Source of the DNA: Chloroflexota bacterium
Lineage (GTDB): Bacteria; Chloroflexota; UBA6077; SHYK01
NCBI GenBank assembly: GCA_035652535.1
Contig: DASRDP010000082.1
Coordinates: 52,384-116,383 of the forward strand
DNA length: 64,000 bases
Direction of reading: 5' to 3'
Shown: positions 1 to 64,000 of the stretch, piece after piece
How positions within the stretch are numbered: the stretch's first letter is position 1
How the letters are laid out: each line of letters starts with the position of its first letter
Program-made: the position numbers and the translations under genes
The notes under the pieces: model-generated
What the model was told of the DNA's origin: nothing
Database searches by the model: none
The model's input: the letters and a program-made list of their open reading frames with translations, nothing else

Positions 1-831
1 TGCGCCTTCCGGCTGCGCAGCGCCATCTAGCGGATCGACCTCGAGGGCGCTCGCCAAAGCCGGGATCTCGAATCCGCCATTCTGGGATCCGTCCGTGTCT
101 GCGTCCGCCTCGTCAACGAGAAAAGCAGCGTCGACCGCGCCGTTCTCCGTGCGCGCTTCCACGGACGCTTCTTGTGCCCCAACAGGCGGCGCGTCCACGA
201 GAACGGCTGGCTCTTCGCCGCCAGAACCGTCGAGCCCTTCCTCTGGGAGCCCGTCCTCGGGGCCAACCGCAACGAGCCCCACGGCGGTGGCCTCGCCGGG
301 CTCCGGGTTCGCCTCCTCCGCCGTCACGACCGGCGCCGCGACACCCACGAGCCAGCTGCACAGGCGAAACAGCGAGTCCGTCTCTGGAGTATCTCCGTCA
401 TCAGCACCCACGTAGATGAACCGGATGACGCCGGACTTATCGACGATAAAAGCGGCGGGGCGGGTGACGCCGATGCCGTGCCACGAGAGCGCCTGATATA
501 CCCCATAGTCCCGCGCGGCCTCACGCGCCTCATCGGCGAGGATGGGGAACGGAATCGCATAGGATCCGAGGCGCCCCTGGAGGCTCTTCCCGCTTTGCGT
601 GATGAGGACGACGACTTCGACGTCGATCGCCAGGAACTGTTCGTAGATCGCGTTGATCTCGCCTACTTGCCGCCGCGTCGCCGGCGACCACGCCCCGGGG
701 GCGAAGAGAAGCAGGACGCTCCGTTCCGCCAGGATGTCCGCCAGGCGAACGGTCTCTCCATCGAGCCCCGCGAGCGAAACGAGCGGGGCGAGGTCCCCGA
801 TACGCAAGGTTGTTGACGCGAGCTTCGATGT
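1..831 (-). CDS. Peroxiredoxin-like (AhpC/TSA/redoxin fold) protein with acidic low-complexity C-terminal extension. Partial: C-terminus runs off the window start. GTG start at ~831.
   Basis: Hand translation of the minus frame gives '...LLLFAPGAWSPATRRQVGEINAIYEQF...AIPFPILADEAREAARDYGVY...AAFIVDKSGVIRFIYVG', a Prx/Bcp-like layout. There is no ATG in the frame, so it is absent from the ORF track. The frame stays open to coordinate 1. Confidence 0.5.
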
Positions 832-849
832 CACGCAGCGGGTACCGTT

Positions 850-1605
850 TTACGCGTAGCGTCGCTCCAGAGACTCGATTTCGGCTTCCAGGGCAGGAAT
901 GCCCTCCTCGTCCGCGCCCGAGATTTTATATCCGCGCTCGACGTAGAGCTGCGCCAGCCGCGCTCCCGTCGCACCTGGTCGCCGCGCCGCCTCGATCAGC
1001 TCTTTCGCGCGGTACTTTGGGGGAAGATAGGCGGCAATGGCGCGCATCTCCGCGCACGTCGCGTCGACCTGCGCCGCGTCACCGCCGTCGACCGCGTAGC
1101 GAACGGTGCCCAGCCGGCGGGCGATCTCTTCGATCCGTTCGCGCTCCGACAACACGCTGTAGAGCAGCGCCATCCCCTCGTACTGGTCGGACGGCGTCCG
1201 CCTCTCCGCGCGCACCGGTTCCGGCGCACGAGAGAGCCCGGCCTCGTACGCCTTTGCGTAGGCCTCGCCGATCTCGGCCACGCGGGAGATGAGCGTCGCG
1301 GGCTCCGCGCTAACGGCGCCTTGATCGACGAGAACGTCGTCGCCGCGCAGCTCCGCGAGCCTGCGCAATTCCGCGAGGTCGTAGCGCTCCGGGACGGGCG
1401 GAATGGGGAAAAATGACGCTTGCCCGACGAGGCCCGCTGATCCAAGACTCGACGCGAGCAGCGGCGGGACGTACCGCGCGAAGTCAAATGGGACTGGGGA
1501 CACTACGAGATAGGTCGCGATGATCTCAGCGCCGCTCTCGAAGTAAAGAAACGTATGCCCAACGGGCCGCTCGGGGTCGCCGCGCTCGAAGGTGAGCGTG
1601 ACCAT
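850..1605 (-). CDS. hypothetical protein
   Basis: 251-aa ORF with non-degenerate composition and no recognisable motif. Confidence 0.55.
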   Translation of the reverse strand: MVTLTFERGDPERPVGHTFLYFESGAEIIATYLVVSPVPFDFARYVPPLLASSLGSAGLVGQASFFPIPPVPERYDLAELRRLAELRGDDVLVDQGAVSAEPATLISRVAEIGEAYAKAYEAGLSRAPEPVRAERRTPSDQYEGMALLYSVLSERERIEEIARRLGTVRYAVDGGDAAQVDATCAEMRAIAAYLPPKYRAKELIEAARRPGATGARLAQLYVERGYKISGADEEGIPALEAEIESLERRYA

Positions 1606-1690
1606 ACACGTGTCCTTACGTAAGCCAAGTCACTCCGCGATTATTCTACGACCTCGGCCGCTGGGACCGCTCCGAGCTTCGCGGCGGCGT

Positions 1691-2416
1691 TCAGCTGTTC
1701 GAGCGCCCGTCGTCCACGCCGAGCTGCCAGAACATGCGACAGAGCAGCGCCGACGGCACATGGCGTTCCACCGCTTCAAACGCGGCCTGGAACGGGACCG
1801 GTGCCAGTCGGTACAGGTAGGGCGAGAACAGAAAGCACGGCTCGGTGTGCAGCACGCGAAGCCCAAGCCGTCCCGCCAGGGAACGCACCTCGCCTGGCGG
1901 ATGCCGATAGACGAGGCCTCCCCATTGGCGTGCGCCAAGAGGGATGACCGAGCGCGGGGTCCACGTGTAGGTATCGAAGACGAGCGTTCCACCGCGGTGG
2001 ACCAGGCGGCGCATCTCCGTGAGGAGCGGCGCGAGGTCCGCCCAGTGGAAAGCGAACCGCGTGGACACGACGGCCGCGAACGTGCCATCGGCAAACGGCG
2101 TCGCGAACGCGTCGCCGATCACGACCGGAACGCCGGTTCCCGCCGTCTTGGCGGCCATTGGCTTTGAGTAATCGAGCCCGACGACAGGCTGCCCTCGCTC
2201 CGCAATCGACCGCGTCAACCGGCCCGTGCCACATGCGAGGTCCAGCACCCGTCCCGCCATTGGAAGCATGTGGAGCGCGATGGCGATCTCTCGCGCGCTC
2301 ACCCGGGCGCCGCTCGCCCCTCCAAACCGCTGGTCGTCGTAGGAGTCCGCGACCTCGCGCCGGCTGTAGAACGCGCGCTTGCCGCCGTCGGCAGCGCGCT
2401 GCGTGGGCGCGCTCAT
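1691..2416 (-). CDS. class I SAM-dependent methyltransferase
   Basis: Motif I 'VLDLACGTGRLT', then 'VVGLDYS' and an 'FD' acidic motif. Confidence 0.8.
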   Translation of the reverse strand: MSAPTQRAADGGKRAFYSRREVADSYDDQRFGGASGARVSAREIAIALHMLPMAGRVLDLACGTGRLTRSIAERGQPVVGLDYSKPMAAKTAGTGVPVVIGDAFATPFADGTFAAVVSTRFAFHWADLAPLLTEMRRLVHRGGTLVFDTYTWTPRSVIPLGARQWGGLVYRHPPGEVRSLAGRLGLRVLHTEPCFLFSPYLYRLAPVPFQAAFEAVERHVPSALLCRMFWQLGVDDGRSNS

Positions 2417-2517
2417 GATGTGATGGTGTCGGTGCGGGCGGCATCTGCCCCGCGCGTGAGGTCGTGATCGCGACTCGATCTCGGGTGTTGGAGCTTCGGC
2501 ATGGCCGTCCTCGGACG

Positions 2518-3720
2518 TCAGAGCGCGCCGAGGGCGTGATACGGCTGCCCCGCCAGCGCCGCCTCGTACACGGCCGTGTAGCGATGAATGAGCGCGGCCC
2601 CATTGAAGCGAACGTCCATCGCTGCGCGCGCGGCCGTTTGCAGGCTCGCCCGGCGATCGGCGTCGACCAGGAGATCGGTGATCCGGTCGGCCAGGCTGGA
2701 TGGGTCGCCGGGCTCAGCCAAGGTGGCAGTCGCGCCGCCGTCGGCTAATTCCCGCAGCAACGGAAGATCGGACGTGACGATCGCGGCTCCCGTCCACATG
2801 GCTTCCAGTACGGTGCCCGGATACGCCGCCTGCCCAATGGAAAACCGATAGGGCAGGGCAACGACGTCCGCGGCCGCGTAGACCTGCGACACGTCCGACC
2901 GCCCGAGGTGAATCACGCTGTTCCCAATTCCGGCAGCGGCAATGGCCGCCTCGACTCTTGCTCGATTGCCGATTCCGCTCCAGGCCAGCACCAATCGAGC
3001 ATCGGGAATCCGCGTGCGCACGCGCTTGAACGCTTCCAGGAGGACGTCGTGGCCCTTCACGTCATGATAGTGGCCGACAAACGCGACGATGGGGACTGAC
3101 GCGTCCACGTCGAGCCCAAGAGCGCGCCGCGCCTCGCTTCGGTTCCAGCGGGCCAGCTTGGATTCGTCGATGAGATTGGGGATCACCTCCACGCGCGGGG
3201 GTGCGTATCCAAGTCGGTGGAGCTCCTCGCGCTGAAACTCGCTGCTCACCACGTATCGGCTCGCTCGGTGCAGGGTCATGCGGGCCAAGAGCCCGTTGTT
3301 CACGATGAGCCGCGGTCCGTAGAACTCCGGCGCTCGCAGCAGCCGACGCGCAACGGCCGGGAACGCGACGAGGTGGGCCTCGTACCCCACGATCATCGGG
3401 CGCCGCGTGAGAAGCTGGACCGCATCGGCGAGCGCGCTAAACGCCGGCGTTGGCACGTTGAAGTGCAGGACGTCGCACTCTCGCGCCGCCGCGGCGACCG
3501 CGCTCACGATCCGCCCGATTCGAACGGCCTTGGGCGCCAGGGACAGGCCGTCGCCCACGTCTGCGACCCATCGCCGGCCCGCGCGGAGTTCCTCGGATCG
3601 AAATGCCGAGATCAGGACGACCTGATGGCCGAGGCTCTCGAGACGCGACTGGAGCGCGACCAACGCTTCGATTTGGCCGCTCAGCATCCGCGGGTGGACG
3701 GACGCGAGGCAGATCTTCAT
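2518..3720 (-). CDS. glycosyltransferase family 4 (GT-B, group 1)
   Basis: GT4 C-terminal signature '...EAMWTGAAIVTSDLPLLRELADGG...' with typical N-terminal acceptor domain. Confidence 0.85.
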   Translation of the reverse strand: MKICLASVHPRMLSGQIEALVALQSRLESLGHQVVLISAFRSEELRAGRRWVADVGDGLSLAPKAVRIGRIVSAVAAAARECDVLHFNVPTPAFSALADAVQLLTRRPMIVGYEAHLVAFPAVARRLLRAPEFYGPRLIVNNGLLARMTLHRASRYVVSSEFQREELHRLGYAPPRVEVIPNLIDESKLARWNRSEARRALGLDVDASVPIVAFVGHYHDVKGHDVLLEAFKRVRTRIPDARLVLAWSGIGNRARVEAAIAAAGIGNSVIHLGRSDVSQVYAAADVVALPYRFSIGQAAYPGTVLEAMWTGAAIVTSDLPLLRELADGGATATLAEPGDPSSLADRITDLLVDADRRASLQTAARAAMDVRFNGAALIHRYTAVYEAALAGQPYHALGAL

Positions 3721-4787
3721 CCTGTTCGACGTCCCGGTGATGGCGGCGTCGGGTCAGTCGATCCCGGCCACGGATCCGCGCCCCGCAAGTCGATGCTGGC
3801 GATAAGGAGGATGAGCCCGGCCGCGACCCACATCCAGAAGGTCAGGAACCGCGCGATGAGCGTTCCCGCCAGGGCGGCCGCCGCGGTCACGCCAAAGCGT
3901 GTGAGGAGGAGGGTGATGCTCGTCTCGACGATACCGATGCCGCCCGGCAGCATCGAGAGACCGCCGATGGCGCCCGAGGAGTTCAGCGCAAAAACGCCCG
4001 CCAGCGCCGGCAACTGGATGCCCAACGCCCAGACGGCCCACGCGAGGCACATGCCGTCGCAGGTTCGCGCCGCAAGGCTCAGCGCCATGCTCCTGGTCAG
4101 GAGGGCCGGGCGAAGAAGGTCAAGGCTTCCCGCGAGGGCCATCACGGCCCACGACGCCATACGGCGCCCGAGGCGAAAGCGCCCCACCGCCCGAAGGACG
4201 ACGGTCGCAACGTCGTCCGGCCGGGCTCGGTGAAGGAGGAACACGGCGAAGGCTCCGGCAATCCCGACCCCGATCAATGTGCGCGCGCTGGCGGATATGG
4301 AGTCTGCGAGCCCGGGGAGCATGGCGGCGGCGGTGAGTGCGAGGAGCGCAAAGGCGATGGCGTCCATTCCCTTCTCGAAGAGGACGATGGGCGCGGTGCG
4401 CGCCATCGGGACGCCCGTCCGTTGCTCGATGAGGTGGCACTTGTAGATTTCGCCGACCTTGCCCGGGGTCATCGTCATGCTGAAGCCGACCAGCCACGCA
4501 TGCATGCTCGTTTTGATGGGCGGCCGCGCTCCGACGGCGCCGAGAAAGGCGTGCCATCGCAGGGTCCGCAGGCCGGCGCTCACCAGGGCGAAGCCCACGG
4601 AGGGAGCGAGCAAGGGCAGGCTCAGCGCCCAGACACCTCCAACCTGGCGCGCCTGCCACCAGAGGGTGCCGACGGCCAGGGCGAGGCTCGCCGCCACCCA
4701 GAGGGAAGCGGCCAAGACCGCGCGCTGACCCAACGACCCGTTGGCTCGCACCCGGGCGACGGCGCCATCGTGCGCGCGCCGATTCAT
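3717..4787 (-). CDS. UPF0104 / lysylphosphatidylglycerol-synthase-TM (MprF flippase-like) integral membrane protein
   Basis: Multi-pass hydrophobic protein with 'PGKVGEIYKCHLIEQRTGVP' motif. Its start overlaps the GT4 stop by 4 nt. Confidence 0.7.
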   Translation of the reverse strand: MNRRAHDGAVARVRANGSLGQRAVLAASLWVAASLALAVGTLWWQARQVGGVWALSLPLLAPSVGFALVSAGLRTLRWHAFLGAVGARPPIKTSMHAWLVGFSMTMTPGKVGEIYKCHLIEQRTGVPMARTAPIVLFEKGMDAIAFALLALTAAAMLPGLADSISASARTLIGVGIAGAFAVFLLHRARPDDVATVVLRAVGRFRLGRRMASWAVMALAGSLDLLRPALLTRSMALSLAARTCDGMCLAWAVWALGIQLPALAGVFALNSSGAIGGLSMLPGGIGIVETSITLLLTRFGVTAAAALAGTLIARFLTFWMWVAAGLILLIASIDLRGADPWPGSTDPTPPSPGRRTG

Positions 4788-4788
4788 C

Positions 4789-6876
4789 TCACAGACCTCC
4801 CGCGTCGTCGCTGGAGCGGATGGCGACGGCCACGTGGTTGGCCTGGGCCCACGAATCCAGGCGTCGTTCGAGAGCGGACGCCATCAATGGCGCATCGGTA
4901 ATGAGATTGCGTGCCTCCTTAGGGTCCGTGTCGATGTTGTACAGCTCGCGCTCGCCCGTCTCGCGGTTGACGATGAGCTTCCATCCGTCCGCCGCGTTGA
5001 TGGCGACTTGCGAATCGTCGCCAAGCACCGTAATGGCCACACGGTCGGAACCGTCCTCCGCTCCCCGCATCAGGGGGACGATGCTCCGCCCTTGTGCCTG
5101 GGCCGGCCTGGGAAGGTCCAACAGGTCCAGAATCGTTGGCATGATGTCGATGTGCTGGATCGGCGCGGTGAGCACCTGATGCCCGCGTGTGGAGCGGGGA
5201 TCGTAGATTACGAGCGGCACCTGAATCCCCGGGGTGTAGACGTCGTCGCCGTGGAGCCAGTACATCCCGTCGGTCCACGACGTCCCGCGCTCGCCAAGGC
5301 TCTCGCCGTGGTCCGCGGTCACCACGACGATGGTGTTGTCCAGCATGCCCTGGCGGCCCATGTACCCCAGCACCTGGCCGATGTAGTGGTCGGTGTAGCT
5401 CACCTCGGACGCGTACATGGCTCGCAGAAACTCGACGTCGCGCGGCGTCGGATTGAATACGCCCGCGCGCATCTCGTACACGAACCCCATCCCACCATCG
5501 TAGGGGCCGTCGTAATCGCGACCGCCGTCGTAGAGCTGGTCCCAGGGCTCGGGTGCGGTCCACGGATAGTGCGGGTCGAAAAAGTGGACCCAAAGGAAGA
5601 AGTGTTCGTCGCCGTGGCTCTTCAGCCAACTGATCGTCGCCGAAGCGGAGAGGTCCGCGCGCCCATCGATCTCCGCCTCCGTTCCCTGGCGCATCCCTAG
5701 CACCGACTCGACGGCCCCACCCAGGGCGACCTGCTCGGTCACGCGCCGATATACGCCCGCCAGCGCGGCCGTCGCCGGGTTCTTCATCGCCTCCGGCTCG
5801 TTCAAGACGAAGGCCTCGTACGTCTCGAAGCCCTGCTGAAATCCGGAAAAAGCGGGCTCGAGACTCGTCCATGGGAGCACGGCGGCTGTAGTGAATCCGT
5901 GGCGTTTCAGCTCTTTCGCCAGCGTATCGAACGAGTCCGAGAGGCGGTCCACCATGTGCCGGCGGACGCCGTTGACGGCGGGGTAGGTCGACGTCATGAG
6001 CGACGCGAGCGCGGGGTTCGTCTGCGGCTGCTCCGTGTACGTCGTACACGAGACCACCGAGTAGCTGGCGAGCATGTCCAGCCAGGGTGTCCGCATCTCG
6101 TCGTTTCCGCAGAAGCCCAGATGATCGGCGCGAAGGGCGTCCACCGTGATCAACAGCACATTCGGCTCCGTCTGCGGGCGGGCGCCTCGCCGAACGAAGC
6201 GCATGGCGAGGGCGTTGGTGAGATCCACGGACGGATCGACCTGGAGAGCGTCGACGTCGGCCGGCTGCATTGCGTCGACGGTTTCGTCGCGCATGCTGGC
6301 GCTTTCGCGCGCCTCCAGCACGACCTGAACGGGGAACACGGCGCCCAGCACGATGGTGCCGACAATCCCGAGCGTTGCCACGCGCCGAACGGAGGATAGC
6401 AACGCGGTGGCGTAGCCCCGGGCGAGCCACTGGACCACGGCACCGAACCCGAGCGAGATGACCAGAATGAGGAAGAGCTGCGGCAGCGGAATGCCGGCGC
6501 TTCGGTCCGCGCCGTTCGCGCGAAACGCCCAGACACTGCCGACGGCGAACATCGTCGTCACCGCGGCGGCGCTCACGAAGAGCGCGTCTCCCGTTCGGGC
6601 GCTGACTTGTCGGCGCATGAGCCGGAGTACGACCGCGAGCGCCGACGCGATGACCGCCGTAATCCCTGCGCATGCCAGGCCATTGACGACGATTGCATAC
6701 AGGGCCGCCTCATTCAGAGCAGCGCGCGCGGACGGCGCGTCGCGGATGATGGAAAGCGCCTCGATTCCCCCAGCCAGAAGCCCCCCGATGAGCCCCAGGA
6801 GGAGGCCGCGAGTGAATCCGATCCAAATTGTTCGCAGCACGTGACTACCGATTGTCCGTATCATGAGCGCGCGCAA
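4789..6876 (-). CDS. membrane-anchored sulfatase-family (alkaline phosphatase superfamily) transferase, LtaS/EptA-like
   Basis: N-terminal TM helices, then 'LLITVDALRADHLGF' and 'VVVTADHGESLGERG' metal-binding motifs. No C-x-P-x-R FGly motif, and a Thr-rich nucleophile region 'VSCTTYT'. TTG at 6876, or ATG 12 nt downstream. Confidence 0.75.
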   Translation of the reverse strand: MRALMIRTIGSHVLRTIWIGFTRGLLLGLIGGLLAGGIEALSIIRDAPSARAALNEAALYAIVVNGLACAGITAVIASALAVVLRLMRRQVSARTGDALFVSAAAVTTMFAVGSVWAFRANGADRSAGIPLPQLFLILVISLGFGAVVQWLARGYATALLSSVRRVATLGIVGTIVLGAVFPVQVVLEARESASMRDETVDAMQPADVDALQVDPSVDLTNALAMRFVRRGARPQTEPNVLLITVDALRADHLGFCGNDEMRTPWLDMLASYSVVSCTTYTEQPQTNPALASLMTSTYPAVNGVRRHMVDRLSDSFDTLAKELKRHGFTTAAVLPWTSLEPAFSGFQQGFETYEAFVLNEPEAMKNPATAALAGVYRRVTEQVALGGAVESVLGMRQGTEAEIDGRADLSASATISWLKSHGDEHFFLWVHFFDPHYPWTAPEPWDQLYDGGRDYDGPYDGGMGFVYEMRAGVFNPTPRDVEFLRAMYASEVSYTDHYIGQVLGYMGRQGMLDNTIVVVTADHGESLGERGTSWTDGMYWLHGDDVYTPGIQVPLVIYDPRSTRGHQVLTAPIQHIDIMPTILDLLDLPRPAQAQGRSIVPLMRGAEDGSDRVAITVLGDDSQVAINAADGWKLIVNRETGERELYNIDTDPKEARNLITDAPLMASALERRLDSWAQANHVAVAIRSSDDAGGL

Positions 6877-6922
6877 GACGCGCCCATGGCGGGAGCCGTA
6901 TTGCCATAACCCTACCAGACCT

Positions 6923-6951
6923 GATTAAGAACGGATTAAGCTTCGTTAATC
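6923..6951. promoter_or_regulatory. AT-rich repeat element GATTAAG-N4-GATTAAG-N5-TTAATC in divergent intergenic region
   Basis: Two direct GATTAAG copies plus the inverted copy TTAATC inside the 188-bp divergent region between the sulfatase-family gene and the M23 peptidase. Confidence 0.35.
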
Positions 6952-7064
6952 TTGCGCCACGGCCCGTATCGAGGGCGCGAGCCCGCCGTGCGCTCGCCCG
7001 GTTCAGCGCGCTCGTCGCGACGGTAGGATTCGCGGCCACGTCTTCTGGGTCCCGTCCGCTCGTT

Positions 7065-7838
7065 GTGCGGGGTATGCTCCCGGCCGCTTCGCACGGGCCG
7101 GTGTCCGTTGCGGCCGGCCTTGCCGCCACTCCCGCGCCCGAGCCGTCGCCCGCCGCCGGAGCGCCGCTCACCGGCTACCACCTCCCCTGGCGCGCCGGAG
7201 ACACCGCCATCGTGACCCAGATCGACAATGCGAGCACCGACCACGTCGATCAGGTCGACTTCATCCTGGACGACGGGGACGTGTACGCGGCGAAGCCGGG
7301 GACCGTGGTGTACGTGAAGCAGAGCAGCAACGCTGGATGTCAATATCCACCGCGCCTCTCTGAGTGCTGGCGCAAAGCCAATGCCATCGTCATCAAGCAC
7401 GGCCCCAACGAGTACTCGTGGTACGTGCACATCGCGTACCGAAGCGCGACCGTCTCGGTGGGGCAGGACGTCGGGTACGGGACGCCGATCGCCAGGCAGG
7501 GATCGACCGGCTACACCTGCAATGCGGACTGTAGCGGCCCTGGCCCTCACCTGCACTTCATGGTGTCGAGGGCGCACGATGTGGGATCGCATTGTGATGC
7601 GTTCGGGTGCTGGCCGGACCCAAACGATCCGGACGACGTCGCCTGGGGGGTCGATATGGTCCCGGTCGACTTCGCCGAGGCCGGGTGGATAGACCTGGCG
7701 CCCGGGCAGCGCTATCGGTCCACGAATGCCGTGGCCAATGCCGCCCCCATTCCGAGCCCAAACGCATCCGGGGCTGCCATGACCAACCCGGTTGACCCTC
7801 TGGGTTCCTCAGTCGACGCCGAAAATCGTTCACGATGA
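7065..7838 (+). CDS. M23 family metallopeptidase (LytM-like)
   Basis: 'DHVDQVDF' (HxxxD) and 'GSTG...GPHLHF' motifs. Cys-containing insertion 'YTCNADCSGPG' inside the catalytic segment. Confidence 0.8.
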   Translation: MRGMLPAASHGPVSVAAGLAATPAPEPSPAAGAPLTGYHLPWRAGDTAIVTQIDNASTDHVDQVDFILDDGDVYAAKPGTVVYVKQSSNAGCQYPPRLSECWRKANAIVIKHGPNEYSWYVHIAYRSATVSVGQDVGYGTPIARQGSTGYTCNADCSGPGPHLHFMVSRAHDVGSHCDAFGCWPDPNDPDDVAWGVDMVPVDFAEAGWIDLAPGQRYRSTNAVANAAPIPSPNASGAAMTNPVDPLGSSVDAENRSR

Positions 7839-7890
7839 GCTGGTGGAATGTCTCGCCAGGAGCCGCGTTCGCGCGCTGTACGGGATCCTG

Positions 7891-9360
7891 CTAAGGCGTG
7901 TGAAGGGCCCGGCTCGGTTGCCGCGCGTTCTCGGGAGGGAGCCCGGCGGACGCCTGCTCGCCCTCGGCTCGCGCCAGGAGCGAAATGGCGCCAAGTCGGA
8001 TCAAGAACGTGGTTCCCTCGCCCAGCCGCGTATCGACACTGATCGTCGCATCGTGCTCGGCAGCGATCCACTGGGCGATCGCCAGCCCCAGGCCGGTCCC
8101 GCCGCTGGCTCGGCTCGTGGGTGACCGATAGAAGCGCTCGAAAATGTGGGGGAGATCGTCCGGCGCGATGCCGGAGCCCGTATCGCGCACGCGAAGCGCC
8201 GCGGTCCCATCCTCGCGGATCAGGCTTAGGGCCACCGCTCCTTCCTCTGTGTACTTGACACTGTTCTCCACGAGAATCAGGAGGAGCTGCTTGAGCGCGT
8301 CCGCGTTGCCCAACACTTCCACCGGATCCACGCGGTCCAGCTCGATGGCGACCCGATGGGGCAGCGCCTGGGCCTCGCGATGGACCGTCCGGAGGACCTC
8401 GTCGAGCCTCACCGGCGACCGATCGAGCGCCTGACCCGCGTCGGCGCGCGCCAACGCCAGGAGCCCGTGCACGAGGCGCGACATTCGGGCCGCTTCGGCC
8501 GTGACGTCGTCCAGCGCGTCGACCATCTCTGGCCGGACGACTGCACCGCTCCGCCGCAGCAGCTCGAGGTTGCCGCGAATCGTGGTCAACGGCGTACGCA
8601 GCTCGTGGGAAGCGTCGGCGACGAATCGGCGCTGGGCCGCAAAGGCGCTGTCGATGCGGTTCATCATGTGGTTAAAGGTGTCGACCAGCCGGGCGATCTC
8701 ATCGCGACTTCCCTCCGGCGGGAGTCGGCGGTCGAGGCGGCCCGACAGGGCGATGTCCCGGGCAGCCTGGGTGATGCGGCCGATGGGCCGCAGCGAAATG
8801 CCTGCGAGGAGCCAAGCGACCCCGACGGAGATCACCAGCAGCACGGCGCCCGCCACGAAGAGCGTGCTGCGCAAGAAGCTGAGGGCGTCCTCCGGCGCTT
8901 CGAGGGACCGGGCGACCTGGATGAATCCGAGCCCTTCCTCCTGCGCCTCATCCAGGGACGTCGTAAAGAGTCGGACGTTCTGACCCTCGATCTTTATCGT
9001 CTCGAAAACGTCCTCGCCATCGCGGGCCCGAGCCAGCGTGGTCGCCCGGAGCGGCAGACGGCGATCCCCCAGCGAGTCGCTGCGCTCGACGATCCCCCCG
9101 TCAGAGTCGAGGATCTGGACGTAGAACGCGGGCGCGGAGAAGACGCTCGGCTGGGGCACCACGCGCTCGCGGGCGCGCGGCGGCAGCGTCGCGCGCGCCT
9201 GGTACACGGTCGTGAGGTTGTGCGCCTGCGACTGCAGCGATTCGTCGATGTCTTCGGCGAGGCTGCGTGCCTCGAGGGCGTAGGTGAGTGCGCTGAGGAG
9301 GCAGATCGCGCCCACGATAATCGTGGCATTCCAGATGGCGAACCGGAGGCGGAGCGGCAT
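7891..9360 (-). CDS. sensor histidine kinase (HAMP-HisKA-HATPase)
   Basis: 'ADASHELRTPLTTIRGNLELL' H-box and 'VRDTGSGIAPDDLPHIFERFYR' G-boxes. Start moved to the internal ATG that sits 2 nt after the RR stop. Confidence 0.85.
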   Translation of the reverse strand: MPLRLRFAIWNATIIVGAICLLSALTYALEARSLAEDIDESLQSQAHNLTTVYQARATLPPRARERVVPQPSVFSAPAFYVQILDSDGGIVERSDSLGDRRLPLRATTLARARDGEDVFETIKIEGQNVRLFTTSLDEAQEEGLGFIQVARSLEAPEDALSFLRSTLFVAGAVLLVISVGVAWLLAGISLRPIGRITQAARDIALSGRLDRRLPPEGSRDEIARLVDTFNHMMNRIDSAFAAQRRFVADASHELRTPLTTIRGNLELLRRSGAVVRPEMVDALDDVTAEAARMSRLVHGLLALARADAGQALDRSPVRLDEVLRTVHREAQALPHRVAIELDRVDPVEVLGNADALKQLLLILVENSVKYTEEGAVALSLIREDGTAALRVRDTGSGIAPDDLPHIFERFYRSPTSRASGGTGLGLAIAQWIAAEHDATISVDTRLGEGTTFLIRLGAISLLARAEGEQASAGLPPENARQPSRALHTP

Positions 9361-9362
9361 GG

Positions 9363-10040
9363 TCAGCGCGGCTCTCGCAAGACGTAGCCGGCTCCGCGCA
9401 CCGTTTGCAGCAGCCGTTGCTCGCCCTGCCCCTCGAGCTTCGCGCGCAGGTAGCCGACGTAGACGTCGACCACGTTGGTGGGGCGATCGAACTCGGGTCC
9501 CCACACCGCCTGAAGAATGGCCTCGCGCGAGACCACGCGGCGGGGATGGCTCATGAAATAGTGAAGCAGCTCGAACTCGGTCGTCGAAAGGACGATCTCG
9601 CGATCCCCCCGTCGCGCGGTGCGCGAGCTCAGGTCCAGCACGACGTCGGCGAACCGCAACGTCTCCCCGACCGCCACGTCGTGCCGACGAAGCAGCGCAC
9701 GAATGCGCGCCAACAGCTCTTCCAGGGCGAACGGCTTGACCAGGTAGTCGTCCGCGCCGCTGTCGAGACCCCGGACGCGATCAGCCACTTCGTCTTTCGC
9801 CGTCAGGAGGAGCACCGGCGTGTCGCCGCTGCTCCGGAGCTCACGGCAGACCTCGAGCCCATCCATGCCGGGCATGAGAATGTCGAGAACCACGAGGTCC
9901 GGACGACGAGCGCGCGCTTCTTCGAGCCCGGAGGCGCCGGAGCTCGCGGTCTGGACGGCGTATCCTTCGAGGCTGAGAGCCCGCTTCAGAAGCTGGGTGA
10001 TCTTGGGATCGTCGTCGACCACCAGGATATTTGCAGTCAT
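9363..10040 (-). CDS. OmpR-family response regulator
   Basis: 'ILVVDDDPKI...LVVLDILMPGMDGLEV' receiver domain plus winged-helix C-terminus 'YVLREP'. Start set at 'MTANILVVDD'. Confidence 0.85.
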   Translation of the reverse strand: MTANILVVDDDPKITQLLKRALSLEGYAVQTASSGASGLEEARARRPDLVVLDILMPGMDGLEVCRELRSSGDTPVLLLTAKDEVADRVRGLDSGADDYLVKPFALEELLARIRALLRRHDVAVGETLRFADVVLDLSSRTARRGDREIVLSTTEFELLHYFMSHPRRVVSREAILQAVWGPEFDRPTNVVDVYVGYLRAKLEGQGEQRLLQTVRGAGYVLREPR

Positions 10041-10066
10041 TTCACCTCGAAGTATACTTGGTCTCG

Positions 10067-10810
10067 ATGAGCATCTTTGCGAGCTATTTCTGGCTTTGGT
10101 CAATCGTAGGTCTGCTCTGTCTGCTTTTCGTGTCCACGTTGGGCGCAGTTATGAACTTTTTCGGGTTCGTAACGCCGCTTAAGCGCATTGGGCGCTGGGT
10201 TGATGACGCGCCGGCGCTTGTGAAGCTCGCGGTGATCGCGGGGATATTCGGCGTACTCGCCTATCCCTCTGTCGTGCATCGACTGTGGGCGGACGCTACG
10301 GCGGTCGAGACCCGGCACCGGTTTTCCGCACTCCCGGAGTATCCCGACGCGGTCGCTGGGCCGCCCACGGAACAGATGAACGGCCTGTACGATCCAACCG
10401 GAACGGACGGCACCTACATCCTCGGCTGGTACGGGACCGAGCAGTCCTTCGACCAGGTCGAAGCCTTCTACGTGAGCCAGCTCACCCAGCAGGGCTGGAC
10501 CGAGTTCCAACAGTCGGTGACGGGGCGGCGCGTCGCGTCGACAAGGCGCGTGCAATTTCGCGACCAACCGGAGCCGGCCCGCGCCCACTACGAGCTGCTC
10601 GTGACCCAGGTGCCGCCGAATAGCCGCGAAGCGCCGGCATCGCTGGCGGGCAAGCCCACGCTCTTCGCCGTTCGTCTCGGCGTGGTCGATCCACGGGCAA
10701 CGACCCAGGTATCGTGGTTCATCGACTGCCTGGTGCAGCGTGCGCCGACGTTCCCGAGCTGCGAGGCGATGGGCTGGAATCCCATCGAGAAGTTCATCAG
10801 CCCCGAATAG
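10067..10810 (+). CDS. hypothetical membrane-anchored protein
   Basis: N-terminal hydrophobic helices followed by a soluble domain. The first ATG overlaps the RR start, so a downstream ATG was chosen. Confidence 0.5.
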   Translation: MSIFASYFWLWSIVGLLCLLFVSTLGAVMNFFGFVTPLKRIGRWVDDAPALVKLAVIAGIFGVLAYPSVVHRLWADATAVETRHRFSALPEYPDAVAGPPTEQMNGLYDPTGTDGTYILGWYGTEQSFDQVEAFYVSQLTQQGWTEFQQSVTGRRVASTRRVQFRDQPEPARAHYELLVTQVPPNSREAPASLAGKPTLFAVRLGVVDPRATTQVSWFIDCLVQRAPTFPSCEAMGWNPIEKFISPE

Positions 10811-10817
10811 GGCCTGA

Positions 10818-11234
10818 TCAGCCGTCGACGGTGATCGGCTCTTCGGAGATGGAGCCCGCATCGTCGATCCAAAATGCGCGCAGGACGGGGCGGTCCGGCT
10901 CCATGAGCGAGCAGATGAAGCACAGCGCGTCGGTACCCCACGTCGCGGTCCACATCGCGACGTCGGTGGGTGACGGATACGCCTGCGTATGTGTATGGGA
11001 GTGGTAGAAGCCGATCAGCTCCATCCCGGCGCTCTCGATGGCCCGAATGGATGAGAAGATGTCCCGCGAGTCCATCTCGAATCGGGTCCGCCGCATCTCC
11101 GCCACGTTGCGGGCACGGTGGACCGACTCCACGCGATTCGTGCGCCCCCCGAGCACGCCGCACACTTCCTCATCGGGCTGCTCCTGCGCATGCCGCGTGA
11201 TGGCGTCGATCTGGGCCTGGCTGAGCTGCACCAT
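10818..11234 (-). CDS. mec: JAMM/MPN+ metalloprotease Mec (CysO-cysteine peptidase)
   Basis: 'EEVCGVLGG' and 'HSHTHTQAYPSPTD' (HxHx7Sx2D) JAMM motifs. Start at 'MVQLSQAQIDAI', 8 nt after the cysM stop. Confidence 0.8.
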   Translation of the reverse strand: MVQLSQAQIDAITRHAQEQPDEEVCGVLGGRTNRVESVHRARNVAEMRRTRFEMDSRDIFSSIRAIESAGMELIGFYHSHTHTQAYPSPTDVAMWTATWGTDALCFICSLMEPDRPVLRAFWIDDAGSISEEPITVDG

Positions 11235-11242
11235 CCACGCCT

Positions 11243-12136
11243 CTACCAGAGGAGCTGCGTACTGAGGTCGACGCTGGCCTGCTCGACGTCCTTGGTCCAG
11301 ACCTGCGTGCTCAAATACTTCCATCCGCTATCGGCGAACAGCACGACCACGTCGCCGCGGTCGAGGCGCTGACCGACCCGGACGGCGCAGGAGAGCGCCG
11401 CGCCCGAGGAGATGCCGGCGAAAATACCCTCTCGCGCCACCAACTCCTTGGTGAATCGAATCCCGCTCTCACTGGAGACGACCATCTTTCGGTCCAGCAT
11501 CGCGAGGTCGAGAATCGGGGGAACGAAGCCCTCGTCGAGATTGCGGAGCCCCTGGACCAGGTCTCCCAGGTTCGGCTCCGCGGCGATCACCTGGATGCGC
11601 TCGTCGTGCTCCTTGAGGCGGCGCGACACGCCCATCAACGTGCCGCCGGTACCGAGGCCCGCCACGAACGCCGTCACGGTCGGAACGGCTTCGAGAATCT
11701 CCGGCGCGGTGGTGTCGTAGTGCGCCAGAGGGTTTGCCGGATTGCCGTACTGGTAAAGCATGACGTATTCGGGCTGGGCCGCCGCCATCCGCTGCGCGAC
11801 CTCGATGGCGCCGTTCGAGCCGCGCGATCCGTCGGTGAGCACCACTTCGGACCCAAACGCCTGAAGAATGTGACGTCGCTCCTCGCTCACGTTCTCGGGC
11901 ATCACCGCGATGAACCGATAGCCGAGGACGCGGCACACCATGGCGAGGGAGATGCCGGTGTTTCCACTGGTGGGCTCAATGAGGGTGGCGCCCGGCTGAA
12001 TCCGCCCCTGGCGCTCTGCCTCTTGCACCATCCGGAGGGCAATGCGGTCTTTCACGCTGCCCGTCGGGTTGTGCCCCTCGAGCTTCGCGAAGATCCGAAC
12101 GCCCTCCTTGGGCGAGAACCGCTTCAGCTCGACCAT
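11243..12136 (-). CDS. cysM: cysteine synthase B-type (PLP-dependent; O-phosphoserine/CysO-thiocarboxylate sulfhydrylase)
   Basis: '[20 protein letters not shown]' PLP-lysine motif and 'GLGTGGTLMG' loop. Confidence 0.9.
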   Translation of the reverse strand: MVELKRFSPKEGVRIFAKLEGHNPTGSVKDRIALRMVQEAERQGRIQPGATLIEPTSGNTGISLAMVCRVLGYRFIAVMPENVSEERRHILQAFGSEVVLTDGSRGSNGAIEVAQRMAAAQPEYVMLYQYGNPANPLAHYDTTAPEILEAVPTVTAFVAGLGTGGTLMGVSRRLKEHDERIQVIAAEPNLGDLVQGLRNLDEGFVPPILDLAMLDRKMVVSSESGIRFTKELVAREGIFAGISSGAALSCAVRVGQRLDRGDVVVLFADSGWKYLSTQVWTKDVEQASVDLSTQLLW

Positions 12137-12196
12137 CGGCGTCCGCCCGATGGTCTCGAGAATGGAGCCGCTGGGTTTCAGAATGATCGGAACCTC

Positions 12197-12475
12197 TCAG
12201 CAGCCGCCCGCGACGGCGGGAAGGATGGCCACCTGATCGCCATCGGCGACCGTCGTATCCAGCCGCTGGAGATAGCGAATGTCCTCGTCGTTGACGTAGA
12301 CGTTGACGAACTGGCGCATCTGGCCCGCTTCGTTGACCAGCTCGCCTTTGATGCCGGGGAACTGACGATCGAGATCGTCGATCACCGCCGCGACGGTCGA
12401 TCCTTGGGACTGCACCACTCGCGCCCCGCCGGTGTGCTTTCGCAGAACCGTGGGAACACGCACTTCCACACTCAT
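12197..12475 (-). CDS. cysO: ThiS/MoaD-family sulfur carrier protein CysO, ending ...AGG-C
   Basis: 92 aa with high similarity to mycobacterial CysO ('VPTVLRKHTGG...FVNVYVNDEDIRYL...DGDQVAILPAVAGGC'). There is one extra Cys after the Gly-Gly. Confidence 0.8.
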   Translation of the reverse strand: MSVEVRVPTVLRKHTGGARVVQSQGSTVAAVIDDLDRQFPGIKGELVNEAGQMRQFVNVYVNDEDIRYLQRLDTTVADGDQVAILPAVAGGC

Positions 12476-12574
12476 TGGCTCGCTCTCCTCACTGCCGGTG
12501 GACTGGCCACCACGGTCGGCGACACGTTTGCATGGCGCTTTCTCGCCGGGCCGCGATTTGGGCGCCCTCCCGGC

Positions 12575-13420
12575 TCAGCTGAGCGCCGATGCCGCGGGGC
12601 CGCCGCAAAATGCCTCGTAATCGATCAGCTCGGTGATGGTTGGCTCGTCGCCGCACACCGGGCAGCTGGGATCGCGCCGGAGCTTCACCTGGCGAAACTC
12701 CATCTCCAGCGAATCGAAGATCAGCATGCGATTCACCAGCGGCTCTCCCTGGCCCAGGATGAGCTTGATCGCCTCCAGCGCCTGGATCGACCCGACGATC
12801 CCCGGCAGAACGCCCAGGACGCCGGCGTCGGCGCAGCTCGGGACCGCGCCCGGTGGCGGAGGCTCCGGAAATACGCACCGATAGCAGCCGCGTCCGGGTA
12901 GGTAGGTCGTCGCCTGGCCTTCGAACCGAAAGATGCTGCCATCGACAAGGGGCTTCTTCAGAAAAACGCACGAGTCATTGACCAGGTACCGAGTCGGGAA
13001 GTTGTCCGAGCCATTGACCACGATGTCGAAGTCACCCATGATGCGAAAGGCATTGTCGGACGTGATGGGCTCGTTGAACGCCGCGATCTTGACATCAGGG
13101 TTGATCTCGCGCAGCGTGTCGGCGGCGGACTCGACCTTTGGCCGTCCCACATCGCTGTGGCCATGAAGCACCTGTCGATGGAGATTCGACAGGTCGACCG
13201 CGTCGAAATCGACGATGCCCAGCGTTCCAACCCCCGCGGCGCCCAGGTACAGCGCGGCTGGCGACCCGAGGCCACCAGCGCCGATCAGCAGGACGCTCGC
13301 CTCGAGCAGCTTGCGCTGGCCAACGCTCCCGACCTCCGGCATGATGATTTGCCGCTGGTAGCGGCGAATCTGGTCCAACGTCAGCGTTCGCGTCCCGGCT
13401 CCATGCAGCTCGACAGCCAT
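12575..13420 (-). CDS. ThiF/MoeB-family E1-like adenylyltransferase (no rhodanese domain)
   Basis: 'LLIGAGGLGSPAALYLGAAGVGTLGIVDFDAVDLSNLHRQ' Rossmann/ATP motif and CxxC...CxxC zinc motif. Only 281 aa. Confidence 0.85.
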   Translation of the reverse strand: MAVELHGAGTRTLTLDQIRRYQRQIIMPEVGSVGQRKLLEASVLLIGAGGLGSPAALYLGAAGVGTLGIVDFDAVDLSNLHRQVLHGHSDVGRPKVESAADTLREINPDVKIAAFNEPITSDNAFRIMGDFDIVVNGSDNFPTRYLVNDSCVFLKKPLVDGSIFRFEGQATTYLPGRGCYRCVFPEPPPPGAVPSCADAGVLGVLPGIVGSIQALEAIKLILGQGEPLVNRMLIFDSLEMEFRQVKLRRDPSCPVCGDEPTITELIDYEAFCGGPAASALS

Positions 13421-13463
13421 CTATTCTGTTCCTTCCTGGCCCAGCGCCAAGTCGCTGGGCCCC

Positions 13464-14489
13464 CTAAAAGTCGACGCTGAGGTACCGCTCGCCGGTGTCC
13501 GGCAGCACGGTCACGACCGTGTGGTTGGGCCCCAGGTCCTGCGCTTCTTGCACCGCCGCGTACACGTTGGCGCCGGCGGAGATTCCGACCAGCAGTCCCT
13601 CTTCTCGCGTCAGGCGGAGCGCCATGTTCATCGCGTCCTGGTCCGTAACGGTCACGATTCGGTCGATGACCGACCGGTCCAACACCCGCGGGATGAAGCT
13701 CGCACCGATGCCCTGAATTCCGTGGGGCCGCGCCCGGCCGCCGCTCAGAAGCGGCGACGACGCGGGCTCGACGGCCACGATCCGCGTCTCCGGCCGTGCC
13801 GCCTTCAGCACCTGGCCCACGCCGCTAATCGTCCCGCCCGTCCCTACGCCCGCCACGAAAGCGTCGATCGGGCCGTCGACGCTGTCCAGGATCTCCCGGG
13901 CGGTGGTGCGACGGTGAACCTCCGGATTCGCGGGATTTTCGAACTGGCGCGGCATGAAGTACTCCGAGTGCTTCCGGCACAGCTCCTCGGCTGCTCGCAC
14001 CGCCCCCGTCATCCCATCCAGGCGAGGAGTCAGGATGAGCTCTGCCCCGTAGCGCATCAGCAATTTTCGGCGCTCTGTGCTCATGTCGTCGGGCATCGTG
14101 AGGATCAGATGGTAGCCCTTCGCCGCCGCCACCATGGCGAGGCCGATCCCGGTGTTGCCACTGGTGGACTCGACGATTGTCGCGCCCGGCTTGAGCTGTC
14201 CCGAATGCTCCGCGTCCTCCACCATCGACAACGCAATGCGATCCTTCACGCTTCCCGCCGGGTTCATCGACTCCAACTTGGCGTAGACCGTCGCGCACTC
14301 AGCCCCCGGGATGCGCCGAAGGCGGACCAACGGAGTGTTGCCGATCAGGTCGAGGACGCTGTCGGCAATGCGCGGCGTCCCGCCCGGTCGGTCCGCATCG
14401 CACCGGTCTGCGCCTTGCTCACCCAGCGGTCGACGCGCTTCCACCACCGTGGGACGCTCCCGCGGTTCCGTTTCGCCGCCCTTCGCCAC
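13464..14489 (-). CDS. cysK: cysteine synthase A (O-acetylserine sulfhydrylase)
   Basis: '[19 protein letters not shown]', '[12 protein letters not shown]' and '[12 protein letters not shown]'. N-terminus may start ~40 codons later. Confidence 0.85.
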
Positions 14490-14512
14490 GTTCGCTCCTG
14501 CTCAATCAGCGG

Positions 14513-14956
14513 CTAAATGTAGTACATATTGCGCGACTCGCGCTCTGCCTGCCGTGCTGCCAGCGACTCGATGGTAATCCCGTGGACCAGCCGCTGGTAG
14601 CTCTCGGCCAGCTCGCACCAGACGTCCTGCAGCACGCACGCGCCGGTGACTGTGCAGGATCCCGTGTCGTCCATACAGGAGCTTGGCGTCGCGATCCCCT
14701 CCAGCACGTCCAGCACGTCCCCCAGCGACAACTCGGCCGGGTCCCTCGCCAGCTCATGCCCCCCTGACGGACCGCGAACGCTCCGAACGAGACCCGCCTT
14801 TCGCAAGGCGGCGAGGAGCTGCTCGAGGTACGACTCGGGGATGTGCTGACGCGCCGCGATTTCAGCGGTCTGGACCAACCCGCCCCCTTGATGCTGAGCG
14901 AGATCGATCATCGCGCGCGCGCCGTAATCGGCGCGCATGGAGATGCGCACAACCAC
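14513..14956 (-). CDS. Rrf2-family transcriptional regulator (CymR/IscR-like) with three Cys
   Basis: 'MRADYGARAMIDLA...LVQTAEIAARQHIPESYLEQLLAALRKAGLVRSVRG' wHTH. Cys triad 'SSCMDDTGSCTVTGAC'. Confidence 0.85.
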   Translation of the reverse strand: MVVRISMRADYGARAMIDLAQHQGGGLVQTAEIAARQHIPESYLEQLLAALRKAGLVRSVRGPSGGHELARDPAELSLGDVLDVLEGIATPSSCMDDTGSCTVTGACVLQDVWCELAESYQRLVHGITIESLAARQAERESRNMYYI

Positions 14957-15020
14957 CCCCGAGAAAGTTGACTATTTTACTCTGAATTATAGAAATCCTG
15001 CTCTCGCACCGTCAATCGGT
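14955..15020 (-). promoter_or_regulatory. sigma70-like promoter (TTGACG-N18-TATAAT on minus strand) inside an AT-rich island upstream of the Rrf2/cys operon
   Basis: The reverse complement of 15009-15014 is TTGACG and of 14985-14990 is TATAAT, 18 nt apart. The surrounding 40 bp is about 25% GC in an otherwise ~70% GC genome. Confidence 0.5.
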
Positions 15021-15039
15021 CCCCCTGAGAGCGGCTCCG

Positions 15040-16161
15040 TCACTGCGTCGCCTCCAGGTACTCCTTCAGCCGCTGGGCAACGTTCGGCGGGGAGTCCAGG
15101 ACCTGCGCCACGATCTTCTCGACCTGCTCCGGCGACTTCACCGACAGATCGATGTTGGACTGCTCAGCGTCCGCGATCAGCTCGGGGTCCTTCATCGTCT
15201 CGACGAAGGCCTGACGCAGCGCGGCGACCCGCTCCGGAGGAACGCCCGGCGGCGCAACGAGCGGCTTCGACATGGCGAGGGTGCTCGTTGCGGCTCGGAT
15301 CACCTGGCGCTGCTCGTCATTCTGGGCGAACTCTTCGGCGAGTGGCACGTTCGGCAGGTCTGGATGGCGCTCGGTCCCCTGCTGGACGAGGATCGTCGCG
15401 AAGGGTGGGCTCCCCTCGAACCAGTGGGGTCGACTCACTTTGACCGATTCCCACGGTGTGCAAATGCCCTGGACCTCGCCACTCTCGACGGCCAGGGAGA
15501 TGTCCGCGGTGCCGGGGTAGCCAGAAACCAGCTTGAAGTTGGCGTTCAGCGCCCCACGGAGCGCGGCGGGGAAATCGTGGATGTTCGACCCCGGCCCCGT
15601 CGTGCCGACGATAAGCTGCGACCCGCCCGGCTGCAGTAGCTGCTGAAAATTGGTGATACCGGAGTCCGTCCGGGCGATACAGAGATTCGTCTGCACCTGC
15701 GTGCTGCCGAGCCAGTTGAAATTGCGCGCGTCGAACTGCACGCCGTCCGCCTTGAGGAGCTGCCCCTGGAGCCCGGGCTCGGAGAACACGGCGATGACCG
15801 TCCCATCCTTCGGCGCCGCGCTATAGACATAATTGGCAGCCACCAGACCGCTCGCACCGGGCATGTTGTCGACCACGATCGTCGGGTTGCCCGGGATGTG
15901 AGAGCCCAGGTGGCGCGCAACGAGGCGGCCAAGGGTGTCGAATCCGCCACCAGCCGTGAACCCGACAATCAGGTGAACGGTCTTTCCCTGATAGAAGGCC
16001 GCCGCGGCCGTCGGGTTCGGAGTGACGTTCGCCGGGGCCGGCGAGGCCGCCGATCCGGTTGGGGCGGCGCGGTTCGCCGGTGTGCATGCGAGCAGGGCCA
16101 GCGCGACGACGGCCAGGGCGCCTGCGCGGTTGACGGACCATCGGACTCCGGATCGATTCAC
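15040..16161 (-). CDS. tripartite tricarboxylate transporter substrate-binding protein (TctC/Bug family) lipoprotein
   Basis: Signal/lipobox 'LALLAC'. 'VGFTAGGGFDTLGRLVA' and 'VDNMPGASG' Bug-family motifs. Confidence 0.85.
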   Translation of the reverse strand: MNRSGVRWSVNRAGALAVVALALLACTPANRAAPTGSAASPAPANVTPNPTAAAAFYQGKTVHLIVGFTAGGGFDTLGRLVARHLGSHIPGNPTIVVDNMPGASGLVAANYVYSAAPKDGTVIAVFSEPGLQGQLLKADGVQFDARNFNWLGSTQVQTNLCIARTDSGITNFQQLLQPGGSQLIVGTTGPGSNIHDFPAALRGALNANFKLVSGYPGTADISLAVESGEVQGICTPWESVKVSRPHWFEGSPPFATILVQQGTERHPDLPNVPLAEEFAQNDEQRQVIRAATSTLAMSKPLVAPPGVPPERVAALRQAFVETMKDPELIADAEQSNIDLSVKSPEQVEKIVAQVLDSPPNVAQRLKEYLEATQ

Positions 16162-16191
16162 CCATACCTCCCCTGTGACCCCGCCATCGGA

Positions 16192-17277
16192 TTAGCGGGG
16201 GTCGAGTCGATAGAAGGACACTGCGCTGTCGACGGCGATGCTGTGCTTCATCTCTTCCGTCAGGTCGGTCCGCTCCCAGAACTCGTCGATCTCGTGGATG
16301 ATGGAAGAATCCGGCTTCTCGTGTGGATAGTCGGAGGGAAAGAGGATACGCCCAGCGGGAAATCGCTGAACGACCAGCGGCAAGGACGCCTCATCGAGCT
16401 CGCAGGAGACGTAGACGTTTCCCCTGGCGATGTAGTCGCTCGGTGCGCGGCGCACGCCGCGGGCTTCAGCCTGCGCACGGTACGCCCCCTCCCACTCGTA
16501 GTCCAGGCGGTCCATCATATACAGCATCCACCCCGACCCCGCTTCGAGAAACGCGACGCGGAGATCGGGAAATCGCTCGAGCGCTCCATCCAGCACAAAG
16601 CTCGTGAGCTGAATGATCTGTGAGACGGGGTGGGAGAGCGCGTGGGTCTTGATCATATTGTCGAAATAATCAAATCCAAGTCCGCGGCTGGGCGCGCCGT
16701 GGACAGCGAGGGCGCACCCCAGCCGCTGCGCCTCGGCGTAGATGGGATCGAACCATTCGTCGCCCAGTGGCCGCCCCACGACGTGGACGGCGGGGAGGAG
16801 CCCTCCCGCGAGGCCAAGCTTGGTGACCGCTCGACGCAGCTCGTCCACAGCGGCTGGGATGTCCTGGACGGGTAGGAGCGCGAGGCTGTGGAAGCGCGGC
16901 GAGGCGCGCACGTACGTGTCGGAAATCCAGTCGTTGTAGGCCTTCGCCAGCACCGTGGCCCACTCGCGATTCTGCACCAATCCGATGGAGAGTCCGCCCG
17001 TGGGGTACAGCACGGTCTCATCCAGGTGGGCTCGATCGAGGAATTCGAGCCATCGCTCCGGGCTCGTCGCGATGGTCTTCCCGCGCCCACCCCCACGCGG
17101 AAATCCGTCGAGAGACGGGAACATCCCGTAGACAGCCGGACCGTCGTACGCCGGAGCGTAGTGACGGATGCGCTCCCTCAGCGCGTCGACGTCCTCATAG
17201 ATGTGCCCGTCGGCATCAATGGCGCGACCCGAGGCGTGCGGCATGGCGGCCCCCAGACGAAATGACTGAGAAAGCAT
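16192..17277 (-). CDS. amidohydrolase-2 family metal-dependent hydrolase (ACMSD-like TIM barrel)
   Basis: 'AIDADGHI' N-terminal metal-binding motif, internal 'HG' and C-terminal 'PSDYPHE'. Confidence 0.8.
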   Translation of the reverse strand: MLSQSFRLGAAMPHASGRAIDADGHIYEDVDALRERIRHYAPAYDGPAVYGMFPSLDGFPRGGGRGKTIATSPERWLEFLDRAHLDETVLYPTGGLSIGLVQNREWATVLAKAYNDWISDTYVRASPRFHSLALLPVQDIPAAVDELRRAVTKLGLAGGLLPAVHVVGRPLGDEWFDPIYAEAQRLGCALAVHGAPSRGLGFDYFDNMIKTHALSHPVSQIIQLTSFVLDGALERFPDLRVAFLEAGSGWMLYMMDRLDYEWEGAYRAQAEARGVRRAPSDYIARGNVYVSCELDEASLPLVVQRFPAGRILFPSDYPHEKPDSSIIHEIDEFWERTDLTEEMKHSIAVDSAVSFYRLDPR

Positions 17278-17714
17278 ACCGCGAAGGCACCTTCCCGTAT
17301 GGGCAGATGGCGGCCATCGACGGTTCGCGACAGTATCTGGTTCGCGGACGAAAATCGCCTCCGTCCCCCTCGTATCTGATCACACGGGCGTGGACGCCCG
17401 GGAGCTACTTCGATCGGCTCCGGTACTATCCGGGCGGGGACGGCACCTCGTTCGTCCAGGAGGACGGCGTGGCGCGCGCCCTGGCCGACGCCGGTGGCAA
17501 TGCGCTCCAGAACCAGTGGTTTGCCGTCTCTCCTGCCGCGGACAGTCTGCTGCGGCAGGTGATCGCTGGCTCAGAAGGGGCGGAACATGACCGGCCGCCC
17601 GATCCCAGGGCCACGAGTGCACTGCGCGGGGCAATTCTTGCCATCCCGGTCATTGCGGCGTCCGTTGCGGCCGTGACGAGGCGATCGCGAAGTCGCGTCT
17701 CCGCTGCGAGCTGA
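17262..17714 (+). CDS. hypothetical small protein (uncertain)
   Basis: 150-aa ORF in a 770-bp gap between the amidohydrolase and map. Composition is acceptable but no motif found. Confidence 0.25.
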   Translation: MTEKAYREGTFPYGQMAAIDGSRQYLVRGRKSPPSPSYLITRAWTPGSYFDRLRYYPGGDGTSFVQEDGVARALADAGGNALQNQWFAVSPAADSLLRQVIAGSEGAEHDRPPDPRATSALRGAILAIPVIAASVAAVTRRSRSRVSAAS

Positions 17715-18046
17715 CCGGCCTCTTCCCATCACCGGCGGCGCTGGCGCCGCGACCAGCAGTGCTCGGACACGTGGCTGGCGGAGCTCGATCCATTGCGCAC
17801 GCGTGGCCCGCGGTGCTTCGAAGCTCGCCAAATCCAAGAGATGAGGACGATCGTACGTCCTCCCGCCGGGTTCGGAGAATCGCTGGACCGGGGCTCAACG
17901 TCACCGCGTATGGCTCCGCTCTTTCGGAACCCACCCACGAGGCTGATGGCATCCACGCATGGGAATTGCACTAAAGCACACACCGCCCGATGACGCGCGA
18001 CGCATCCTACCGTCTGAACAGATTGTCGTCGGGCGCACGGACCTGG

Positions 18047-18844
18047 CTAGTTCAGGCCCCAGTCGGTGAGGACCTTGGGTCCGTTCTCGGTGATCGCGAC
18101 CGTGTGCTCGAAGTGCGCCGAGAGCGAGCCGTCGACCGTAACGGCCGTCCAGCCATCGGGCAGGAACTTGACCTGGGGTGAGCCCAGCGTGATTTGCGGC
18201 TCGATGCAAATGACCATACCCGGGCGAAGGAGCGGCCCGCGGCCGGGCGGGCCCCAGTGGGGCACTTGAGGCGGTTCGTGCATTGCTCGGCCGATTCCGT
18301 GGCCTACGAAGTCGCGCACCACGTTCATCCCGTGCGCTTCCGCGTGCTCCTGGATCGCGTGGGACACGTCCGAAAGGCGATTCCCCGGCCTGGCCTCGGC
18401 AATGCCGGCGTACAGCGCGTCGCGGCACACCTCGAGGAGGTGCTGCTTCTCCTCACTGATCGTTCCCATGGGAAGCGTGACGCAGGTATCGGCGAAATAC
18501 CCCTTGTGGCTGCACGCAACGTCCAGCGAGACGATATCGCCGTCCTTGAGTCGGCGCGGCCCGGGGATCCCGTGTACCACGACCTCATTAATGGATACGC
18601 AAATGTAGCCGGGGAAGCGATTTGAGGGGTCACCATACCCGTACGCGCCGGATTTCAGCTCGTACTCGCGGCACTTCTGCCCCGCGTACTCGTCGATCTG
18701 CTTCGCCGTCACGCCCGGCTTGGCGAAGGCGACGAGGTCCTTCATCAGAAGGCGGAGCCGCCGTCCGGACTCCTGCATCATCTGGATCTCGCGCGGAGAT
18801 TTGATCAGGATCGAGTTGTCACTGAGTGGCTTGAAACGAACCAT
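18047..18844 (-). CDS. map: type I methionine aminopeptidase
   Basis: 'VVHGIPGPRRLKDGDIVSLDVACSHKGYFADT' and 'FVGHGIGRAMHE' metal-ligand motifs. Confidence 0.9.
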   Translation of the reverse strand: MVRFKPLSDNSILIKSPREIQMMQESGRRLRLLMKDLVAFAKPGVTAKQIDEYAGQKCREYELKSGAYGYGDPSNRFPGYICVSINEVVVHGIPGPRRLKDGDIVSLDVACSHKGYFADTCVTLPMGTISEEKQHLLEVCRDALYAGIAEARPGNRLSDVSHAIQEHAEAHGMNVVRDFVGHGIGRAMHEPPQVPHWGPPGRGPLLRPGMVICIEPQITLGSPQVKFLPDGWTAVTVDGSLSAHFEHTVAITENGPKVLTDWGLN

Positions 18845-18939
18845 TACCGTTTTCCATAACGTTCCGTGTACGCACTATACCACGGTGTTCCGCTACCTCG
18901 CCGACGCTGGCGGGACCACCTGAGAGGAGAGCCGCGGCC

Positions 18940-19542
18940 TTGGAGCATTTCGTCATCGGGCTCACCGGCAACATCGCAAGCGGGAAGAGCGCCGTCGCGG
19001 CCATGCTGGCGGAGTGGGGAGCCGAAGTCATCGACGCCGACCGCGTGGCCCACGAGACGTTGGAAGGGGATCCCGAGCGCTCGGCGGTTGTCGCGCGATT
19101 TGGGCCAGGAGTGCAGCGTCCCGATGGAAGCATCGACCGCGCCGCCCTCGGGCGGATCGTCTTCGCCGATAGATCGGCGCTCGCCGACCTCGAAGCCATC
19201 CTTCACCCCGCGACACGACGTCGGATCCTGGAACGCGCCGCCCGGAGCGCCGCGCCGGTGGTCGTAATTGAGGCGATCAAACTCCTGGAAGGACCACTCG
19301 TCGACGTCGTCGATGCCGTGTGGGTCGTGACCGCGCCCCGGTCTGAGCGGATCAATCGTCTGGTGAAGACTCGACACATGGCGCGCGACGAGGCCGAACG
19401 CCGCGTGGACGCGCAGAACCCCGAGTCGGACAAGGTGCGGCGGGCGGACGTGGTGCTGGACAACAGCGGGTCGCTGGAAGACCTGCGCCGCCGGGCGCGC
19501 GCCGCCTGGGATGCCATCCCGCGACCGACGGCCGAGCGATAG
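18940..19542 (+). CDS. coaE: dephospho-CoA kinase
   Basis: 'IGLTGNIASGKS' P-loop and typical 200-aa length. Confidence 0.9.
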   Translation: MEHFVIGLTGNIASGKSAVAAMLAEWGAEVIDADRVAHETLEGDPERSAVVARFGPGVQRPDGSIDRAALGRIVFADRSALADLEAILHPATRRRILERAARSAAPVVVIEAIKLLEGPLVDVVDAVWVVTAPRSERINRLVKTRHMARDEAERRVDAQNPESDKVRRADVVLDNSGSLEDLRRRARAAWDAIPRPTAER

Positions 19543-19590
19543 ACGGGCTCACTCCAGAGTTGCCGAGGCGGATGAATTGGTCGCGCTCTC

Positions 19591-20844
19591 GTGTTGTGCG
19601 GTACGCTGCAAGAAGCCATGGAGACATCGAATCCGCCATTCTCCACGCTTGATGTTGGCGGCCGGGACCGTAGCAGCCGTTCGGCCATTCTGCCGAGCGA
19701 CACGGCGCTGCGCCGCGATGGGTTTCTCCAGCTTCGCGTGGCTGGATCGCCGCGCGAGATGGGTCTCCAGCACGGAGAGCTTCTGCGCGATGAGATTCGG
19801 AGCCTCATCGACGCGGTGTACCACCACGTCTTGTACGGTCAGCCAGGCGTCGCGGGCTGGGGGATCCGTCGGGCCGTGCGCACGGTCGCCGGGATTATGG
19901 CGAGCCAAATCGCTCCGCGATACCGGGAAGAGATGCGGGGCGTCGCCCACGCGGCGGATGTCCCCTACGCCGACATCGTGCTCGTCAATTCCTTCGACGA
20001 TGTGCTGGCGAATCTTCGTCTCCTCGGCACGCTTTTCGGTCGACTCGGCTGTTCGACGTTCGCGGTGTTGCCGTCTGGCGCGAGCGGCGGCGCCCTCGTG
20101 TGCGGGCGCAACCTCGATTACTTTGTCGAGAGCGCCGCCGGCGATGACCCCTGGGCAGCCACGCGGTTCATGAAAGAGCACCTGACCGTCACAGAGTTCG
20201 CTCCGACGGATCGCCAGAGCTTCGTGGCCGTGGGCTGGCCCGGATTCGTGGGCACGGTCACCGCCATGAGCTGCCGCGGCGTTGTTGTGGGCTCGCTATC
20301 CGTGCCCACGTTGCGCAACACGCCCTTCGCCACGCCCGCTCCATTTCTGTACCGGAGCATCGTCGAGCAGGCGACCACGGTGGACGAAGCGGTCGACCTG
20401 ATGCGACGGACTCGCCGGACGCAGGGCAACAACGTGCTGGTCGGGTCGGCCAGCGACCGAGCCGCGGCCGTCGTGGAATTCACTGCGCGCCGGCTGGCCG
20501 TCCGCCACCCAGAGCACGACTGGATCGTGGCGACGAACCACTTCGCCCATCCAGACCTGGCCCCGCGGTCCACGAAGGCCCCCTTCTTCAGCTCCAGCCA
20601 GCGATTCATGCGCCTCCACGACTTGTGCAGGTCAGCGGTCCCCAACGGATTCGACGCCGCCCGCGCGCGCGAGTTCCTGACGGACATCACCCGCTGGAGC
20701 CCGGACGCCAACGAGTACTGCACGATCCTCAACCCGTGCACCGTCTACAGCACGGTCTTCGCGCCATCCGAGGGGCGGATGTGGGTGCGCGCCGCCGACA
20801 GAGTCGACCGCGAATACGAGGAGGTCGAGATCCCCCTCTCCTGA
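19591..20844 (+). CDS. peptidase C45 / acyl-CoA:6-aminopenicillanic-acid acyltransferase-like Ntn hydrolase
   Basis: 'LGTLFGRLGCSTFAV' with nucleophile Cys before 'STFAV', and a downstream 'GWPGFVG' block. Confidence 0.7.
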   Translation: MLCGTLQEAMETSNPPFSTLDVGGRDRSSRSAILPSDTALRRDGFLQLRVAGSPREMGLQHGELLRDEIRSLIDAVYHHVLYGQPGVAGWGIRRAVRTVAGIMASQIAPRYREEMRGVAHAADVPYADIVLVNSFDDVLANLRLLGTLFGRLGCSTFAVLPSGASGGALVCGRNLDYFVESAAGDDPWAATRFMKEHLTVTEFAPTDRQSFVAVGWPGFVGTVTAMSCRGVVVGSLSVPTLRNTPFATPAPFLYRSIVEQATTVDEAVDLMRRTRRTQGNNVLVGSASDRAAAVVEFTARRLAVRHPEHDWIVATNHFAHPDLAPRSTKAPFFSSSQRFMRLHDLCRSAVPNGFDAARAREFLTDITRWSPDANEYCTILNPCTVYSTVFAPSEGRMWVRAADRVDREYEEVEIPLS

Positions 20845-20916
20845 GACGCGGGGGTCCGGCGACTGCGCTTATAATCGCGGACGACCCCGCCGATACACCC
20901 GTAGGAGAGCCTTGCG

Positions 20917-21966
20917 ATGTGCGCCGTCCGCGTGGGAATCATCGGAACAGGATTCGGCGCGGCCGTCCAGGCGCCGGGCTTCCGTTGCGTCGACGGCGCC
21001 GAACTGGTAGCCGTGGCCAGCAGCCGCATCCAGCGGGCGCAGGCGGTTGCACAGGAGTTTCGACTTCCTCACGCATTTGACGACTATCGCGCCATGCTGC
21101 GCTCGGTTCCGCTCGACCTCGTGAGCATCACCGCGCCGCCCTACCTGCACCGCGAGATGACGTTGGCAGCTCTCGAAGCCGGCGCCCACGTGCTGTGCGA
21201 GAAGCCAATGGCCATGAACGCGGACGAGGCGAACGAGATGCTCCGCAAGGCCGAGCGCTCGGGCCTGGTCCACGCGATCGACTTCGAGTTCCGGTACATC
21301 CCGGCGCGCGCGGCGCTGACACGCTTGCTGGCAGCGGGAGCCATCGGCGAACCGATCCTCGTCCGCGTCGCGGACCTGGTCCATGCCCGAGTCGACCAGC
21401 CCTACGGTTGGTTTTTCGACCGCGCGCGGGGCGGTGGACTCCTCCAGGCGATCGGGTCCCACTACATCGACGCGGTTCGCCTTTGGCTCGGCCCGATCGC
21501 GTCGGTGACTGCGGACCTGCGCGCGGTCCGGGCGGAGCGGCCGCGTGACGACGGCGGCGGACACGAGCGGGTGACCGCGGACGACACGGCCAGCGTTTCG
21601 CTTCGACTCGAACGCGGCATCTTTGGCCGCATCGACTTGAGCGTGTGCGCACCCGGCGGCTATCGGCGAACCGAAATCTTCGGGAGCCAAGGCGTGCTGA
21701 CCCTGGAAGGGACCAAACTCTACCGCGGCGCCGACAGCGGCTCTGAGGAGGTTGCGCCGGAGGCAGAGGACCAGGGACGGCTCGAGGACCCGCGTCTTGG
21801 CCCCTTCGTCGAGCTGGCCCAGCGAGTCGTCGACCGGATCAACGGCCGTGACGGGCGGCCCTTCCCGACCTTTTCCGACGGACTCGCCGTTCAGCGCGTC
21901 ATGGACGCGATCCACCGCGCGTCGGACGAGGGTCGCGAGGTACGAATCTCCGAGGTGACGGCGTAG
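20917..21966 (+). CDS. Gfo/Idh/MocA-family NAD(P)-dependent oxidoreductase
   Basis: 'VGIIGTGFGA' Rossmann start, then 'EKPMA' motif. Confidence 0.85.
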   Translation: MCAVRVGIIGTGFGAAVQAPGFRCVDGAELVAVASSRIQRAQAVAQEFRLPHAFDDYRAMLRSVPLDLVSITAPPYLHREMTLAALEAGAHVLCEKPMAMNADEANEMLRKAERSGLVHAIDFEFRYIPARAALTRLLAAGAIGEPILVRVADLVHARVDQPYGWFFDRARGGGLLQAIGSHYIDAVRLWLGPIASVTADLRAVRAERPRDDGGGHERVTADDTASVSLRLERGIFGRIDLSVCAPGGYRRTEIFGSQGVLTLEGTKLYRGADSGSEEVAPEAEDQGRLEDPRLGPFVELAQRVVDRINGRDGRPFPTFSDGLAVQRVMDAIHRASDEGREVRISEVTA

Positions 21967-23143
21967 CGTCGCGGGGAACGAAGAGGGCGAGGCTCGCCGT
22001 GAACCCGTGCAAGTACGTACGGCCGCCCACCGGCCCGATCTCTCCGTTACAGAAGAAGCCGGCGATGGGCACGGGCCCGAATTCCGCGGCCACGGCCCGC
22101 GCATCGTGGTCCGGGCTGCCAAAAAGCCCCACGCCGCGTCCATTGCAGGTGCACAGCAATGCGCCGGCGATGAGATCTGGATCGACAGCCTGCCGGGTTT
22201 GCAGGAGCTGCCTCTTGAGATCGAAGTCCGCCGCCTTGGCGTCGCGAATCTGGAACTGGATCGTTTGCCCGACCTCGGGCATCGCTCCAATGGCCATAGC
22301 GCCGGATTCTGGGTCGACTCCCAGCAGGTTCCGTATCAGGAAATCCCCCTGTTCGAATCGCTCCCGGTACTCGTTCATGGCGAGTCCGACCAGCAGGTTG
22401 CGGGCGGCGCGCCCGCGCTCCTCCTCGGACAAGGCGTTGAGCGTTTCGCGCAGCACTTCGAGGGCAGGCCGGTTACCGATCTTGCGCACGATGTTTCGAT
22501 CCACGGACGTAATGGTCCATGGCTCGCCGATCGGCGCGGCGCCCTGCGCCACCACGGATCGCACCGTGTAGGCGCCCCCAATGCCTAAGATCACGGCGCC
22601 ATCGCCATAGTGCGCGCCGTTGAGAAACAGATGCGTGCCGTGCTCAGATGCCAGACCGGACGCCAGCCCACCGGCTATCGTCGCTCGCGGGTACGCGCTC
22701 GTGAGCCCGTCGATCAACGCCTCGACATCGAACGTGAACGGGTCGGCGAGCACGATCCACGCGTTGAGGCTCTCTACCGGAACGCCGGCCCAGCGGAGCC
22801 AGTCCTCCGGGCCACGAAGGCGCGCCAGTTCGTCGGGCGTGATGTGTCTCGGGTGCAGCTCGGCGCCCGGGAGCTGCACGTGCAGGACGGAGAGCGCTTC
22901 TTGGCCCTCTACCTCGCGATTCGGGCCGATGATTCCCTGGCCAGAGCACCCAATGAGCACGGAGGCCGCGCTCCGTCGATACGCTTGTGCCACGAGCGTC
23001 TCGAGATCTTCATAGGCGGGGCTGGCGAAAAAGAGGGTCAGGTCGGGCGCCGGCGCGGGCGCACCGTCGCCCAGGCCAACCGCCGCGAGCGCTTCCGACC
23101 ATCGCGGGTTGTCGGCGATGGCCGCTGTCGATTCCATGTGCAC
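21899..23143 (-). CDS. FIST-domain (FIST_N + FIST_C) sensory protein
   Basis: C-terminal 'GFFCNGEIGPVGGRTYLHGFTASLALF' is the FIST_C hallmark. N-terminal 'LIGCSGQGIIG' matches FIST_N. Confidence 0.65.
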   Translation of the reverse strand: MHMESTAAIADNPRWSEALAAVGLGDGAPAPAPDLTLFFASPAYEDLETLVAQAYRRSAASVLIGCSGQGIIGPNREVEGQEALSVLHVQLPGAELHPRHITPDELARLRGPEDWLRWAGVPVESLNAWIVLADPFTFDVEALIDGLTSAYPRATIAGGLASGLASEHGTHLFLNGAHYGDGAVILGIGGAYTVRSVVAQGAAPIGEPWTITSVDRNIVRKIGNRPALEVLRETLNALSEEERGRAARNLLVGLAMNEYRERFEQGDFLIRNLLGVDPESGAMAIGAMPEVGQTIQFQIRDAKAADFDLKRQLLQTRQAVDPDLIAGALLCTCNGRGVGLFGSPDHDARAVAAEFGPVPIAGFFCNGEIGPVGGRTYLHGFTASLALFVPRDATPSPRRFVPRDPRPTRGGSRP

Positions 23144-23283
23144 TTCTCCGACTGAGGCTGCACGGATTCAGCGGGATGCGGCGCACCGGCGCCGCCGGCA
23201 TGTGACTCCTTGGACCAGGCCCGTCAAGCCAGTGTAGCAAAACGCGTCGCCGCCGTTCGCGGGACCGCATGCCGCGGCGCCTG

Positions 23284-24372
23284 CTAGTCCGCGGCGGGCG
23301 GCAGCCTCTCGGGGGTGGGAAGCGGGAGCTGCCGCGTGTCCGGTTCCTCCGCTGGCTCGGCGTCGGCAGCCTGCGATTCTGCGACGATGTCGTCCAGAAT
23401 GATGCGAATGGCCGCCGCGATGGGGACCGCCAGAATGGCGCCCAGGGCTCCCGCGGTCGCCGCCCCCGTCAGCACGGCGAAGATGGTGACGAGGGGGTGA
23501 AGGTCGACCGCGCGCCCGACGACGATCGGCATGATCAGCTGGTCTTCCGCCTGGCGCAAGACGATGTAGGCCACGATGACCCAGATCATGAGCTGGGTCC
23601 CGCCTTGAACCAGCGCGACCATGGCCGCCGTCGCTCCCGCAGTAATGGGTCCCAGCAGCGGAATGACTTCGAGGACACCGGTCAAGATCGCAATGGGCAG
23701 CGCGAACGGCAGGCGAAAGAGCGACGACAATACGAGGTACGTCACGACGGACATGAGCACAATGAGAAAGAGCTGGCCACGGATGTACTGGCTGAGGGTA
23801 TTGTGCACGTGGCGCCCGACCTCCTGGACGCGCGCTCGTCTGCTCTCGGCGACGAAGCGCAAGAGGTATGGCCCCAGTCGATGACCGTCAAGAAGCAAGT
23901 AGAAGAGCGCGATAAGCGACAGAAACATCTTGAGAACAGTGTCGAGGGCGCGCTCTGCTACCCGGAGCGCATCGGCCGGCGCAGCCACCACGTCGGAAAT
24001 CCGGCTGTTCGTCCAGTCCGCCAGGACGTGGGCGTCGATGCGCTGGCCGGCGAGCCGAAACGTTTCCGTCCCGAGAAGGCGCACGTAGGCCGCGTCGACC
24101 AGATCCGGGCCTGCTCGACCGAGAAGACGAACCTCGCGGATCAGTCGAGCCCCCAGCAGCCACGCGCCCAGGCCCACGACCGTCAGCAGAATGACGTAGA
24201 CGGCAGCCACGACCACGATGCGCGGCAGCTTGAGGCGCTCCGAGATCTCGCTGACGATCGGACTGAACACGTAGGCGAGGACTGCCGCGATGACGAAGGG
24301 GGCCAGGACCTCGCGGGCGAGGTACAGGACGACCACGAGTACCAGCGGGGGAATCCACCATCGGGCTATCAT
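23284..24372 (-). CDS. AI-2E family transporter (PerM/UPF0118)
   Basis: Eight hydrophobic segments, with 'LIGARLIREVRLLG' and a C-terminal 'PLVTIFAVLTGAATAGALGAILAVPIAA' block. Confidence 0.8.
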   Translation of the reverse strand: MIARWWIPPLVLVVVLYLAREVLAPFVIAAVLAYVFSPIVSEISERLKLPRIVVVAAVYVILLTVVGLGAWLLGARLIREVRLLGRAGPDLVDAAYVRLLGTETFRLAGQRIDAHVLADWTNSRISDVVAAPADALRVAERALDTVLKMFLSLIALFYLLLDGHRLGPYLLRFVAESRRARVQEVGRHVHNTLSQYIRGQLFLIVLMSVVTYLVLSSLFRLPFALPIAILTGVLEVIPLLGPITAGATAAMVALVQGGTQLMIWVIVAYIVLRQAEDQLIMPIVVGRAVDLHPLVTIFAVLTGAATAGALGAILAVPIAAAIRIILDDIVAESQAADAEPAEEPDTRQLPLPTPERLPPAAD

Positions 24373-24564
24373 TCGCGATCGTCCCCCGGGGATCCCGCTG
24401 GGTTCGGAGCGCCCTGAGTGTACCCCAGTCTGCGCGCGGCATGGCGCGGCGCACCGGAGACAGAAGGCTGCCGCGTGCGAAACCTCGTGCCTCGCGTTCG
24501 TCGTCTCCCCTGGCGCGGGGTACGGGGGCGATCGGGCCTCTGGCGCAACCTCTCGAGCGGGGGC

Positions 24565-27114
24565 CTATCGCGCGAGCGCGGGCCTTCGGGACGATCGCCG
24601 GACTTTGCCCGGGCCTGTCGCCTGGCCACGCCGCGGCTCCTCCCCCCACGGACCGGTCCACGTTTCGCCGGCGGCGAGTCGGGTCGGGTCGCCCGTCGTG
24701 CCGACAGCCATCGGTTCGCCGCTGAGCAGCTGCACCGTGATCCTTCGCGGCTTCGCCGCGATACGCACCCGCAGCCGCCGTCCACGCCACTGTACCGAGT
24801 ACGCCAGGGCGCCCCACTCGTCCGGCAGGTGCGGGGTGAAGCGAAGCCCATCCGGAGCCATGGAGAGGCCGCCAAAGCCAAGAACCGCCGCCTGCCAGAG
24901 CCCGCCATGCGTGCCAATGTGAATGCCCAGCGCGGCGTTCCCCATCGTGTCATCGATGTCGATCGCGGCGGCCTGCCGAAAATAGCGGAGCGCCAAGGCA
25001 GTGCGGCCCAGACGGGCTGCCACGAGAGCGTGAATGGCTGGCGACAGCGAGCTCCCATGCCCGCATTGCGGCTCGTAGTAATCAAAGCCGGCCTCCACCT
25101 GCGCCGCGGTGAAGCGCTCCCGGAGCAGCGCTTCCAGCATGACGACATCGGCCTGCTTGATGACCTGCGAGCGGCGTGTGCGCTCGGGCCCCAATAGGAT
25201 GTCCAGGGGTTGCGAGCGCGGTGAATAGACCGCGAGATCGACCGGCTCGAGCCCAAAATAGCCGGCGAACTGCTCGACTACCGGGCCACCGGCGTCGAGG
25301 CCCGTCACAATATCGCGGGCAACCTCGCGCCAGTGGTCGATCTCGCGCTGCGTCACCCCGAGCCGCTTGCGCAGCGGCCGCCACGCATCCGGCCAGCGAT
25401 CCTCCACCAATTTCACCGTGTCGACGGCGCGCTCGATGTTCCACTGGGCCATAAGGTTGGTGTACGCGCTGTCGTCGACATTCTCGTGGTACTCGTCGGG
25501 GCCGGTTACGCCGCGAATGTGACAGCGACCGTCCGGCTCCCGCTGCGCCCGGCTGACCCAGAAGCGCGCGGTTTCCAGGATGATCTCCGCGCCGGCCTCG
25601 AGCAAGAACGGAACGTCCTCGGTCGCCTGCCAGTACTGCCAGCACGCATATGCGACGTCCGCGCTGATGTGTTGTTCCAGGACGCCGGTGTTGATGGGCA
25701 CGACGCGCCCGTCCGGGCCGACGACCTCTGCCGGCGCCGTCTCGTCCCCGCTTGATGCCGACTCCCACGCGTAGAGGGCCCCCCGATATCCGAGCCGAGC
25801 GGCCTTTGCCCGTGCGGCGGGAAGCGTGTGGTAGCGGTACATCAACATCGCCCGCGCCGCCTCCGGCCAGGTCAGCGTGTAGAAGGGGCCGGTGAAGATC
25901 TCAGTGTCCCAGAAGACGTGGCCCCAGTAGGCCTCGCCCGTCAGCGCCCGCGCGCCGACGGATACGCGCGGATCGTCTGGGTTCGCCGCGCTGTTGAGGT
26001 GATAGATGGCAAACCGAAGGGCGCGTTGGGCATCCAAATCCCCCTCGACGACCACGTCGCTCGCGGCCCATCGCTCGCTCCACGCGCGCACGTGCTCGTC
26101 GAACACGCGATGAATTCCATTGCGACGCGCCTTCCTGAGCAGCTCGAGGGCACGCGGACTCGCGTCGTCGAGCCCATCGCCTCGCACGAAGGCGACGAAA
26201 CGCGAGAACCGCGCGGGCTCCGTCGATTGCCACTCCCACGCACCCGCGAATGAGCGAGATGGACGACCGCCTGCAGGAGATTGCCCGCCTGCGTGCAAAC
26301 GCGCGTCGTGCGCGACCGCAAGCACTTGACCCGCGTTCTGCGTGCGCCAGACCAGGATGTTGGACCCAGCATGGAGCAGGTCCATCCACTGGGGCAGCTC
26401 TATCCATGCGCGCAGCGCCAGGCTGGTTGGCTGCTTTGGCTGCACCTCTGCCACCTGAACCGCGAGTCCACGGTCCGCGAATGACACCAGGCGCCCCGTT
26501 CGAACGACGATGATCCGGCCATGCGGATCGCGTTGGCTCCACTCCCGCCACAGTACACCGCGGCTGAGGTCGATGACGCGACGGTGATTCAGCGGCTCGC
26601 CGCGATCGATCTGAATCGGTCCGCCATCGGCCCAGACCTGGAGACGCATCCAGCCCGGCCCCGGGACGAGCGCCTCGATGGGGCGCGCGGCCGGCAAGAC
26701 ATCGTACAGGCCGGCGATGTAGGTGCGTGGGTTCGACTCGGCGGTGGGCTCTTCGACGGACCCGCGAACGCCAATAAACCCGTTGGAGATCGCGAGACGG
26801 GATTCGATGCTCTCCTCGCGGGCCGCGTCGAACCCGTCTTCCGCTATGGTCCAGGCCAGATCCAGATCCGTCGCCCAAGGTCCAAGAGCGAGAATCCTCG
26901 CTTCAAGGCCCTCGCCGTCAGAACAGCAGGGAGAAGGCGCCGTTCCGACCTTCGAGAACCTCTCCGGCACCCCGTCGTCGTTGGCGGTGATGCGGCCATA
27001 CGATGTGTCTTGCGGGTTCTGCGGACGCGTTGCGTTCGGCTTGTCGCTATCGGGTGGCGGCGATGATCCCGGACCCTCGGCCCTGGAATGTATCTCCGTT
27101 TCGCCTCGCGCCAT
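24565..27114 (-). CDS. glycoside hydrolase family 65 phosphorylase (kojibiose/trehalose/maltose phosphorylase-like)
   Basis: 'WGHVFWDTEIF' catalytic-domain motif. N-terminal 'ESRLAISNGFIGVRG' GH65_N start. The real start is probably ~80 codons inside the ORF. Confidence 0.8.
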   Translation of the reverse strand: MARGETEIHSRAEGPGSSPPPDSDKPNATRPQNPQDTSYGRITANDDGVPERFSKVGTAPSPCCSDGEGLEARILALGPWATDLDLAWTIAEDGFDAAREESIESRLAISNGFIGVRGSVEEPTAESNPRTYIAGLYDVLPAARPIEALVPGPGWMRLQVWADGGPIQIDRGEPLNHRRVIDLSRGVLWREWSQRDPHGRIIVVRTGRLVSFADRGLAVQVAEVQPKQPTSLALRAWIELPQWMDLLHAGSNILVWRTQNAGQVLAVAHDARLHAGGQSPAGGRPSRSFAGAWEWQSTEPARFSRFVAFVRGDGLDDASPRALELLRKARRNGIHRVFDEHVRAWSERWAASDVVVEGDLDAQRALRFAIYHLNSAANPDDPRVSVGARALTGEAYWGHVFWDTEIFTGPFYTLTWPEAARAMLMYRYHTLPAARAKAARLGYRGALYAWESASSGDETAPAEVVGPDGRVVPINTGVLEQHISADVAYACWQYWQATEDVPFLLEAGAEIILETARFWVSRAQREPDGRCHIRGVTGPDEYHENVDDSAYTNLMAQWNIERAVDTVKLVEDRWPDAWRPLRKRLGVTQREIDHWREVARDIVTGLDAGGPVVEQFAGYFGLEPVDLAVYSPRSQPLDILLGPERTRRSQVIKQADVVMLEALLRERFTAAQVEAGFDYYEPQCGHGSSLSPAIHALVAARLGRTALALRYFRQAAAIDIDDTMGNAALGIHIGTHGGLWQAAVLGFGGLSMAPDGLRFTPHLPDEWGALAYSVQWRGRRLRVRIAAKPRRITVQLLSGEPMAVGTTGDPTRLAAGETWTGPWGEEPRRGQATGPGKVRRSSRRPALAR

Positions 27115-27259
27115 CGGCGCCTTTCAGCTCCTTCCGCTCTGCGCATCCGATCTATGCTCGGTCTGCGCGACTCGCCATTGAGTCTTCACGTTTATCATCG
27201 CTCGTTAACATCATATCCGGCGATAGCCAGCGCCAAAATGCATGAACTGAGCGCAGGTT

Positions 27260-27904
27260 GTGACTGGCGGTCGCTCGGCCCATGGTCGCAGGTGGCGCGC
27301 GCGTCTCGCGCCCGGGAGGACGGTGAACAACCCGCTCGTTGTCTTGAGCGAGGAGCGGTGGATTCGCGCGGCGCGGCAAGGCGACGTCGACGCCTTCAAT
27401 CGCCTCGTCGAGGCCTACCAGGACATTGCCTTCGCGGTGGCTCTGCGAACGACGGGGCATCCGGATGACGCCGCGGACGCCACGCAGGAGGCGTTTCTCG
27501 ATGCGTTCCGATCGATCTCCCGGTTCCGCGGGGGATCGTTCCGGGCCTGGCTCGTGCGAATCGTCGTAAACGCCTGCTACGATCTCCATCGATCGGCGCG
27601 CCGGCGCCCCGCCCTGTCTCTTGACGGTCTGCTGGAAGCATCTGACGCGGAGCCGTGGACTGACGGTAGTAGCCCAGACCCCGAAGGGGTCGCCCTGACC
27701 CACGAGACGCGCGCCGCGATCGAACGGGCGCTCGCCGCGCTTCCGGATGAGCAGCGCCTCGCCATCGAATTGGTCGACGTTCAAGGATTCTCCTACGAAG
27801 AGTCAGCGGAAGCTCTCGGCTGCGCAGTGGGCACGATTCGGTCCCGTTTGGCGCGCGGTCGCGCTCGCGTGCGGGACGTCCTGAGCATGGAAGGGAACCT
27901 TTGA
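27260..27904 (+). CDS. ECF-subfamily RNA polymerase sigma-70 factor
   Basis: Region 2 'DATQEAFLDAFRSISRF' and region 4 'LAIELVDVQGFSYEESAEALGCAVGTIRSRLARGR'. Start is probably an internal TTG/GTG. Confidence 0.85.
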   Translation: MTGGRSAHGRRWRARLAPGRTVNNPLVVLSEERWIRAARQGDVDAFNRLVEAYQDIAFAVALRTTGHPDDAADATQEAFLDAFRSISRFRGGSFRAWLVRIVVNACYDLHRSARRRPALSLDGLLEASDAEPWTDGSSPDPEGVALTHETRAAIERALAALPDEQRLAIELVDVQGFSYEESAEALGCAVGTIRSRLARGRARVRDVLSMEGNL

Positions 27905-27985
27905 ACACCCGCGACCGTCTGCTTATGGGTCGGCATCGTTGGCGTATGCGCCGGACCCGCCGCTCTACGCAACGGGGGAAGACGA

Positions 27986-28768
27986 GTGGACGCTGACCAC
28001 GCGACGACGGAACAGCTCTCCGCTCTCATCGACGCGGCCTTGCCACCCGACGAGCTTTCCCAGGTCGAATCGCACCTTGCGCAGTGCGAACGGTGCAAGA
28101 AAGAGCTTCGCGAGCTGCGACAAACCGTTGCGCTCCTCCGCGCGGTCCCACCCGCCGCGGCGCCGCGCTCCTTCAAGCTCCCGTCCGATGACGACCGCGC
28201 AGAGCCCCCCGGCCTGGAGAGAGCCGGCGGGGCGCTTCCTCGCGGCCTCCTTCGAGCGCTCAGCGGTCTCGCGGCGGCGCTCATGATCGTCGCCATCATT
28301 TCCGAGACCGGGATGCCGGGGGCGCCGCCAACCGCGCGCTTCGGGTACCCTGGCGGCGGAGCGGCATCCGGCTCGTCTCCAAGCGCCGCCGGGAGCGGCG
28401 CGGCGTTGGCCCCGACTCCCGCCGGGGCAGGCGATCAGGCGCCCGCGGCAGCCAAGATCCAGTCCCAACGGTCGGCGTCCGGAGCGCCGCCGCCAGCCGG
28501 CGCCGCCGACGGCGTGGTCGATGCCAACCCGGATTCCCGCGCGAGCAGGGGCGCCGCGGCGCCCCGGGAGCCGCCCGCGATGGGCCCCCCGACGTCGGCG
28601 ACCACGAATGAAACGACGCGGAGACCGCCCTCGGATCAGTTCACGAGCCCGACCAGTGGGCCACCTCTCGCCGCTGGCTGGCTGGCAGCGATCGGGCTGG
28701 GCGCCGTCGCGATCGTGCTCCTGGTCCTGAGCTTCACCGCGCCCTGGCGCGCGCGCCGAACGCGGTGA
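27986..28768 (+). CDS. ZAS-type anti-sigma factor (zinc-finger), Pro/Ala-rich linker, C-terminal TM segment
   Basis: 'HLAQCERCKKEL' HxxxCxxC motif immediately downstream of the ECF sigma gene. Hydrophobic 'WLAAIGLGAVAIVLLVL' near the C-terminus. Confidence 0.75.
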   Translation: MDADHATTEQLSALIDAALPPDELSQVESHLAQCERCKKELRELRQTVALLRAVPPAAAPRSFKLPSDDDRAEPPGLERAGGALPRGLLRALSGLAAALMIVAIISETGMPGAPPTARFGYPGGGAASGSSPSAAGSGAALAPTPAGAGDQAPAAAKIQSQRSASGAPPPAGAADGVVDANPDSRASRGAAAPREPPAMGPPTSATTNETTRRPPSDQFTSPTSGPPLAAGWLAAIGLGAVAIVLLVLSFTAPWRARRTR

Positions 28769-28777
28769 GCCGTCGTC

Positions 28778-29959
28778 TCAGCGAGCCGCGCCGGCCAGCG
28801 GACGGGCCACGTCCGCGAGACCGCTGCCGGGCACACGACCGACGGTGTGCTCGCGCTCGATCACGATCATCGGTTCGTTCACTTCCGGGTCTCGGATCAC
28901 CCCGAGCGGGTCCTGGCCCTGCGCCACCTTCTCGATGTTCTCCAGCAACAGCTTGCGGTAGAGCAAGACGCCCCGGTCCGACGTGACCGGGTGCTCGGTG
29001 GATCGATCGGAGATGGCGCCCTGGGTGATCCAGGCCATCATGTCCTGCCCCTTCGTGGTCTCCACGATCAAGCGCCCATCATCGTCCTGGTAGGGAAACT
29101 CCGAAACCGGGATCGTCTCCTGCGGAGGCGCGCCGGCTTCCCTGGTCGTGGTCAAATACCAGAAGTGCAGCGTATTCGCATCGTCGACGGGGACCCGTAT
29201 CTGGAACGATGGACGTCCCACGTCCGTCAGGGTCAGGATGTTTGGGAACAGGACCGGATGGCCGATCCGCCAGTCGTCCGCCTCTTCAGTCTGGCCCTCC
29301 ATCAACCGGCGCTTGATGATGCCGAATTCGAACACCTCGAAGTCGATTTTCGCGGTCTTGGGCATCTCTGGCATCGTCGGCTTGCCCTGCCGTCGGAGAA
29401 CGAACCGTCCATATCGGTTGTGCAGGTGCTCGAAGTGCATGGGGTCCATGGAGTTCTCCATGGGCTGAAGCCAGTTGCACGGCAGGCGAGTCACGCCAAT
29501 CGTTCGAACCAGGTCTTCTCGGACCAGCAGGTCCCAGCGGGGAAGAAGGGGCGCCGGCTCAGGTCCGAGGTAGGCCCAGACGAGGCCGCCGAGCGCCTTC
29601 ACCGGGTAGCCGGGAATGCGGAGCGGGAGGACCGACGGCTCCGACGGCTGCTCGATGCAGCGACCCTCCCGATCGTAGAGCCACCCATGGTACGGACAAC
29701 GAATGCCGTTTTCCTCGGGGATGCCATACGCCAGCGACGCGCCGCGATGGGCGCACCGAGCGCGCACCAGACCGAGCGCGCCATCATCGCTTCGATAGAG
29801 GGCCAGGTCCTCGCCCAACAGACGGACGCTCATGACCGGCTCGCGGTCCAGCTCGGCCGTCGTGGCGACCGGATGCCAATAGCGGCGAAGAAGCGCCCCC
29901 ATCGGCGTCCCCGGGCCGACCTGGGTCAAGCGTGCGTTCTCTTCGGGCGTCAGCATCAC
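28778..29959 (-). CDS. Rieske [2Fe-2S] non-heme iron oxygenase, alpha-subunit-like
   Basis: 'CAHRGASL...CPYHGW' Rieske motif and 'MDPMHFEHLH' mononuclear iron motif. Confidence 0.85.
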   Translation of the reverse strand: MMLTPEENARLTQVGPGTPMGALLRRYWHPVATTAELDREPVMSVRLLGEDLALYRSDDGALGLVRARCAHRGASLAYGIPEENGIRCPYHGWLYDREGRCIEQPSEPSVLPLRIPGYPVKALGGLVWAYLGPEPAPLLPRWDLLVREDLVRTIGVTRLPCNWLQPMENSMDPMHFEHLHNRYGRFVLRRQGKPTMPEMPKTAKIDFEVFEFGIIKRRLMEGQTEEADDWRIGHPVLFPNILTLTDVGRPSFQIRVPVDDANTLHFWYLTTTREAGAPPQETIPVSEFPYQDDDGRLIVETTKGQDMMAWITQGAISDRSTEHPVTSDRGVLLYRKLLLENIEKVAQGQDPLGVIRDPEVNEPMIVIEREHTVGRVPGSGLADVARPLAGAAR

Positions 29960-30021
29960 ATCCCCCTCCCGTCTGCGCTGGGCATCTACCTTACCACGAC
30001 GGTTGGATGCCGGTGCGGCGC

Positions 30022-30690
30022 TCAGCGATCAGACGAATCGGCACGCCGACGAGCTGGGACGGGCGGAACGTGATCGCGGATGAGATCCGTCGCGGTGAGC
30101 CGATGAGGCGGCTCCACGATGGGCGCCTGGCGTCCGCTCCCGGGATCGACAAGCCAGCGATCTCCGCCCTCCGGAAGGAGAGCGTCGTCCACTCCGTGCA
30201 GCAGCCTCCGAACCCCCTCCACGTCTACGCGCTCGAGCCGCACCATGCGCCCAAAGCGATCGATGAGGGTCTGGGCCAGGCGCTCGGCGTCGGGTGGTTC
30301 GCGGTCGAGAGTGAGCGTGAGGACGGCCGCGTCGGGAGACAAACGCGCATCGAGGAGGCACACGCCAGCGCCAAGTGTGTCGAGGACGGAGGCCGCGATG
30401 AGGCTGGCATCGAGAGCCGCCGCCGCTTCCCTGCCGAGCGTGATCGCGTCCGCGGCCTCGGCGACACGGAGCGCGCGTCCCACTCGTGGCGGCGGCTGCT
30501 CAACCCGGGCTTGGCCGCTCCCGATGACGACGGTTGCGAGCCAGACGTAGGACTCGCCCGTGGGCCCGGTCGATTCCACCACCACGACGGTGCCCGGCGC
30601 CAGGGTCAGACCGCCGGCGTCCACAAACAGGACTCGCCCGCTTCGACCCCGTCGAACCCCAACAAAATCGAGCGCAGCGGGCTCGTGCAC
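30022..30690 (-). CDS. PSP1 C-terminal domain protein (YaaT/RicT-like), short form
   Basis: 'FVGVRRGRSGRVLFVD...VVVVESTGPTGESYVWLATVV' parallels the YaaT N-terminal block and sits directly downstream of holB as in Bacillus. It lacks the Cys-rich C-terminus. Confidence 0.6.
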   Translation of the reverse strand: MHEPAALDFVGVRRGRSGRVLFVDAGGLTLAPGTVVVVESTGPTGESYVWLATVVIGSGQARVEQPPPRVGRALRVAEAADAITLGREAAAALDASLIAASVLDTLGAGVCLLDARLSPDAAVLTLTLDREPPDAERLAQTLIDRFGRMVRLERVDVEGVRRLLHGVDDALLPEGGDRWLVDPGSGRQAPIVEPPHRLTATDLIRDHVPPVPARRRADSSDR

Positions 30691-30698
30691 CGGCAGTC

Positions 30699-31724
30699 TC
30701 AGTCGAGGCCAGACCCGGCGGGGCGCGGGAGTCCCATCATGTAGGCCTCGAGCGCGAGCCGTGGGTTCGCGTTGTGATTGAGACCGTCCTCGACATCAAG
30801 CGTGCGCGCCAAAGCCCGGCGCACCGTGCTCGCGTCCAGACGTTCGGAAATCATCACCGCCTCTCGACGGATGGCCGAGGCGCATCGAGTGCCCTGAAAC
30901 CCGTGTTGAACGAGGAGCGCGGCCTCCCATACCTCCGCCCAGATCTCGAGTACGTTGCGCACGTTCTCTGGATGGCTGCTCCATTGCTCCGAAAGCTCGT
31001 CGGCATACCGGATGCGGCTCAGGACGTCGCCATCCAGGGCGCCGCGAAGCTCCCGCGCGCACCGAACGCGATCCTCCAGGATCTCCGGACGGTCCACCGC
31101 GAGGATCGCCCAACCGGGCAGCCCGCCGCTCTCGGATGCGGCGGATTGCGCCCGGTCAGCATCGATCCCGCGCCCGCTGATGAGATGCTCCGCGATCACG
31201 GCGGGCGGAACGCGGTGGAGGGTGATGACCTGGCACCGAGATACAACCGTGGGGAGGAGGGCGGACGGATCAGCGGCGGTGAGCAGGAGCGTCACGCCGG
31301 CGGGCGGCTCTTCGATCGTCTTCAGAAGCGCCGTGGCTCCGTCTTCCGCGAGGTTCTCCGCATCTGGAATCAGGTACACCTTCCGAGTCGCCTCGAGGGG
31401 TTTGAGGGCGATGCCGTGGAGAAATTCGTGGACGTCTTTGATGGGTATGGTCTTCCGGTCGGTGGGCAGCGCCAGGATGCGCATGTCGGGATGCGCGCCG
31501 CGGGCGGCATGTCGGCAGTGGCGGCAGGTGCCGCACGCCGGATTCGAAGGACACAGGAGGAGACGGGCGATCGCCATCGCCGTCGCGAGTTTGCCGACGT
31601 GCTCAGGTCCGGTCAGCAGGTAGGCATGGGCCAGGGAGGAAGTCTTGATAGCGCGCGCCAGCGCGTCGAGAGCCCACTGATGGCCGATCAGCTGCGCGGA
31701 CCCCTGGGCATCCGGGGAGGTCAT
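30699..31724 (-). CDS. holB: DNA polymerase III subunit delta'
   Basis: 'AHAYLLTGPEHVGKLATAMAIARLLLC...CGTCRHCRH' AAA+ P-loop variant and zinc module. Confidence 0.8.
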   Translation of the reverse strand: MTSPDAQGSAQLIGHQWALDALARAIKTSSLAHAYLLTGPEHVGKLATAMAIARLLLCPSNPACGTCRHCRHAARGAHPDMRILALPTDRKTIPIKDVHEFLHGIALKPLEATRKVYLIPDAENLAEDGATALLKTIEEPPAGVTLLLTAADPSALLPTVVSRCQVITLHRVPPAVIAEHLISGRGIDADRAQSAASESGGLPGWAILAVDRPEILEDRVRCARELRGALDGDVLSRIRYADELSEQWSSHPENVRNVLEIWAEVWEAALLVQHGFQGTRCASAIRREAVMISERLDASTVRRALARTLDVEDGLNHNANPRLALEAYMMGLPRPAGSGLD

Positions 31725-31825
31725 AGGCGATTCTACCAGCGGCCCGGAGCGGCACGGTATAACAGCCAAATGTGACCCGTTCGCAATGAGCCTCGAACCG
31801 TTTCCCCGCGTGGCTCGGGAGGCAT

Positions 31826-32389
31826 ATGGCAATTCGGCGCTGCGCCATCGATGGCCTACTCATTATCGAACGCCCGACCTTCGCGGACGATCGCGGGTTT
31901 TTCCGGGAGTCATTCCGCTTGAACGAGCTCGTTGACGCCCTGGGACAGGCGCCGTGCTTCGTGCAGGAAAACCATTCGCGATCCCGGCGGGGGGCGCTCC
32001 GCGGGCTGCACGCCGAGAACTGGGAGAAGCTGATCTACGTGCCGCGCGGGGAGGTCTTCACCGCGGTGGCCGATATTCGCGCAGATTCACCGACGTTCGG
32101 AGCGGTCGAAACGTTCATCCTCGGCGAGACGAACCGGCTCAAGCTCTTTCTCCCGCGCGCGGTCGCCCACGGCTTCTGCGTGCTGAGCAGCGAGGCCGAC
32201 TACGTCTATCAGGTGACGGCCTATTACGACGGGTCCGACATGCAGGCCGTTCGCTGGGACGATCCGGATCTCGCGGTGGCATGGCCGATCGCAGACCCCA
32301 TCCTTTCGCATCGGGACCAACACAACCCGGCGCTTCGGGAGATTCGCCCGGAGCGGTTCGCGACGCCGAGGTCGCCGAGGCGAGATTGA
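31826..32389 (+). CDS. rfbC: dTDP-4-dehydrorhamnose 3,5-epimerase
   Basis: 'DDRGFFRESF' and 'RGLHAE...KLIYVPRG' cupin motifs of RmlC. Confidence 0.9.
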   Translation: MAIRRCAIDGLLIIERPTFADDRGFFRESFRLNELVDALGQAPCFVQENHSRSRRGALRGLHAENWEKLIYVPRGEVFTAVADIRADSPTFGAVETFILGETNRLKLFLPRAVAHGFCVLSSEADYVYQVTAYYDGSDMQAVRWDDPDLAVAWPIADPILSHRDQHNPALREIRPERFATPRSPRRD

Positions 32390-32418
32390 AGAGCGCGACA
32401 TAGATAGCCTGAACCACG

Positions 32419-32973
32419 ATGAGAAAAACCACTCTGTACATCCCGGACCTTCTGCACGAGAGCCTGCGCGCCGCTTCTCGGCGGTCGGGTCCGCCCCAGG
32501 CTGAGATCGTCCGCGAGGCGCTCGAGGCCTACCTCGAGGCCAAGGGTCCGCCGGCGCTCGAGTCCCTGGATGCGGAGCGGTACCGAGACATCCCGCTCGG
32601 CTTCGCCGACGCCGCGGTCATCGCGGGCGCCGATCGCCGCGGCGGCGCGGTCCTGACGCTGGACATGCGACACTTCAGCGTCGTGGCGCGCGAGCGGCGA
32701 ATCCGGGTCGTTCCGGGCTGGCGAACGTCACACCGGTGCGTCGACCGCGACGCAGCGCTCCACGAATCGGCGCGCAATGGCCGCGTCGTGGGCGAAGTGG
32801 ACGTGTACGTACGACGCAAGCACGTTGTCGACGGCGTAGCCCTCGAGGCCGCCGCCACGCTCGGCGATTCGATACGCGGCTCGTTCGGGTGGGGCGGGAG
32901 CACCCAGAACCGAGTAGTGAAACTCGTGCCCCGTGACTTCGGCGCCGACCGGCAGCAGGGGGCTCGGGCGTAA
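32419..32973 (+). pseudogene. ribbon-helix-helix (CopG/VapB-like) antitoxin fused in frame to a C-terminal PIN (VapC) fragment. Degenerate TA remnant overlapping the 3' end of cbiA.
   Basis: N-terminal 'TTLYIPDLLHESLRAASRRSG...AEIVREALEAYLE' RHH fold. Then 'FADAAVIAGADRRGGAVLTLDMRHFSVV', a PIN C-terminal block without the N-terminal catalytic acids. The last ~245 nt overlap cbiA on the opposite strand. Confidence 0.45.
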
Positions 32974-34110
32974 CGCAGTGACGGTCCGGTACCCGAGGAC
33001 TGCGCGCCGCCACTGCATGGCCGAGTCGAGTGGAACGATGCCCGCCATGGGGTGCGTCCGTCCATCCAGGTCGACGAGCGACCTCCCCAGATACATCAGG
33101 CCGCCGCATTCACCGTAGATCGGGAGCCCCCGAGCGGCGACGTCGCGAACCGACGCGACCATCGGGGAGTTCGCGGCGAGCTGCGCGGCGTAGAGCTCAG
33201 GGAACCCGCCGCCCAGATATACGCCCCGCGCCGCCGTCGGCACGCGATCGTCCCACAACGGACTGAATGGGATGACCTCAGCGCCCCAGGCCGCGAGCAG
33301 ATCGAGCGCGTCCTCGTAGTAAAAACTGAAGGCCAGGTCTCGCGCGACCGCGATGGCGGTGCGCGGCGCGAGGGGCTCGTCCGGATAGAGCCGCGCGCTG
33401 TTGGCCGCCGCAGGAGCTGGCTCCGGCGCGTCGGCAATCGACCAGACACGGTCGAGGTCGACCGCGCGCGCGGTCGCGGCCGCGAGGCGATCGAAGAACG
33501 CCGGAGCCGGCGATGCTTCCGCAGCCGGGACGAGCCCCAGGTGGCGCTCCGGGATCGACAGATCCGGGTCGCGCGGGAACGCGCCGAGGACCGGAAGTCC
33601 GGTCGCCTGCTGAATCGAGTCGGCCGCCCATCGCGCATGGTCGGCGCTGCCGACGCGGTTGAGAATGAATCCGGCCACCTTGAGATCCGGATCGAAGGCA
33701 ACGCACCCGAGGGCGAGGGCTCCCGCGGTTCGCGACGTCTTCGCCGCGTCGATGACCACGACGACCGGCGCATCGATGAGCTTCGCGATCTGGGCCGTCG
33801 AGCCGGCCTCGCCCTGCCCGCCCCGGCCGTCGAAGAGCCCCATGACTCCCTCGACGATGGCGATATCGGCCGACCGCGCGGCTCGCTTGTAGATAGCGCG
33901 CAGGTTCATGTGGGGCACGAGCACGCTATCGAGCGTACGGGATGGGACGCCGGCGGCAGCGGTGTGGTGGCTCGGATCGATGTAGTCCGGGCCCGCCTTG
34001 AAAGGTTGGACGTGAAGGCCGCGCTGGCGATAGGCGGAGATCAGGCCACACACGACGGTCGTTTTGCCAACGCCGCTCGATGTGCCCGCGATGACGAGTC
34101 TCCGAGTCAT
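32728..34110 (-). CDS. cbiA: cobyrinate a,c-diamide synthase
   Basis: 'VIAGTSSGVGKTTVVCGLI' P-loop and C-terminal glutamine amidotransferase 'GECGGLMYLG'. Confidence 0.9.
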   Translation of the reverse strand: MTRRLVIAGTSSGVGKTTVVCGLISAYRQRGLHVQPFKAGPDYIDPSHHTAAAGVPSRTLDSVLVPHMNLRAIYKRAARSADIAIVEGVMGLFDGRGGQGEAGSTAQIAKLIDAPVVVVIDAAKTSRTAGALALGCVAFDPDLKVAGFILNRVGSADHARWAADSIQQATGLPVLGAFPRDPDLSIPERHLGLVPAAEASPAPAFFDRLAAATARAVDLDRVWSIADAPEPAPAAANSARLYPDEPLAPRTAIAVARDLAFSFYYEDALDLLAAWGAEVIPFSPLWDDRVPTAARGVYLGGGFPELYAAQLAANSPMVASVRDVAARGLPIYGECGGLMYLGRSLVDLDGRTHPMAGIVPLDSAMQWRRAVLGYRTVTALRPSPLLPVGAEVTGHEFHYSVLGAPAPPERAAYRIAERGGGLEGYAVDNVLASYVHVHFAHDAAIARRFVERCVAVDAPV

Positions 34111-35984
34111 GAAATCGCATACCCGCGGCGCGTGGTGAGCCGGCTGCCCGCGCGAACCGTGGCGCTGTTTCCGACGATGACGATGGTGAGCATGTCGATC
34201 GGACGATCGAGGAGGTGGGCCAGGTCTGTAACCTCGATTTGCTGATCCCGACGCGCGGCGTTGCGAACCAGGCCCACGGGTGTGCCCGGGTCCCGATGGC
34301 GCAGGAGAATCGCGTGCGCACGCTCGAGGGGCGCCCGGCGCCGTCGGCTGGCCGGGTTGTACAGCGCGATGACCATGTCGCTGGCCGCCGCGGCCTCGAG
34401 GCGACGCTCGATGACGGCGAGTGGGGTCATGAGGTCGCTGAGACTGATGGTCGCGAAGTCGCTCATGAGGGGCGCCCCCAAAAGCGCGGCAGCCGTGCTC
34501 GCCGCCGACACGCCCGGCACGATCTCTAGCCGCTCCAGCTCGTCATCGGCCCCATCCGCCGCCAGCAGCTCGATCACGATGCCGGCTGTCCCATACACGC
34601 CCGGATCGCCGCTGGAGACCAGCGCCACCCGCCGCCCATCGCGAGCCAGCGCGACGGCGAGGCGGCAGCGCTCGATCTCGGCGCCGATCGGGCTCCCGTG
34701 ATAGGTGGCGTCCGGAAGCCACGGGCGAATGAGATCGAGGTATCCGTCGTACCCGACGACCGCCTCGGCCGATTCGAGGGTTCGGCGCGCGCGCTCGGTC
34801 ATCTCGGATTCGGCCCCGGGCCCGATTCCGACAACGCTCAGCGCCCCGTTTCGAGTGCTGGCGCGGACCCGCGCGACGGCGACCGTCACGCGCGGTGTTC
34901 GTGTTTTGGCGGCGACCAGCTCGGCGCCGGGGCCAGCCGCGAGAAGAGCTGCCGGCTCGCAGACGGCCGGAGCGCCCACCGCTTCCGCCACGACAGCGGA
35001 GACGCCTGACGGCGCGGGAGCCGCGGCCAGCTCGGCGGGCTCGAAAAATCGGAGCGGCCGGCCGCGCCGCTCGGCGGCCTCCCGAATCCCGCGCTCCTCG
35101 CGCTTGGCGGCGATCGTCGCGATCTCGCGTACGCTGTTCACCGCGAGACGATGGCCCGCCAGAGTCGAACCGATCAGGTCGAGGATCTCCTCAGCGGTGG
35201 CGCCGCGAACGCAGCCGACGCCCACCGAGAGCGTCCTCGGTCGAAAGACGAGCGCGGGGCCGTCGCCCTCGAGCGGATGAATCCGATCGCTGATGATCAG
35301 TCGCGCCGAGAGCCGGGCGCCGTTCAGGGCCTCCACGCTGGCGTACCGGACGATGTTTCTCGGCGCCTCGCGCCACCACGCCTCGTCTCCCGCGTCCTGG
35401 TAGCAGCCGACCGGCTCGCCGTCGATGACCGCGGCGCTGGCTCGTGTCATGCCGCCGTCGTCTTCCAGCGTCCACCCCCAACGCCCGGCCATCAGGTCAA
35501 GCGCGATGGAGCCGAGGGCCTCAGCGGCCGTCGTGATGACAGGGCGCGCGCCGATCGCCGCGGCCACCCGTCGGGCGAGGTCGTTCGCGCCGCCCAGGTG
35601 CTCGGAGAGCACCGGCACGACGTGGGCTCCCGCCTCGTCTATGGCGATCACGGCTGGATCCTGGCGCTTGTCGACGAGCAGCGGCGCGACGAGCCGCACG
35701 ACTGCGCCGACGGGGAGGACGCACACGAGCGCACGGTCCGCGGCGAACTCCTCCGCGACGGCTTCGCGAATGCCGCCTTCCGGGAAAGCGGTCGTCGGCG
35801 GCTGGTCGCTTGCCCCCGGCTCAGATAGGGCCCCGGGCGCTCGGACATCCCCGCCCAGGCATCTCTGGAGCCGACGAGCGATCTCCAGCCCGCGTCGGCT
35901 GACGGCGAAGATCGCCGGCCCCGGGCGGACGTTCGGCGCCCCTGGGACGCCGGCTGCGTCAGGCCCCATGACGATCGTCGCCAT
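34107..35984 (-). CDS. cbiGH: CbiG-CbiH fusion (cobalt-precorrin-5A hydrolase + cobalt-precorrin-3B C17-methyltransferase)
   Basis: N-terminal 'PAIFAVSRRGLEIARRL' CbiG block. C-terminal 'LSVVGIGPGAESEMTERA...LVSSGDPGVYG' tetrapyrrole methylase block. Confidence 0.8.
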   Translation of the reverse strand: MATIVMGPDAAGVPGAPNVRPGPAIFAVSRRGLEIARRLQRCLGGDVRAPGALSEPGASDQPPTTAFPEGGIREAVAEEFAADRALVCVLPVGAVVRLVAPLLVDKRQDPAVIAIDEAGAHVVPVLSEHLGGANDLARRVAAAIGARPVITTAAEALGSIALDLMAGRWGWTLEDDGGMTRASAAVIDGEPVGCYQDAGDEAWWREAPRNIVRYASVEALNGARLSARLIISDRIHPLEGDGPALVFRPRTLSVGVGCVRGATAEEILDLIGSTLAGHRLAVNSVREIATIAAKREERGIREAAERRGRPLRFFEPAELAAAPAPSGVSAVVAEAVGAPAVCEPAALLAAGPGAELVAAKTRTPRVTVAVARVRASTRNGALSVVGIGPGAESEMTERARRTLESAEAVVGYDGYLDLIRPWLPDATYHGSPIGAEIERCRLAVALARDGRRVALVSSGDPGVYGTAGIVIELLAADGADDELERLEIVPGVSAASTAAALLGAPLMSDFATISLSDLMTPLAVIERRLEAAAASDMVIALYNPASRRRRAPLERAHAILLRHRDPGTPVGLVRNAARRDQQIEVTDLAHLLDRPIDMLTIVIVGNSATVRAGSRLTTRRGYAIS

Positions 35985-36807
35985 TGCTGGCGTCGGCGGC
36001 ACGCGGAGCCGCGGCCTGACTGCGCTGACGCCGCCTGGCCTGGCGAAACAGATGCGTGTAGTCCCCGGCGTAGAGACGGGACCGGCGCCCGTCCGCCGCG
36101 TCTGAGTCCAGGGCCGGACCAATGAGAATCAGGGCCTGACGCGTCCACTTGGCTGCGCGGACCTTCGCACGGATGTCCTTCAACGTGCCCCGGACTATCT
36201 CCTCGTCCGGCCAGCTCACCCGGTACACCGCGGCGACGGGCGTCTCGGGCGGATAACCTCCGGCGAGAAGCTCCCGAACGACACGGTAGATGTGGGCGAT
36301 GCTGAGAAAGAGCACGAGGCTCGTACCATGGGCCGCCAGGCTCCGCAGCGACTCACCGGGAGGGACGGGGCTCGCTCTTCCGGAGATGCGCGTCAGGATC
36401 ACGCTCTGCGCAACGCTTGGAACGGTCAGCTCCACTCCGAGGGCGGCCGCCGCCGCGAATGCGGAGCTGACGCCCGGCACGATGGTCCACGGGACGCCGG
36501 CCGCGTCGAGCCGCGCGATCTGCTCATGGAGCGCTCCATAGATGGCCGGGTCGCCGCTCTGCAGCCTCGCGACCGTCTGCCCCTCCCGAGCGGCCGCGAT
36601 CATCCGGTCCGACATCTCCTCCAGCGTCAAGCCCGAGCTACCGATCACCGTCGCGCCGGGGCGAGCCACCTCGCACACGCGGGGATCGACGAGCGAGTCT
36701 GCGAAGACGACGAGGTCGGCCTGGCGAACGAGCGACTGTCCGCGCACCGTCATGAGGTCGGGAGCGCCGGGTCCTGCCCCGATGAAATAGACGTGGCCGA
36801 GGTTCAC
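35959..36807 (-). CDS. cbiF: cobalt-precorrin-4 C11-methyltransferase
   Basis: 'VYFIGAGPGAPDLMTVRGQ...LQSGDPAIYGA'. GTG start chosen. Confidence 0.85.
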   Translation of the reverse strand: MNLGHVYFIGAGPGAPDLMTVRGQSLVRQADLVVFADSLVDPRVCEVARPGATVIGSSGLTLEEMSDRMIAAAREGQTVARLQSGDPAIYGALHEQIARLDAAGVPWTIVPGVSSAFAAAAALGVELTVPSVAQSVILTRISGRASPVPPGESLRSLAAHGTSLVLFLSIAHIYRVVRELLAGGYPPETPVAAVYRVSWPDEEIVRGTLKDIRAKVRAAKWTRQALILIGPALDSDAADGRRSRLYAGDYTHLFRQARRRQRSQAAAPRAADASNGDDRHGA

Positions 36808-36814
36808 CGGATCC

Positions 36815-37537
36815 TCACCGGACGCGCCGAACGACGAGCGTCGAGAAATAGTCGAGGCGCTGACCCCGAAGCTGTTCCACATCTCGGACGACGCGCTCGT
36901 CTGCGCAGCCGCAGCGCGAAACCAACACAGCCGCGTGGGAGTCGCCGAGCGCCGCGAGCGCGTCGAGCACCCGATCGAAGCGTCCCGCGACCTTGAGCAG
37001 GACGACCGTATCGAATTGGCGCAAGGTGTCTTGCAGGGCGCCGTCGTCGTACAGGGCGGGAAGAATCGCGATGCGCTCCTCCCCGTCGGCGAGCGGAACC
37101 CCCGCCGCCGCGGCGGCCGCGTTCACCGACGAAACGCCGGGGACGACGCGAATCGGCGCACCGGGCAACTCCGCGGCGAGGGCGGACGAGACGTGCATGA
37201 ACGTGCTGTACAACGTCGGGTCGCCCTCGGTCACGAAAGCTGCGTCGCGCCCGACCAGTAGCTCACGCGCGATGAGCCGCGCGTTCTCGCGCCAGCGTTG
37301 AACCTGGGCCGGGCGCTCTCCCCGCATGGCAAAGAGCAGCTCCACGACCCGCTGGCGTTCGAGGTCGAGATGAGGTCGGATGGTGGCAGCGGCGAAGCTC
37401 TTCGCGCCCTCGCGGGCGATCGGGACGAAGACCGTCCGGACGCGCTGCAACACCCGCAGCCCCTTGAGGGTGATGAGCTCCGGATCCCCCGGGCCGATGC
37501 CAATCCCGTACAGGGTGCCAAGCGGCTCCTGGCTCAC
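36815..37537 (-). CDS. cbiL: cobalt-precorrin-2 C20-methyltransferase
   Basis: 'LYGIGIGPGDPELITLKG...VTEGDPTLYST'. GTG start overlaps the cbiET stop as GTGA. The Arg-rich N-terminus of the track ORF is discarded. Confidence 0.8.
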   Translation of the reverse strand: MSQEPLGTLYGIGIGPGDPELITLKGLRVLQRVRTVFVPIAREGAKSFAAATIRPHLDLERQRVVELLFAMRGERPAQVQRWRENARLIARELLVGRDAAFVTEGDPTLYSTFMHVSSALAAELPGAPIRVVPGVSSVNAAAAAAGVPLADGEERIAILPALYDDGALQDTLRQFDTVVLLKVAGRFDRVLDALAALGDSHAAVLVSRCGCADERVVRDVEQLRGQRLDYFSTLVVRRVR

Positions 37538-38814
37538 CGCGCGGCCCCCTCCGCCACGCGTTGAAGCGTGACCACGAAAACGGGATTGCGGGCCTCCAGG
37601 CGGGTGATGCCGGCCGTCACGGTCGAGCGCGCGACGCTGACCTCGACGATCTCGGCGTCCCAGCCGTGGGCGGCGGCCCATCGACGGGCCTGCTCCAAGT
37701 GCTCGAGGGCGACCAGGTTGGCGACGACGCGTCCGCCCGCGGCGAGCGCCAGGGCGACGGCGTCCAGGATCGCCTCCAATCGGCCCCCGCTGCCGCCGAC
37801 GAACACGGAATCCGGTCGCGGCAGCGCCCCCAAGGCCGCGGGCGCCTCCCCGTGAACCATCGCGACGTTTCCGGCTCCGAAGCGCCGGCGGTTCTGTTCG
37901 AGAAGCGCGAGTTGCTCCCCGTCCCGCTCGACGGCGTATACGTGGCCGTGGGGAAGGAGCGCCGCTGCCACGATGGACACGGAGCCGCAGCCTGCTCCCA
38001 CGTCCCACAGCGTGGCGCGCTCGTGGAGGACCAGTTTCGAGAGGGAGATGGCGCGCACCTCTGGCTTGCTGATGAGCCCACCCCGGTGGAGAAAGCGGTC
38101 CTCATGGATCCCGATGGGCCACGGCGGCGGAGTCGCCTCGCGCCGCAGCACCATGAGGTTGAGCGGCGCGAACTGCTGCCCGCGGATCTCGCTCAGCAGG
38201 CCGCAGACATGCCGCTCAAGCGGCCCGCCCAGATGCTCGAACACGTCAACCCGCACGTCCGCGTCTCCGGCCGCGAGCAGCGCTTCCGCGATGGCGGAAG
38301 GTGAATTTCGGGAATCCGTGAAGACGATCGCCGTGCGCGCGCGGAGGGCCCGCGGCAGGATCGCGTCGAGCGGCCGCCCGTGGGCGCTCAGCAGCGCGGC
38401 GTCTTCCCACGCGATCCCGAGCCGGGCGCATGCGAGCTGCGCGGCGCCGACGTTCGGCAGGATGCGCACGCGGTAGCGGCCGAGGCGCTCGGCCAACAGG
38501 GGGCCGATGCCGAAACAGTCGGGATCGCCCGACGCGAGTACCACCGTCGGGCGCGACTCGCCGCGAAGGCGTTCGACCACCTCGTCGATATTTGCCTTGA
38601 GCACGATTCGCTCGTCTCCGCAATCGGGGAAGAAGGCGAGGTGTCGCTCGCCACCCACGAGGACCGACGCTCGCTCGACGAGCGCCCTCGCCTCGGCGGT
38701 CAGGCTCGCGGCCCCCGCATCGGTGACCCCGACGACGCAGATGGTGGCGAGCGCCGGGTCGTGGACGGACGGCGCCGTTGCGCTCGCCGATCGTCGCCGC
38801 GACGCGTCAGCCAT
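37534..38814 (-). CDS. cbiET: cobalt-precorrin-6Y C5,15-methyltransferase (decarboxylating), CbiE-CbiT fusion
   Basis: CbiE half 'ICVVGVTDAGAASL...LASGDPDCFG' and CbiT half 'LWDVGAGCGSVSI' SAM motif. Confidence 0.8.
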   Translation of the reverse strand: MADASRRRSASATAPSVHDPALATICVVGVTDAGAASLTAEARALVERASVLVGGERHLAFFPDCGDERIVLKANIDEVVERLRGESRPTVVLASGDPDCFGIGPLLAERLGRYRVRILPNVGAAQLACARLGIAWEDAALLSAHGRPLDAILPRALRARTAIVFTDSRNSPSAIAEALLAAGDADVRVDVFEHLGGPLERHVCGLLSEIRGQQFAPLNLMVLRREATPPPWPIGIHEDRFLHRGGLISKPEVRAISLSKLVLHERATLWDVGAGCGSVSIVAAALLPHGHVYAVERDGEQLALLEQNRRRFGAGNVAMVHGEAPAALGALPRPDSVFVGGSGGRLEAILDAVALALAAGGRVVANLVALEHLEQARRWAAAHGWDAEIVEVSVARSTVTAGITRLEARNPVFVVTLQRVAEGAAR

Positions 38815-39895
38815 CGACCGACCTCGTGGCGGCGGTTGTGGACGCCCGTCCCAGCTCGTGGCCGTCGAAGTCAAACATGATGGCTTCCACATCGAGGGAC
38901 CGCTTCACGTGCGCCGAGCACTGATCGACGACGCACCGGGCGATCTCGCGAAAGAGCGAATCGGGCCCCTTCTCCTGCGCCAGCTCCTGCACGTGCCGAG
39001 CGGTATTCGCGGACCGGATCTGTCGAGCGAGATCCTCGCTTGCGCCGCAGCGCGCGGCAAGCTGGGAGAGGAAGGCGATGTCCACCTGGTTTCCCGCGAC
39101 GTGCGTCTGGAGGTGCCCCTGCGCGAGCTTGGAGAATTTCCCGATCATGCCGGCGAGGGTCACAGCTCGGACTCCGCGCTCCGCGCACCGCCTGAGGGCG
39201 CGGCCCGTGAAGATGCCCATCTCCACGAAGGCCACCTCGGGAAGCGGGATGCGCGCCATGGCGAATTTCTCGCTGCGGCCGCCGGTCGTGAGGACCACGT
39301 GGGTCTGCCCATTGGCCGCCGCGACGTCGATCGCCTCCTCGACGCTCGCCCGCCACGCGGCCGTCGACCAGGGGTGCACGATCCCGGTGGTCCCCAGGAT
39401 AGAGATGCCGCCCACGATCCCAAGACGCCCGTTCAACGTTTTCTTCGCAAGCTCGGCGCCACGAGGCACGCGAATCTCGACGTCGAGCCCGCGATCTGCG
39501 AGGAGGTCGCCCGCGGCCTCGGCCACCGCCTCGCGGATCATTCGGCGCGGAACGGGGTTGATGGCGGGCCCGCCCACTTCGATGCCGAGCCCCCGGAGGG
39601 TCACCACCCCGACGCCCTCCCCACCGCGCAGGGTGATTCCCGGACCAGCGCCCCAGCCGACAGCGGCACAGATCTCCGCCCCGTGGGTCACATCGGGATC
39701 ATCGCCGGCGTCCTTGATCACGGAGCACATCGCCGACCGCTCCTCAACCGCACAGGCGTGAATCGCGAACGTCGCGTCCACGCCCACCGGGAGGTGGATC
39801 GTTACGGAATCGACCGGCTGCTGAGCGATCAGGGCTTGGGTGGCCGCCTTGGCGGCCGCGGCGGCGCAGGCACCCGTCGTGAAACCGGTGCGCAT
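38807..39895 (-). CDS. cbiD: cobalt-precorrin-5B C1-methyltransferase
   Basis: 'MRTGFTTGACAAAAAKAA' canonical CbiD N-terminus. Confidence 0.85.
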   Translation of the reverse strand: MRTGFTTGACAAAAAKAATQALIAQQPVDSVTIHLPVGVDATFAIHACAVEERSAMCSVIKDAGDDPDVTHGAEICAAVGWGAGPGITLRGGEGVGVVTLRGLGIEVGGPAINPVPRRMIREAVAEAAGDLLADRGLDVEIRVPRGAELAKKTLNGRLGIVGGISILGTTGIVHPWSTAAWRASVEEAIDVAAANGQTHVVLTTGGRSEKFAMARIPLPEVAFVEMGIFTGRALRRCAERGVRAVTLAGMIGKFSKLAQGHLQTHVAGNQVDIAFLSQLAARCGASEDLARQIRSANTARHVQELAQEKGPDSLFREIARCVVDQCSAHVKRSLDVEAIMFDFDGHELGRASTTAATRSVDG

Positions 39896-40012
39896 CCCGC
39901 GCCGTCGCACGCTGACCCTGCCCCGCGCCTGCGACACGTCCGATGCCGTCACCGCGTAGGCCCCACGAGCCCACGTGTTGGGCGCCGTTTCGGTCGACCT
40001 TCCACGCGATCC

Positions 40013-40678
40013 TCACTCCTCATCATGGAAAATCGCTCGGCGGAGCAGCTCGTTGACCAAGGTGGCGGCGAGCGCTGCGCCGCCACGCTCCCCTTCGATA
40101 GTAATGAACGGCACCGGACGACTGACCAGCTCCGCCTTCGCCTCGGCCGCGGCCACGAAGCCGACGGGTGTCCCGACGATGAGCGCAGGTCTGACCGCGC
40201 CGGCGTCCACCAGATCGAGGACCGCCAGAAGGGCGGTGGGCGCGGTGCCGACCGAGACGACGCCCCCGTTCATCGACGCGGCGAGCGTGCGCATGGCGAC
40301 GACGGCCCGGGGAAGCCCCAGTGCATGCGCCTTACGAGTGACCGATTCCCGATCGATGGCGCACGCGACACGACAGCCCAGGCGCCGGAGCGAGCCGCGA
40401 TCGAGGGCAACCTCCAACATCCGGACGTCGACGACGATCGGGCAGCCGGCGCGGAGCGCGGCGATGCCCCCGGCGATGGCTTCGGGGTGCACGCGGACGC
40501 GCTCGGCGAGAGCGGGGTCACCGCTCGCGTAGACGACGCGACGAATGATCGCGCGCTCTGCCGGCGGCCACCGACTCAAGTCCCCGATCACGGCGTCCAC
40601 CCGCTGCAGGCTCAGCGCCTCGATCTCCTCGGGCGCCCTCGCGTGACGTTCCACCAGGGTCCGGGGGTCGCGGTCCAT
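40013..40678 (-). CDS. cbiC: cobalt-precorrin-8 methylmutase
   Basis: 'RVVYASGDPALAERVRVHPEAIAGGIAALRAGCPIVVDVRM' CbiC/CobH core. Start at the first internal ATG. Confidence 0.8.
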   Translation of the reverse strand: MDRDPRTLVERHARAPEEIEALSLQRVDAVIGDLSRWPPAERAIIRRVVYASGDPALAERVRVHPEAIAGGIAALRAGCPIVVDVRMLEVALDRGSLRRLGCRVACAIDRESVTRKAHALGLPRAVVAMRTLAASMNGGVVSVGTAPTALLAVLDLVDAGAVRPALIVGTPVGFVAAAEAKAELVSRPVPFITIEGERGGAALAATLVNELLRRAIFHDEE

Positions 40679-41459
40679 GCTCCGTGGCTCCGATTCGAAG
40701 GTCTTCGATGCGATCCAGGATAAGCCGAACCAGATTCGGATGCACGCCCATGGGCTCACCGATCGCCAGCTCGATCCCCGGGTGATCCGCCACGGCGCTC
40801 GCGGCCTGGCTGGCGATGCGCTTGACCAGCACACCAGTATGGAGAAAATACGGCACCACGACGATGCGGCGCGCGCCCAGGCGGACACAGCGGTCGACGC
40901 CGAACGGCACCGTCGGCTCGGTCAGGCTCACAAAGCAGCATTCGACCAGCAGCCCGCGGTTGCGCTCCCACAGGAGCCGACCGATCTTGAAAAAGTCGCT
41001 GTTGGCTCCGGCATCGCTCGTACCGCGCCCGACCAGCAACATGGCGGTGCCGGCATCTTCATGGTCGAGAAGCTGCAAGCGGGCATCGCGAAAGCGTCCC
41101 TCCACGATATCGAGCAGCGCATCGGAGATTCCCAACGCATCCGACATCACGAGGCGCAGCGCTGGGTGGCGCGCTTGGGCATCCCGCGCCTCGCGGGGCA
41201 TGTCGGCGTTGGTGTGGTTGGCATCGTGGAGCAGGACGGGCACCGCCAGGAGTTCTCGCACCCCGTCGGCGACAAGGCCATCGACCGCGTCCCGAATGAA
41301 CGGGAGCATAGGCCCGCCGAACTCGAGGAAGCCGGCCTCCACTCGAACGCCGCCCGCCGCGGCGCGCACTGCCGAGAGGAGATCGACGAATTGGGCGGCC
41401 CCATCGAGGTCACGGGTTCCGTGGCCCATGAGGAGAACCGCCTGGGTCTTGCTCGCCAT
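40518..41459 (-). CDS. cbiX: sirohydrochlorin cobaltochelatase, long two-repeat form
   Basis: 'AVLLMGHGTRD' and second repeat 'MLLVGRGTSD'. Low-complexity C-terminal tail overlaps the predicted cbiC start. Confidence 0.8.
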   Translation of the reverse strand: MASKTQAVLLMGHGTRDLDGAAQFVDLLSAVRAAAGGVRVEAGFLEFGGPMLPFIRDAVDGLVADGVRELLAVPVLLHDANHTNADMPREARDAQARHPALRLVMSDALGISDALLDIVEGRFRDARLQLLDHEDAGTAMLLVGRGTSDAGANSDFFKIGRLLWERNRGLLVECCFVSLTEPTVPFGVDRCVRLGARRIVVVPYFLHTGVLVKRIASQAASAVADHPGIELAIGEPMGVHPNLVRLILDRIEDLRIGATEHGPRPPDPGGTSREGARGDRGAEPAAGGRRDRGLESVAAGRARDHSSRRLRER

Positions 41460-41464
41460 CCTTG

Positions 41465-41500
41465 CGTCCTATCGTTGCAGTTGCAACGGATTGCGTCTTC
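41465..41500. promoter_or_regulatory. operator-like inverted repeat CGTTGCA-gt-TGCAACG followed by ATTGCG, in the cbiX / ABC-ATPase divergent region
   Basis: Perfect 7-bp inverted repeat with 2-nt spacer at 41473-41488, 14-30 nt upstream of the cbiX start codon. It shares the TTGCA/ATTGCG words with the motif upstream of the TroA-like gene at 44320-44350. Confidence 0.4.
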
Positions 41501-41569
41501 GATTCGTACAGGCTATGATAGCTTCCATCGCCACCGGTCAACCCATTCTCGATCTGGCACGGAGCGCGA

Positions 41570-42424
41570 ATGGACTGGAGCCTGGCCGGCTCAAGTGAGC
41601 GGCCAAGACAACCCATCATCGAGCTGGACCAAGCGAGTTGCGGGTATCAGGGCACGACCGTCCTGCACGACGTGACCCTGCAGATCTTCGAGGGCCAGCT
41701 CACCGGACTGGTGGGTCCGAGCGGCGCCGGAAAGACTACGCTCCTCCGCACGATCCTCGGCCAGGTTCCGCTCCAAAGAGGACGCGTTCGGGTCATGGGC
41801 GATCTCGTGGGCCGCGAACCGCCGAAGGGGGTTGGATACGTCCCGCAGCTCGAGGCCATCAACTGGCACTTCCCGGTGACGGTGGAAGAGGTGGTCCTGA
41901 TGGGACGCGCCGTCGGCGGCGGTCCGTGGCCGTGGCCGAGACGTGAGGACCGGGAATCGATGGCGCAGCTCCTCGATCGCCTCGGCATGTACCCGTACCG
42001 GCATCGCCACATCCGAGAGCTGTCCGGAGGGCAGCAGCAGCGAGCCTTCCTTGCCCGTGCGCTGATGCGCAGCCCGCGCCTGCTGATCCTCGACGAGCCG
42101 ACGACCGGCGTCGACATCAAAACACGGCACGATATTCTCCACCTGCTCCACGAGCTGAACGCGGGCGGGGTCACCATCGTCCTAACGACCCACGACTTGA
42201 ACGCGGTGGCGACGCACCTTCCGGACGTCGTCTGCCTCAACCATACTGTCGTCGCTCAAGGCCACCCACAAGAGATATTCACCCCTGACATACTGGGCCG
42301 CACGTACGGGGCTGAGATGCTCGTGCTTCGCCAGGACAACCTGATCGTCGTGGCGGACCGGCTCACGGCGGAACGGGAGACACCGAAGGAGGCCCAAACC
42401 CCCCAGCTCATCCCGGTACCGTGA
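41570..42424 (+). CDS. metal (Zn/Mn-type) ABC transporter ATP-binding protein
   Basis: Walker A 'GPSGAGKTT', signature 'LSGGQQQR', Walker B 'LLILDEPT'. ZnuC/MntB-like size. Confidence 0.85.
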   Translation: MDWSLAGSSERPRQPIIELDQASCGYQGTTVLHDVTLQIFEGQLTGLVGPSGAGKTTLLRTILGQVPLQRGRVRVMGDLVGREPPKGVGYVPQLEAINWHFPVTVEEVVLMGRAVGGGPWPWPRREDRESMAQLLDRLGMYPYRHRHIRELSGGQQQRAFLARALMRSPRLLILDEPTTGVDIKTRHDILHLLHELNAGGVTIVLTTHDLNAVATHLPDVVCLNHTVVAQGHPQEIFTPDILGRTYGAEMLVLRQDNLIVVADRLTAERETPKEAQTPQLIPVP

Positions 42425-43290
42425 GCGCGATTGCCGAGCCCTTCGCGTACGCATTCTTCGTTCGCGGCATCATCGCAGCCACCCTCGTCGGGGGGCTGTG
42501 CGGGCTGCTCGGGGTATTCGTCATCCTGCGCGGGATGAGCTACATCGGCCACGGGCTCAGCCACGCGGTCTTCGGCGGCGCCGTCGTCGCGTACGTGCTG
42601 GAGCTGAACTTCTACGTTGGAGCGGGGCTGTGGGGCTTTGTCTCCGCGCTCCTCATCCACGCCGTGACCCGCAAGCGGCAGATCGGCGCCGATGCCGCGA
42701 TCGGCATCGTGACGACCGCGAGCTTCGCCATCGGCGTCGCCATCATCAGTCGAGCGCGACGATTCACGAAGAATTTCGAGGCTGCGCTGTTCGGAAACAT
42801 CCTCGGAGTCACGAACGCGGACCTCGCCGTGCTGGCGTGTGTCACCCTTGCAACGATCCTCCTCGTGTTCTTCCTCTACAAGCAGCTCCTGTTCGTTACG
42901 TTCGACCCGGACGTCGCCGGCGTGTACGGAATCCCCGTGAACCGGGTCGACGCGCTCTTCGCGCTGATGCTCTCCGCGGGAATCATCGCGTCGATGCAGG
43001 TCCTCGGCGTGACGATGATCGCCGCCGCGATCGTTATCCCCGCCGTCGTCGCGCGCCTCCTCACCAATCGATTCAGCACCCTGCTGTGGCTCGCCACGGC
43101 CCTCGGCGCCGGGTTCGGAATCGCTGGGCTCTACGCGAGCTACTACCTCGACATCTCGTCGGGCGCGACGATCGTCCTCGTGGCAGCCGGCGGCTTCATA
43201 CTCACGCTGCTGGCATCTGGGCTGCGCCGGCTTCCCAACCAGCGCGTGCGCCTCGATTCGTCGCGTCTCGTCTCGACGCCCATCGATTGA
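42421..43290 (+). CDS. metal ABC transporter permease (ABC-3 family)
   Basis: Eight TM segments and ABC-3 conserved region. 4-nt overlap with the ATPase stop. Confidence 0.85.
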   Translation: MSAIAEPFAYAFFVRGIIAATLVGGLCGLLGVFVILRGMSYIGHGLSHAVFGGAVVAYVLELNFYVGAGLWGFVSALLIHAVTRKRQIGADAAIGIVTTASFAIGVAIISRARRFTKNFEAALFGNILGVTNADLAVLACVTLATILLVFFLYKQLLFVTFDPDVAGVYGIPVNRVDALFALMLSAGIIASMQVLGVTMIAAAIVIPAVVARLLTNRFSTLLWLATALGAGFGIAGLYASYYLDISSGATIVLVAAGGFILTLLASGLRRLPNQRVRLDSSRLVSTPID

Positions 43291-43367
43291 CGCGGCAATG
43301 CGCCTCGTACAATTTCATCGAGCGGCCAATCTTCCCCGGAGCTGCGGGCGCACGGGCCGGAGGCGAG

Positions 43368-43793
43368 GTGAAAAGCGAGGCGAGGACCGGCGCCGACGTT
43401 CGCCTCCCCATCGTTTTCTTCGACGGCGAATGCGGCCTCTGCAACGGGACCGTCGACGTGCTGCTGGCCGTGGACAGGCGCGCGGTGCTGCACTTTGCCC
43501 CGCTCCAGGGCGTGACCGCCCGGGAGCTGCTTCCGCCTCTTCCGCCCGACGAAGCGACCTGGTCCATCGTATACCTGGACGAGCGCGGCGCCTTTGAGCG
43601 CGCAGATGCCGTCATCGAGATCTGCCGGCGGCTTGGGGGCGTTTTCGCCCTCGCCGTCGTCGGGCGTGCGCTGCCTGTGCCCCTGCGCGACGGCATCTAC
43701 CGTGCTATCGCCCGAGGCCGGTACCGCCTCTTCGGCCGCCGCGCAACCTGCCGAGCGCCGAGCGAGCGCGAGCACGCTCGCTTTCTGGAGTGA
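43368..43793 (+). CDS. DCC-family thiol-disulfide oxidoreductase (DUF393)
   Basis: 'PIVFFDGECGLCNGTVD' DCC motif. GTG start with GGAGG 6 nt upstream. The track shows this only as the tail of a longer out-of-frame ORF. Confidence 0.6.
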   Translation: MKSEARTGADVRLPIVFFDGECGLCNGTVDVLLAVDRRAVLHFAPLQGVTARELLPPLPPDEATWSIVYLDERGAFERADAVIEICRRLGGVFALAVVGRALPVPLRDGIYRAIARGRYRLFGRRATCRAPSEREHARFLE

Positions 43794-43819
43794 GCGGCAC
43801 GCGCCCCCGCCGAGGGCAG

Positions 43820-44245
43820 TTACGACGGGCGCTGTTGCGCGACCAGGTCCACTAACTCAAAGGATTCGAAGGGCTTCGCCAGGATCGCGTCCGCGCCGAG
43901 CGCGGTGGCCCAGCGGCGCGCGTGTTGCGCGGCCGTCATGACCACAATCTTGACGTCCGCTCCCCGATCCCGCAGCTCGCTCACAAACTCCGGCCCGTTC
44001 ATGCGCGGGAGCCAGATGTCGAGCAGGATGAGCCAGGGCGAGCATCGACCCAGCACGCGCAGCGCGTCGACCCCATCGCGCGCGCCGACGACCCGGTAGC
44101 CCTCGTCCTCGAGTGTCTGCGCAACTGATCGCCGAAGTATGGGATCGTCCTCCACGACGAGGACGTCGCACTCGCGCGCACCTCTCGGCGTGTGCAGAAG
44201 AGTCACCAGACCGGACGGAAACACTGGGAGCATCAATTTCGGCAC
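43820..44245 (-). CDS. single-domain response regulator (receiver only)
   Basis: 'VLVVEDDPILRR...LILLDIWLPRMNGPEF...VVMTA' with phospho-acceptor Asp and conserved Lys. No output domain. Confidence 0.7.
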   Translation of the reverse strand: MPKLMLPVFPSGLVTLLHTPRGARECDVLVVEDDPILRRSVAQTLEDEGYRVVGARDGVDALRVLGRCSPWLILLDIWLPRMNGPEFVSELRDRGADVKIVVMTAAQHARRWATALGADAILAKPFESFELVDLVAQQRPS

Positions 44246-44319
44246 CTGGGTGAAAGATCAATGATTGCGAAACCATAGCAGAAAATTAAGAAAACGATAA
44301 GAAGGGGCGTATGCAAATA

Positions 44320-44366
44320 ATTGCAAAGCATCGCAATTGCATGCCATTGCGAATATCTGTTATCTT
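44320..44366 (+). promoter_or_regulatory. promoter (TTGCAT-N17-TTATCT) overlapped by three ATTGC(A/G) repeats and a GCAATTGC palindrome, upstream of the TroA-like binding-protein gene
   Basis: Sequence 'aATTGCAaagcatcGCAATTGCATgccATTGCGaatatctgTTATCT'. Located 7-50 nt before the probable GTG start. AT-rich relative to the genome. Confidence 0.45.
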
Positions 44367-45413
44367 CCGCTCGTGCACGAGAATCGCCCACGTTTGAGTC
44401 TCCTGTCGTCGTTCCGAGCGCGCGGCGCTCGAGTTCCTGCCGCCGCGGCCATCGTCCTGGCGGTGGTCCTGCCGATCGCGTGCGCGTCGCTCTGGAGCGC
44501 TCCCACTCTGTCCACCCCTCCGCGGCAACAATTGAAGGTCGTGGCGAGCGTCGCACCCCACGCGGATCTCGTTCGTGAGATCGCCGGCTCGCGCGTCGAT
44601 CTCACCCAGCTCATTCCGGACGGCACCGACTCGCACACCTTCGAGCCGCGTCCGTCCGACGCGCGGGCGCTTCGCGAGGCCGACCTCATCGTTTTGAATG
44701 GCCTCCACCTCGAGGCCCCCACGCTGGCGATGGCCGAGGCCAATCGCAGCCCGCGATCGCAAATCCTCCTGCTCGGCGACAGCACGATTGAGCCGACGGA
44801 TTGGATCTTCGACTTCTCGTTCCCGGCGTCCCAGGGCGATCCGAATCCCCATCTGTGGCTCAACCCGGCCTACGCCAAGCGCTACGCGGAGCTGATCGCG
44901 GCAAAGTTGGAAGAGATGGATCCGCCCGATGCGGCCTATTTCCGGGCCAACGCGGCGATCCTCGTCGATCGCATGAACCAGCTCGACGCGGCGATCTTCC
45001 AGGCGGTCGCCGCGCTTCCCCCGGACCGCCGCAAGCTTCTGACGTATCACGATAGCTGGGCCTACTTCGGCCGGCGCTACGGCATGGAGGTCATCGGCGC
45101 CATCCAGCCCAGCGACTTCTCGGAGCCTTCACCCCGTGAGGTGGCCGTCCTCGTGGACCAGATCCGTGCCAACCAGGTGCCGGCCATTTTCGGCTCGGAA
45201 GTCTATCCATCCACCGTGTTGGAGGTCATCGGACGAGAGACCGGTGCCCGCTACGTCGACAAGCTGCGGGACGACGAGCTGCCAGGTGACCCGACGAGCC
45301 CCAGCCACACGTATCTCGGCCTCATGCTCGAAGACATGCGCGTGATGTTCGGCGCGCTGGGCGGGCCCATCGACATGTTTGACGGGATCGATCCGAGCCC
45401 GGTCGCCGGCTGA
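44337..45413 (+). CDS. metal ABC transporter substrate-binding lipoprotein (TroA/ZnuA-like cluster 9)
   Basis: Signal peptide with lipobox 'LPIACAS'. 'DPHLWLNP' and 'LTYHDSWAYF' metal-site blocks. The track start is TTG; the real start is probably GTG ~36 nt downstream. Confidence 0.8.
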   Translation: MHAIANICYLPLVHENRPRLSLLSSFRARGARVPAAAAIVLAVVLPIACASLWSAPTLSTPPRQQLKVVASVAPHADLVREIAGSRVDLTQLIPDGTDSHTFEPRPSDARALREADLIVLNGLHLEAPTLAMAEANRSPRSQILLLGDSTIEPTDWIFDFSFPASQGDPNPHLWLNPAYAKRYAELIAAKLEEMDPPDAAYFRANAAILVDRMNQLDAAIFQAVAALPPDRRKLLTYHDSWAYFGRRYGMEVIGAIQPSDFSEPSPREVAVLVDQIRANQVPAIFGSEVYPSTVLEVIGRETGARYVDKLRDDELPGDPTSPSHTYLGLMLEDMRVMFGALGGPIDMFDGIDPSPVAG

Positions 45414-45426
45414 GCCCGCCGGCCCG

Positions 45427-45843
45427 CTACGCCGTTCGACAGGTGCTACAGAGGCCGATGATGGCGAAGTGCGCGAAGTGCGCGTCGAACCCGTACCGCT
45501 CGCGCAGCTCGTGGGCGAGCGGCTCGAGGAGTTGCAGGTCCAGCGCCAGCTCCGCCCCGCATCGCTCGCACACGAGGTGTTGGTGCTGCGCCTCCTCCGC
45601 CCGATGCCACTTGGCTACGCCGTCGTGGATGTGCGTATGGGTGACGAGCCCCTCCTGCTCGAGCAGCTCCAGCGTGCGATACACCGTGGACACGTTGACC
45701 TGAGGAAATCGGCCGTGGATCCGACGGTACACGTCGTCCACCGCGATGTGACCGGAGATGGATTCCAGAGTGTCCAGGATGATCTCGCGCTGCAGGGTGA
45801 GGCGGTGCCCCCGCTCCCGCAGAGTCGCGCTTAACTGTCCCAT
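45427..45843 (-). CDS. Fur-family metalloregulator (Zur-like)
   Basis: 'LTLQREIILDTLE' DNA-binding helix, and 'HxH' plus two CxxC pairs ('CERCG', 'CSTC'). Confidence 0.85.
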   Translation of the reverse strand: MGQLSATLRERGHRLTLQREIILDTLESISGHIAVDDVYRRIHGRFPQVNVSTVYRTLELLEQEGLVTHTHIHDGVAKWHRAEEAQHQHLVCERCGAELALDLQLLEPLAHELRERYGFDAHFAHFAIIGLCSTCRTA

Positions 45844-45976
45844 CCTGACCTTCGCCCGGCAATCACGCCGGTTGGGCCATTATAGCGCGACATTTTTTCG
45901 AGCTAGTTTGAACGCGGGACACCGGCGACCGTGTAACACTTGACATTCGCGGATTGGCGAAGCAAAATCCCGCGTT

Positions 45977-46453
45977 ATGGCAGAAGCGGTCATCGCTCCG
46001 TCCGAACACTGGCTTTTTGCGGGCGTCCCCGAAGGTGTCCTCCGGCCGGCCATCGAGGCGGGGCACGAAAGCCGATTTCTCCCGGGCGAGGTCATCTTCC
46101 ACGAGGGCGACGAGGCCGACGGTCTCTATTTGCTGACGGCAGGCGCGGCTCGCGTCGCGGCCATGGGGGACGACGGAGAAACGTTCCTCGCGATCGTGAA
46201 GGCGAACGAGGTTCTCGGAGAGATGGGCGTCCTCGACGGGGAGCGTCGCTCCGGTACCGCCACCGCCATCTCGATGTGCGCCACCTACTTCATCCCCAGC
46301 GAGCCGTTTCTCGATCTGCTCGAAACCTCGAGCGCTGTCTGCATGCGCCTGCTCGCGCTCCTCACCCAGCGTCTGCGGAGGGCAAACGGCCGGCTCGGCG
46401 AGCTGCCGCCGACGACGACCGTGGGCGTGGAAGAGCTGTCGCCCGAAGCCTGA
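45977..46453 (+). CDS. cyclic-nucleotide-binding domain protein (no HTH)
   Basis: '[27 protein letters not shown]...[17 protein letters not shown]' cNMP-binding beta-roll. 158 aa. Confidence 0.7.
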
Positions 46454-46581
46454 TCCGGACGACGCGGGAGGCTCGACCGTCGGGCCCAAGATCGCCTGGG
46501 GAGCAGGCCGACGCCGGCGCCCGTCAGGTCCGTCGAGCCCGAACCACTTCGTCAACCACCTCGTACAGTCTTGGAGTTCGA

Positions 46582-47091
46582 ATGCGCAATTCTCTTCGTG
46601 CTGTCCTCTTGCTGGTGTCCCTCGCAGCGATGACGCTGGCCTGCAGTAGCGCGCCGGACAACTCCGGGTACCGCCCGCCCCGGAACACCGCCCCCACCGC
46701 GCAGCCGACACCCGTCGCCCAGAACATTCCGATGCCATCGGTGAGCGGCGCTGAGACGACGACCGCCTCCGGCCTTCGCTACATCGACGTCGTGGAAGGG
46801 ACGGGCCCCATGCCGCAGGCGGGGCAGACCGTGGATGTCAACTACACGGGGTGGCTCGAGAACGGCCAGATGTTCGACACATCGCAGAAGCGGGGCACGC
46901 CCTTCGAGTTCCGCCTCGGAGCCGGACAGGTCATCAAGGGGTGGGACGAAGGGGTCGCCACGATGAAGGTGGGTGGCAAGCGCCGCCTCATCATCCCGCC
47001 CGACCTCGCCTACGGGGACAAGGGCGGCGGCAGCGCGATTCCCCCTAACGCCACGCTCATCTTCGACGTGGAGCTGGTGAAGGTCAGCTAG
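46582..47091 (+). CDS. FKBP-type peptidyl-prolyl cis-trans isomerase lipoprotein
   Basis: Lipobox 'LACSS' and '[18 protein letters not shown]...[36 protein letters not shown]'. Start is an internal ATG of the track ORF. Confidence 0.85.
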
Positions 47092-47332
47092 AGGCGTTGA
47101 TCTGCGCCGAACCGGTCGCGACGCTCCACTCGGGCGCATTCCACGAGATCCGCCCATCCTCGACCTTCCGGCTCGTCACGTTCACCATTCGGCTGCTGAT
47201 CAGGCTCGGCCCGCGCCACCAGGGTCGACGGATCGGGCGCCTCGATGTTCTCGATCGACTGGTACGCGACGTCACGGTAGATGGGGATCGTCGGATCCCG
47301 AATCACGCGTACAGCGGCGTCTCGCACGGCGG

Positions 47333-49060
47333 TCACGGCGCGGCGATCTCCCACTGATACGCGTTCCAGGTCTCGGTAGACCCTTCGGCGCGGCCGTACG
47401 CCTTCTGAATGCGATTCGCGATCATGTTCTGGTCCGTCGCGTACAGGATGCCCAGCGCCGTGACTTGGTCGGCGATGATCGACACGATCTGGTGGGCGAC
47501 CGCCAGACGCTCAGGCAGCGGAATCGTGACGAAGTACTGGTCGATGAGCGTGTCAAATACGGGGCTCGTGTACCGGGAATAATTCGTGCCGCCGGTCCCG
47601 TGGAAATTGTTTTCCGGAAGCCGCGCGGCGCGGCTGTGGAGGTTGGGAAGATCGCGTAAGGTGTTCGGATTGCGGCTCAGCTCGAAAGCCGGAAACTGCG
47701 CGCGATACTCCTGGTCCTGGGCCTGCTGCCGCGAAACGACCACCGTATCGACCCCGACGCCGACGCGCTGCCACGCGTCAGCGATGGCGAGATGGATGCG
47801 CTCGCGGAGGGTGTCGCCCGTCGTGGTCCGGATCTCGACGCGGAGCGGCTGGTTCGCGGCGTCCCGAAGCATTGAATCCGTCCCCGGGCTGTACCCCCTT
47901 GCCTCGATCGCCTGCGCCGCGGCCTGCGGATCGAAGGGGTAGCGCACCACATCCGCGGCCACGGTCTGGTAGTTGGGATCCGTGGGGCTGAGATAGGTGT
48001 GGGCGACGCTGCTCATGCCGGCCACGAACGTATCGACCATGGCCTGGCGATCAATCGCTTCCAGCATGGCGCGGCGAAACCGGACGTCGCCGACGATCGA
48101 TGGGCTCGGATTGATGAACTGGGGCCAGACCATGATCCAGTTCGATGGGCTCGCCACCATGCGTCCGTCCTTCCACTGGTCGCGCATGAGGATCGCCTGC
48201 TCCAGGGACAGGCCGCGGCCGAGGGTGAAGTCGATCGAGCCCGCGAGGACGTTGGCGACCAGCGCGTTTGGATCGGGGATGAACCGCACCTCGATCTCGT
48301 CGATCTTCGGTCGGCCGAGGACGTAGACGTCGCTGGCCTGCAGGGTGATCGACGTCCCCGGTTCCCACGACGCGAGCTTGAACGGTCCGGTCCCGACGAA
48401 CTCCGTCGACCAGTAGGGGAGCTGCGTCAGGGAGCCCTTGTCGTCGCCATAGCTCTCTTGGAGGATGTGCGCCGGGAGCGGCAGGGTGCGGGCCCGCGTC
48501 GCGCCGGCGCGGGTGAAGAGCGCGTCCGCGTCAACGTAGGGCTTGCTCCAGCGAACGACGACGGTCCGCGCGTCCGGCGCGTCGACGCTCGCCACCGAAT
48601 CGAATGCGGGGTCGCGGAGCTCCGGGACCTCGCGATCGTGGGCGACCGCGGCGGTGAAGACGAGATCGGCCGAGGTGAGCGGCTGACCATCGTGCCACCG
48701 CGCACCATCCCGAATTCTGTAGGTCGTCTGCATGCCGCCGTCCGAGAGCAGCGTCCACAAACCGTTTTCGAGGGACGGCACGGCTTCGCCCAGCATGGGG
48801 ATGAGGGACCCGGAGTGGTCGAGGGTGGCGAGCCCGACGTTCACCAGCTCTTCGAGGGCGTCGGATCCGCGCACCGACGGGGCGCTGAGCTTGCTGCTCA
48901 TGACGACCGGGTCGTCCATCATCGTCACGGTGATCCGTCGGGGCGTCGCTGGCGCAGAGGCAGCCGCCCCGCGGCCGGACGGCGTGGCAACCGGTCCGCA
49001 GGCGGTGAGGGCGACCATGAGAGCGAGAGCGGGCACGGCGCGCAAGCGCGGACCGCGCAT
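47333..49060 (-). CDS. ABC transporter substrate-binding protein, family 5 (peptide/nickel/opine type), lipoprotein
   Basis: Lipobox 'LTACG' and SBP_bac_5 core. Start set at the internal 'MRGPRLRAV' ATG. Confidence 0.85.
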   Translation of the reverse strand: MRGPRLRAVPALALMVALTACGPVATPSGRGAAASAPATPRRITVTMMDDPVVMSSKLSAPSVRGSDALEELVNVGLATLDHSGSLIPMLGEAVPSLENGLWTLLSDGGMQTTYRIRDGARWHDGQPLTSADLVFTAAVAHDREVPELRDPAFDSVASVDAPDARTVVVRWSKPYVDADALFTRAGATRARTLPLPAHILQESYGDDKGSLTQLPYWSTEFVGTGPFKLASWEPGTSITLQASDVYVLGRPKIDEIEVRFIPDPNALVANVLAGSIDFTLGRGLSLEQAILMRDQWKDGRMVASPSNWIMVWPQFINPSPSIVGDVRFRRAMLEAIDRQAMVDTFVAGMSSVAHTYLSPTDPNYQTVAADVVRYPFDPQAAAQAIEARGYSPGTDSMLRDAANQPLRVEIRTTTGDTLRERIHLAIADAWQRVGVGVDTVVVSRQQAQDQEYRAQFPAFELSRNPNTLRDLPNLHSRAARLPENNFHGTGGTNYSRYTSPVFDTLIDQYFVTIPLPERLAVAHQIVSIIADQVTALGILYATDQNMIANRIQKAYGRAEGSTETWNAYQWEIAAP

Positions 49061-49239
49061 GGGGCCTCCCAGACGAAGATACCGACCGCAGCATGGCGGG
49101 CTTGGGCCAGAGTATCCGCGTCCGCGCCCGGGGGTCAAGCGAACCCGTGATGCGCGCGTCGTCCCAGATTGGGAGAACGAACGCCGGCTCCACGCGTCCG
49201 TCCGCCACACGGCGACGCCGCGGGCGGGCGGTTGGCGTC

Positions 49240-49701
49240 CTAACCCAGCGCTTTCAGCGCCTTCGTCGGACTCTCGGGCGCCTTCACGTTGTAGGCGACT
49301 TCGGCCAGCTTCCCGTTCTCGTCGATGACGAAGTGGCTCCGGACGATCCCCATGTACTTCTTGCCCATCATGGACTTTTGCTGCCAAACGCCGTACGCCT
49401 CGGCAATGGCATGGTCCCTGTCGACGAGAAGCGGAAACGGCAGGCCGAACTTGTCGCGAAACTTCACGTGTGACTGAGCGCTATCCGGGCTGACGCCCAG
49501 GACGACCGCGTTCTTCTGGCTGATGGCCGCGTAATGGTCGCGAAACCCGCACGCCTGGGTCGTGCATCCGGGCGTATTGTCCTTGGGGTAAAAGTAGATG
49601 ATGACCCGTCTTCCGCGCAGGTCACGCAGGCGGATCGTGTTGCCCTTCTCGTCGGCTGCCTCGAAATCGGGCGCCAGGTCCCCCACCTTCAGCTCCGCCA
49701 T
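49240..49701 (-). CDS. bcp: thiol peroxidase Bcp (peroxiredoxin Q)
   Basis: 'FYPKDNTPGCTTQACGFRD'. AAAGGAGG RBS 8 nt upstream. Confidence 0.9.
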   Translation of the reverse strand: MAELKVGDLAPDFEAADEKGNTIRLRDLRGRRVIIYFYPKDNTPGCTTQACGFRDHYAAISQKNAVVLGVSPDSAQSHVKFRDKFGLPFPLLVDRDHAIAEAYGVWQQKSMMGKKYMGIVRSHFVIDENGKLAEVAYNVKAPESPTKALKALG

Positions 49702-49751
49702 GCGGATCAGCCTCCTTTTCGTTGGTTTGTATTTGGCCGGCGATCATTCTA

Positions 49752-49831
49752 GGGCAGCGTCTGCCCGTTCGCCTTGAACCCGTCGACGGGCACAACAGGA
49801 TCGGCCGTTCGCCCTGAGCGCGTCGACGGGC
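49752..49831. repeat. GGGCAG-cgt-CTGCCC hairpin followed by two tandem ~29-bp direct repeats (period 40 bp), each with a GTCGAC-centred palindrome
   Basis: Copy 1 at 49763-49791 is 'gcccgttcgccttgaacccgtcgacgggc'. Copy 2 at 49803-49831 is 'ggccgttcgccctgagcgcgtcgacgggc'. They are 25/29 identical. Copy 1 holds the perfect 12-bp palindrome CCCGTCGACGGG. Confidence 0.55.
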
Positions 49832-49897
49832 GTGAGCCTGTGGCAGGGCGCAGCACCGCCAGTTTTCGGCGAATTCCTGGACGCGCAGATCAGGTTC

Positions 49898-51325
49898 TCA
49901 CCCGGGGGCGGCAAGCTCGCGGGGCGCGCGCGATGGCGTGGCGACGACCTGTTCGACCGGCCCTCTGAGTCCGCGGCTGCGGCTCATCGGCACGAGAAGC
50001 GCCAGCAGCGCGGCAGCGCTGACCCCGACCGCGAGGGGCGCGCCCCACAGATCGGCGGCGATCCCCATCGGCAGCGAGCCGACGCGCCACGAGCCCCACG
50101 TGCACAGCATGAAGAGGCTCATCACGCGCCCGCGAATCCGCTCGTCGATCACCTCCTGCAGCACGGTGTTGATGATGGTGGTCGATGAGCTCTGGCAGGC
50201 CCCGACCACAAAAAGAAGCGCCAGCGCGGCCGGGAAGTTCCGCGTCACACAGAAGGCGATGAGGGCGACGGCAAGGCCAAGGGCGGTCGCGATAAAGGTT
50301 CGGACCAGGGGAATGCGACCGGCGACCGCGAGCAGCGCGCCCGAGACGATTGTCCCGACGGCCGGCAGCGTGAGCATCACGCCGAGTCCCTCCGGTCCAA
50401 CGTCGAACACGTCCCGCGCGAACACGGGCATGAAGTTCGCGTAGGGCCGGGCCAGAAACGTCACCACCGCGACGCTGATGAGAAGGGTGCGCACATGTTG
50501 GTCGCGCCACGCGAAGGCCATTCCCTCGCGAATGTCACTCCAGCCGGAGGCCTGGCTCACGCGAGGCGGCATCGGCGGCAGGCGAACGGCGAGGATCGCC
50601 GCGAGGCTGACGAAATCGCTCGCCACGTTGATGTTGAAGCTCCCCGGCAGGCCCCAGATGGCAAGGATGACGCCGGCCAGGGCCGGTCCAACGACGGCCG
50701 CTCCCTGCCAGGTAACTGAGTTCAATGCCATGGCCGACAGGAGGTCCCGCTTGGGCACGAGGCTGGGAATGAACGCCTGCCGACCTGGTGTGGCGAAGGC
50801 GCTGATGGTGGCGGAGACGACTGAGTACGTGAAGACGTGCCAGACCTCGATTCGGCCAGTCATCACGAGCCACGCCAGGAGCGCGTCGGGGATGATCTGC
50901 ACCACATACGAGGCCACAGTGAGGCGATACCGATCGACCCGGTCCGCGATGATCCCGCCCACGAGTGCGAAGGCGAGGATGGGGACGGCCTGAACGACGG
51001 CGTTGAACCCGAGGAGCGCCGGCGAGTTCGTGAGCTGGAGGACGAGCCAGCCCGTCGCCACCATTTGCATCCAGGTGCCGACGTTGGTGGTGACCTGACT
51101 GATCCAGTACCAGGTGAAATTGGGCGACCGGAACGCCCCCAATCGGGCCACGCGGTCCTGTTCGGTCAGTTCGTCCACGCGCGCTCCACGAGCAAGGATG
51201 AGGCGGAGTTGACGTCCCGGGCCGCCAGCGGGCAGCGGCCGCCAGGAGTAATCGTAGTGGCTGGCTTTGTGACGCGGCAAACGCACCCCGTCTGCTCCCC
51301 AAGGGCTTGTCACAAAGCAGGCCAC
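49898..51325 (-). CDS. MFS transporter
   Basis: 12 predicted TM segments and 'GGIIADRVDRYR' motif-A-like loop. Confidence 0.8.
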   Translation of the reverse strand: MACFVTSPWGADGVRLPRHKASHYDYSWRPLPAGGPGRQLRLILARGARVDELTEQDRVARLGAFRSPNFTWYWISQVTTNVGTWMQMVATGWLVLQLTNSPALLGFNAVVQAVPILAFALVGGIIADRVDRYRLTVASYVVQIIPDALLAWLVMTGRIEVWHVFTYSVVSATISAFATPGRQAFIPSLVPKRDLLSAMALNSVTWQGAAVVGPALAGVILAIWGLPGSFNINVASDFVSLAAILAVRLPPMPPRVSQASGWSDIREGMAFAWRDQHVRTLLISVAVVTFLARPYANFMPVFARDVFDVGPEGLGVMLTLPAVGTIVSGALLAVAGRIPLVRTFIATALGLAVALIAFCVTRNFPAALALLFVVGACQSSSTTIINTVLQEVIDERIRGRVMSLFMLCTWGSWRVGSLPMGIAADLWGAPLAVGVSAAALLALLVPMSRSRGLRGPVEQVVATPSRAPRELAAPG

Positions 51326-51342
51326 CCCACGGCGTTTGAGGA

Positions 51343-53268
51343 ATGGTCATCCCGAGGGCAAAGCCCGAGGGATCTCATCTTGGCGAGGTGCTTCGCTGCG
51401 CTCAGCATGTCATTTCTTCGGCGGCGCAGAGTCCGGCGACGGCGGGCGTTCAACTTGTGCAGTCGTTCAGGTTGACGCGCGCGCGGCGGGCAATCGATGA
51501 TGTCACCACCAACGACGGACAGATCCCATTGAATCGGAGCGCTTCTGTGCCATCGGCCCGCAAGCTGGCCGGGCTCGCTATCCTCGGGGTTGCGCTGCTC
51601 GCCGCGTGCGCCCCGTCGGTCCCCGCGCGCGGTCCTGGGTCCGGCTCCACGAGCGGAGGCACCGTGACGCGCGAGCAGAAGACGCTCACCATCGCCGCCA
51701 AGCGCGAGCTGAAGAGCTTCGCCCGGTTCACGGGGGCGGCCGCCGGCGGCGGCTCGCCCGGCGCTGGCAACAACTCCATCGCCAAGATCGCCCACAACTA
51801 TCTCGCCGTGCGAGACGGGAGCAGCGAGGAGTTCCACCCGCAGCTCGCTCTCGCCCTGCCATCCGTCGAAGATGGCACGTGGGTCGTCAACGGCGACGGA
51901 ACGATGGACACGACGTGGCGGCTGCGGAGCGGAGTCAGCTGGCACGACGGAACGCCCTTTACGGCTGACGATCTCGTCTTCGGCCTCCGGCTCTTCAGCG
52001 ACACGGAGTTTCCGGTGCCGCCGACCGAGCACGTGCGCCAGATGCAGTCGGCGACCGCGCCGGACCCGACGACCTTCGTGATCCATTGGGCCTCGCTGGC
52101 GGCGACCGGGGCTGACCCTACTGACGTGGACCCGCTGCCCAAGCACCTGCTCGGGGCGCTCTACCAGACCGACAAAATGGCGATCCTGACCACGCCGCTG
52201 CTCACGAGCCAGTTCGTGGGCCTCGGTCCGTTCCGCGTCGTGGACTGGACGGAAGGCGTCGGCGTCACCTTCGAGCGGTTCGACGACTATTACCTCGGGC
52301 GCGCGCCCATCGACCGCGTTATCGTCCGATACGTGGCGGATGCGAACGCCATGCTCGCCGGCGTGCTCGCCGGCGCGGTCGACGTGGTGCTCTCTCCGAG
52401 TGTCGAGCTGGACACGGCGGCGGAGCTGAAGCAGCGATGGGAGGGGACGGGAAATCGCGTGCTCACATCGCTGTCCGGGTCGCAGCAGTTCCTCCGCCCG
52501 CAATTCCGAACGGAGCTGGCCCAGCCCCACAACGGATCGCCGAACCTCACGGTTCGCCGTGCGCTGCTCCATGCGATCGACCGCGTCGCCGTGGCCGAGG
52601 CGAGCAGCAACGGCCTCGCTCCGCCCGCCGACAGCTGGTTCGCGCCGAGCTCGCCACTGCGTCCGGAGGTCGAGTCCTCCATTCCGCAATATCCCTACGA
52701 CCTCGCTCGGGCCCGGCAGCTCCTAGCGGACGCCGGGTGGGCCCCTGGTCCCGACGGCGTCCTGGTCGACGGGGCGAGTGGCGAGCGGTTCGAGAGCAGG
52801 ATCGCCGGCCGCCCGGCGACCGGGGCCGACCGAACGCTCGCCGTGGTCGCGGACGGTTGGAAGCCGCTCGGGATCGACGTGGGAATCGAGATCCTCTCGC
52901 CGGCGGCGGCCGCCGATCGCAAGACCATGGGGAGCGAGCCGCTCGCGCTCCTCAGCTCGTTCCCGGCCTCGCCCACCATGCTGCCCCCCATGCATTCGTC
53001 GCTCCTCGCCTCGGACGCCAATCGCTGGACCGGAACGAACTTTCAGGGCTACAGCAATCCGCGCGTCGACGCCCTCATCGACCGCGTCAACGCCACCATC
53101 GACCCGCGCGACCAGATTCCGCTCCATCGCCAGCTTATCCAGGAAGCGATGAACGACGTGGCGCTGATGCCGCTGTACTGGGAGGTCGCGCCGACCTTGA
53201 TCGCGAAGGGCGTCAGCGGTGTCGTTGCCGACAACACGTGGAACATCTTCGAGTGGGACAAGGGATGA
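51343..53268 (+). CDS. ABC transporter substrate-binding protein, family 5, lipoprotein
   Basis: Lipobox 'LLAAC' ~65 codons into the ORF; the real start is likely an internal GTG. SBP_bac_5 core 'SGVSWHDGTPFTADDLVF'. Confidence 0.8.
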   Translation: MVIPRAKPEGSHLGEVLRCAQHVISSAAQSPATAGVQLVQSFRLTRARRAIDDVTTNDGQIPLNRSASVPSARKLAGLAILGVALLAACAPSVPARGPGSGSTSGGTVTREQKTLTIAAKRELKSFARFTGAAAGGGSPGAGNNSIAKIAHNYLAVRDGSSEEFHPQLALALPSVEDGTWVVNGDGTMDTTWRLRSGVSWHDGTPFTADDLVFGLRLFSDTEFPVPPTEHVRQMQSATAPDPTTFVIHWASLAATGADPTDVDPLPKHLLGALYQTDKMAILTTPLLTSQFVGLGPFRVVDWTEGVGVTFERFDDYYLGRAPIDRVIVRYVADANAMLAGVLAGAVDVVLSPSVELDTAAELKQRWEGTGNRVLTSLSGSQQFLRPQFRTELAQPHNGSPNLTVRRALLHAIDRVAVAEASSNGLAPPADSWFAPSSPLRPEVESSIPQYPYDLARARQLLADAGWAPGPDGVLVDGASGERFESRIAGRPATGADRTLAVVADGWKPLGIDVGIEILSPAAAADRKTMGSEPLALLSSFPASPTMLPPMHSSLLASDANRWTGTNFQGYSNPRVDALIDRVNATIDPRDQIPLHRQLIQEAMNDVALMPLYWEVAPTLIAKGVSGVVADNTWNIFEWDKG

Positions 53269-53341
53269 TTCTTAGTCAATTCTTAGAAGATGCTATAGTG
53301 GCGGCGGTCATGTGTGATACTGGCGCAGCCCGCTCCTGGAG

Positions 53342-54187
53342 ATGAGCATGGACCCCGTGCCCGCCGCCCCGTGCCACCGAAGCCTCTCGGCATTCTTTCC
53401 GTGTTTCAACGACGCGGGGACCATCGCCTCGATGGTCATGGAAGCCCTCACCGTCATGCCCGAGCTGACCGATGACTACGAGGTCGTCGTCATCGAGAAC
53501 GGCAGCACCGACTATGCCTGGGACGTGCTGGACGAGCTGGAGCGGCTCTACGGCGAGAACGGTGTCGACCCGCAACATCGCGGCCGGGTGCGCACGATCC
53601 GATTCAGCCAGGCGCTGGACTACGGCGGCGCACTCCGCGCCGGCTTCGCGTCGTGTCGCGGCGACCTGATCTTCTACACGGACGGAGACGGCCAGTACGA
53701 CGTTCGCGAGCTGCGCGCTTTGTGGGAAGCGCTCCTCCGCGAGGAAGGGGCCGGGCGGCAGGTCGACGTGGTCATGGGGAACAAGATCACCCGGCGGGAC
53801 CCGCTCCACCGGCGGCTCATTAGCTGGGCGTACCACCATTCGATGGCGTTCGTGTTCCAATTCAAGGTGCACGACGTGGACTGCGACTTTCGGCTCATCA
53901 AGCGCCACGTGTTCGACCGCGTGCTCCTGACTCAGAACACGGGCGCCATCGCCCTCGAGCTGATGACGAAGGTGCAGATGGCCGGCTTCCGCACGGTGGA
54001 GGTGCCCGTTGATCACTTCCATCGGGCGTACGGCGTCTCACAGTTCTTCCACGTGCGGCGCCTGATCGCCGTCGCGATCAGCCTCGCGAAGCTCTGGTGG
54101 TGGCTGCGCGTTCAGAATGCACCCGGTTCCCCTGCGCCGCTGCCGGAGCCGCTCCCGCCCGGCGCCCCGCGGCCGGTGGTGAACTGA
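53342..54187 (+). CDS. family 2 glycosyltransferase (polyprenyl-phosphate sugar synthase-like)
   Basis: 'FFPCFNDAG...VVIENGSTD...DGDGQYD' GT-A DXD architecture. Confidence 0.8.
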   Translation: MSMDPVPAAPCHRSLSAFFPCFNDAGTIASMVMEALTVMPELTDDYEVVVIENGSTDYAWDVLDELERLYGENGVDPQHRGRVRTIRFSQALDYGGALRAGFASCRGDLIFYTDGDGQYDVRELRALWEALLREEGAGRQVDVVMGNKITRRDPLHRRLISWAYHHSMAFVFQFKVHDVDCDFRLIKRHVFDRVLLTQNTGAIALELMTKVQMAGFRTVEVPVDHFHRAYGVSQFFHVRRLIAVAISLAKLWWWLRVQNAPGSPAPLPEPLPPGAPRPVVN

Positions 54188-54259
54188 CGGTCGGAAACGG
54201 GAACGGGCCCGCCGTCTCCTCGTCAACGTTACGATCCGCATCCGCAGAGAAGCGCGGGA

Positions 54260-55090
54260 TCAATGCGAGTCGTGGCCTCTTGGGGTCTCGCCTCGGGACG
54301 GCAATCCTGGCTGGTCGTGTGTCAAGAAGTCGAGTAGTCGCTGGCGCTCCGACCACGCGATCACTGCATCCGCGTAGTTTTGCAAGACGTGGGCGGGAAT
54401 TCCTTCCCAGACGGCGCTCGCGCGTTCACCGCGATCGTCAAGCACCGCGATGCCTTGCGCCTCGGGATGGACGCGCTTGATATCACCCCATTTGAATACC
54501 AGGCGCTCGGCCTTTGCCTGCGCTGAGCTCTTGCTGCTTGCCGATACAGGATCAACGAGGCGATTGCCTCTACTGTTGAGATGAAAAGCTACCTGGTGGT
54601 CCTTGGTCGCCCCAGCAATCGAATACCCGCGGTCATACTGGAGAGAACCGGCGATCAGGAGCTTCTCTACCTCGTCGGAAAAGTTCGTGACTGCGCGCTC
54701 GGCACGACGAAAGACAAGGCATGAGGCCTCATGAGCAGCCGAAATTACGTGCTCAAGTGCCTCTCCAGCCTGATTCGCGGCCACGATTGCCACAAGCTCG
54801 CCATCCTCGAAGCCCACTGCAAAGCGACGCGCAATCCGATGCACCTGACGGAGGTGGTTCGGATTCTTGAAGATTTCCAGCCCATTAGCGAAGAGGTAGT
54901 CGATGGACTCTCCGGCATCTGATATCCGCAGCCGCCCGTCTGGGTCTTGGGCCACGGTGATCTCGATTGCCTCACCGTCCGGGCGGGAAAACGGGCAGAT
55001 GATGACACAGTATTCACCAAACTGCTCGCTCCGAAAGCTCCCGCGCAGCCTGGATATGAACTCATCAACCGCATTGGTGCAGGCGCTCAT
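54260..55090 (-). CDS. hypothetical protein, third gene of the low-GC cassette (possibly DUF1828/DUF1829-like; uncertain)
   Basis: 276-aa ORF in a region clearly lower in GC than its flanks. Its ATG overlaps the stop of the upstream gene (ATGA). The track ORF extends 18 codons further, to 55144. Confidence 0.5.
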   Translation of the reverse strand: MSACTNAVDEFISRLRGSFRSEQFGEYCVIICPFSRPDGEAIEITVAQDPDGRLRISDAGESIDYLFANGLEIFKNPNHLRQVHRIARRFAVGFEDGELVAIVAANQAGEALEHVISAAHEASCLVFRRAERAVTNFSDEVEKLLIAGSLQYDRGYSIAGATKDHQVAFHLNSRGNRLVDPVSASSKSSAQAKAERLVFKWGDIKRVHPEAQGIAVLDDRGERASAVWEGIPAHVLQNYADAVIAWSERQRLLDFLTHDQPGLPSRGETPRGHDSH

Positions 55091-55515
55091 GGACTCCTTG
55101 GCATCAACTGGAACTGATACGTACCTGTATAGCGGATTTTGCACTCGGCGAGGAAATCAAGCAGCGCTTGATCCGGGTTGTCCCAGTGCATGTCGTCCGG
55201 CACGTATGCCCAGCCGTCCTCGTCGTTCTCGTCCCACCGGTGTTTGTGGGGCTCTCCGATGTGCTGCCCATCGGGGTTCGTATGCTGAAAATGGAGCGTG
55301 GCTTTGCGAATCGGCACACCCCGCCACAGGAGCGCGTAGCTGTAGTTCGTCTTGCCGCGGACGCCTTTGAAGTCGAGCAGTTCGGACGTGTCGGGGGCCA
55401 ACACACGTGCCTCTAGGTAAAGGCGACCCTTCGCGCTGGAGCGCGAACTCCAGCGAAGCGTGCTGGTGATCACTTTGTCCGCTTTTAGAATGGCCTCGAC
55501 CTCCGCGTTCGTCAC
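55087..55515 (-). CDS. hypothetical protein, middle gene of the low-GC cassette
   Basis: 142 aa with GTG start overlapping the stop of the upstream ORF (GTGA). His/Asp/Trp-rich C-terminal half 'HFQHTNPDGQHIGEPHKHRWDENDEDGWAY'. Confidence 0.45.
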   Translation of the reverse strand: MTNAEVEAILKADKVITSTLRWSSRSSAKGRLYLEARVLAPDTSELLDFKGVRGKTNYSYALLWRGVPIRKATLHFQHTNPDGQHIGEPHKHRWDENDEDGWAYVPDDMHWDNPDQALLDFLAECKIRYTGTYQFQLMPRSP

Positions 55516-55847
55516 TGGCTGGACGGAGTCGCGAAGCTCGCGGGAAACCCCACCGTGTCGACCGCAAGCTGCCTGCCATCACGGAGGCGAAACGGGGCGG
55601 TGATCACTGAGCGGGCCTCGCTGAAGCCCATACCTTCTCCAAATGGGCTTAGAGCTTCTCTGACTCCCAGGAACACTTCGATCTTGCCGGGTTGCTTCCG
55701 CAGATGTTGAGGTGTCATTTTACCGTCGCCGAGAATATCCCGCGCTAACGTGGCGAATGACACTCGCCCAGCGCTTGCCGTGTCAAACTTTGAGCCGCTC
55801 CGTTGGCATTGTCTATTCCACGCACCCGTCGCGAGCTTGACTCGCAA
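55512..55847 (-). CDS. hypothetical small protein, first gene of the cassette (TTG start; may begin at an internal ATG, giving 68 aa)
   Basis: ORF translationally coupled to the next gene. No recognisable motif. Confidence 0.3.
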   Translation of the reverse strand: MRVKLATGAWNRQCQRSGSKFDTASAGRVSFATLARDILGDGKMTPQHLRKQPGKIEVFLGVREALSPFGEGMGFSEARSVITAPFRLRDGRQLAVDTVGFPASFATPSSQ

Positions 55848-55895
55848 TCGAGTGCGCGGGCTGTCGCAGCCGCGGCGGTGATGGCGCGCGTTTCG

Positions 55896-55942
55896 TTGAC
55901 TGCTTCCCGCCCGACCCCTATACTCGCGGCAGAACGGGCCGC
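55896..55942 (+). promoter_or_regulatory. sigma70-like promoter TTGACT-N17-TATACT upstream of the cupin gene
   Basis: 'TTGACTgcttcccgcccgaccccTATACT', ~35 nt before the AAAGGAG RBS and ATG of the cupin ORF. Confidence 0.45.
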
Positions 55943-55969
55943 ATGAGCGCGTGCGCGAAAGGAGCAGCC

Positions 55970-56419
55970 ATGGCAGTGTCAGCCCGACCCAAGGCGGAAG
56001 TCTTCTCCCTCAAGACGCCCCTCCTCTCCGCGGGGCGAACCACCACCTTCGTCTCTCGAACCGACCTCATGTCCATCGCCATCAAGGTGTACTCCGAGGG
56101 TGGGGAGAACGCGCCGCACACGCACCTCGCTGAGGATCACGCCTTTATCGTCCTCGAGGGCGAGGCCACGTTTTATGACGAGAACGAGACGGCGACTGTG
56201 GTCAGCAAGTACCAGGGGATTACGCTGCCCCGCGGCGCGTACTACTGGTTCAAGAGCACGGGCGACTGCAACCTGGTGCTCCTCCGCTGCGGCGCCAACG
56301 TGCCGGGCCACAAAGGCGATAGCCGGATTGATCCGAAGGGCGATCCGCTACCCGGCGAGTCCGAGGCCAACAAGCACATCGTTGGGGTCCCGATCCCGGG
56401 AAGGTTCTTCGGCGAATAG
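55970..56419 (+). CDS. cupin-domain protein
   Basis: 'ENAPHTHLAEDHAFIVLEGEATFYDENE' two-His cupin motif 1, and 'PRGAYYWFKSTG' motif 2. RBS AAAGGAG before the internal ATG. Confidence 0.7.
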   Translation: MAVSARPKAEVFSLKTPLLSAGRTTTFVSRTDLMSIAIKVYSEGGENAPHTHLAEDHAFIVLEGEATFYDENETATVVSKYQGITLPRGAYYWFKSTGDCNLVLLRCGANVPGHKGDSRIDPKGDPLPGESEANKHIVGVPIPGRFFGE

Positions 56420-56470
56420 GCGGCCACGCCCGTCGACGGACCCGCCGCCCACTGTCGTGCTGACCGCAGG

Positions 56471-56498
56471 GAAGCATCTCGGTCGGTGGAGATGCTTC
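56471..56498. terminator. perfect 10-bp inverted repeat (GAAGCATCTC-N8-GAGATGCTTC) between the convergent cupin and amidohydrolase genes
   Basis: Hairpin seen directly in the sequence. No U-tract on either side. Confidence 0.4.
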
Positions 56499-56530
56499 GG
56501 GCCCCGGCCTCAAGTTGACCGAGATGTGCG

Positions 56531-57616
56531 CTACACGGCCGCGGCGATCTGGAGGCCGTAGAGCCGCGCGGCGTTCTCCCGCACCAGGCGAGCCCGCGCG
56601 TCGCTCGGCAGCCCGCCCAGGTCCCTTTCGATCACTCGGCGCGAGTTGGGCCACGTCGAGTTGGGGTGCGGGTAGTCGTTGGACCACATGCAGTTCTCCG
56701 TTCCCCACCACTCCAGGTTGTGCCCGCCCACGGCGTCGTTGAAGAACGTCGCGTAGATCTGCCGGTTGAAGTACGCGCTCGGCTCCATGGTGATGGGAAG
56801 CGGGTTCGCCTCGCGGAAGCGGCGGTAATAATAGTCCCACTGCTGGAGGTAGAACGGGATCCACCCGATCTCGTTCTCCACCACGACGATCTTGAGGCGC
56901 GGGTAGCGCTCCAGAATCCCGAAGAAGATCAGGTCGAAGAGCGCGTTCGCCGCGTCGAGCGTCTTCAGGTTCACGCTTCCCCGATAATGCTCGGGCCCGG
57001 ATCGTCGGCCGACCCCTCCCTTGGAGTAGTTGTGCCCGGTGAGGATGTGTAGGCTAACGGGCATCTCCAACTCCTGGGCGGCGGCCCAGAAGGGGTCGTA
57101 GTGGCTCGAGTGCAGCGGCAGATCAGGATGCGGCGCCTGCCAGATGATGGCTCCCCGCATCCCGCCCTTGCGGGTGCGCTCCAGCTCCTTCACGGCGTGG
57201 TCGACGTCGTAAATGGCGATACAGCTCACGCCCACCAGCCGTTCCGGCGCCGCCTGACAGTAGTCCATCAGCCAGTCGTTGTAGACCCGAAAGCACGCTT
57301 CCTGCAGCCGCGCATCGTCCAGCCCGAAAAGGCTCAGCCCCAGCGTGGGGTAGAGCACCTCGGCGCTCACGCCGTCGGTCGACATCTCAGTCACGCGCTC
57401 GGCGGGGTCCCACCCGCCCGGGTGCGCCTGGAACCCCTCGCCCAGCTGGCGTGGCGGGAACTTCGGCGCCTGCTCCCGGAAGGCCGCGGGCAGCCCATCG
57501 ACCCACAGGTCCGGGTCCTCCGACACATGAGAATCCGCCGAGATGATGATCTCCTCGCTGCCGATGGCCGTGACCGCGCACATAGCTGCCTCCCTCCGCG
57601 CGTGCTGCCTCATCAT
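56531..57616 (-). CDS. amidohydrolase-2 family metal-dependent hydrolase (second paralogue)
   Basis: 'ISADSHV' HxH-like start, internal 'HILTGH', and C-terminal 'WSNDYPH'. Confidence 0.8.
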   Translation of the reverse strand: MMRQHARREAAMCAVTAIGSEEIIISADSHVSEDPDLWVDGLPAAFREQAPKFPPRQLGEGFQAHPGGWDPAERVTEMSTDGVSAEVLYPTLGLSLFGLDDARLQEACFRVYNDWLMDYCQAAPERLVGVSCIAIYDVDHAVKELERTRKGGMRGAIIWQAPHPDLPLHSSHYDPFWAAAQELEMPVSLHILTGHNYSKGGVGRRSGPEHYRGSVNLKTLDAANALFDLIFFGILERYPRLKIVVVENEIGWIPFYLQQWDYYYRRFREANPLPITMEPSAYFNRQIYATFFNDAVGGHNLEWWGTENCMWSNDYPHPNSTWPNSRRVIERDLGGLPSDARARLVRENAARLYGLQIAAAV

Positions 57617-57714
57617 ATACCGTCGGCCGGGCCGAAACGGACGCCGTCAGTCGATGCGCTGGGCGGCCGAATCGAGCTGCGATCTGCGCGCCCCGTGGCG
57701 CCCATCGGCCGCCG

Positions 57715-58542
57715 ATGAGCGTGGGCAACCTCGCCGTCGTCGCCGTTCGCAATGCGGATGCGACCGCCGTGGAGGCGGCCCTGCGGGACCTGAGCGCGAT
57801 CCTCCTCCCGCGCCGCGTCGTCCGTCCCACCCATGCGCTGGTCTACGGACGCTTCGCCGACGACGACTCAGCACGGCACGCGGTCGCGGATCTGCGCACG
57901 CGCGGCTGGTCGGCCGCCCAGCGCCCGGCGGATGACAGCGGCTGGATCGTCGCGTGGCGCAACCGGACCGCGCCGGTCGACGTCGACGGCGGACGGCTCA
58001 CGGTCGCCCTTCCCTGGTCGGAGCACCCCCGCGGCGACGGCTCGCTCGTAGAGATCGACCCTGGCGCGGCATTCGGCGCCGGGGGCCATCCGACGACCCG
58101 CTTGCTCCTCCAGGCGCTCTGCGACCGAATCCGGGGCGGCGATTCGGTCCTCGACATCGGCTGTGGCAGCGGTGTGCTGGCCATCTCCGCGGCGCGGCTC
58201 GGGGCCGACCGCGCCTTCGGGATCGACATCGATCCAGCAGCCGTCGCGGCCACTGACGCCAACGCCGAGTGGAACGGCCTCGCGGATCGGGTCACCGCGG
58301 CGCGAGCGCCCCTGGCGGAGGTCACGGGCCAGTTCGACGTCGTCGTGGCCAACATCGGCCGCGACACACTGATCGACATGGCGGCTGACATCGATCGGTT
58401 GCTCGCTCCCGGTGGGTGGCTGGGCCTCAGCGGCATCTCACCGGCCCAAATCTCGCTGGTGGGCGCCGCTTTCCGATTCGTCCGGATCGTGGACGCGCCG
58501 GAGCTGGACGAGTGGGCCGCCATCATCGCCCACCGCGCGTAG
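57715..58542 (+). CDS. prmA: ribosomal protein L11 methyltransferase
   Basis: 'FGAGGHPTTRLLL' and 'VLDIGCGSGVLAI' SAM motif. Confidence 0.8.
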   Translation: MSVGNLAVVAVRNADATAVEAALRDLSAILLPRRVVRPTHALVYGRFADDDSARHAVADLRTRGWSAAQRPADDSGWIVAWRNRTAPVDVDGGRLTVALPWSEHPRGDGSLVEIDPGAAFGAGGHPTTRLLLQALCDRIRGGDSVLDIGCGSGVLAISAARLGADRAFGIDIDPAAVAATDANAEWNGLADRVTAARAPLAEVTGQFDVVVANIGRDTLIDMAADIDRLLAPGGWLGLSGISPAQISLVGAAFRFVRIVDAPELDEWAAIIAHRA

Positions 58543-58546
58543 GTCC

Positions 58547-58576
58547 TCTCCCTCCTGGCAGGAGCAGGGGAGGGAA
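58547..58576. terminator. imperfect inverted repeat TCCCTCCTG...CAGGGGAGGGA between convergent prmA and the P450 gene
   Basis: Stem of 7-9 bp seen in sequence. No U-tract. Confidence 0.25.
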
Positions 58577-58580
58577 TGGG

Positions 58581-59963
58581 TCACGCGATCGGGCGCACGC
58601 GCATCATGAGGCCGTCGCGCGGCCGAAGCGTGATCTTCGGATCGAGCAGCACCGACTGCCCCGGCGCAAGCTCCAACCGATAGCGCTGCGCCATCATCGC
58701 CAGCGCGAGCTGCGCCTCCATCATGGCGAAGCCGTTCCCGATGCACTGGCGCGGGCCTCCCCCGAACGGGAAGTAGGCGTAGCGCGGCCGGCCGGCGGAA
58801 CGCTCGGGCGAGAATCGGTCGGGGTCCACGCCCTCCGGGTTCTCCCAGAAGTCCGGGTGGCGGTGCGTGATGAAGGGGCACAGGTACACCGTGGTGTGCG
58901 CAGGGATGTGGAAGCCGGCGATCTCGTCGTCCTCCATCGCCCGCCGCGAGAGGAGCCAGGCGGGCGGGTAGAGGCGGAGCGCCTCCTGAATCACCATCTC
59001 GGTATACGCCAGCCTGGGCAGATCCTCGACCGTGGGCGTGCGCCCCGCCAGCACGCGATCCAGCTCGGCGCGCAGCCGCTCGAGAACCTGCGGGGTGCGC
59101 GACAGCAGATACCAGGTCCAGGTGAGCGCTACCGCGGTCGTCTCGTGACCGGCCAGGAAGATGGTCATCGCCTCGTCGTGGACCTGTCGGTCGCTCATCC
59201 CCTCGCCGGTCTCCTCGTCCCGCGCGCTCATGAGCATGTCGAGGAGATCGTCGCGCGCCTCGCCCGACGCGCGGCGCTCCTGGATGATTCGATAGACGAT
59301 GCGGTCGAGAACGGCCAGCGCGCCCTGAAACCGCCGGGTCGAGGGGAGCGGCAGGCGGCCCGGAAGGTCGAAATACGACTGCATGCGGCGGAATGTGTAG
59401 TCGATGGAGACGTCGATGGCCCGGCCGATCTCGTCCGCCTCCTGGCGCACCTCTGAGCCCAGGAGCGCCCGAGCAACGACCGCCATGGTGAGCCGCATCA
59501 TCTCGGCCCGCACTTCGAGCGGCTGAGCGAAATCGACGTACGTCTGCCATCGGCGGAGCATCCGACCGACTTCGTCGGTGATCACCGTCCCCAGGAGCGC
59601 CAGCCGCTGGCGGTGGAACGCCGGCTGCGCGAGGCGGCGTTGGCGCAGCCACAAGCTTCCCTCGCTGGTGAAGAGCCCTTCGCCGATGACTGCCTTGAGC
59701 TTCTCGTTGTACCAGGGCACCTTGCCGTACTGCGCGTGGGCGTCTTGGAGCACGCGCTTCACGGCGTCCGGGTGGAGCAGCAGGTGACTCACGAACACCC
59801 CGCCCATGCGCAACCGCACCACGTCCCCATACGTCCGCCAGGCTTCGATCATGGTTCGCAATGGCGCGCGCCGCAGGTCGGGCGTGCTTCCGAAAAGCGG
59901 GTGGCCCCACGGACCTGGCGCCCGGCGGGCACCATGCGGCGTTGCGGATGGCTCTGTGGTCAT
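58581..59963 (-). CDS. cytochrome P450
   Basis: 'FPFGGGPRQCIGNGFAMMEA' heme-thiolate loop, 'ETLR' and 'AGHETT' I-helix motifs. Confidence 0.9.
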   Translation of the reverse strand: MTTEPSATPHGARRAPGPWGHPLFGSTPDLRRAPLRTMIEAWRTYGDVVRLRMGGVFVSHLLLHPDAVKRVLQDAHAQYGKVPWYNEKLKAVIGEGLFTSEGSLWLRQRRLAQPAFHRQRLALLGTVITDEVGRMLRRWQTYVDFAQPLEVRAEMMRLTMAVVARALLGSEVRQEADEIGRAIDVSIDYTFRRMQSYFDLPGRLPLPSTRRFQGALAVLDRIVYRIIQERRASGEARDDLLDMLMSARDEETGEGMSDRQVHDEAMTIFLAGHETTAVALTWTWYLLSRTPQVLERLRAELDRVLAGRTPTVEDLPRLAYTEMVIQEALRLYPPAWLLSRRAMEDDEIAGFHIPAHTTVYLCPFITHRHPDFWENPEGVDPDRFSPERSAGRPRYAYFPFGGGPRQCIGNGFAMMEAQLALAMMAQRYRLELAPGQSVLLDPKITLRPRDGLMMRVRPIA

Positions 59964-60047
59964 GGCATTACACTGCGGGCGTCCTGGAATGGCTTTCGCG
60001 GTTCAGCATCACAATTTTTGTCGAGTCTTGGCAAGGTAGGAGAGGGA

Positions 60048-60848
60048 ATGGATCTGGAGCTGGCGGGAAAAGCGGCCGTCGTCACGGGCGGCAGCCGGGG
60101 CATCGGCAAGGCAACGGCGCGGGAGCTGGCGCGGGAGGGCGTGGACGTGGCGATCGTGGCGCGCACCCAGGCGCCTCTGGAGGCGGCGGCGCGGGAGCTG
60201 AGCGGCGAGACAGGGCGTCGGGTCATCCCCGTCGTCGCCGACACCGGTATCGACGCGTCGGTCAAGGAGATGGTGCGCCAGGTGGCGGACGCCTTCGGCC
60301 GCATCGACATCCTGGTGAACTGCGCCGCGCAACCCGGGGGCCAGGCGCCCGCGCCCGGGCTCGCCGAGATCACCGACGATCTGTTCTGGGCGGACATCAA
60401 CGTCAAGGTCATGGGCTATCTGCGCTGCGCGCGCGAGGTCGCCCCCTACATGCAGCGCCAGGGCTGGGGGCGGATCATCAGCGTCAGTGGCCTCGGTGCC
60501 CGGCAGGCCGGGTCGCTCCTCACCAGCATCCGGAACGTGTCCGTCGTCGCGATGACCAAAAATCTCGCCGACGCCCTCGGCCGCTACGGGATCAACACGA
60601 CAGTGGTGCATCCGTCCACCACGCGCACCGAGGCAACGGCGGGGGTCGTGAAGTGGCGCGCCGAGCAGCAGGGAATCACGGAGGAAGAGGCAGAGCGGCA
60701 GCTTCACCAGAACAGTCTGATCGGGCGCATGGTGGAAGCGCGCGAGATCGCCTACGTCATCGCGTTCCTGGCGTCGCCGAAGTCCGTGGCCATCAACGGC
60801 GATGTGATCGCGGCGGGGGGCGGCGTCCGCGGCCCGATCTATTATTAG
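60048..60848 (+). CDS. short-chain dehydrogenase/reductase (SDR)
   Basis: 'VVTGGSRGIGKA' cofactor motif. Catalytic 'YxxxK' is degenerate or absent. RBS AGGAGAGGG before the ATG. Confidence 0.85.
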   Translation: MDLELAGKAAVVTGGSRGIGKATARELAREGVDVAIVARTQAPLEAAARELSGETGRRVIPVVADTGIDASVKEMVRQVADAFGRIDILVNCAAQPGGQAPAPGLAEITDDLFWADINVKVMGYLRCAREVAPYMQRQGWGRIISVSGLGARQAGSLLTSIRNVSVVAMTKNLADALGRYGINTTVVHPSTTRTEATAGVVKWRAEQQGITEEEAERQLHQNSLIGRMVEAREIAYVIAFLASPKSVAINGDVIAAGGGVRGPIYY

Positions 60849-62191
60849 CGCGACGCTCGCGAAGCGACCGAGCGCAGGTGGCGCACTTCGGGCGCGAGAG
60901 CCGCGACCCCCAGCGCCAGCGCCGCGCAGGAGGCCCCCATCACCTCCACGGTGAGCGGCGCGCCGATCGCGCTGGCGAGCGCGCCCGCGAAGAGGCTACC
61001 CAGGGGCACGAGGCCACGGTTCAGGAAGTACACGCCCATGACGCGGCCCCGCACCGACGGATCCGTATGGATCTGAACGATGGTGTTGGCCTGGGTCCCA
61101 TAGGCGGTGTCGCAGAGCCCGACCACCGACATCATGATCAGTGAGAGGGCAAACCACGCGGAGGCGCCGAACCCGATCATCCCCACACCGAAGACCGCGG
61201 CGCCGGCCAGCACGAAGGCGCCCTGGCGCTCCATGTTGCCGGCCGTGGCGATCACGACCGCGCCGGCGAGCGCCCCCAGCCCGAGCGAGGTGAGGAGGAG
61301 GCCCTGGCCGCCCGCCCCCACGTCCAGAATGTCGCGCGCGAAGATGGGGAGGAGGCTGGTGAAGGGCTGGCCCAGGACGGCCGGGATCAGCACGATCATC
61401 ATCACGCTTCGCACCGGTCGATTGCTCCAGATGTAGCGCGCCCCGTCGACGATGCCGGCAAGGAGCGACGATCGCTCCGCTCCCGTGGCCTCCATGGGCC
61501 GGGCCGACGACCGCGGCTCGTGGATCTGCGCTGTCCAGATCGTTCCCAGCGAGAAGATCAGCCCCTGGACCACGTAAGAGCCGCCGACATCGACGGCTGC
61601 GATGAGCGCGCCCGCGACCCCGGGGGCCACGCTGCGGCATGCGTTGAACGCCAGCGATTGAAGCCCGATGGCGTTGGCCAGGTGGCCCCGGTCGACGAGG
61701 TCGGGCACCATCGCCTGCCGGGCCGGTTGCTGGAACGCCATGACCACGCCCGCCAGAAGGGCCGTCGCGTAGACGTGCCAGGGCTCGACGAGCCGCGTGA
61801 TCACCAGGGCGGCGAGGACGAAGTTCAGGATCGCGTTGGTGACCTGGGAGATGATGAGCTGACGCTTGCGCCCATACCGGTCCGCGACGACGCCCGCGAG
61901 AACGCTGAACAGCAAGAGTGGGATCGCTCGGACAGCGCTCACGAGGCCGAGCTGCAGCGGCGAGCCCGTCAGCTCGTACATGAGCCAGCCCCGCGTTACC
62001 TGGTCCATCCATTGTCCGGTCGTGTTCCCTGCCTGGCCGAGCCACAGTAGCCGGTAGTCGCGAAACCGCAGCGCCTCGAATGTCCGAATACGAACCAGGC
62101 CGCGAACGTACCAGGGCGGGTGGAGCTCCGGGCGAGCCACCTCGCCGTCGACGGCCTCCCCGGCGGGAAGCGCGACCGGTTCGGTCGTCAT
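60845..62191 (-). CDS. MFS transporter
   Basis: 12 TM segments and 'GVVADRYGRKRQL' motif A. Confidence 0.8.
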   Translation of the reverse strand: MTTEPVALPAGEAVDGEVARPELHPPWYVRGLVRIRTFEALRFRDYRLLWLGQAGNTTGQWMDQVTRGWLMYELTGSPLQLGLVSAVRAIPLLLFSVLAGVVADRYGRKRQLIISQVTNAILNFVLAALVITRLVEPWHVYATALLAGVVMAFQQPARQAMVPDLVDRGHLANAIGLQSLAFNACRSVAPGVAGALIAAVDVGGSYVVQGLIFSLGTIWTAQIHEPRSSARPMEATGAERSSLLAGIVDGARYIWSNRPVRSVMMIVLIPAVLGQPFTSLLPIFARDILDVGAGGQGLLLTSLGLGALAGAVVIATAGNMERQGAFVLAGAAVFGVGMIGFGASAWFALSLIMMSVVGLCDTAYGTQANTIVQIHTDPSVRGRVMGVYFLNRGLVPLGSLFAGALASAIGAPLTVEVMGASCAALALGVAALAPEVRHLRSVASRASR

Positions 62192-62967
62192 CGCGGGCGA
62201 TCGGCACCGGCTGGCTCGGACGGGCTGCGCGATGCGCCCGGCGGCACTCTTCTCAAGATGTACTCCCGGACGACCGAGAGCGACTCTTCTGTGATCTGAT
62301 GGCCCATTGGGAATTCGTAGTACTCGGGGCGCAGCCCCGCCTCCACGAGGGTATCGCGCACCCGCCTGCCGCGTTCGATGGGCAGGGTCTGATCTTCCGT
62401 TCCGTGCACGACGAGGATGCTCCGGTCTCGCCGCGACGAGAGGACGGGGGTCAGCGCCTCCACCGCCGGAAGATGACCGCTCATCGCGACGACGCCGCCG
62501 AAGGGCTGCTCCGCCATGAGCCCAACGTGAATCGTCATCACCGCGCCCTGGGAGAAGCCCATGATCACGGTGCGCTCCCGCTCGGCGCCGATCTCCGCCA
62601 TCATCGCGTCCAGGAACGCCGTGAGGCGGTCACGGCTATCCACGACGGTGGCGGCCTGCATCTCATTCAGCTCATACCACGCCCATCCCGTGTACCCGAA
62701 ACCCAGGTCGACGGGCCGCGGCCCCTGGGGAAGGACCCAGCGATACCCCTCGGGGGCGATCTCCCCCGCCAGGCCGGCCAGGTCGCTGGCGTCCGCCCCG
62801 CGCCCGTGGATCGCGATGATGAGCGGCACGTCGGCCGACGAACCATCCGGGTCGATTCGTACGTATTTCAAGCCGTGCGCCTCGCCCCACGCGCCCCGCA
62901 TGTGTCCTCCTGCGACCATGGCGTCGGCTCGGCCGTTCCAATTCGCCGAGCTTCCGAATGAAGTCAA
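62188..62967 (-). CDS. alpha/beta hydrolase, phospholipase/carboxylesterase family
   Basis: 'IAIHGRGAD' and nucleophile elbow 'GFSQGA', with a C-terminal His. Confidence 0.8.
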   Translation of the reverse strand: MTSFGSSANWNGRADAMVAGGHMRGAWGEAHGLKYVRIDPDGSSADVPLIIAIHGRGADASDLAGLAGEIAPEGYRWVLPQGPRPVDLGFGYTGWAWYELNEMQAATVVDSRDRLTAFLDAMMAEIGAERERTVIMGFSQGAVMTIHVGLMAEQPFGGVVAMSGHLPAVEALTPVLSSRRDRSILVVHGTEDQTLPIERGRRVRDTLVEAGLRPEYYEFPMGHQITEESLSVVREYILRRVPPGASRSPSEPAGADRPR

Positions 62968-63033
62968 GGTGAGATGGCGTCTCGGTGCTTATGGCATGAT
63001 AGCGGCCACGAGGACGCCGCCGCCCGGGCCGGT

Positions 63034-64000
63034 TGGCGCGCGACGATCGTCGTGGGCAGCACCGACGCGCCCGCCGCCGGAGGTTTTGCTCCATCCTCCC
63101 GCGCATTCGCGCACGTCCCGTTCTCGTCTGTCTCGGCCTTCTCCTCCTTTGCGCAAGCGGCGCCGTCCTCGGCATCCGATACCTGCGAAGCGTCGAGGGG
63201 AACGACGCGCGGAACTGGATCATCGCCATCACGTCCTCCCTCATGGACCGCGCTCCCCATGCGACGGATGACACGGCGCCGCTGCGCTACCGAGTCTCCA
63301 ACCCGCTCGGCGTGAACACGTTCCTGGAGCAGGAGGCCGACCCCGAAAAACGCCGGCGAACCCTGGAGATGGCGCGCGACGCGGGCTTCCACTGGGTTCG
63401 CCAGCAGTTCCCGTGGGCCGACCTCGAGCCCGACGAAAAGGGGCGGTTCGTGGGGCAGTTCGGCGAGGACAGCTGGGCGAAGTACGACGAGATCGTCGCG
63501 CTGGCCAACGAGCTTGGGCTCGAGCTGATCGTACGCCTCGACACGACGCCGAAGTGGGCGCGGCCGGGAAACGCCCACGTGGCGACTCCACCCGACAACC
63601 TCGACGACTATGGCGACTACGTGGCCGCGGTCGTTGGACGGTATCGCGGCCGCGTCCGGTACTACCAGCTCTGGAATGAGCCGAACCTGTCAGTCGAATG
63701 GGGTATGCGGCCGGTCGACCCGGTGGCGGCGACCGCGCTGTTGCGCGTCGGCTACACGCGGGCGAAGGAGGCCGACCCGAACGCCGTGATCCTGGCGCCC
63801 GCCCTGGCGCCCACCATCGCGGACGACGCCTCCGCCGAGAACGACCTGCTCTTCCTCCAGCGCATGTACGACGCCGGCGCGGGCCCCTACTTCGACATCG
63901 GGTCCGTTCAGGCGTACGGGCTGCGCAATGGGCCCGACGACCACCGACTGCGCCCTGGCGACGTCAACTTCTCTCGCCCGATCCTCACCCGCGAGCTGAT
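63034..64000 (+). CDS. membrane-anchored glycoside hydrolase (GH5-like TIM-barrel with N-E-P acid/base motif). Partial, continues past the window end.
   Basis: Hand translation gives signal-anchor 'RARPVLVCLGLLLLCASGAVLGI', then 'GFHWVRQQFPWADLEP...YYQLWNEPNL'. No stop before 64000, so it is absent from the track. TTG start at ~63034 or ATG at ~63243. Confidence 0.55.

Follow-up and report, generated by a model that had tools for sequence, protein, structure and literature searches.

A probable operon for CysO-dependent cysteine synthesis in a Chloroflexota bacterium, with a carrier encoded with a cysteine after Gly-Gly

Introduction

What does a cysteine codon mean at the very end of a gene for a CysO-type sulfur carrier, directly behind Gly-Gly, and which enzyme would remove the residue? 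The question is raised by a locus within a 64,000-nucleotide stretch of DNA (here called the window) from a soil Chloroflexota bacterium. On the minus strand, from 15015 to 10818, a promoter-like site is followed by genes for an Rrf2-family regulator, CysK, a ThiF/MoeB-type E1 enzyme, CysO, CysM, and a Mec-like JAMM protease. We give a probability of roughly 0.8 to the reading that this operon serves protein-thiocarboxylate-dependent synthesis of cysteine in the Chloroflexota bacterium, including a scheme in which CysO is made as a pro-protein and matured by Mec.

Results

Layout of the operon

The gene order proposed by an earlier, sequence-only reading (Rrf2, cysK, E1, cysO, cysM, mec) is correct, with all six genes found on the minus strand, and the assignments of carrier, CysM, JAMM protein, E1, and Rrf2 regulator hold by homology and motif analysis. 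That reading had also placed cysO against its JAMM gene; in fact cysM separates the two, and the order cysO-cysM-mec is common to the window and many related loci. A promoter-like site, TTGACG-18 nt-TATAAT (14986..15015, minus strand), lies upstream of the Rrf2 gene; it is a consensus match only, at 11 of 12 positions, and is the only near-consensus site for the operon from the Rrf2 gene to the JAMM gene. Downstream of it, no terminator-like site occurs before the JAMM gene is complete, and the claim that cysK and cysM share one operon is borne out. The full order is kept in many Chloroflexota genomes, and at two related loci (L162 and L165) the flanking genes are the same as those around the window's operon. 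To call the locus complete nevertheless goes too far: a sulfur donor is absent from the 64 kb, and cysM has no canonical start codon.

The regulator gene (14513..14956, minus strand; PF02082, E 5e-37) may begin at GTG 14956, GTG 14950, or ATG 14938. Its product misses the equivalog cutoffs for both CymR and IscR. The three cysteines that had been noted in it were located as C94-x6-C101-x5-C107, a motif retained in most operon-linked orthologues. The protein is probably an Fe-S sensor of the IscR/NsrR-like kind. Next comes cysK, encoding O-acetylserine sulfhydrylase A (13464..14489, minus strand), which reaches 438 bits with the TIGR01139 cysK equivalog, whose cutoff is 351; the true start of the gene may be downstream of GTG 14489.

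The carrier and its terminal cysteine

The cysO gene (12197..12475, minus strand) encodes a 92-residue sulfur-carrier precursor of the ThiS family (PF02597, E 7e-19). Its codons confirm the predicted AVAGGC ending: the 3' end reads ILPAVAGGC, with GGC at 12208-12206, GGC at 12205-12203, TGC at 12202-12200, and the TGA stop at 12199-12197. A comparison with Mycobacterium tuberculosis, which had been recommended, identified proteins of that species as the best solved relatives of both CysO and CysM. For CysO this is 3DWG_C (E 2.5e-26, with the alignment reaching the GG), followed by Amycolatopsis CysO 4N6E_B, while SAMP1 structures reach only E ~5e-3. The conserved ILPAVAGG motif thus precedes Cys92, and proteolysis would be needed to expose a free GG.

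A sequencing error had been named as a possible source of the terminal Cys codon. This is refuted, because independent assemblies and many relatives reproduce the codon: an ENA contig matches the window with 0 mismatches in 6894 bases and an independent Logan assembly with 0 mismatches in 2581 bases, both including the cysO-cysM junction, and among the 120 CysO clusters closest to this one, 27 likewise end in GG-Cys.

Tails and fusions across the CysO family

Far from being an oddity, residues beyond GG are what a CysO-family protein normally has. Only 19 of those 120 clusters end in a free GG, and the other 101 carry a tail, which begins with Cys in 29. Among representatives at 50% identity, the GG motif could be located in 138 of 150, with a tail in 105 of the 138 and a free GG in 33. 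Cys is the first residue after GG in 11 of these 105 tailed representatives, against a background Cys frequency of 0.9%, an enrichment whose statistics are uncorrected for shared ancestry. The enrichment could also be mutational and not selected, as duplication of one triplet turns GGC-TGA into GGC-TGC-TGA. On a CysO tree, GG-Cys endings fall into four or more separate branches, and they extend to actinobacterial loci of the M. tuberculosis type (ClpS-DUF2017-x-JAB-CysO-CysM). Tails range in length from one residue to entire CysO-CysM and CysO-E1 fusions; the true CysO-CysM fusions have a JAB gene directly downstream, and JAB genes adjoin the CysO-E1 fusions. Together, these counts indicate that most of the family has a capped or fused carrier.

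The JAMM protease

The last gene (10818..11234, minus strand) encodes a 138-residue JAMM/MPN+ metalloprotease of the Prok-JAB type (PF14464, E 5e-22), and the ENA gene call gives the same length. A Shine-Dalgarno-like site (AGAGG, 5 nt, ATG) precedes it. Loss of catalytic motifs would have spoken against a role in trimming; instead, all are intact, with E23 (in EVCG) at 11168-11166 and H78-S-H80-x7-S88-x2-D91 at 11003-10962, and the zinc-site motif aligns with both solved relatives, 2KKS (E 3e-14) and PfJAMM1 (5LD9/5LDA). The protein's only NCBIfam match is desampylase, at 95, below the cutoff of 130. From the published M. tuberculosis pathway and the gene linkage, the JAMM protein is predicted to hydrolyze the bond that joins Cys to CysO-Gly-Gly, and the operon's own protease would very probably clip the terminal Cys off CysO.

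The E1 enzyme and the source of sulfur

The E1 adenylyltransferase (12575..13420, minus strand; 281 residues) matches PF00899 over residues 21-255 (E 3e-86), and among solved structures it comes closest to E. coli MoeB (1JW9, E 5e-60). A nucleotide loop, GAGGLG, begins at residue 47. The description of the enzyme as a short ThiF/MoeB form stands in that a rhodanese domain is absent, the protein stopping about 25 residues past the ThiF domain; the single zinc CxxC pair of that description becomes two, C179YRC and C253PVC, forming a four-Cys zinc site. A MoeZ/MoeZR-type assignment was rejected, the MoeZ model giving 369 bits against a cutoff of 647 and the C-terminal rhodanese domain being missing. 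In related operons cysO follows the E1 gene directly, which leaves no space for a rhodanese domain. Within the 64-kb window we found no genes for a rhodanese, a cysteine desulfurase, or sulfate reduction.

CysM and its missing start codon

The cysM gene (11243..12187, minus strand) encodes a cysteine synthase of the M. tuberculosis type, for which CysO thiocarboxylate and O-phosphoserine are the predicted substrates. Its product matches M. tuberculosis CysM (3DWG_A/3DKI_A; 327 bits, E 1e-96) more strongly than the enteric CysM of Salmonella and E. coli (252 bits, E 5e-74). The protein shares the C-terminal tail of M. tuberculosis CysM and aligns with that enzyme from GS-ILETIGRTP to its very end, whereas enteric CysM ends about 15 residues earlier. 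The stretch LRN(L/M)DEGF, which contains the position of M. tuberculosis Arg220, is kept, and 3DWG holds M. tuberculosis CysO and CysM crystallized as a complex. The protein passes the NCBIfam cysKM subfamily (349 versus 344); the enteric cysM equivalog is not reached (302 versus 394).

Downstream of the cysO TGA, the conserved ILETIGRTP is reached without passing an ATG, GTG, or TTG, a feature that makes this the sole locus of 95 without a canonical cysM start, the 94 related loci all having one. The coding sequence continues in the cysO frame past the TGA, and candidate starts are ATC 12187, ATT 12184, CTG 12181, ATT 12163, and ATG 12136. NCBI places the start at ATT 12163, giving 306 residues (P0003). 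The canonical open reading frame, 12136..11243, would cut off ILETIGRTP; to obtain the whole N terminus, initiation at a near-cognate ATC, ATT, or CTG codon, or else read-through, would be needed. A Shine-Dalgarno-like GAGAGG, read from the sequence (12193..12198, minus strand), overlaps the cysO stop and lies 5, 8, and 11 nt before ATC 12187, ATT 12184, and CTG 12181; the spacing of 5 nt matches that at the JAMM gene. Around ATG 12136, an 8-bp hairpin, ACCATCGG...CCGATGGT (12132..12154, minus strand; -12.6 kcal/mol), has a stem partly dictated by the conserved I-G and P-M codons. The RNA of the wider junction region is ordinary in structure (z = -0.43) and matches nothing in Rfam. A cysM gene of this kind might be poorly expressed or decaying.

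Proposed mechanism

In the scheme that we favor, CysO would be translated as a one-residue pro-protein, CysO-Gly-Gly-Cys, and Mec would free the carboxylate by cutting behind Gly-Gly. The E1, which has no rhodanese domain, would then adenylate that carboxylate, and sulfur from a donor presumably encoded outside the window would convert it to the thiocarboxylate. CysM would join the thiocarboxylate to an aminoacrylate derived from O-phosphoserine, these being its likely substrates, and so yield CysO-Gly-Gly-Cys again; Mec would free the cysteine and regenerate CysO. Alongside this pathway, cysK would provide the usual sulfide route, and both would be controlled by the Rrf2 protein, a probable sensor by way of an Fe-S cluster.

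[quoted passage not shown] Maturation would therefore require no new activity, since GG-Cys is Mec's known substrate, and maturation and product release would be one reaction. Because Mec is obligatory in the pathway anyway, anything after Gly-Gly could be tolerated, and this tolerance would explain why most family members have tails or fusions to CysM or E1.

Discussion

Alternative readings of the locus

The carrier, the E1, and the JAMM protein could also, or instead, make up a ubiquitin-like conjugation system like archaeal SAMP/UbaA/HvJAMM1 or Thermus TtuB, with the Cys as a cap against premature conjugation. The carrier narrowly passes the NCBIfam SAMP1 equivalog (64.4 bits versus a cutoff of 60) and bears the NCBI name "ubiquitin-like small modifier protein 1," the E1 resembles UbaA (349 bits) with the rhodanese domain missing from both, and the JAMM protein matches desampylase and nothing else in NCBIfam. 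However, the UbaA and desampylase models both fail (349 versus a cutoff of 450 and 95 versus 130), and the carrier is far nearer M. tuberculosis CysO than the SAMP1 structures (E 2.5e-26 versus 5e-3). Moreover, cysO has the E1 gene on one side and an M. tuberculosis-type cysM on the other, within a cysK-containing operon that is kept across many genomes, and no E2- or E3-like gene is present. We thus regard a conjugation role as very unlikely.

The cysO-cysM junction invites two further explanations. In one, the TGA is partly read through to give a CysO-CysM polyprotein, which Mec would cut after Gly-Gly; the locus would show two genes in the course of fusing or splitting, and read-through would supply CysM with its full N terminus. 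The frame and the missing start are as this account predicts, the in-frame EVPIILKPSGS resembles EHDPILKPQGS, a translated N-terminal extension of CysM at another locus (P0005/L161), the junction is identical in independent assemblies, and syntenic sister loci are true fusions of 416 and 421 residues (74-75% identity) with a JAB gene downstream. Yet chance alone would place cysM in frame one time in three, the GAGAGG 5-11 nt before ATC/ATT/CTG favors ordinary weak near-cognate initiation or termination-reinitiation, and the RNA is unremarkable in both structure and Rfam content. TGA is also the stop codon used most often in the window, ending 25 of 40 genes, and a G directly after UGA is not known to make the stop especially leaky. 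We hold read-through to be improbable. In the other explanation, cysM is decaying: a deletion took its ribosome-binding site and ATG, leaving a truncated, probably inactive product from ATG 12136, and the organism relies on cysK while CysO, E1, and Mec are on their way out or repurposed. Relative to L161, the segment from the cysO stop to the cysM coding region has indeed lost about 38 nt, including L161's GGAGG and ATG, and the second Met, with which many relatives begin (MLExIGxTP), has ATT in its place, in the only one of the 95 loci to lack a canonical start. Against this, the remaining 297 or more codons are intact, with a GC3 of 0.86, 84% identity to relatives, and no frameshift or internal stop; the family's N-terminal motif survives in the in-frame codons upstream; the near-cognate starts have a Shine-Dalgarno-like element ahead of them; and NCBI's pipeline accepts an ATT start. 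Decay, too, seems unlikely. A broader claim, that the lone in-frame UGA is a functional leaky or coupled junction (by read-through or AUC/AUU re-initiation) that fixes the CysO:CysM ratio and makes Mec a polyprotein-processing protease, is in our view doubtful.

Comparison with known systems

The pro-protein scheme within a thiocarboxylate-dependent operon resembles the M. tuberculosis mec-cysO-cysM system (Rv1334-Rv1336, with MoeZR as E1) in its ILPAVAGG carrier, tailed CysM, JAMM hydrolase, and predicted chemistry, in which thiocarboxylate and O-phosphoserine would give CysO-Cys for hydrolysis by Mec. It differs in gene order (E1-cysO-cysM-mec versus mec-cysO-cysM), in an E1 that is encoded in the operon and lacks rhodanese, whereas MoeZR is unlinked and has it, and in its neighbors, a co-operonic cysK and Rrf2 gene in place of ClpS/AosR. 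The extra Cys of its CysO, versus a free GG, and its noncanonical cysM start also set it apart.

Carriers encoded with residues past Gly-Gly, alongside a JAMM protease in the same cluster, are known from thioquinolobactin (QbsE, ending GG-Cys-Phe, with QbsD) and chuangxinmycin (CxnE, with GG plus 10 residues, and CxnF), where the protease is proposed or shown to trim the carrier before adenylation (PMC5925218). Those systems insert sulfur into secondary metabolites and use rhodanese-containing MoeZ-type E1s, whereas the window has a primary-metabolism operon and a single-Cys tail identical to its own product adduct. The same four core gene families form one predicted operon, type 4c, in the catalogue of Iyer, Burroughs, and Aravind from 2006 (ThiS/MoaD, E1, JAB, and cysteine synthase, including Chloroflexus), who also predicted that in carriers fused to other proteins JAB frees the carrier's C terminus (PMC1779556). 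There, the E1 is fused to rhodanese, and cysK, Rrf2, the GG-Cys tail, and CysO-CysM or CysO-E1 fusions are undescribed. M. tuberculosis MoaX, a fused MoaD-MoaE, is cut after Gly82 (PMC4326299), and DRJAMM cuts Deinococcus MoaD-MoaE (PMC8832034). Like these proteins, and like eukaryotic ubiquitin/Ubl precursors, CysO is a beta-grasp protein with an extension or fusion that an exact cut after Gly-Gly would activate; they serve other pathways (molybdopterin or protein tagging), whereas the potential fusion partner in the window is one stop codon away. Human polyubiquitin-B likewise ends with a single extra Cys.

Significance

The operon type and the trimming of tails by JAMM proteins are already on record, and this is a modest variation on known biology; an operon with a capped CysO does not overturn current understanding. 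It does bear on annotation, as many tailed or fused carriers are currently labeled MoaD or SAMP1, and on in vitro reconstitution, for which the CysO tail needs removal first. The start-less, in-frame cysM is a concrete case for the fusion or splitting of adjacent genes. If the leaky-junction reading were true, then, with abundant fusions and near-universal tails, Mec would serve a bacterial pro-Ubl family as its general maturase, and the window would be a fusion/fission intermediate. The findings also bear on evolutionary accounts that place Gly-Gly-specific JAMM processing before eukaryotic ubiquitin. Should maturation of the CysO precursor and release of cysteine both be the work of Mec, the bacterial CysO system would resemble a miniature ubiquitin cycle, with a carrier made as a capped pro-protein and one JAMM enzyme serving for both steps.

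Organization of the probable operon

Six closely packed genes occupy approximately 15015 to 10818 of the minus strand, with intergenic gaps of 23, 43, 99, and 8 nt in order, the cysO-cysM junction left out. The first encodes an Rrf2 regulator (14956..14513; PF02082, E 5e-37) in which the three cysteines described by an earlier, sequence-only reading are present as C94-x6-C101-x5-C107 and are kept in most operon-linked orthologues. There follow cysK (14489..13464; TIGR01139, 438 bits against a cutoff of 351), a 281-aa ThiF/MoeB E1 (13420..12575; PF00899 over residues 21-255), a 92-aa ThiS-family carrier (12475..12197; PF02597), a second cysteine-synthase paralogue running to 11243 (PF00291; NCBIfam cysKM subfamily, 349 bits against a cutoff of 344), and a Prok-JAB protease (11234..10818; PF14464). 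A near-consensus promoter-like sequence, TTGACG-18-TATAAT, occupies 15015..14986 upstream of the Rrf2 gene, and a search within the cluster found no terminator-like site that would split it. This arrangement is consistent with, though not proof of, a single operon.

The order Rrf2-cysK-E1-cysO-cysM-JAB recurs in many Chloroflexota genomes. Two close relatives, L162 and L165 (L-numbers denote related loci in other genomes or metagenomes), also share the flanks of the window, namely, an opposite-strand hypothetical protein, a response regulator, and a histidine kinase. The plus strand at 10031..10810 bears a gene oriented divergently to the JAMM gene; its product, a predicted membrane protein of 259 aa, matches no Pfam family, and the gene keeps this position in L162, L165, and L166. 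Many related operons (L003-L011, L016, L020, L031, L044, L048, L081, L082, L088, and L090) contain, between cysK and E1, an additional divergent ThiS-like gene that frequently overlaps the start of E1; it is absent from the window, where that gap is 43 nt, and from the window's two nearest genome relatives, L001 and L002. In many Dehalococcoidia loci, the order is instead Rrf2-E1-CysM: no CysO is detectable between the last two genes, and a JAMM gene is absent within 6 kb (L013, L015, L017-L019, L021, L023-L027, L032, L033, L040-L045, L056, L062, L066, L067, L069-L076, L078, and L080), and their carrier is either encoded elsewhere or too divergent for tblastn.

Relationship to the M. tuberculosis CysO pathway

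In M. tuberculosis, an E1 thiocarboxylates CysO, CysM acts with O-phosphoserine to form a CysO-cysteine adduct, and the JAMM hydrolase Mec hydrolyses that adduct (PMC3227635, PMC8280819). Of solved structures, chain C of 3DWG, M. tuberculosis CysO, is closest to the window's carrier (E 2.5e-26), and the alignment reaches the shared ILPAVAGG end; the E values of archaeal SAMP1 structures are no better than about 5e-3. The second pyridoxal phosphate (PLP) enzyme scores 327 bits with M. tuberculosis CysM versus 252 bits with enteric CysM, has the C-terminal tail of the former that the latter lacks, and retains the LRNxDEGF stretch in which Arg220 of M. tuberculosis CysM sits. The E1, which carries GAGGLG and has E. 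coli MoeB as its best solved relative, is short and lacks a rhodanese domain, as had been described; it contains two CxxC pairs rather than the single zinc pair reported.

The carrier ends in ...ILPAVAGGC, encoded by GGC GGC TGC TGA (12208..12197), just as the sequence-only reading had it. Alignment to the solved JAMM proteins 2KKS and PfJAMM1 places the motif residues of the protease at E23 (EVCG) and H78-S-H80-x7-S88-x2-D91, upholding the claim of an intact JAMM motif. The cysteine codon and the junction are genuine: the ENA contig and an independent Logan assembly agree with 0 mismatches, and GG-Cys recurs in many clusters of relatives, which rules out a sequencing or assembly error. Because the junction is identical in both assemblies, GG-Cys is common in relatives, and the JAMM motif is present, neither an artifactual cysteine nor a defective protease undermines the earlier claim. 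The observation is real, and its interpretation, in which the JAMM protein would trim the tail, is sound.

In NCBI annotation, the carrier is labeled "ubiquitin-like small modifier protein 1," having scored 64.4 where the cutoff is 60. The companion E1 and JAMM proteins do not reach the cutoffs of the UbaA and desampylase models, which represent the archaeal conjugation partners of SAMP1. We regard the label as an over-annotation; a side role for the carrier in protein conjugation is possible.

Tails and fusions in the CysO family

In the CysO family, a tail after Gly-Gly is the rule. A free GG C terminus occurs in 19 of the 120 closest CysO clusters, GG-Cys in 27, GG-Ser in 9, and GG-Arg in 7, with the remainder bearing other tails of up to 50 residues. 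A more diverse set, comprising 150 representatives of 50%-identity clusters from 1.84 billion proteins, held 33 with free GG and 105 with tails, of which 13 exceed 60 residues and are fusions. The residue directly after GG in that set was most often Ala (36), followed by Ser (17), Cys (11), and Arg (8). Against a background of 0.9% cysteine in the window's proteins, Cys is in large excess at this position (29/101 among the close clusters, binomial p ~4e-35; 11/105 in the diverse set, 4e-9), although these values ignore shared ancestry.

GG-Cys carriers fall into at least four separate groups of a neighbor-joining tree, interspersed with free-GG, GG-Ser, and GG-Arg forms. Actinobacterial loci of the classical M. 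tuberculosis layout (ClpS-DUF2017-x-JAB-CysO-CysM) carry GG-Cys too, and one such cluster has 295 member sequences. Scanning metagenomes with CysO yielded largely distant relatives (up to 65% identity), and the close GG-Cys group was found through look-ups of individual proteins. Several tailed-CysO loci have no JAMM gene within the 6 kb scanned.

The prominence of cysteine may reflect selection for an optimal Mec substrate, or it may reflect easy mutation, in which duplication of one triplet converts GGC-TGA to GGC-TGC-TGA. In all six readable GG-Cys junctions (the window, L087, L161, L168/L169, L170, and L171/L172), TGC directly precedes the stop, TAG in L087 and TGA in the other five.

Tails also extend to whole enzymes. 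Single-chain CysO-CysM proteins of about 400 to 420 aa account for 26 of the 120 best matches to a CysO-plus-CysM query (e.g., L164 412-1662, L165 2250-3515, and the related proteins P0001, P0002, P0046, and P0064); their junction reads "AVAGG-A..." and continues into a linker of 10 to 30 residues. A JAB gene lies directly downstream of the fusion in both loci examined. Furthermore, in a large metagenomic clade (L105, L109, L116, L118, L120, L121, and L125-L160), the order is CysM-JAB followed by CysO joined via its GG to an E1 of about 400 aa, often with an Rrf2 gene after it; here, the carrier is joined to its own activating enzyme.

The cysO-cysM junction

The sequence-only reading reported a complete locus and did not notice that cysM continues in the cysO frame without a canonical start, straight after a single TGA (window 12136..12199, minus strand). 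The codons that follow, GAG GTT CCG ATC ATT CTG AAA CCC AGC GGC TCC ATT CTC GAG ACC ATC GGG CGG ACG CCG ATG, translate as EVPIILKPSGS-ILETIGRTP-M, which includes the family's conserved N-terminal motif, ILETIGRTP. No ATG, GTG, or TTG precedes this motif in the window. ATG 12136, the first canonical start, is located past the motif, lacks a Shine-Dalgarno sequence, and sits inside an 8-bp hairpin (-12.6 kcal/mol). ATG, GTG, or TTG stands at or upstream of the motif in 94/94 related loci, leaving the window as the sole exception. In L161, cysO likewise ends GGC TGC TGA, and GGAGG plus an ATG in another frame then yield a stretch of 25 residues; relative to L161, the window is missing about 38 nt and has ATT in place of the second Met.

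CysM most likely begins at ATC 12187 or ATT 12184, through either near-cognate initiation or termination-reinitiation. A Shine-Dalgarno-like GAGAGG overlaps the cysO stop 5, 8, and 11 nt ahead of ATC, ATT, and CTG, a spacing that matches the geometry of the JAMM gene's site. The NCBI pipeline places the start farther in, at ATT 12163 (P0003, 306 aa). With the two genes in one frame, read-through of the UGA would yield a polyprotein that Mec processes, resembling the true fusions of sister lineages, an outcome that we consider possible but unlikely. Incipient decay of cysM is possible too, and about equally improbable. The most novel possibility at the cysO-UGA-cysM junction, of low probability, is that translation of the two genes is coupled or that the UGA is read through.

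Selenocysteine insertion, other recoding, and codon reassignment at the TGA were rejected on tRNA, Rfam, folding, and stop-usage evidence. The window contains no tRNA genes, and Rfam gave no match in positions 10000-16500 at E values as high as 1. RNA downstream of the UGA folds with unremarkable energy (z = -0.43), and TGA is the stop in 25 of 40 well-supported window genes.

Sulfur supply and other genes in the window

In Pfam scans of approximately 58 predicted window proteins, genes for rhodanese, cysteine desulfurase, SufS/IscS, serine acetyltransferase, and sulfate reduction were all absent, and the E1 genes of related operons likewise lack rhodanese. Given the absence of donor genes across 64 kb and these rhodanese-less E1s, the earlier proposal that sulfur is delivered from elsewhere holds. 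The donor may be a stand-alone persulfide carrier, or free sulfide may attack the acyl-adenylate.

Elsewhere, the window encodes a cobalamin-biosynthesis cluster (32728..40888) with a CobQ/CobB-type amidotransferase, a CbiG-methylase fusion, a further tetrapyrrole methylase, and CbiC. A zinc-uptake set (41570..45843) comprises an ABC ATPase, an ABC-3 permease, and a ZnuA binding protein, with a Fur-family regulator on the opposite strand. The G+C minimum, 0.613 versus about 0.67, falls at 54001..56000, which contains a DUF6978 protein (55087..55515) and may be foreign DNA. Paralogue pairs are found for Amidohydro_2 (16192..17277 and 56531..57616), SBP_bac_5 (47333..49387 and 51343..53268), and MFS_3 (49898..51325 and 60845..62191).

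Known systems and a proposed mechanism

Trimming of tails by a JAMM protease from the same gene cluster is documented or proposed for QbsE (GG-Cys-Phe) with QbsD and for CxnE (GG plus a decapeptide) with CxnF (PMC5925218). Among fused carriers, the MoaD-MoaE fusion MoaX needs a cut after Gly82 (PMC4326299), and Deinococcus MoaD-MoaE is cut by DRJAMM (PMC8832034). Iyer, Burroughs, and Aravind described in 2006 an operon type combining ThiS/MoaD, E1, JAB, and cysteine synthase, Chloroflexus included, and predicted JAB release of fused carriers (PMC1779556). The window differs from known systems in its rhodanese-less E1, the presence of cysK and Rrf2 in the same operon, the one-residue tail that mimics the pathway product, and the cysO-cysM junction. 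The literature searched contains no description of a GG-Cys CysO or a CysO-CysM fusion, which is absence of evidence only. The GG-Cys tail is common in relatives, and the principle of carrier trimming is already published for other sulfur carriers.

Cleavage by Mec, the substrates of CysM, and the sulfur donor are predicted. As a peptide, the encoded CysO-Gly-Gly-Cys is identical to the CysO-cysteine adduct, the normal substrate of Mec; precursor maturation and product release would therefore be one reaction, with no added specificity required. Because Mec is indispensable to the pathway anyway, an extension after Gly-Gly would cost nothing, and this would account for the variety of tails and fusions in the family.

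Follow-up and report, generated by a model that had tools for sequence, protein, structure and literature searches.

A pair of overlapping minus-strand genes, A and B, occupies the stretch of lowest GC content in the window, by which we mean the whole 64-kb stretch of DNA that was analyzed. Full-length profile matches place this cassette in PDC-M24, a candidate defense system already catalogued in PADLOC. Our leading interpretation, which we hold with roughly even confidence, is that it is a horizontally acquired two-gene PDC-M24 operon that would act in a toxin-antitoxin-like manner and possibly through abortive infection, with A as the toxin and B as its neutralizer or sensor. See Table 1 for the coordinates of all features discussed.

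Table 1. Features of the cassette and of the segment that holds it (positions in the window)
Feature	Position	Strand	Description
Gene B	54260..55090	-	276 aa, ATG start; DUF1828 and weak DUF1829 / PDC-M24B; putative neutralizer/sensor
Gene A	55087..55515	-	142 aa, GTG start; DUF6978 / PDC-M24A; putative TumE-superfamily toxin
A/B junction	55087..55099	-	ATGA stop/start overlap at 55090-55087, preceded by Shine-Dalgarno sequence AAGGAG at 55099-55094
ORF3	55512..55847	-	Unsupported ORF; its TGA overlaps the GTG of A as GTGA (55515-55512)
Low-GC segment	54260..55850		Presumed horizontally acquired; holds the cassette and its upstream leader

The segment that carries the cassette is compositionally foreign DNA. 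It has a GC content of 0.592, where the window averages 0.673, and sliding windows of 1.59 kb (sd 0.021) reach their global minimum here, with 0.02% equally low. Outside the segment, GC is 0.716 at 55848-55942 and 0.667 at 54188-54259. Codon usage also differs from that of the neighbors, as GC3 is 0.66 in B and 0.75 in A (0.63-0.75 within the segment, ORF3 included) and 0.83-0.90 in the eight flanking genes measured. The preliminary description of this DNA had reported a low-GC island within flanks of ~70% GC; the lowest 1.6-kb stretch of the window is indeed this one, but the flanks are not uniform and vary from 0.64 to 0.72 in 300-nt windows.

We presume that the segment was acquired horizontally. 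As described earlier, no tRNA, integrase, or direct repeat marks its boundary: the 64-kb window contains no tRNA, the gene table places no integrase or transposase closer than about 10 kb to the cassette, and no convincing direct or inverted repeats flank it. No terminator-like site was found at the cassette. The window copy is surrounded by metabolic genes, and no defense genes appear near it in the gene table. We searched for an empty site in genome contigs using the neighboring SBP_bac_5 gene, which encodes a substrate-binding protein (best match 62%; tblastn segment 64%), and in metagenomes using the GT2 gene (best match 81%; 82% by tblastn). Neither scan recovered a locus that kept the flanks or carried A/B. 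In locus L002, what looked like a 135-nt deletion within the cupin gene is a run of N in the assembly.

The component HMMs of PDC-M24 match both proteins at full length, and the two genes follow the order of that system, A>>B, adjacent and on one strand. A matches PDLC04533 (PADLOC M24A) with an E value of 2e-17, residues 1-134 aligning to profile positions 2-140 of 151, and two more M24A models also match. B matches PDLC04540 (E 1.8e-24, profile positions 10-254 of 256) and PDLC04539 (E 7.5e-24). PDC-M24 is cassette CAS_00098, FAM_00129>>FAM_00065, with 153 instances; it is one of 145 predicted candidates, and its nomination rests on instances found inside BREX, DISARM, or type I restriction-modification (RM) systems (Payne et al. 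2024). The PDC-M label denotes multi-gene candidates obtained by guilt-by-embedding, and we found no experimental test of PDC-M24 anti-phage activity in the literature. Because the pair is catalogued as PDC-M24 and DUF6978, the family of A, is already in Pfam, the cassette is not the undescribed system it was first taken for.

In all eight loci compared (the window and seven others), A is followed by an adjacent B on the same strand, with a spacing that ranges from an overlap to +53 nt. These loci include a 64%-identical metagenome locus, Haloarcula plasmid pNYT2, an Acetobacter plasmid, and the temperate Halorubrum virus Humcor1. The pair is seen on plasmids (pNYT2 and pAOF1), in a temperate virus adjoining orc1, and on chromosomal islets, in archaea as well as bacteria. 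Across 21 locus pairs, the identity of A tracks that of B (r = 0.96), and A is more conserved than B in 20 of them. The pair lies directly downstream of type IIG RM / DrmMI-like genes in two loci (L005 and L009) and near a BrxH/DrmD-like helicase in a third (L007), neighbors that fit how PDC-M24 was nominated; RM or BREX/DISARM-type genes stand next to or near it in three of six independent relatives. In contrast to the instances behind the PDC-M24 nomination, the window copy, which comes from a Chloroflexota MAG, is neither inside nor near any defense system. No other sequence found exceeds 64-72% identity to it. The family is rare, its distribution is patchy, and 1.84 billion representatives yielded 236 clusters. 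Both ORFs of the window copy are intact and keep every conserved residue.

A and B overlap by 4 nt on the minus strand, and the tight coupling proposed earlier from two such start/stop overlaps is borne out, since both the GTGA and the ATGA are present. Co-directional overlapping genes and a patchy spread linked to mobile elements are features that A/B share with type II toxin-antitoxin modules. The same reading had counted three genes, of which only A and B are supported. ORF3 has no match in Pfam, PADLOC, NCBIfam, or PHROGs, and among 5.8 billion protein clusters its sole match is the same ORF, called shorter, on an identical contig. On identical contigs it is called as 39 aa, as 83 aa, or not at all, and its GC1/2/3 profile is flat (0.61/0.54/0.63). 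None of the seven other loci (L005-L011) has a counterpart upstream of A, and tblastx comparison of the upstream regions gave chance-level matches only; in the closest locus, whose A is 64% identical, 12 nt separate A from the end of a preceding RM gene.

This orphan status, the flat codon-position GC, the conflicting calls, and the missing counterparts make it very unlikely that ORF3 is a lineage-specific third part of a genuine three-gene system, for example a small antitoxin or regulator coupled to A. What speaks for such a part is that GTGA sets the ORF3 stop on the A start, that sequence inspection found no Shine-Dalgarno sequence before A itself, that ORF3 coincides exactly with the upstream portion of the low-GC segment, and that two gene callers call part of it. 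ORF3 is outside the conserved system, and the region more likely serves as a 5' leader or promoter, or as a uORF, of the A-B operon. The 427-nt leader has no Rfam match at E <= 1, and its predicted RNA folding is unremarkable (z -1.16).

A matches Pfam DUF6978 and no other Pfam family. Its C-terminal half contains six His, nine Asp, and three Trp residues, compared with zero, three, and two in the first half. This agrees with an earlier remark that the middle protein is rich in these residues toward its C-terminus, and the enriched half corresponds to the conserved core of the family. In the model of A, two helices accompany an antiparallel sheet of roughly seven strands, and nothing in the PDB matches it; PDB sequence searches with the profiles of A, B, and TumE likewise produced no significant match. 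No DUF6978 domain fusion was informative, and one candidate, P0052, was rejected as an fn3-repeat false positive.

Profile comparisons made here tie DUF6978 to TumE through a common His-x-His motif and support, as a statistical link, the view that DUF6978 forms a distant branch within the TumE (DUF6516 / PF20126) toxin superfamily. Alignment by hhalign of DUF6978 to eight verified TumE proteins gave P 2.9e-4 and a score of 27.6, at a probability of 40% where the usual bar is 90%, and covered only the C-terminal ~70 residues of A. Controls (the reversed profile and 30 column shuffles) scored at most 16.4. Five secondary-structure elements align in the same order, HKH falls opposite H(R/K)H, and a common R-x-D ... 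H-x-H ... Y ... F core emerges. Pfam TumE is matched by 4 of 70 DUF6978 members plus P0163 (best E 8.8e-6). A TumE HMM retrieves about 50 of 150 DUF6978 representatives at E < 1, where about one is expected, and the reverse search from the DUF6978 side finds five of the eight TumE proteins at E < 0.05. The window copy of A falls below the Pfam TumE (PF20126) gathering score and reaches E 0.019 against the eight-sequence TumE HMM. Durairaj et al. 2023 placed DUF6978 in a “dark” component of its own (11182).

Experiments have shown that TumE is toxic, that it can be neutralized, and that it inhibits 35S-Met incorporation (PMC10584680). TumE toxins stop growth by translation shutdown, and an RNase activity is proposed but unproven. 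We found no TumE structure in the PDB, and TumE is described as two helices plus a seven-strand antiparallel sheet with no PDB match (PMC10584680); the predicted small α+β model of A answers to this description, and the two may share a fold. Each forms a bicistron with a partner gene that overlaps it, each is spread on mobile elements in bacteria and archaea, and the plasmid TumE loci that we retrieved have the toxin first and overlapping genes, as in A/B. A differs from TumE in being about 45 residues longer at the N-terminus. The partners differ as well, as TumA is a DNA-binding protein of ~120 aa whereas B is a 276-aa DUF1828/DUF1829 protein. TumE partners may, however, be “diverse unrelated antitoxins” (PMC10584680).

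B matches Pfam DUF1828 with an E value of 1.6e-9 and DUF1829 at 21.0 bits, below the 22.2-bit threshold, so its earlier tentative assignment as a DUF1828/DUF1829-type protein stands, with the second domain sub-threshold. B models as an N-terminal domain resembling type III secretion chaperones and the YbjN-DUF2170-like fold, followed by a restriction-endonuclease-like C-terminal domain. All Foldseek E values for B exceed 0.001, and the chaperone-like matches probably fall on the N-domain, judging from aligned lengths and topology; no secretion system surrounds B, in contrast to type III secretion chaperones. The C-domain model has the αβββαβ core of the PD-(D/E)xK superfamily. Proteins with that fold (PspGI, the Can2/Card1 nuclease domains, AF1548, and XisH) share 5-15% sequence identity with B, which differs from them in lacking a conserved catalytic motif and a CARF or other known sensor domain. 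In alignments of 13 and 15 sequences, the canonical D...(D/E)xK is absent from the C-domain. The β2 Asp position varies (KD / ES / GH), and β3 reads (D/Q/E)-P-V-S without Lys. D218 and D219 are the polar residues that stay conserved, joined by R220 in the 13-sequence alignment. Because the canonical catalytic triad is missing, the C-domain is more likely to bind DNA than to cut it, although B may conceivably keep a migrated nuclease active site.

A validated system offers a parallel. HipAD/DS-6 is a two-gene defense system that pairs a HipA-like kinase with a DUF3037-DUF1829 partner (PMC13092281, DefensePredictor), and this non-toxic partner bears Pfam DUF1829 and is predicted to bind both toxin and DNA (PMC13092281). 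The two-gene layout recalls A/B, and the DUF1829-bearing, antitoxin-like partner recalls B. Our cassette differs in having neither a HipA kinase nor DUF3037, and in a DUF1829 match that is sub-threshold beside a DUF1828 N-domain.

From these comparisons we infer toxicity of A, its neutralization by B, a trigger, and an anti-phage function. A would be a small α+β DUF6978 toxin carrying the invariant TumE His-x-His motif, and B would be translated through coupling to A. The chaperone-like N-domain of B would be suited to gripping a partner polypeptide, and its restriction-endonuclease-like C-domain would more probably bind DNA than cut it. B would keep A inactive until a phage- or stress-derived cue released it. 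Several observations count against this reading: B is unlike the small DNA-binding TumA antitoxins, and its nuclease-like fold means that it could be the effector; the window copy of A misses Pfam TumE, the hhalign probability is 40%, and no defense genes are nearby; and A has no Shine-Dalgarno sequence.

The roles could be reversed, with B as a PD-(D/E)xK-type nuclease effector activated on infection and A as its regulator, sensor, or immunity partner. We consider this quite unlikely, as B has neither the conserved D...(D/E)xK nor a Foldseek match below 0.001, A is better conserved than B and is related to a family of experimentally shown toxicity, and the DUF1829-containing protein of HipAD is the non-toxic partner. 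An absence of any system, with two unrelated housekeeping or hypothetical genes meeting by chance in a low-GC patch, is extremely improbable. We found no experimental function for DUF6978, DUF1828, or PDC-M24, which would suit such a view, but the strict pairing and co-divergence hold in bacteria, archaea, and a virus, the family is uncommon and scattered, the codon usage of the window copy is foreign, and no housekeeping annotation turned up for the cassette proteins in any family library.

Alternatively, the cassette could be a selfish module for addiction or stability, or a superinfection-exclusion pair of viruses or plasmids, that ended up in the chromosome and brings its host no anti-phage benefit. 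It overlaps with our toxin-antitoxin-like reading in mechanism and differs only on benefit. Carriage on pNYT2, pAOF1, and a temperate virus next to orc1 agrees with it, as do the foreign composition of the window copy, its position among metabolic genes without defense neighbors, and the status of PDC-M24 as a prediction only. The RM and BREX/DISARM-type genes beside three of six independent relatives, the nomination of PDC-M24 from instances inside BREX, DISARM, or type I RM, and the intact ORFs with all conserved residues argue the other way, and we regard this alternative as unlikely.

Taken together, composition and overlap cues had rightly flagged a mobile toxin-like module: both proteins match PDC-M24, and the profiles make A's family a probable remote relative of TumE. 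“Three genes” and “undescribed” were over-readings. More tentatively, DUF6978/PDC-M24A may be a hitherto unnoticed deep TumE branch in which the small DNA-binding antitoxin was swapped for a two-domain partner, a chaperone-like clamp plus a catalytically degenerate nuclease-fold module, that neutralizes the toxin and senses invading DNA or protein, giving an abortive-infection system of bacteria, haloarchaea, and their viruses. PDC-M24 proteins had no functional lead, and the TumE link gives these two DUFs a concrete, cheaply testable hypothesis: A is toxic, B rescues, and His90/His92 are required. The link also points to DUF1829-type proteins as modular partners that serve different toxins. 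If the deep-branch reading is true, the DUF1829-type partner would be a reusable antitoxin or sensor for at least two unrelated toxins, the HipA kinase and a TumE-like protein.

In the segment at 54260-55850, GC content is 0.592; the window mean is 0.673, with an sd of 0.021 for sliding 1.59-kb windows. The global GC minimum of the 64-kb window lies in this segment, with only 0.02% of sliding windows equally low. Third-codon-position GC is 0.75 in gene A, 0.66 in gene B, and 0.63 in ORF3, the third open reading frame of the preliminary description, compared with 0.83-0.90 in eight flanking genes. The reported low-GC island is therefore confirmed as a strong anomaly. Host-level GC resumes on both sides (0.716 at 55848-55942 and 0.667 at 54188-54259), giving a foreign segment of about 1.6 kb. 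The source is a Chloroflexota MAG, and four public contigs carry identical copies of the cassette locus. An apparent in-frame deletion of 135 nt within the cupin gene of one assembly (GCA_037024555.1; equivalent to window 56014-56159) was rejected as a biological variant, as it reflects a run of N in that assembly. A second, milder GC dip (0.60-0.63) at window 49200-49800 coincides with a Redoxin/AhpC-TSA gene.

As first proposed, no integrase, tRNA, or direct-repeat boundary was found around the cassette. Genome and metagenome collections also yielded no close relative that keeps these flanks and lacks the cassette. The best neighbour orthologues were SBP_bac_5 at 62% identity (genome collection) and GT2 at 81% (metagenomes), by which point synteny is already lost. 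Horizontal acquisition is therefore presumed from composition and the patchy, cross-domain distribution of the pair, rather than from an empty site.

Genes A and B are well supported, whereas ORF3 is not. Both start/stop overlaps noted previously are present, and the features are listed in the table. The suggestion that the largest protein (B) is of DUF1828/DUF1829 type holds for DUF1828, while the DUF1829 score falls slightly under threshold. Two PHROG families, both of unknown function, likewise match B. Searches of four HMM libraries returned no match to ORF3 (55512-55847, minus strand), and its sole match among 5.8 billion clusters was an 83-aa call of ORF3 itself. Identical DNA has been called as 39 aa, 83 aa, or no gene, and its GC1/2/3 is flat across codon positions. 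The cassette described as three genes thus has two that are supported. A genuine three-gene system with ORF3 as a real component is kept alive because A lacks a Shine-Dalgarno sequence of its own and starts on the ORF3 stop codon, but with no family match, no other homologue, and inconsistent calls we regard it as improbable. Our working view is that ORF3 is leader sequence and may be a uORF or remnant. The leader upstream of A has no Rfam match and an unremarkable RNA fold. No sigma-70-like promoter for the A-B operon was found on the minus strand in 54000-56200. The sole match in that interval (TTGACT, 17 nt spacer, TATACT) lies on the plus strand at 55896-55924 and precedes the cupin ATG at 55943 by 19 nt.

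Features of the cassette, its surroundings, and related A>>B loci
Feature	Location	Strand	Description
Gene A	55087-55515	-	142 aa; Pfam DUF6978 end-to-end, E 1.2e-13; PADLOC PDC-M24A, E 2e-17
Gene B	54260-55090	-	276 aa from ATG; DUF1828, E 1.6e-9; PDC-M24B, E 1.8e-24
A/B overlap	55090-55087	-	ATGA; AAGGAG ahead of B's ATG
ORF3/A overlap	55515-55512	-	GTGA; ORF3 stop overlaps A's GTG start
Redoxin/AhpC-TSA gene	L001 15815-16276 (window 49240-49701)		In milder GC dip
L005	Metagenome locus		A>>B; 64% identical
L006-L008	Three loci		A>>B; B identity about 34%
L009	Haloarcula taiwanensis plasmid pNYT2		A>>B; A unannotated
L010	Halorubrum virus Humcor1 (MW344765.1), L010:5998-7181		DUF6978 + DUF1828 between orc1 and PadR regulator gene
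L011	Acetobacter plasmid pAOF1		A>>B

The PADLOC "PDC" models derive from 145 predicted candidates (Payne et al. 2024, bioRxiv 10.1101/2024.01.29.577857), in which PDC-M24 is cassette CAS_00098, FAM_00129>>FAM_00065, with 153 instances. The islet is foreign, as rightly flagged, but it is a two-gene member of a catalogued defence-candidate family rather than an undescribed system. Supplementary file 8 of Payne et al. (2024) also lists the M24B family FAM_00065 paired with FAM_01408 (15 instances) and in a three-gene variant, FAM_00129>>FAM_00065>>FAM_00027, with four instances. The alternative pairings of FAM_00065 hint that the DUF1828/1829 partner is modular. The searchable literature contains no discussion of PDC-M24 and gives no function to DUF6978 or DUF1828.

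DUF6978 is rare: a search of 1.84 billion representatives yielded 236 clusters at E <= 1e-3. In every related locus fetched (L005-L011), A>>B order is kept on the same strand, with spacing from overlapping to 53 nt, and the upstream neighbour of A differs from locus to locus. Across 21 locus pairs, the identity of A tracks that of B (r = 0.96), and that the two form no system at all is hardly credible to us. Of these 21 pairs, 20 show higher identity for A than for B. The pair in Humcor1, a temperate haloarchaeal tailed virus, indicates that viruses carry the module too and that it spans bacteria and archaea. In pNYT2, the DUF6978 gene (L009:6001-6411; CP019157.1 28509-28919) is an intact 138-codon ORF for which the plasmid gene table lists no CDS. 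The representatives search also matched A to a 1336-aa fibronectin-III repeat protein (P0052), at E 3.8e-16 through 11 short stretches; we rejected it as a domain fusion, the match being a repeat/compositional false positive.

Pfam Toxin TumE (PF20126, DUF6516) matched protein P0163 and 4 of 70 DUF6978 family members (best E 8.8e-6), and this lead motivated a direct comparison. A DUF6516-like sequence served purely as bait for finding genuine, annotated plasmid DUF6516 genes; eight of these were taken for the comparison, and their products all pass the TumE gathering score. Aligning DUF6978 with TumE using hhalign gave P 2.9e-4, a score of 27.6, and 40% probability over only the C-terminal ~70 residues; reversed profiles scored 14.5-15.8 and 30 column shuffles at most 16.4. 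The alignment pairs (Y/F)-x-L-L-Y, I-R-x-x-D with (Y/F)-D-N, H-K-H with H-(R/K)-H, A-Y with P-Y, and F-L with D-F in the C-terminal helix. The TumE HMM reached E < 1 for about 50 of 150 DUF6978 representatives (about 1 expected), and the DUF6978 HMM reached E < 0.05 for 5/8 TumE proteins. Protein A alone was not significant against TumE (E 0.019). DUF6978 goes back to "dark" component 11182, and TumE to a separate one, component 159 (Durairaj et al. 2023). TumE is described as a predicted ester hydrolase that has two helices packed against a seven-strand antiparallel sheet and no PDB match; when expressed, it stops E. coli from growing and reduces 35S-Met incorporation, and its cognate partner neutralises it (PMC10584680). 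The predicted model of A is compatible with this description, and on these profile comparisons true remote homology is likely. The toxin gene comes first in all eight plasmid loci, unlike the predominantly downstream position reported for TumE (PMC10584680). In seven of them the toxin gene and the one that follows, encoding a ~115-175-aa partner, overlap by 4-14 nt, the same layout as A>>B; the eighth has a 6-nt gap.

The predicted structure of B (pLDDT 82) has two domains, which topology and aligned lengths suggest to be chaperone-like and restriction-endonuclease-like. The C-domain shows no conservation of the canonical D...(D/E)xK residues, while D218-D219, after beta4, are invariant or nearly so. 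We therefore interpret this domain as one that binds nucleic acid or has a regulatory role, not as a proven nuclease, and consider it quite unlikely that B is a nuclease effector regulated by A. We favour A as toxin and B as partner because A evolves more slowly, because its family is probably a distant relative of a toxin of proven activity, and because in HipAD, a validated HipA-kinase system, the DUF1829-containing protein (DS-6B) is the non-toxic partner, predicted to bind DNA and the toxin (PMC13092281).

A ~1300-aa type IIG RM/DrmMI-like gene lies directly upstream of A>>B in the unrelated L005 (bacterial metagenome contig; L005:59-3967) and L009 (Haloarcula plasmid; L009:42-3941), with 12 nt from the RM stop codon to A's start in L005. 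Furthermore, L007 has a BrxH/DrmD-like helicase and ParE near the pair, and L006 an MNT-HepT gene a few kb away. In the window, genes within about 10 kb of the cassette are all metabolic or transport. That the pair is nothing more than a selfish addiction or exclusion module, conferring no defence benefit in this host, seems unlikely to us; such a module would share the mechanism of the toxin-partner reading and differ only in biological role.

Under the toxin-partner reading, the low-GC leader would drive co-transcription of A and B, and B would be translated by coupling to A, with the overlap and Shine-Dalgarno sequence observed. The chaperone-like domain of B may bind and silence A, while the restriction-endonuclease-like domain may tether the complex to DNA for autoregulation or invading-DNA sensing. 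Upon infection or loss of B, A would be freed, and its His-x-His site would attack a translation component, probably RNA, stopping growth. What is new here is a testable mechanistic hypothesis for this family, in which a TumE-like toxin would be paired with a chaperone-like/restriction-endonuclease-like partner.
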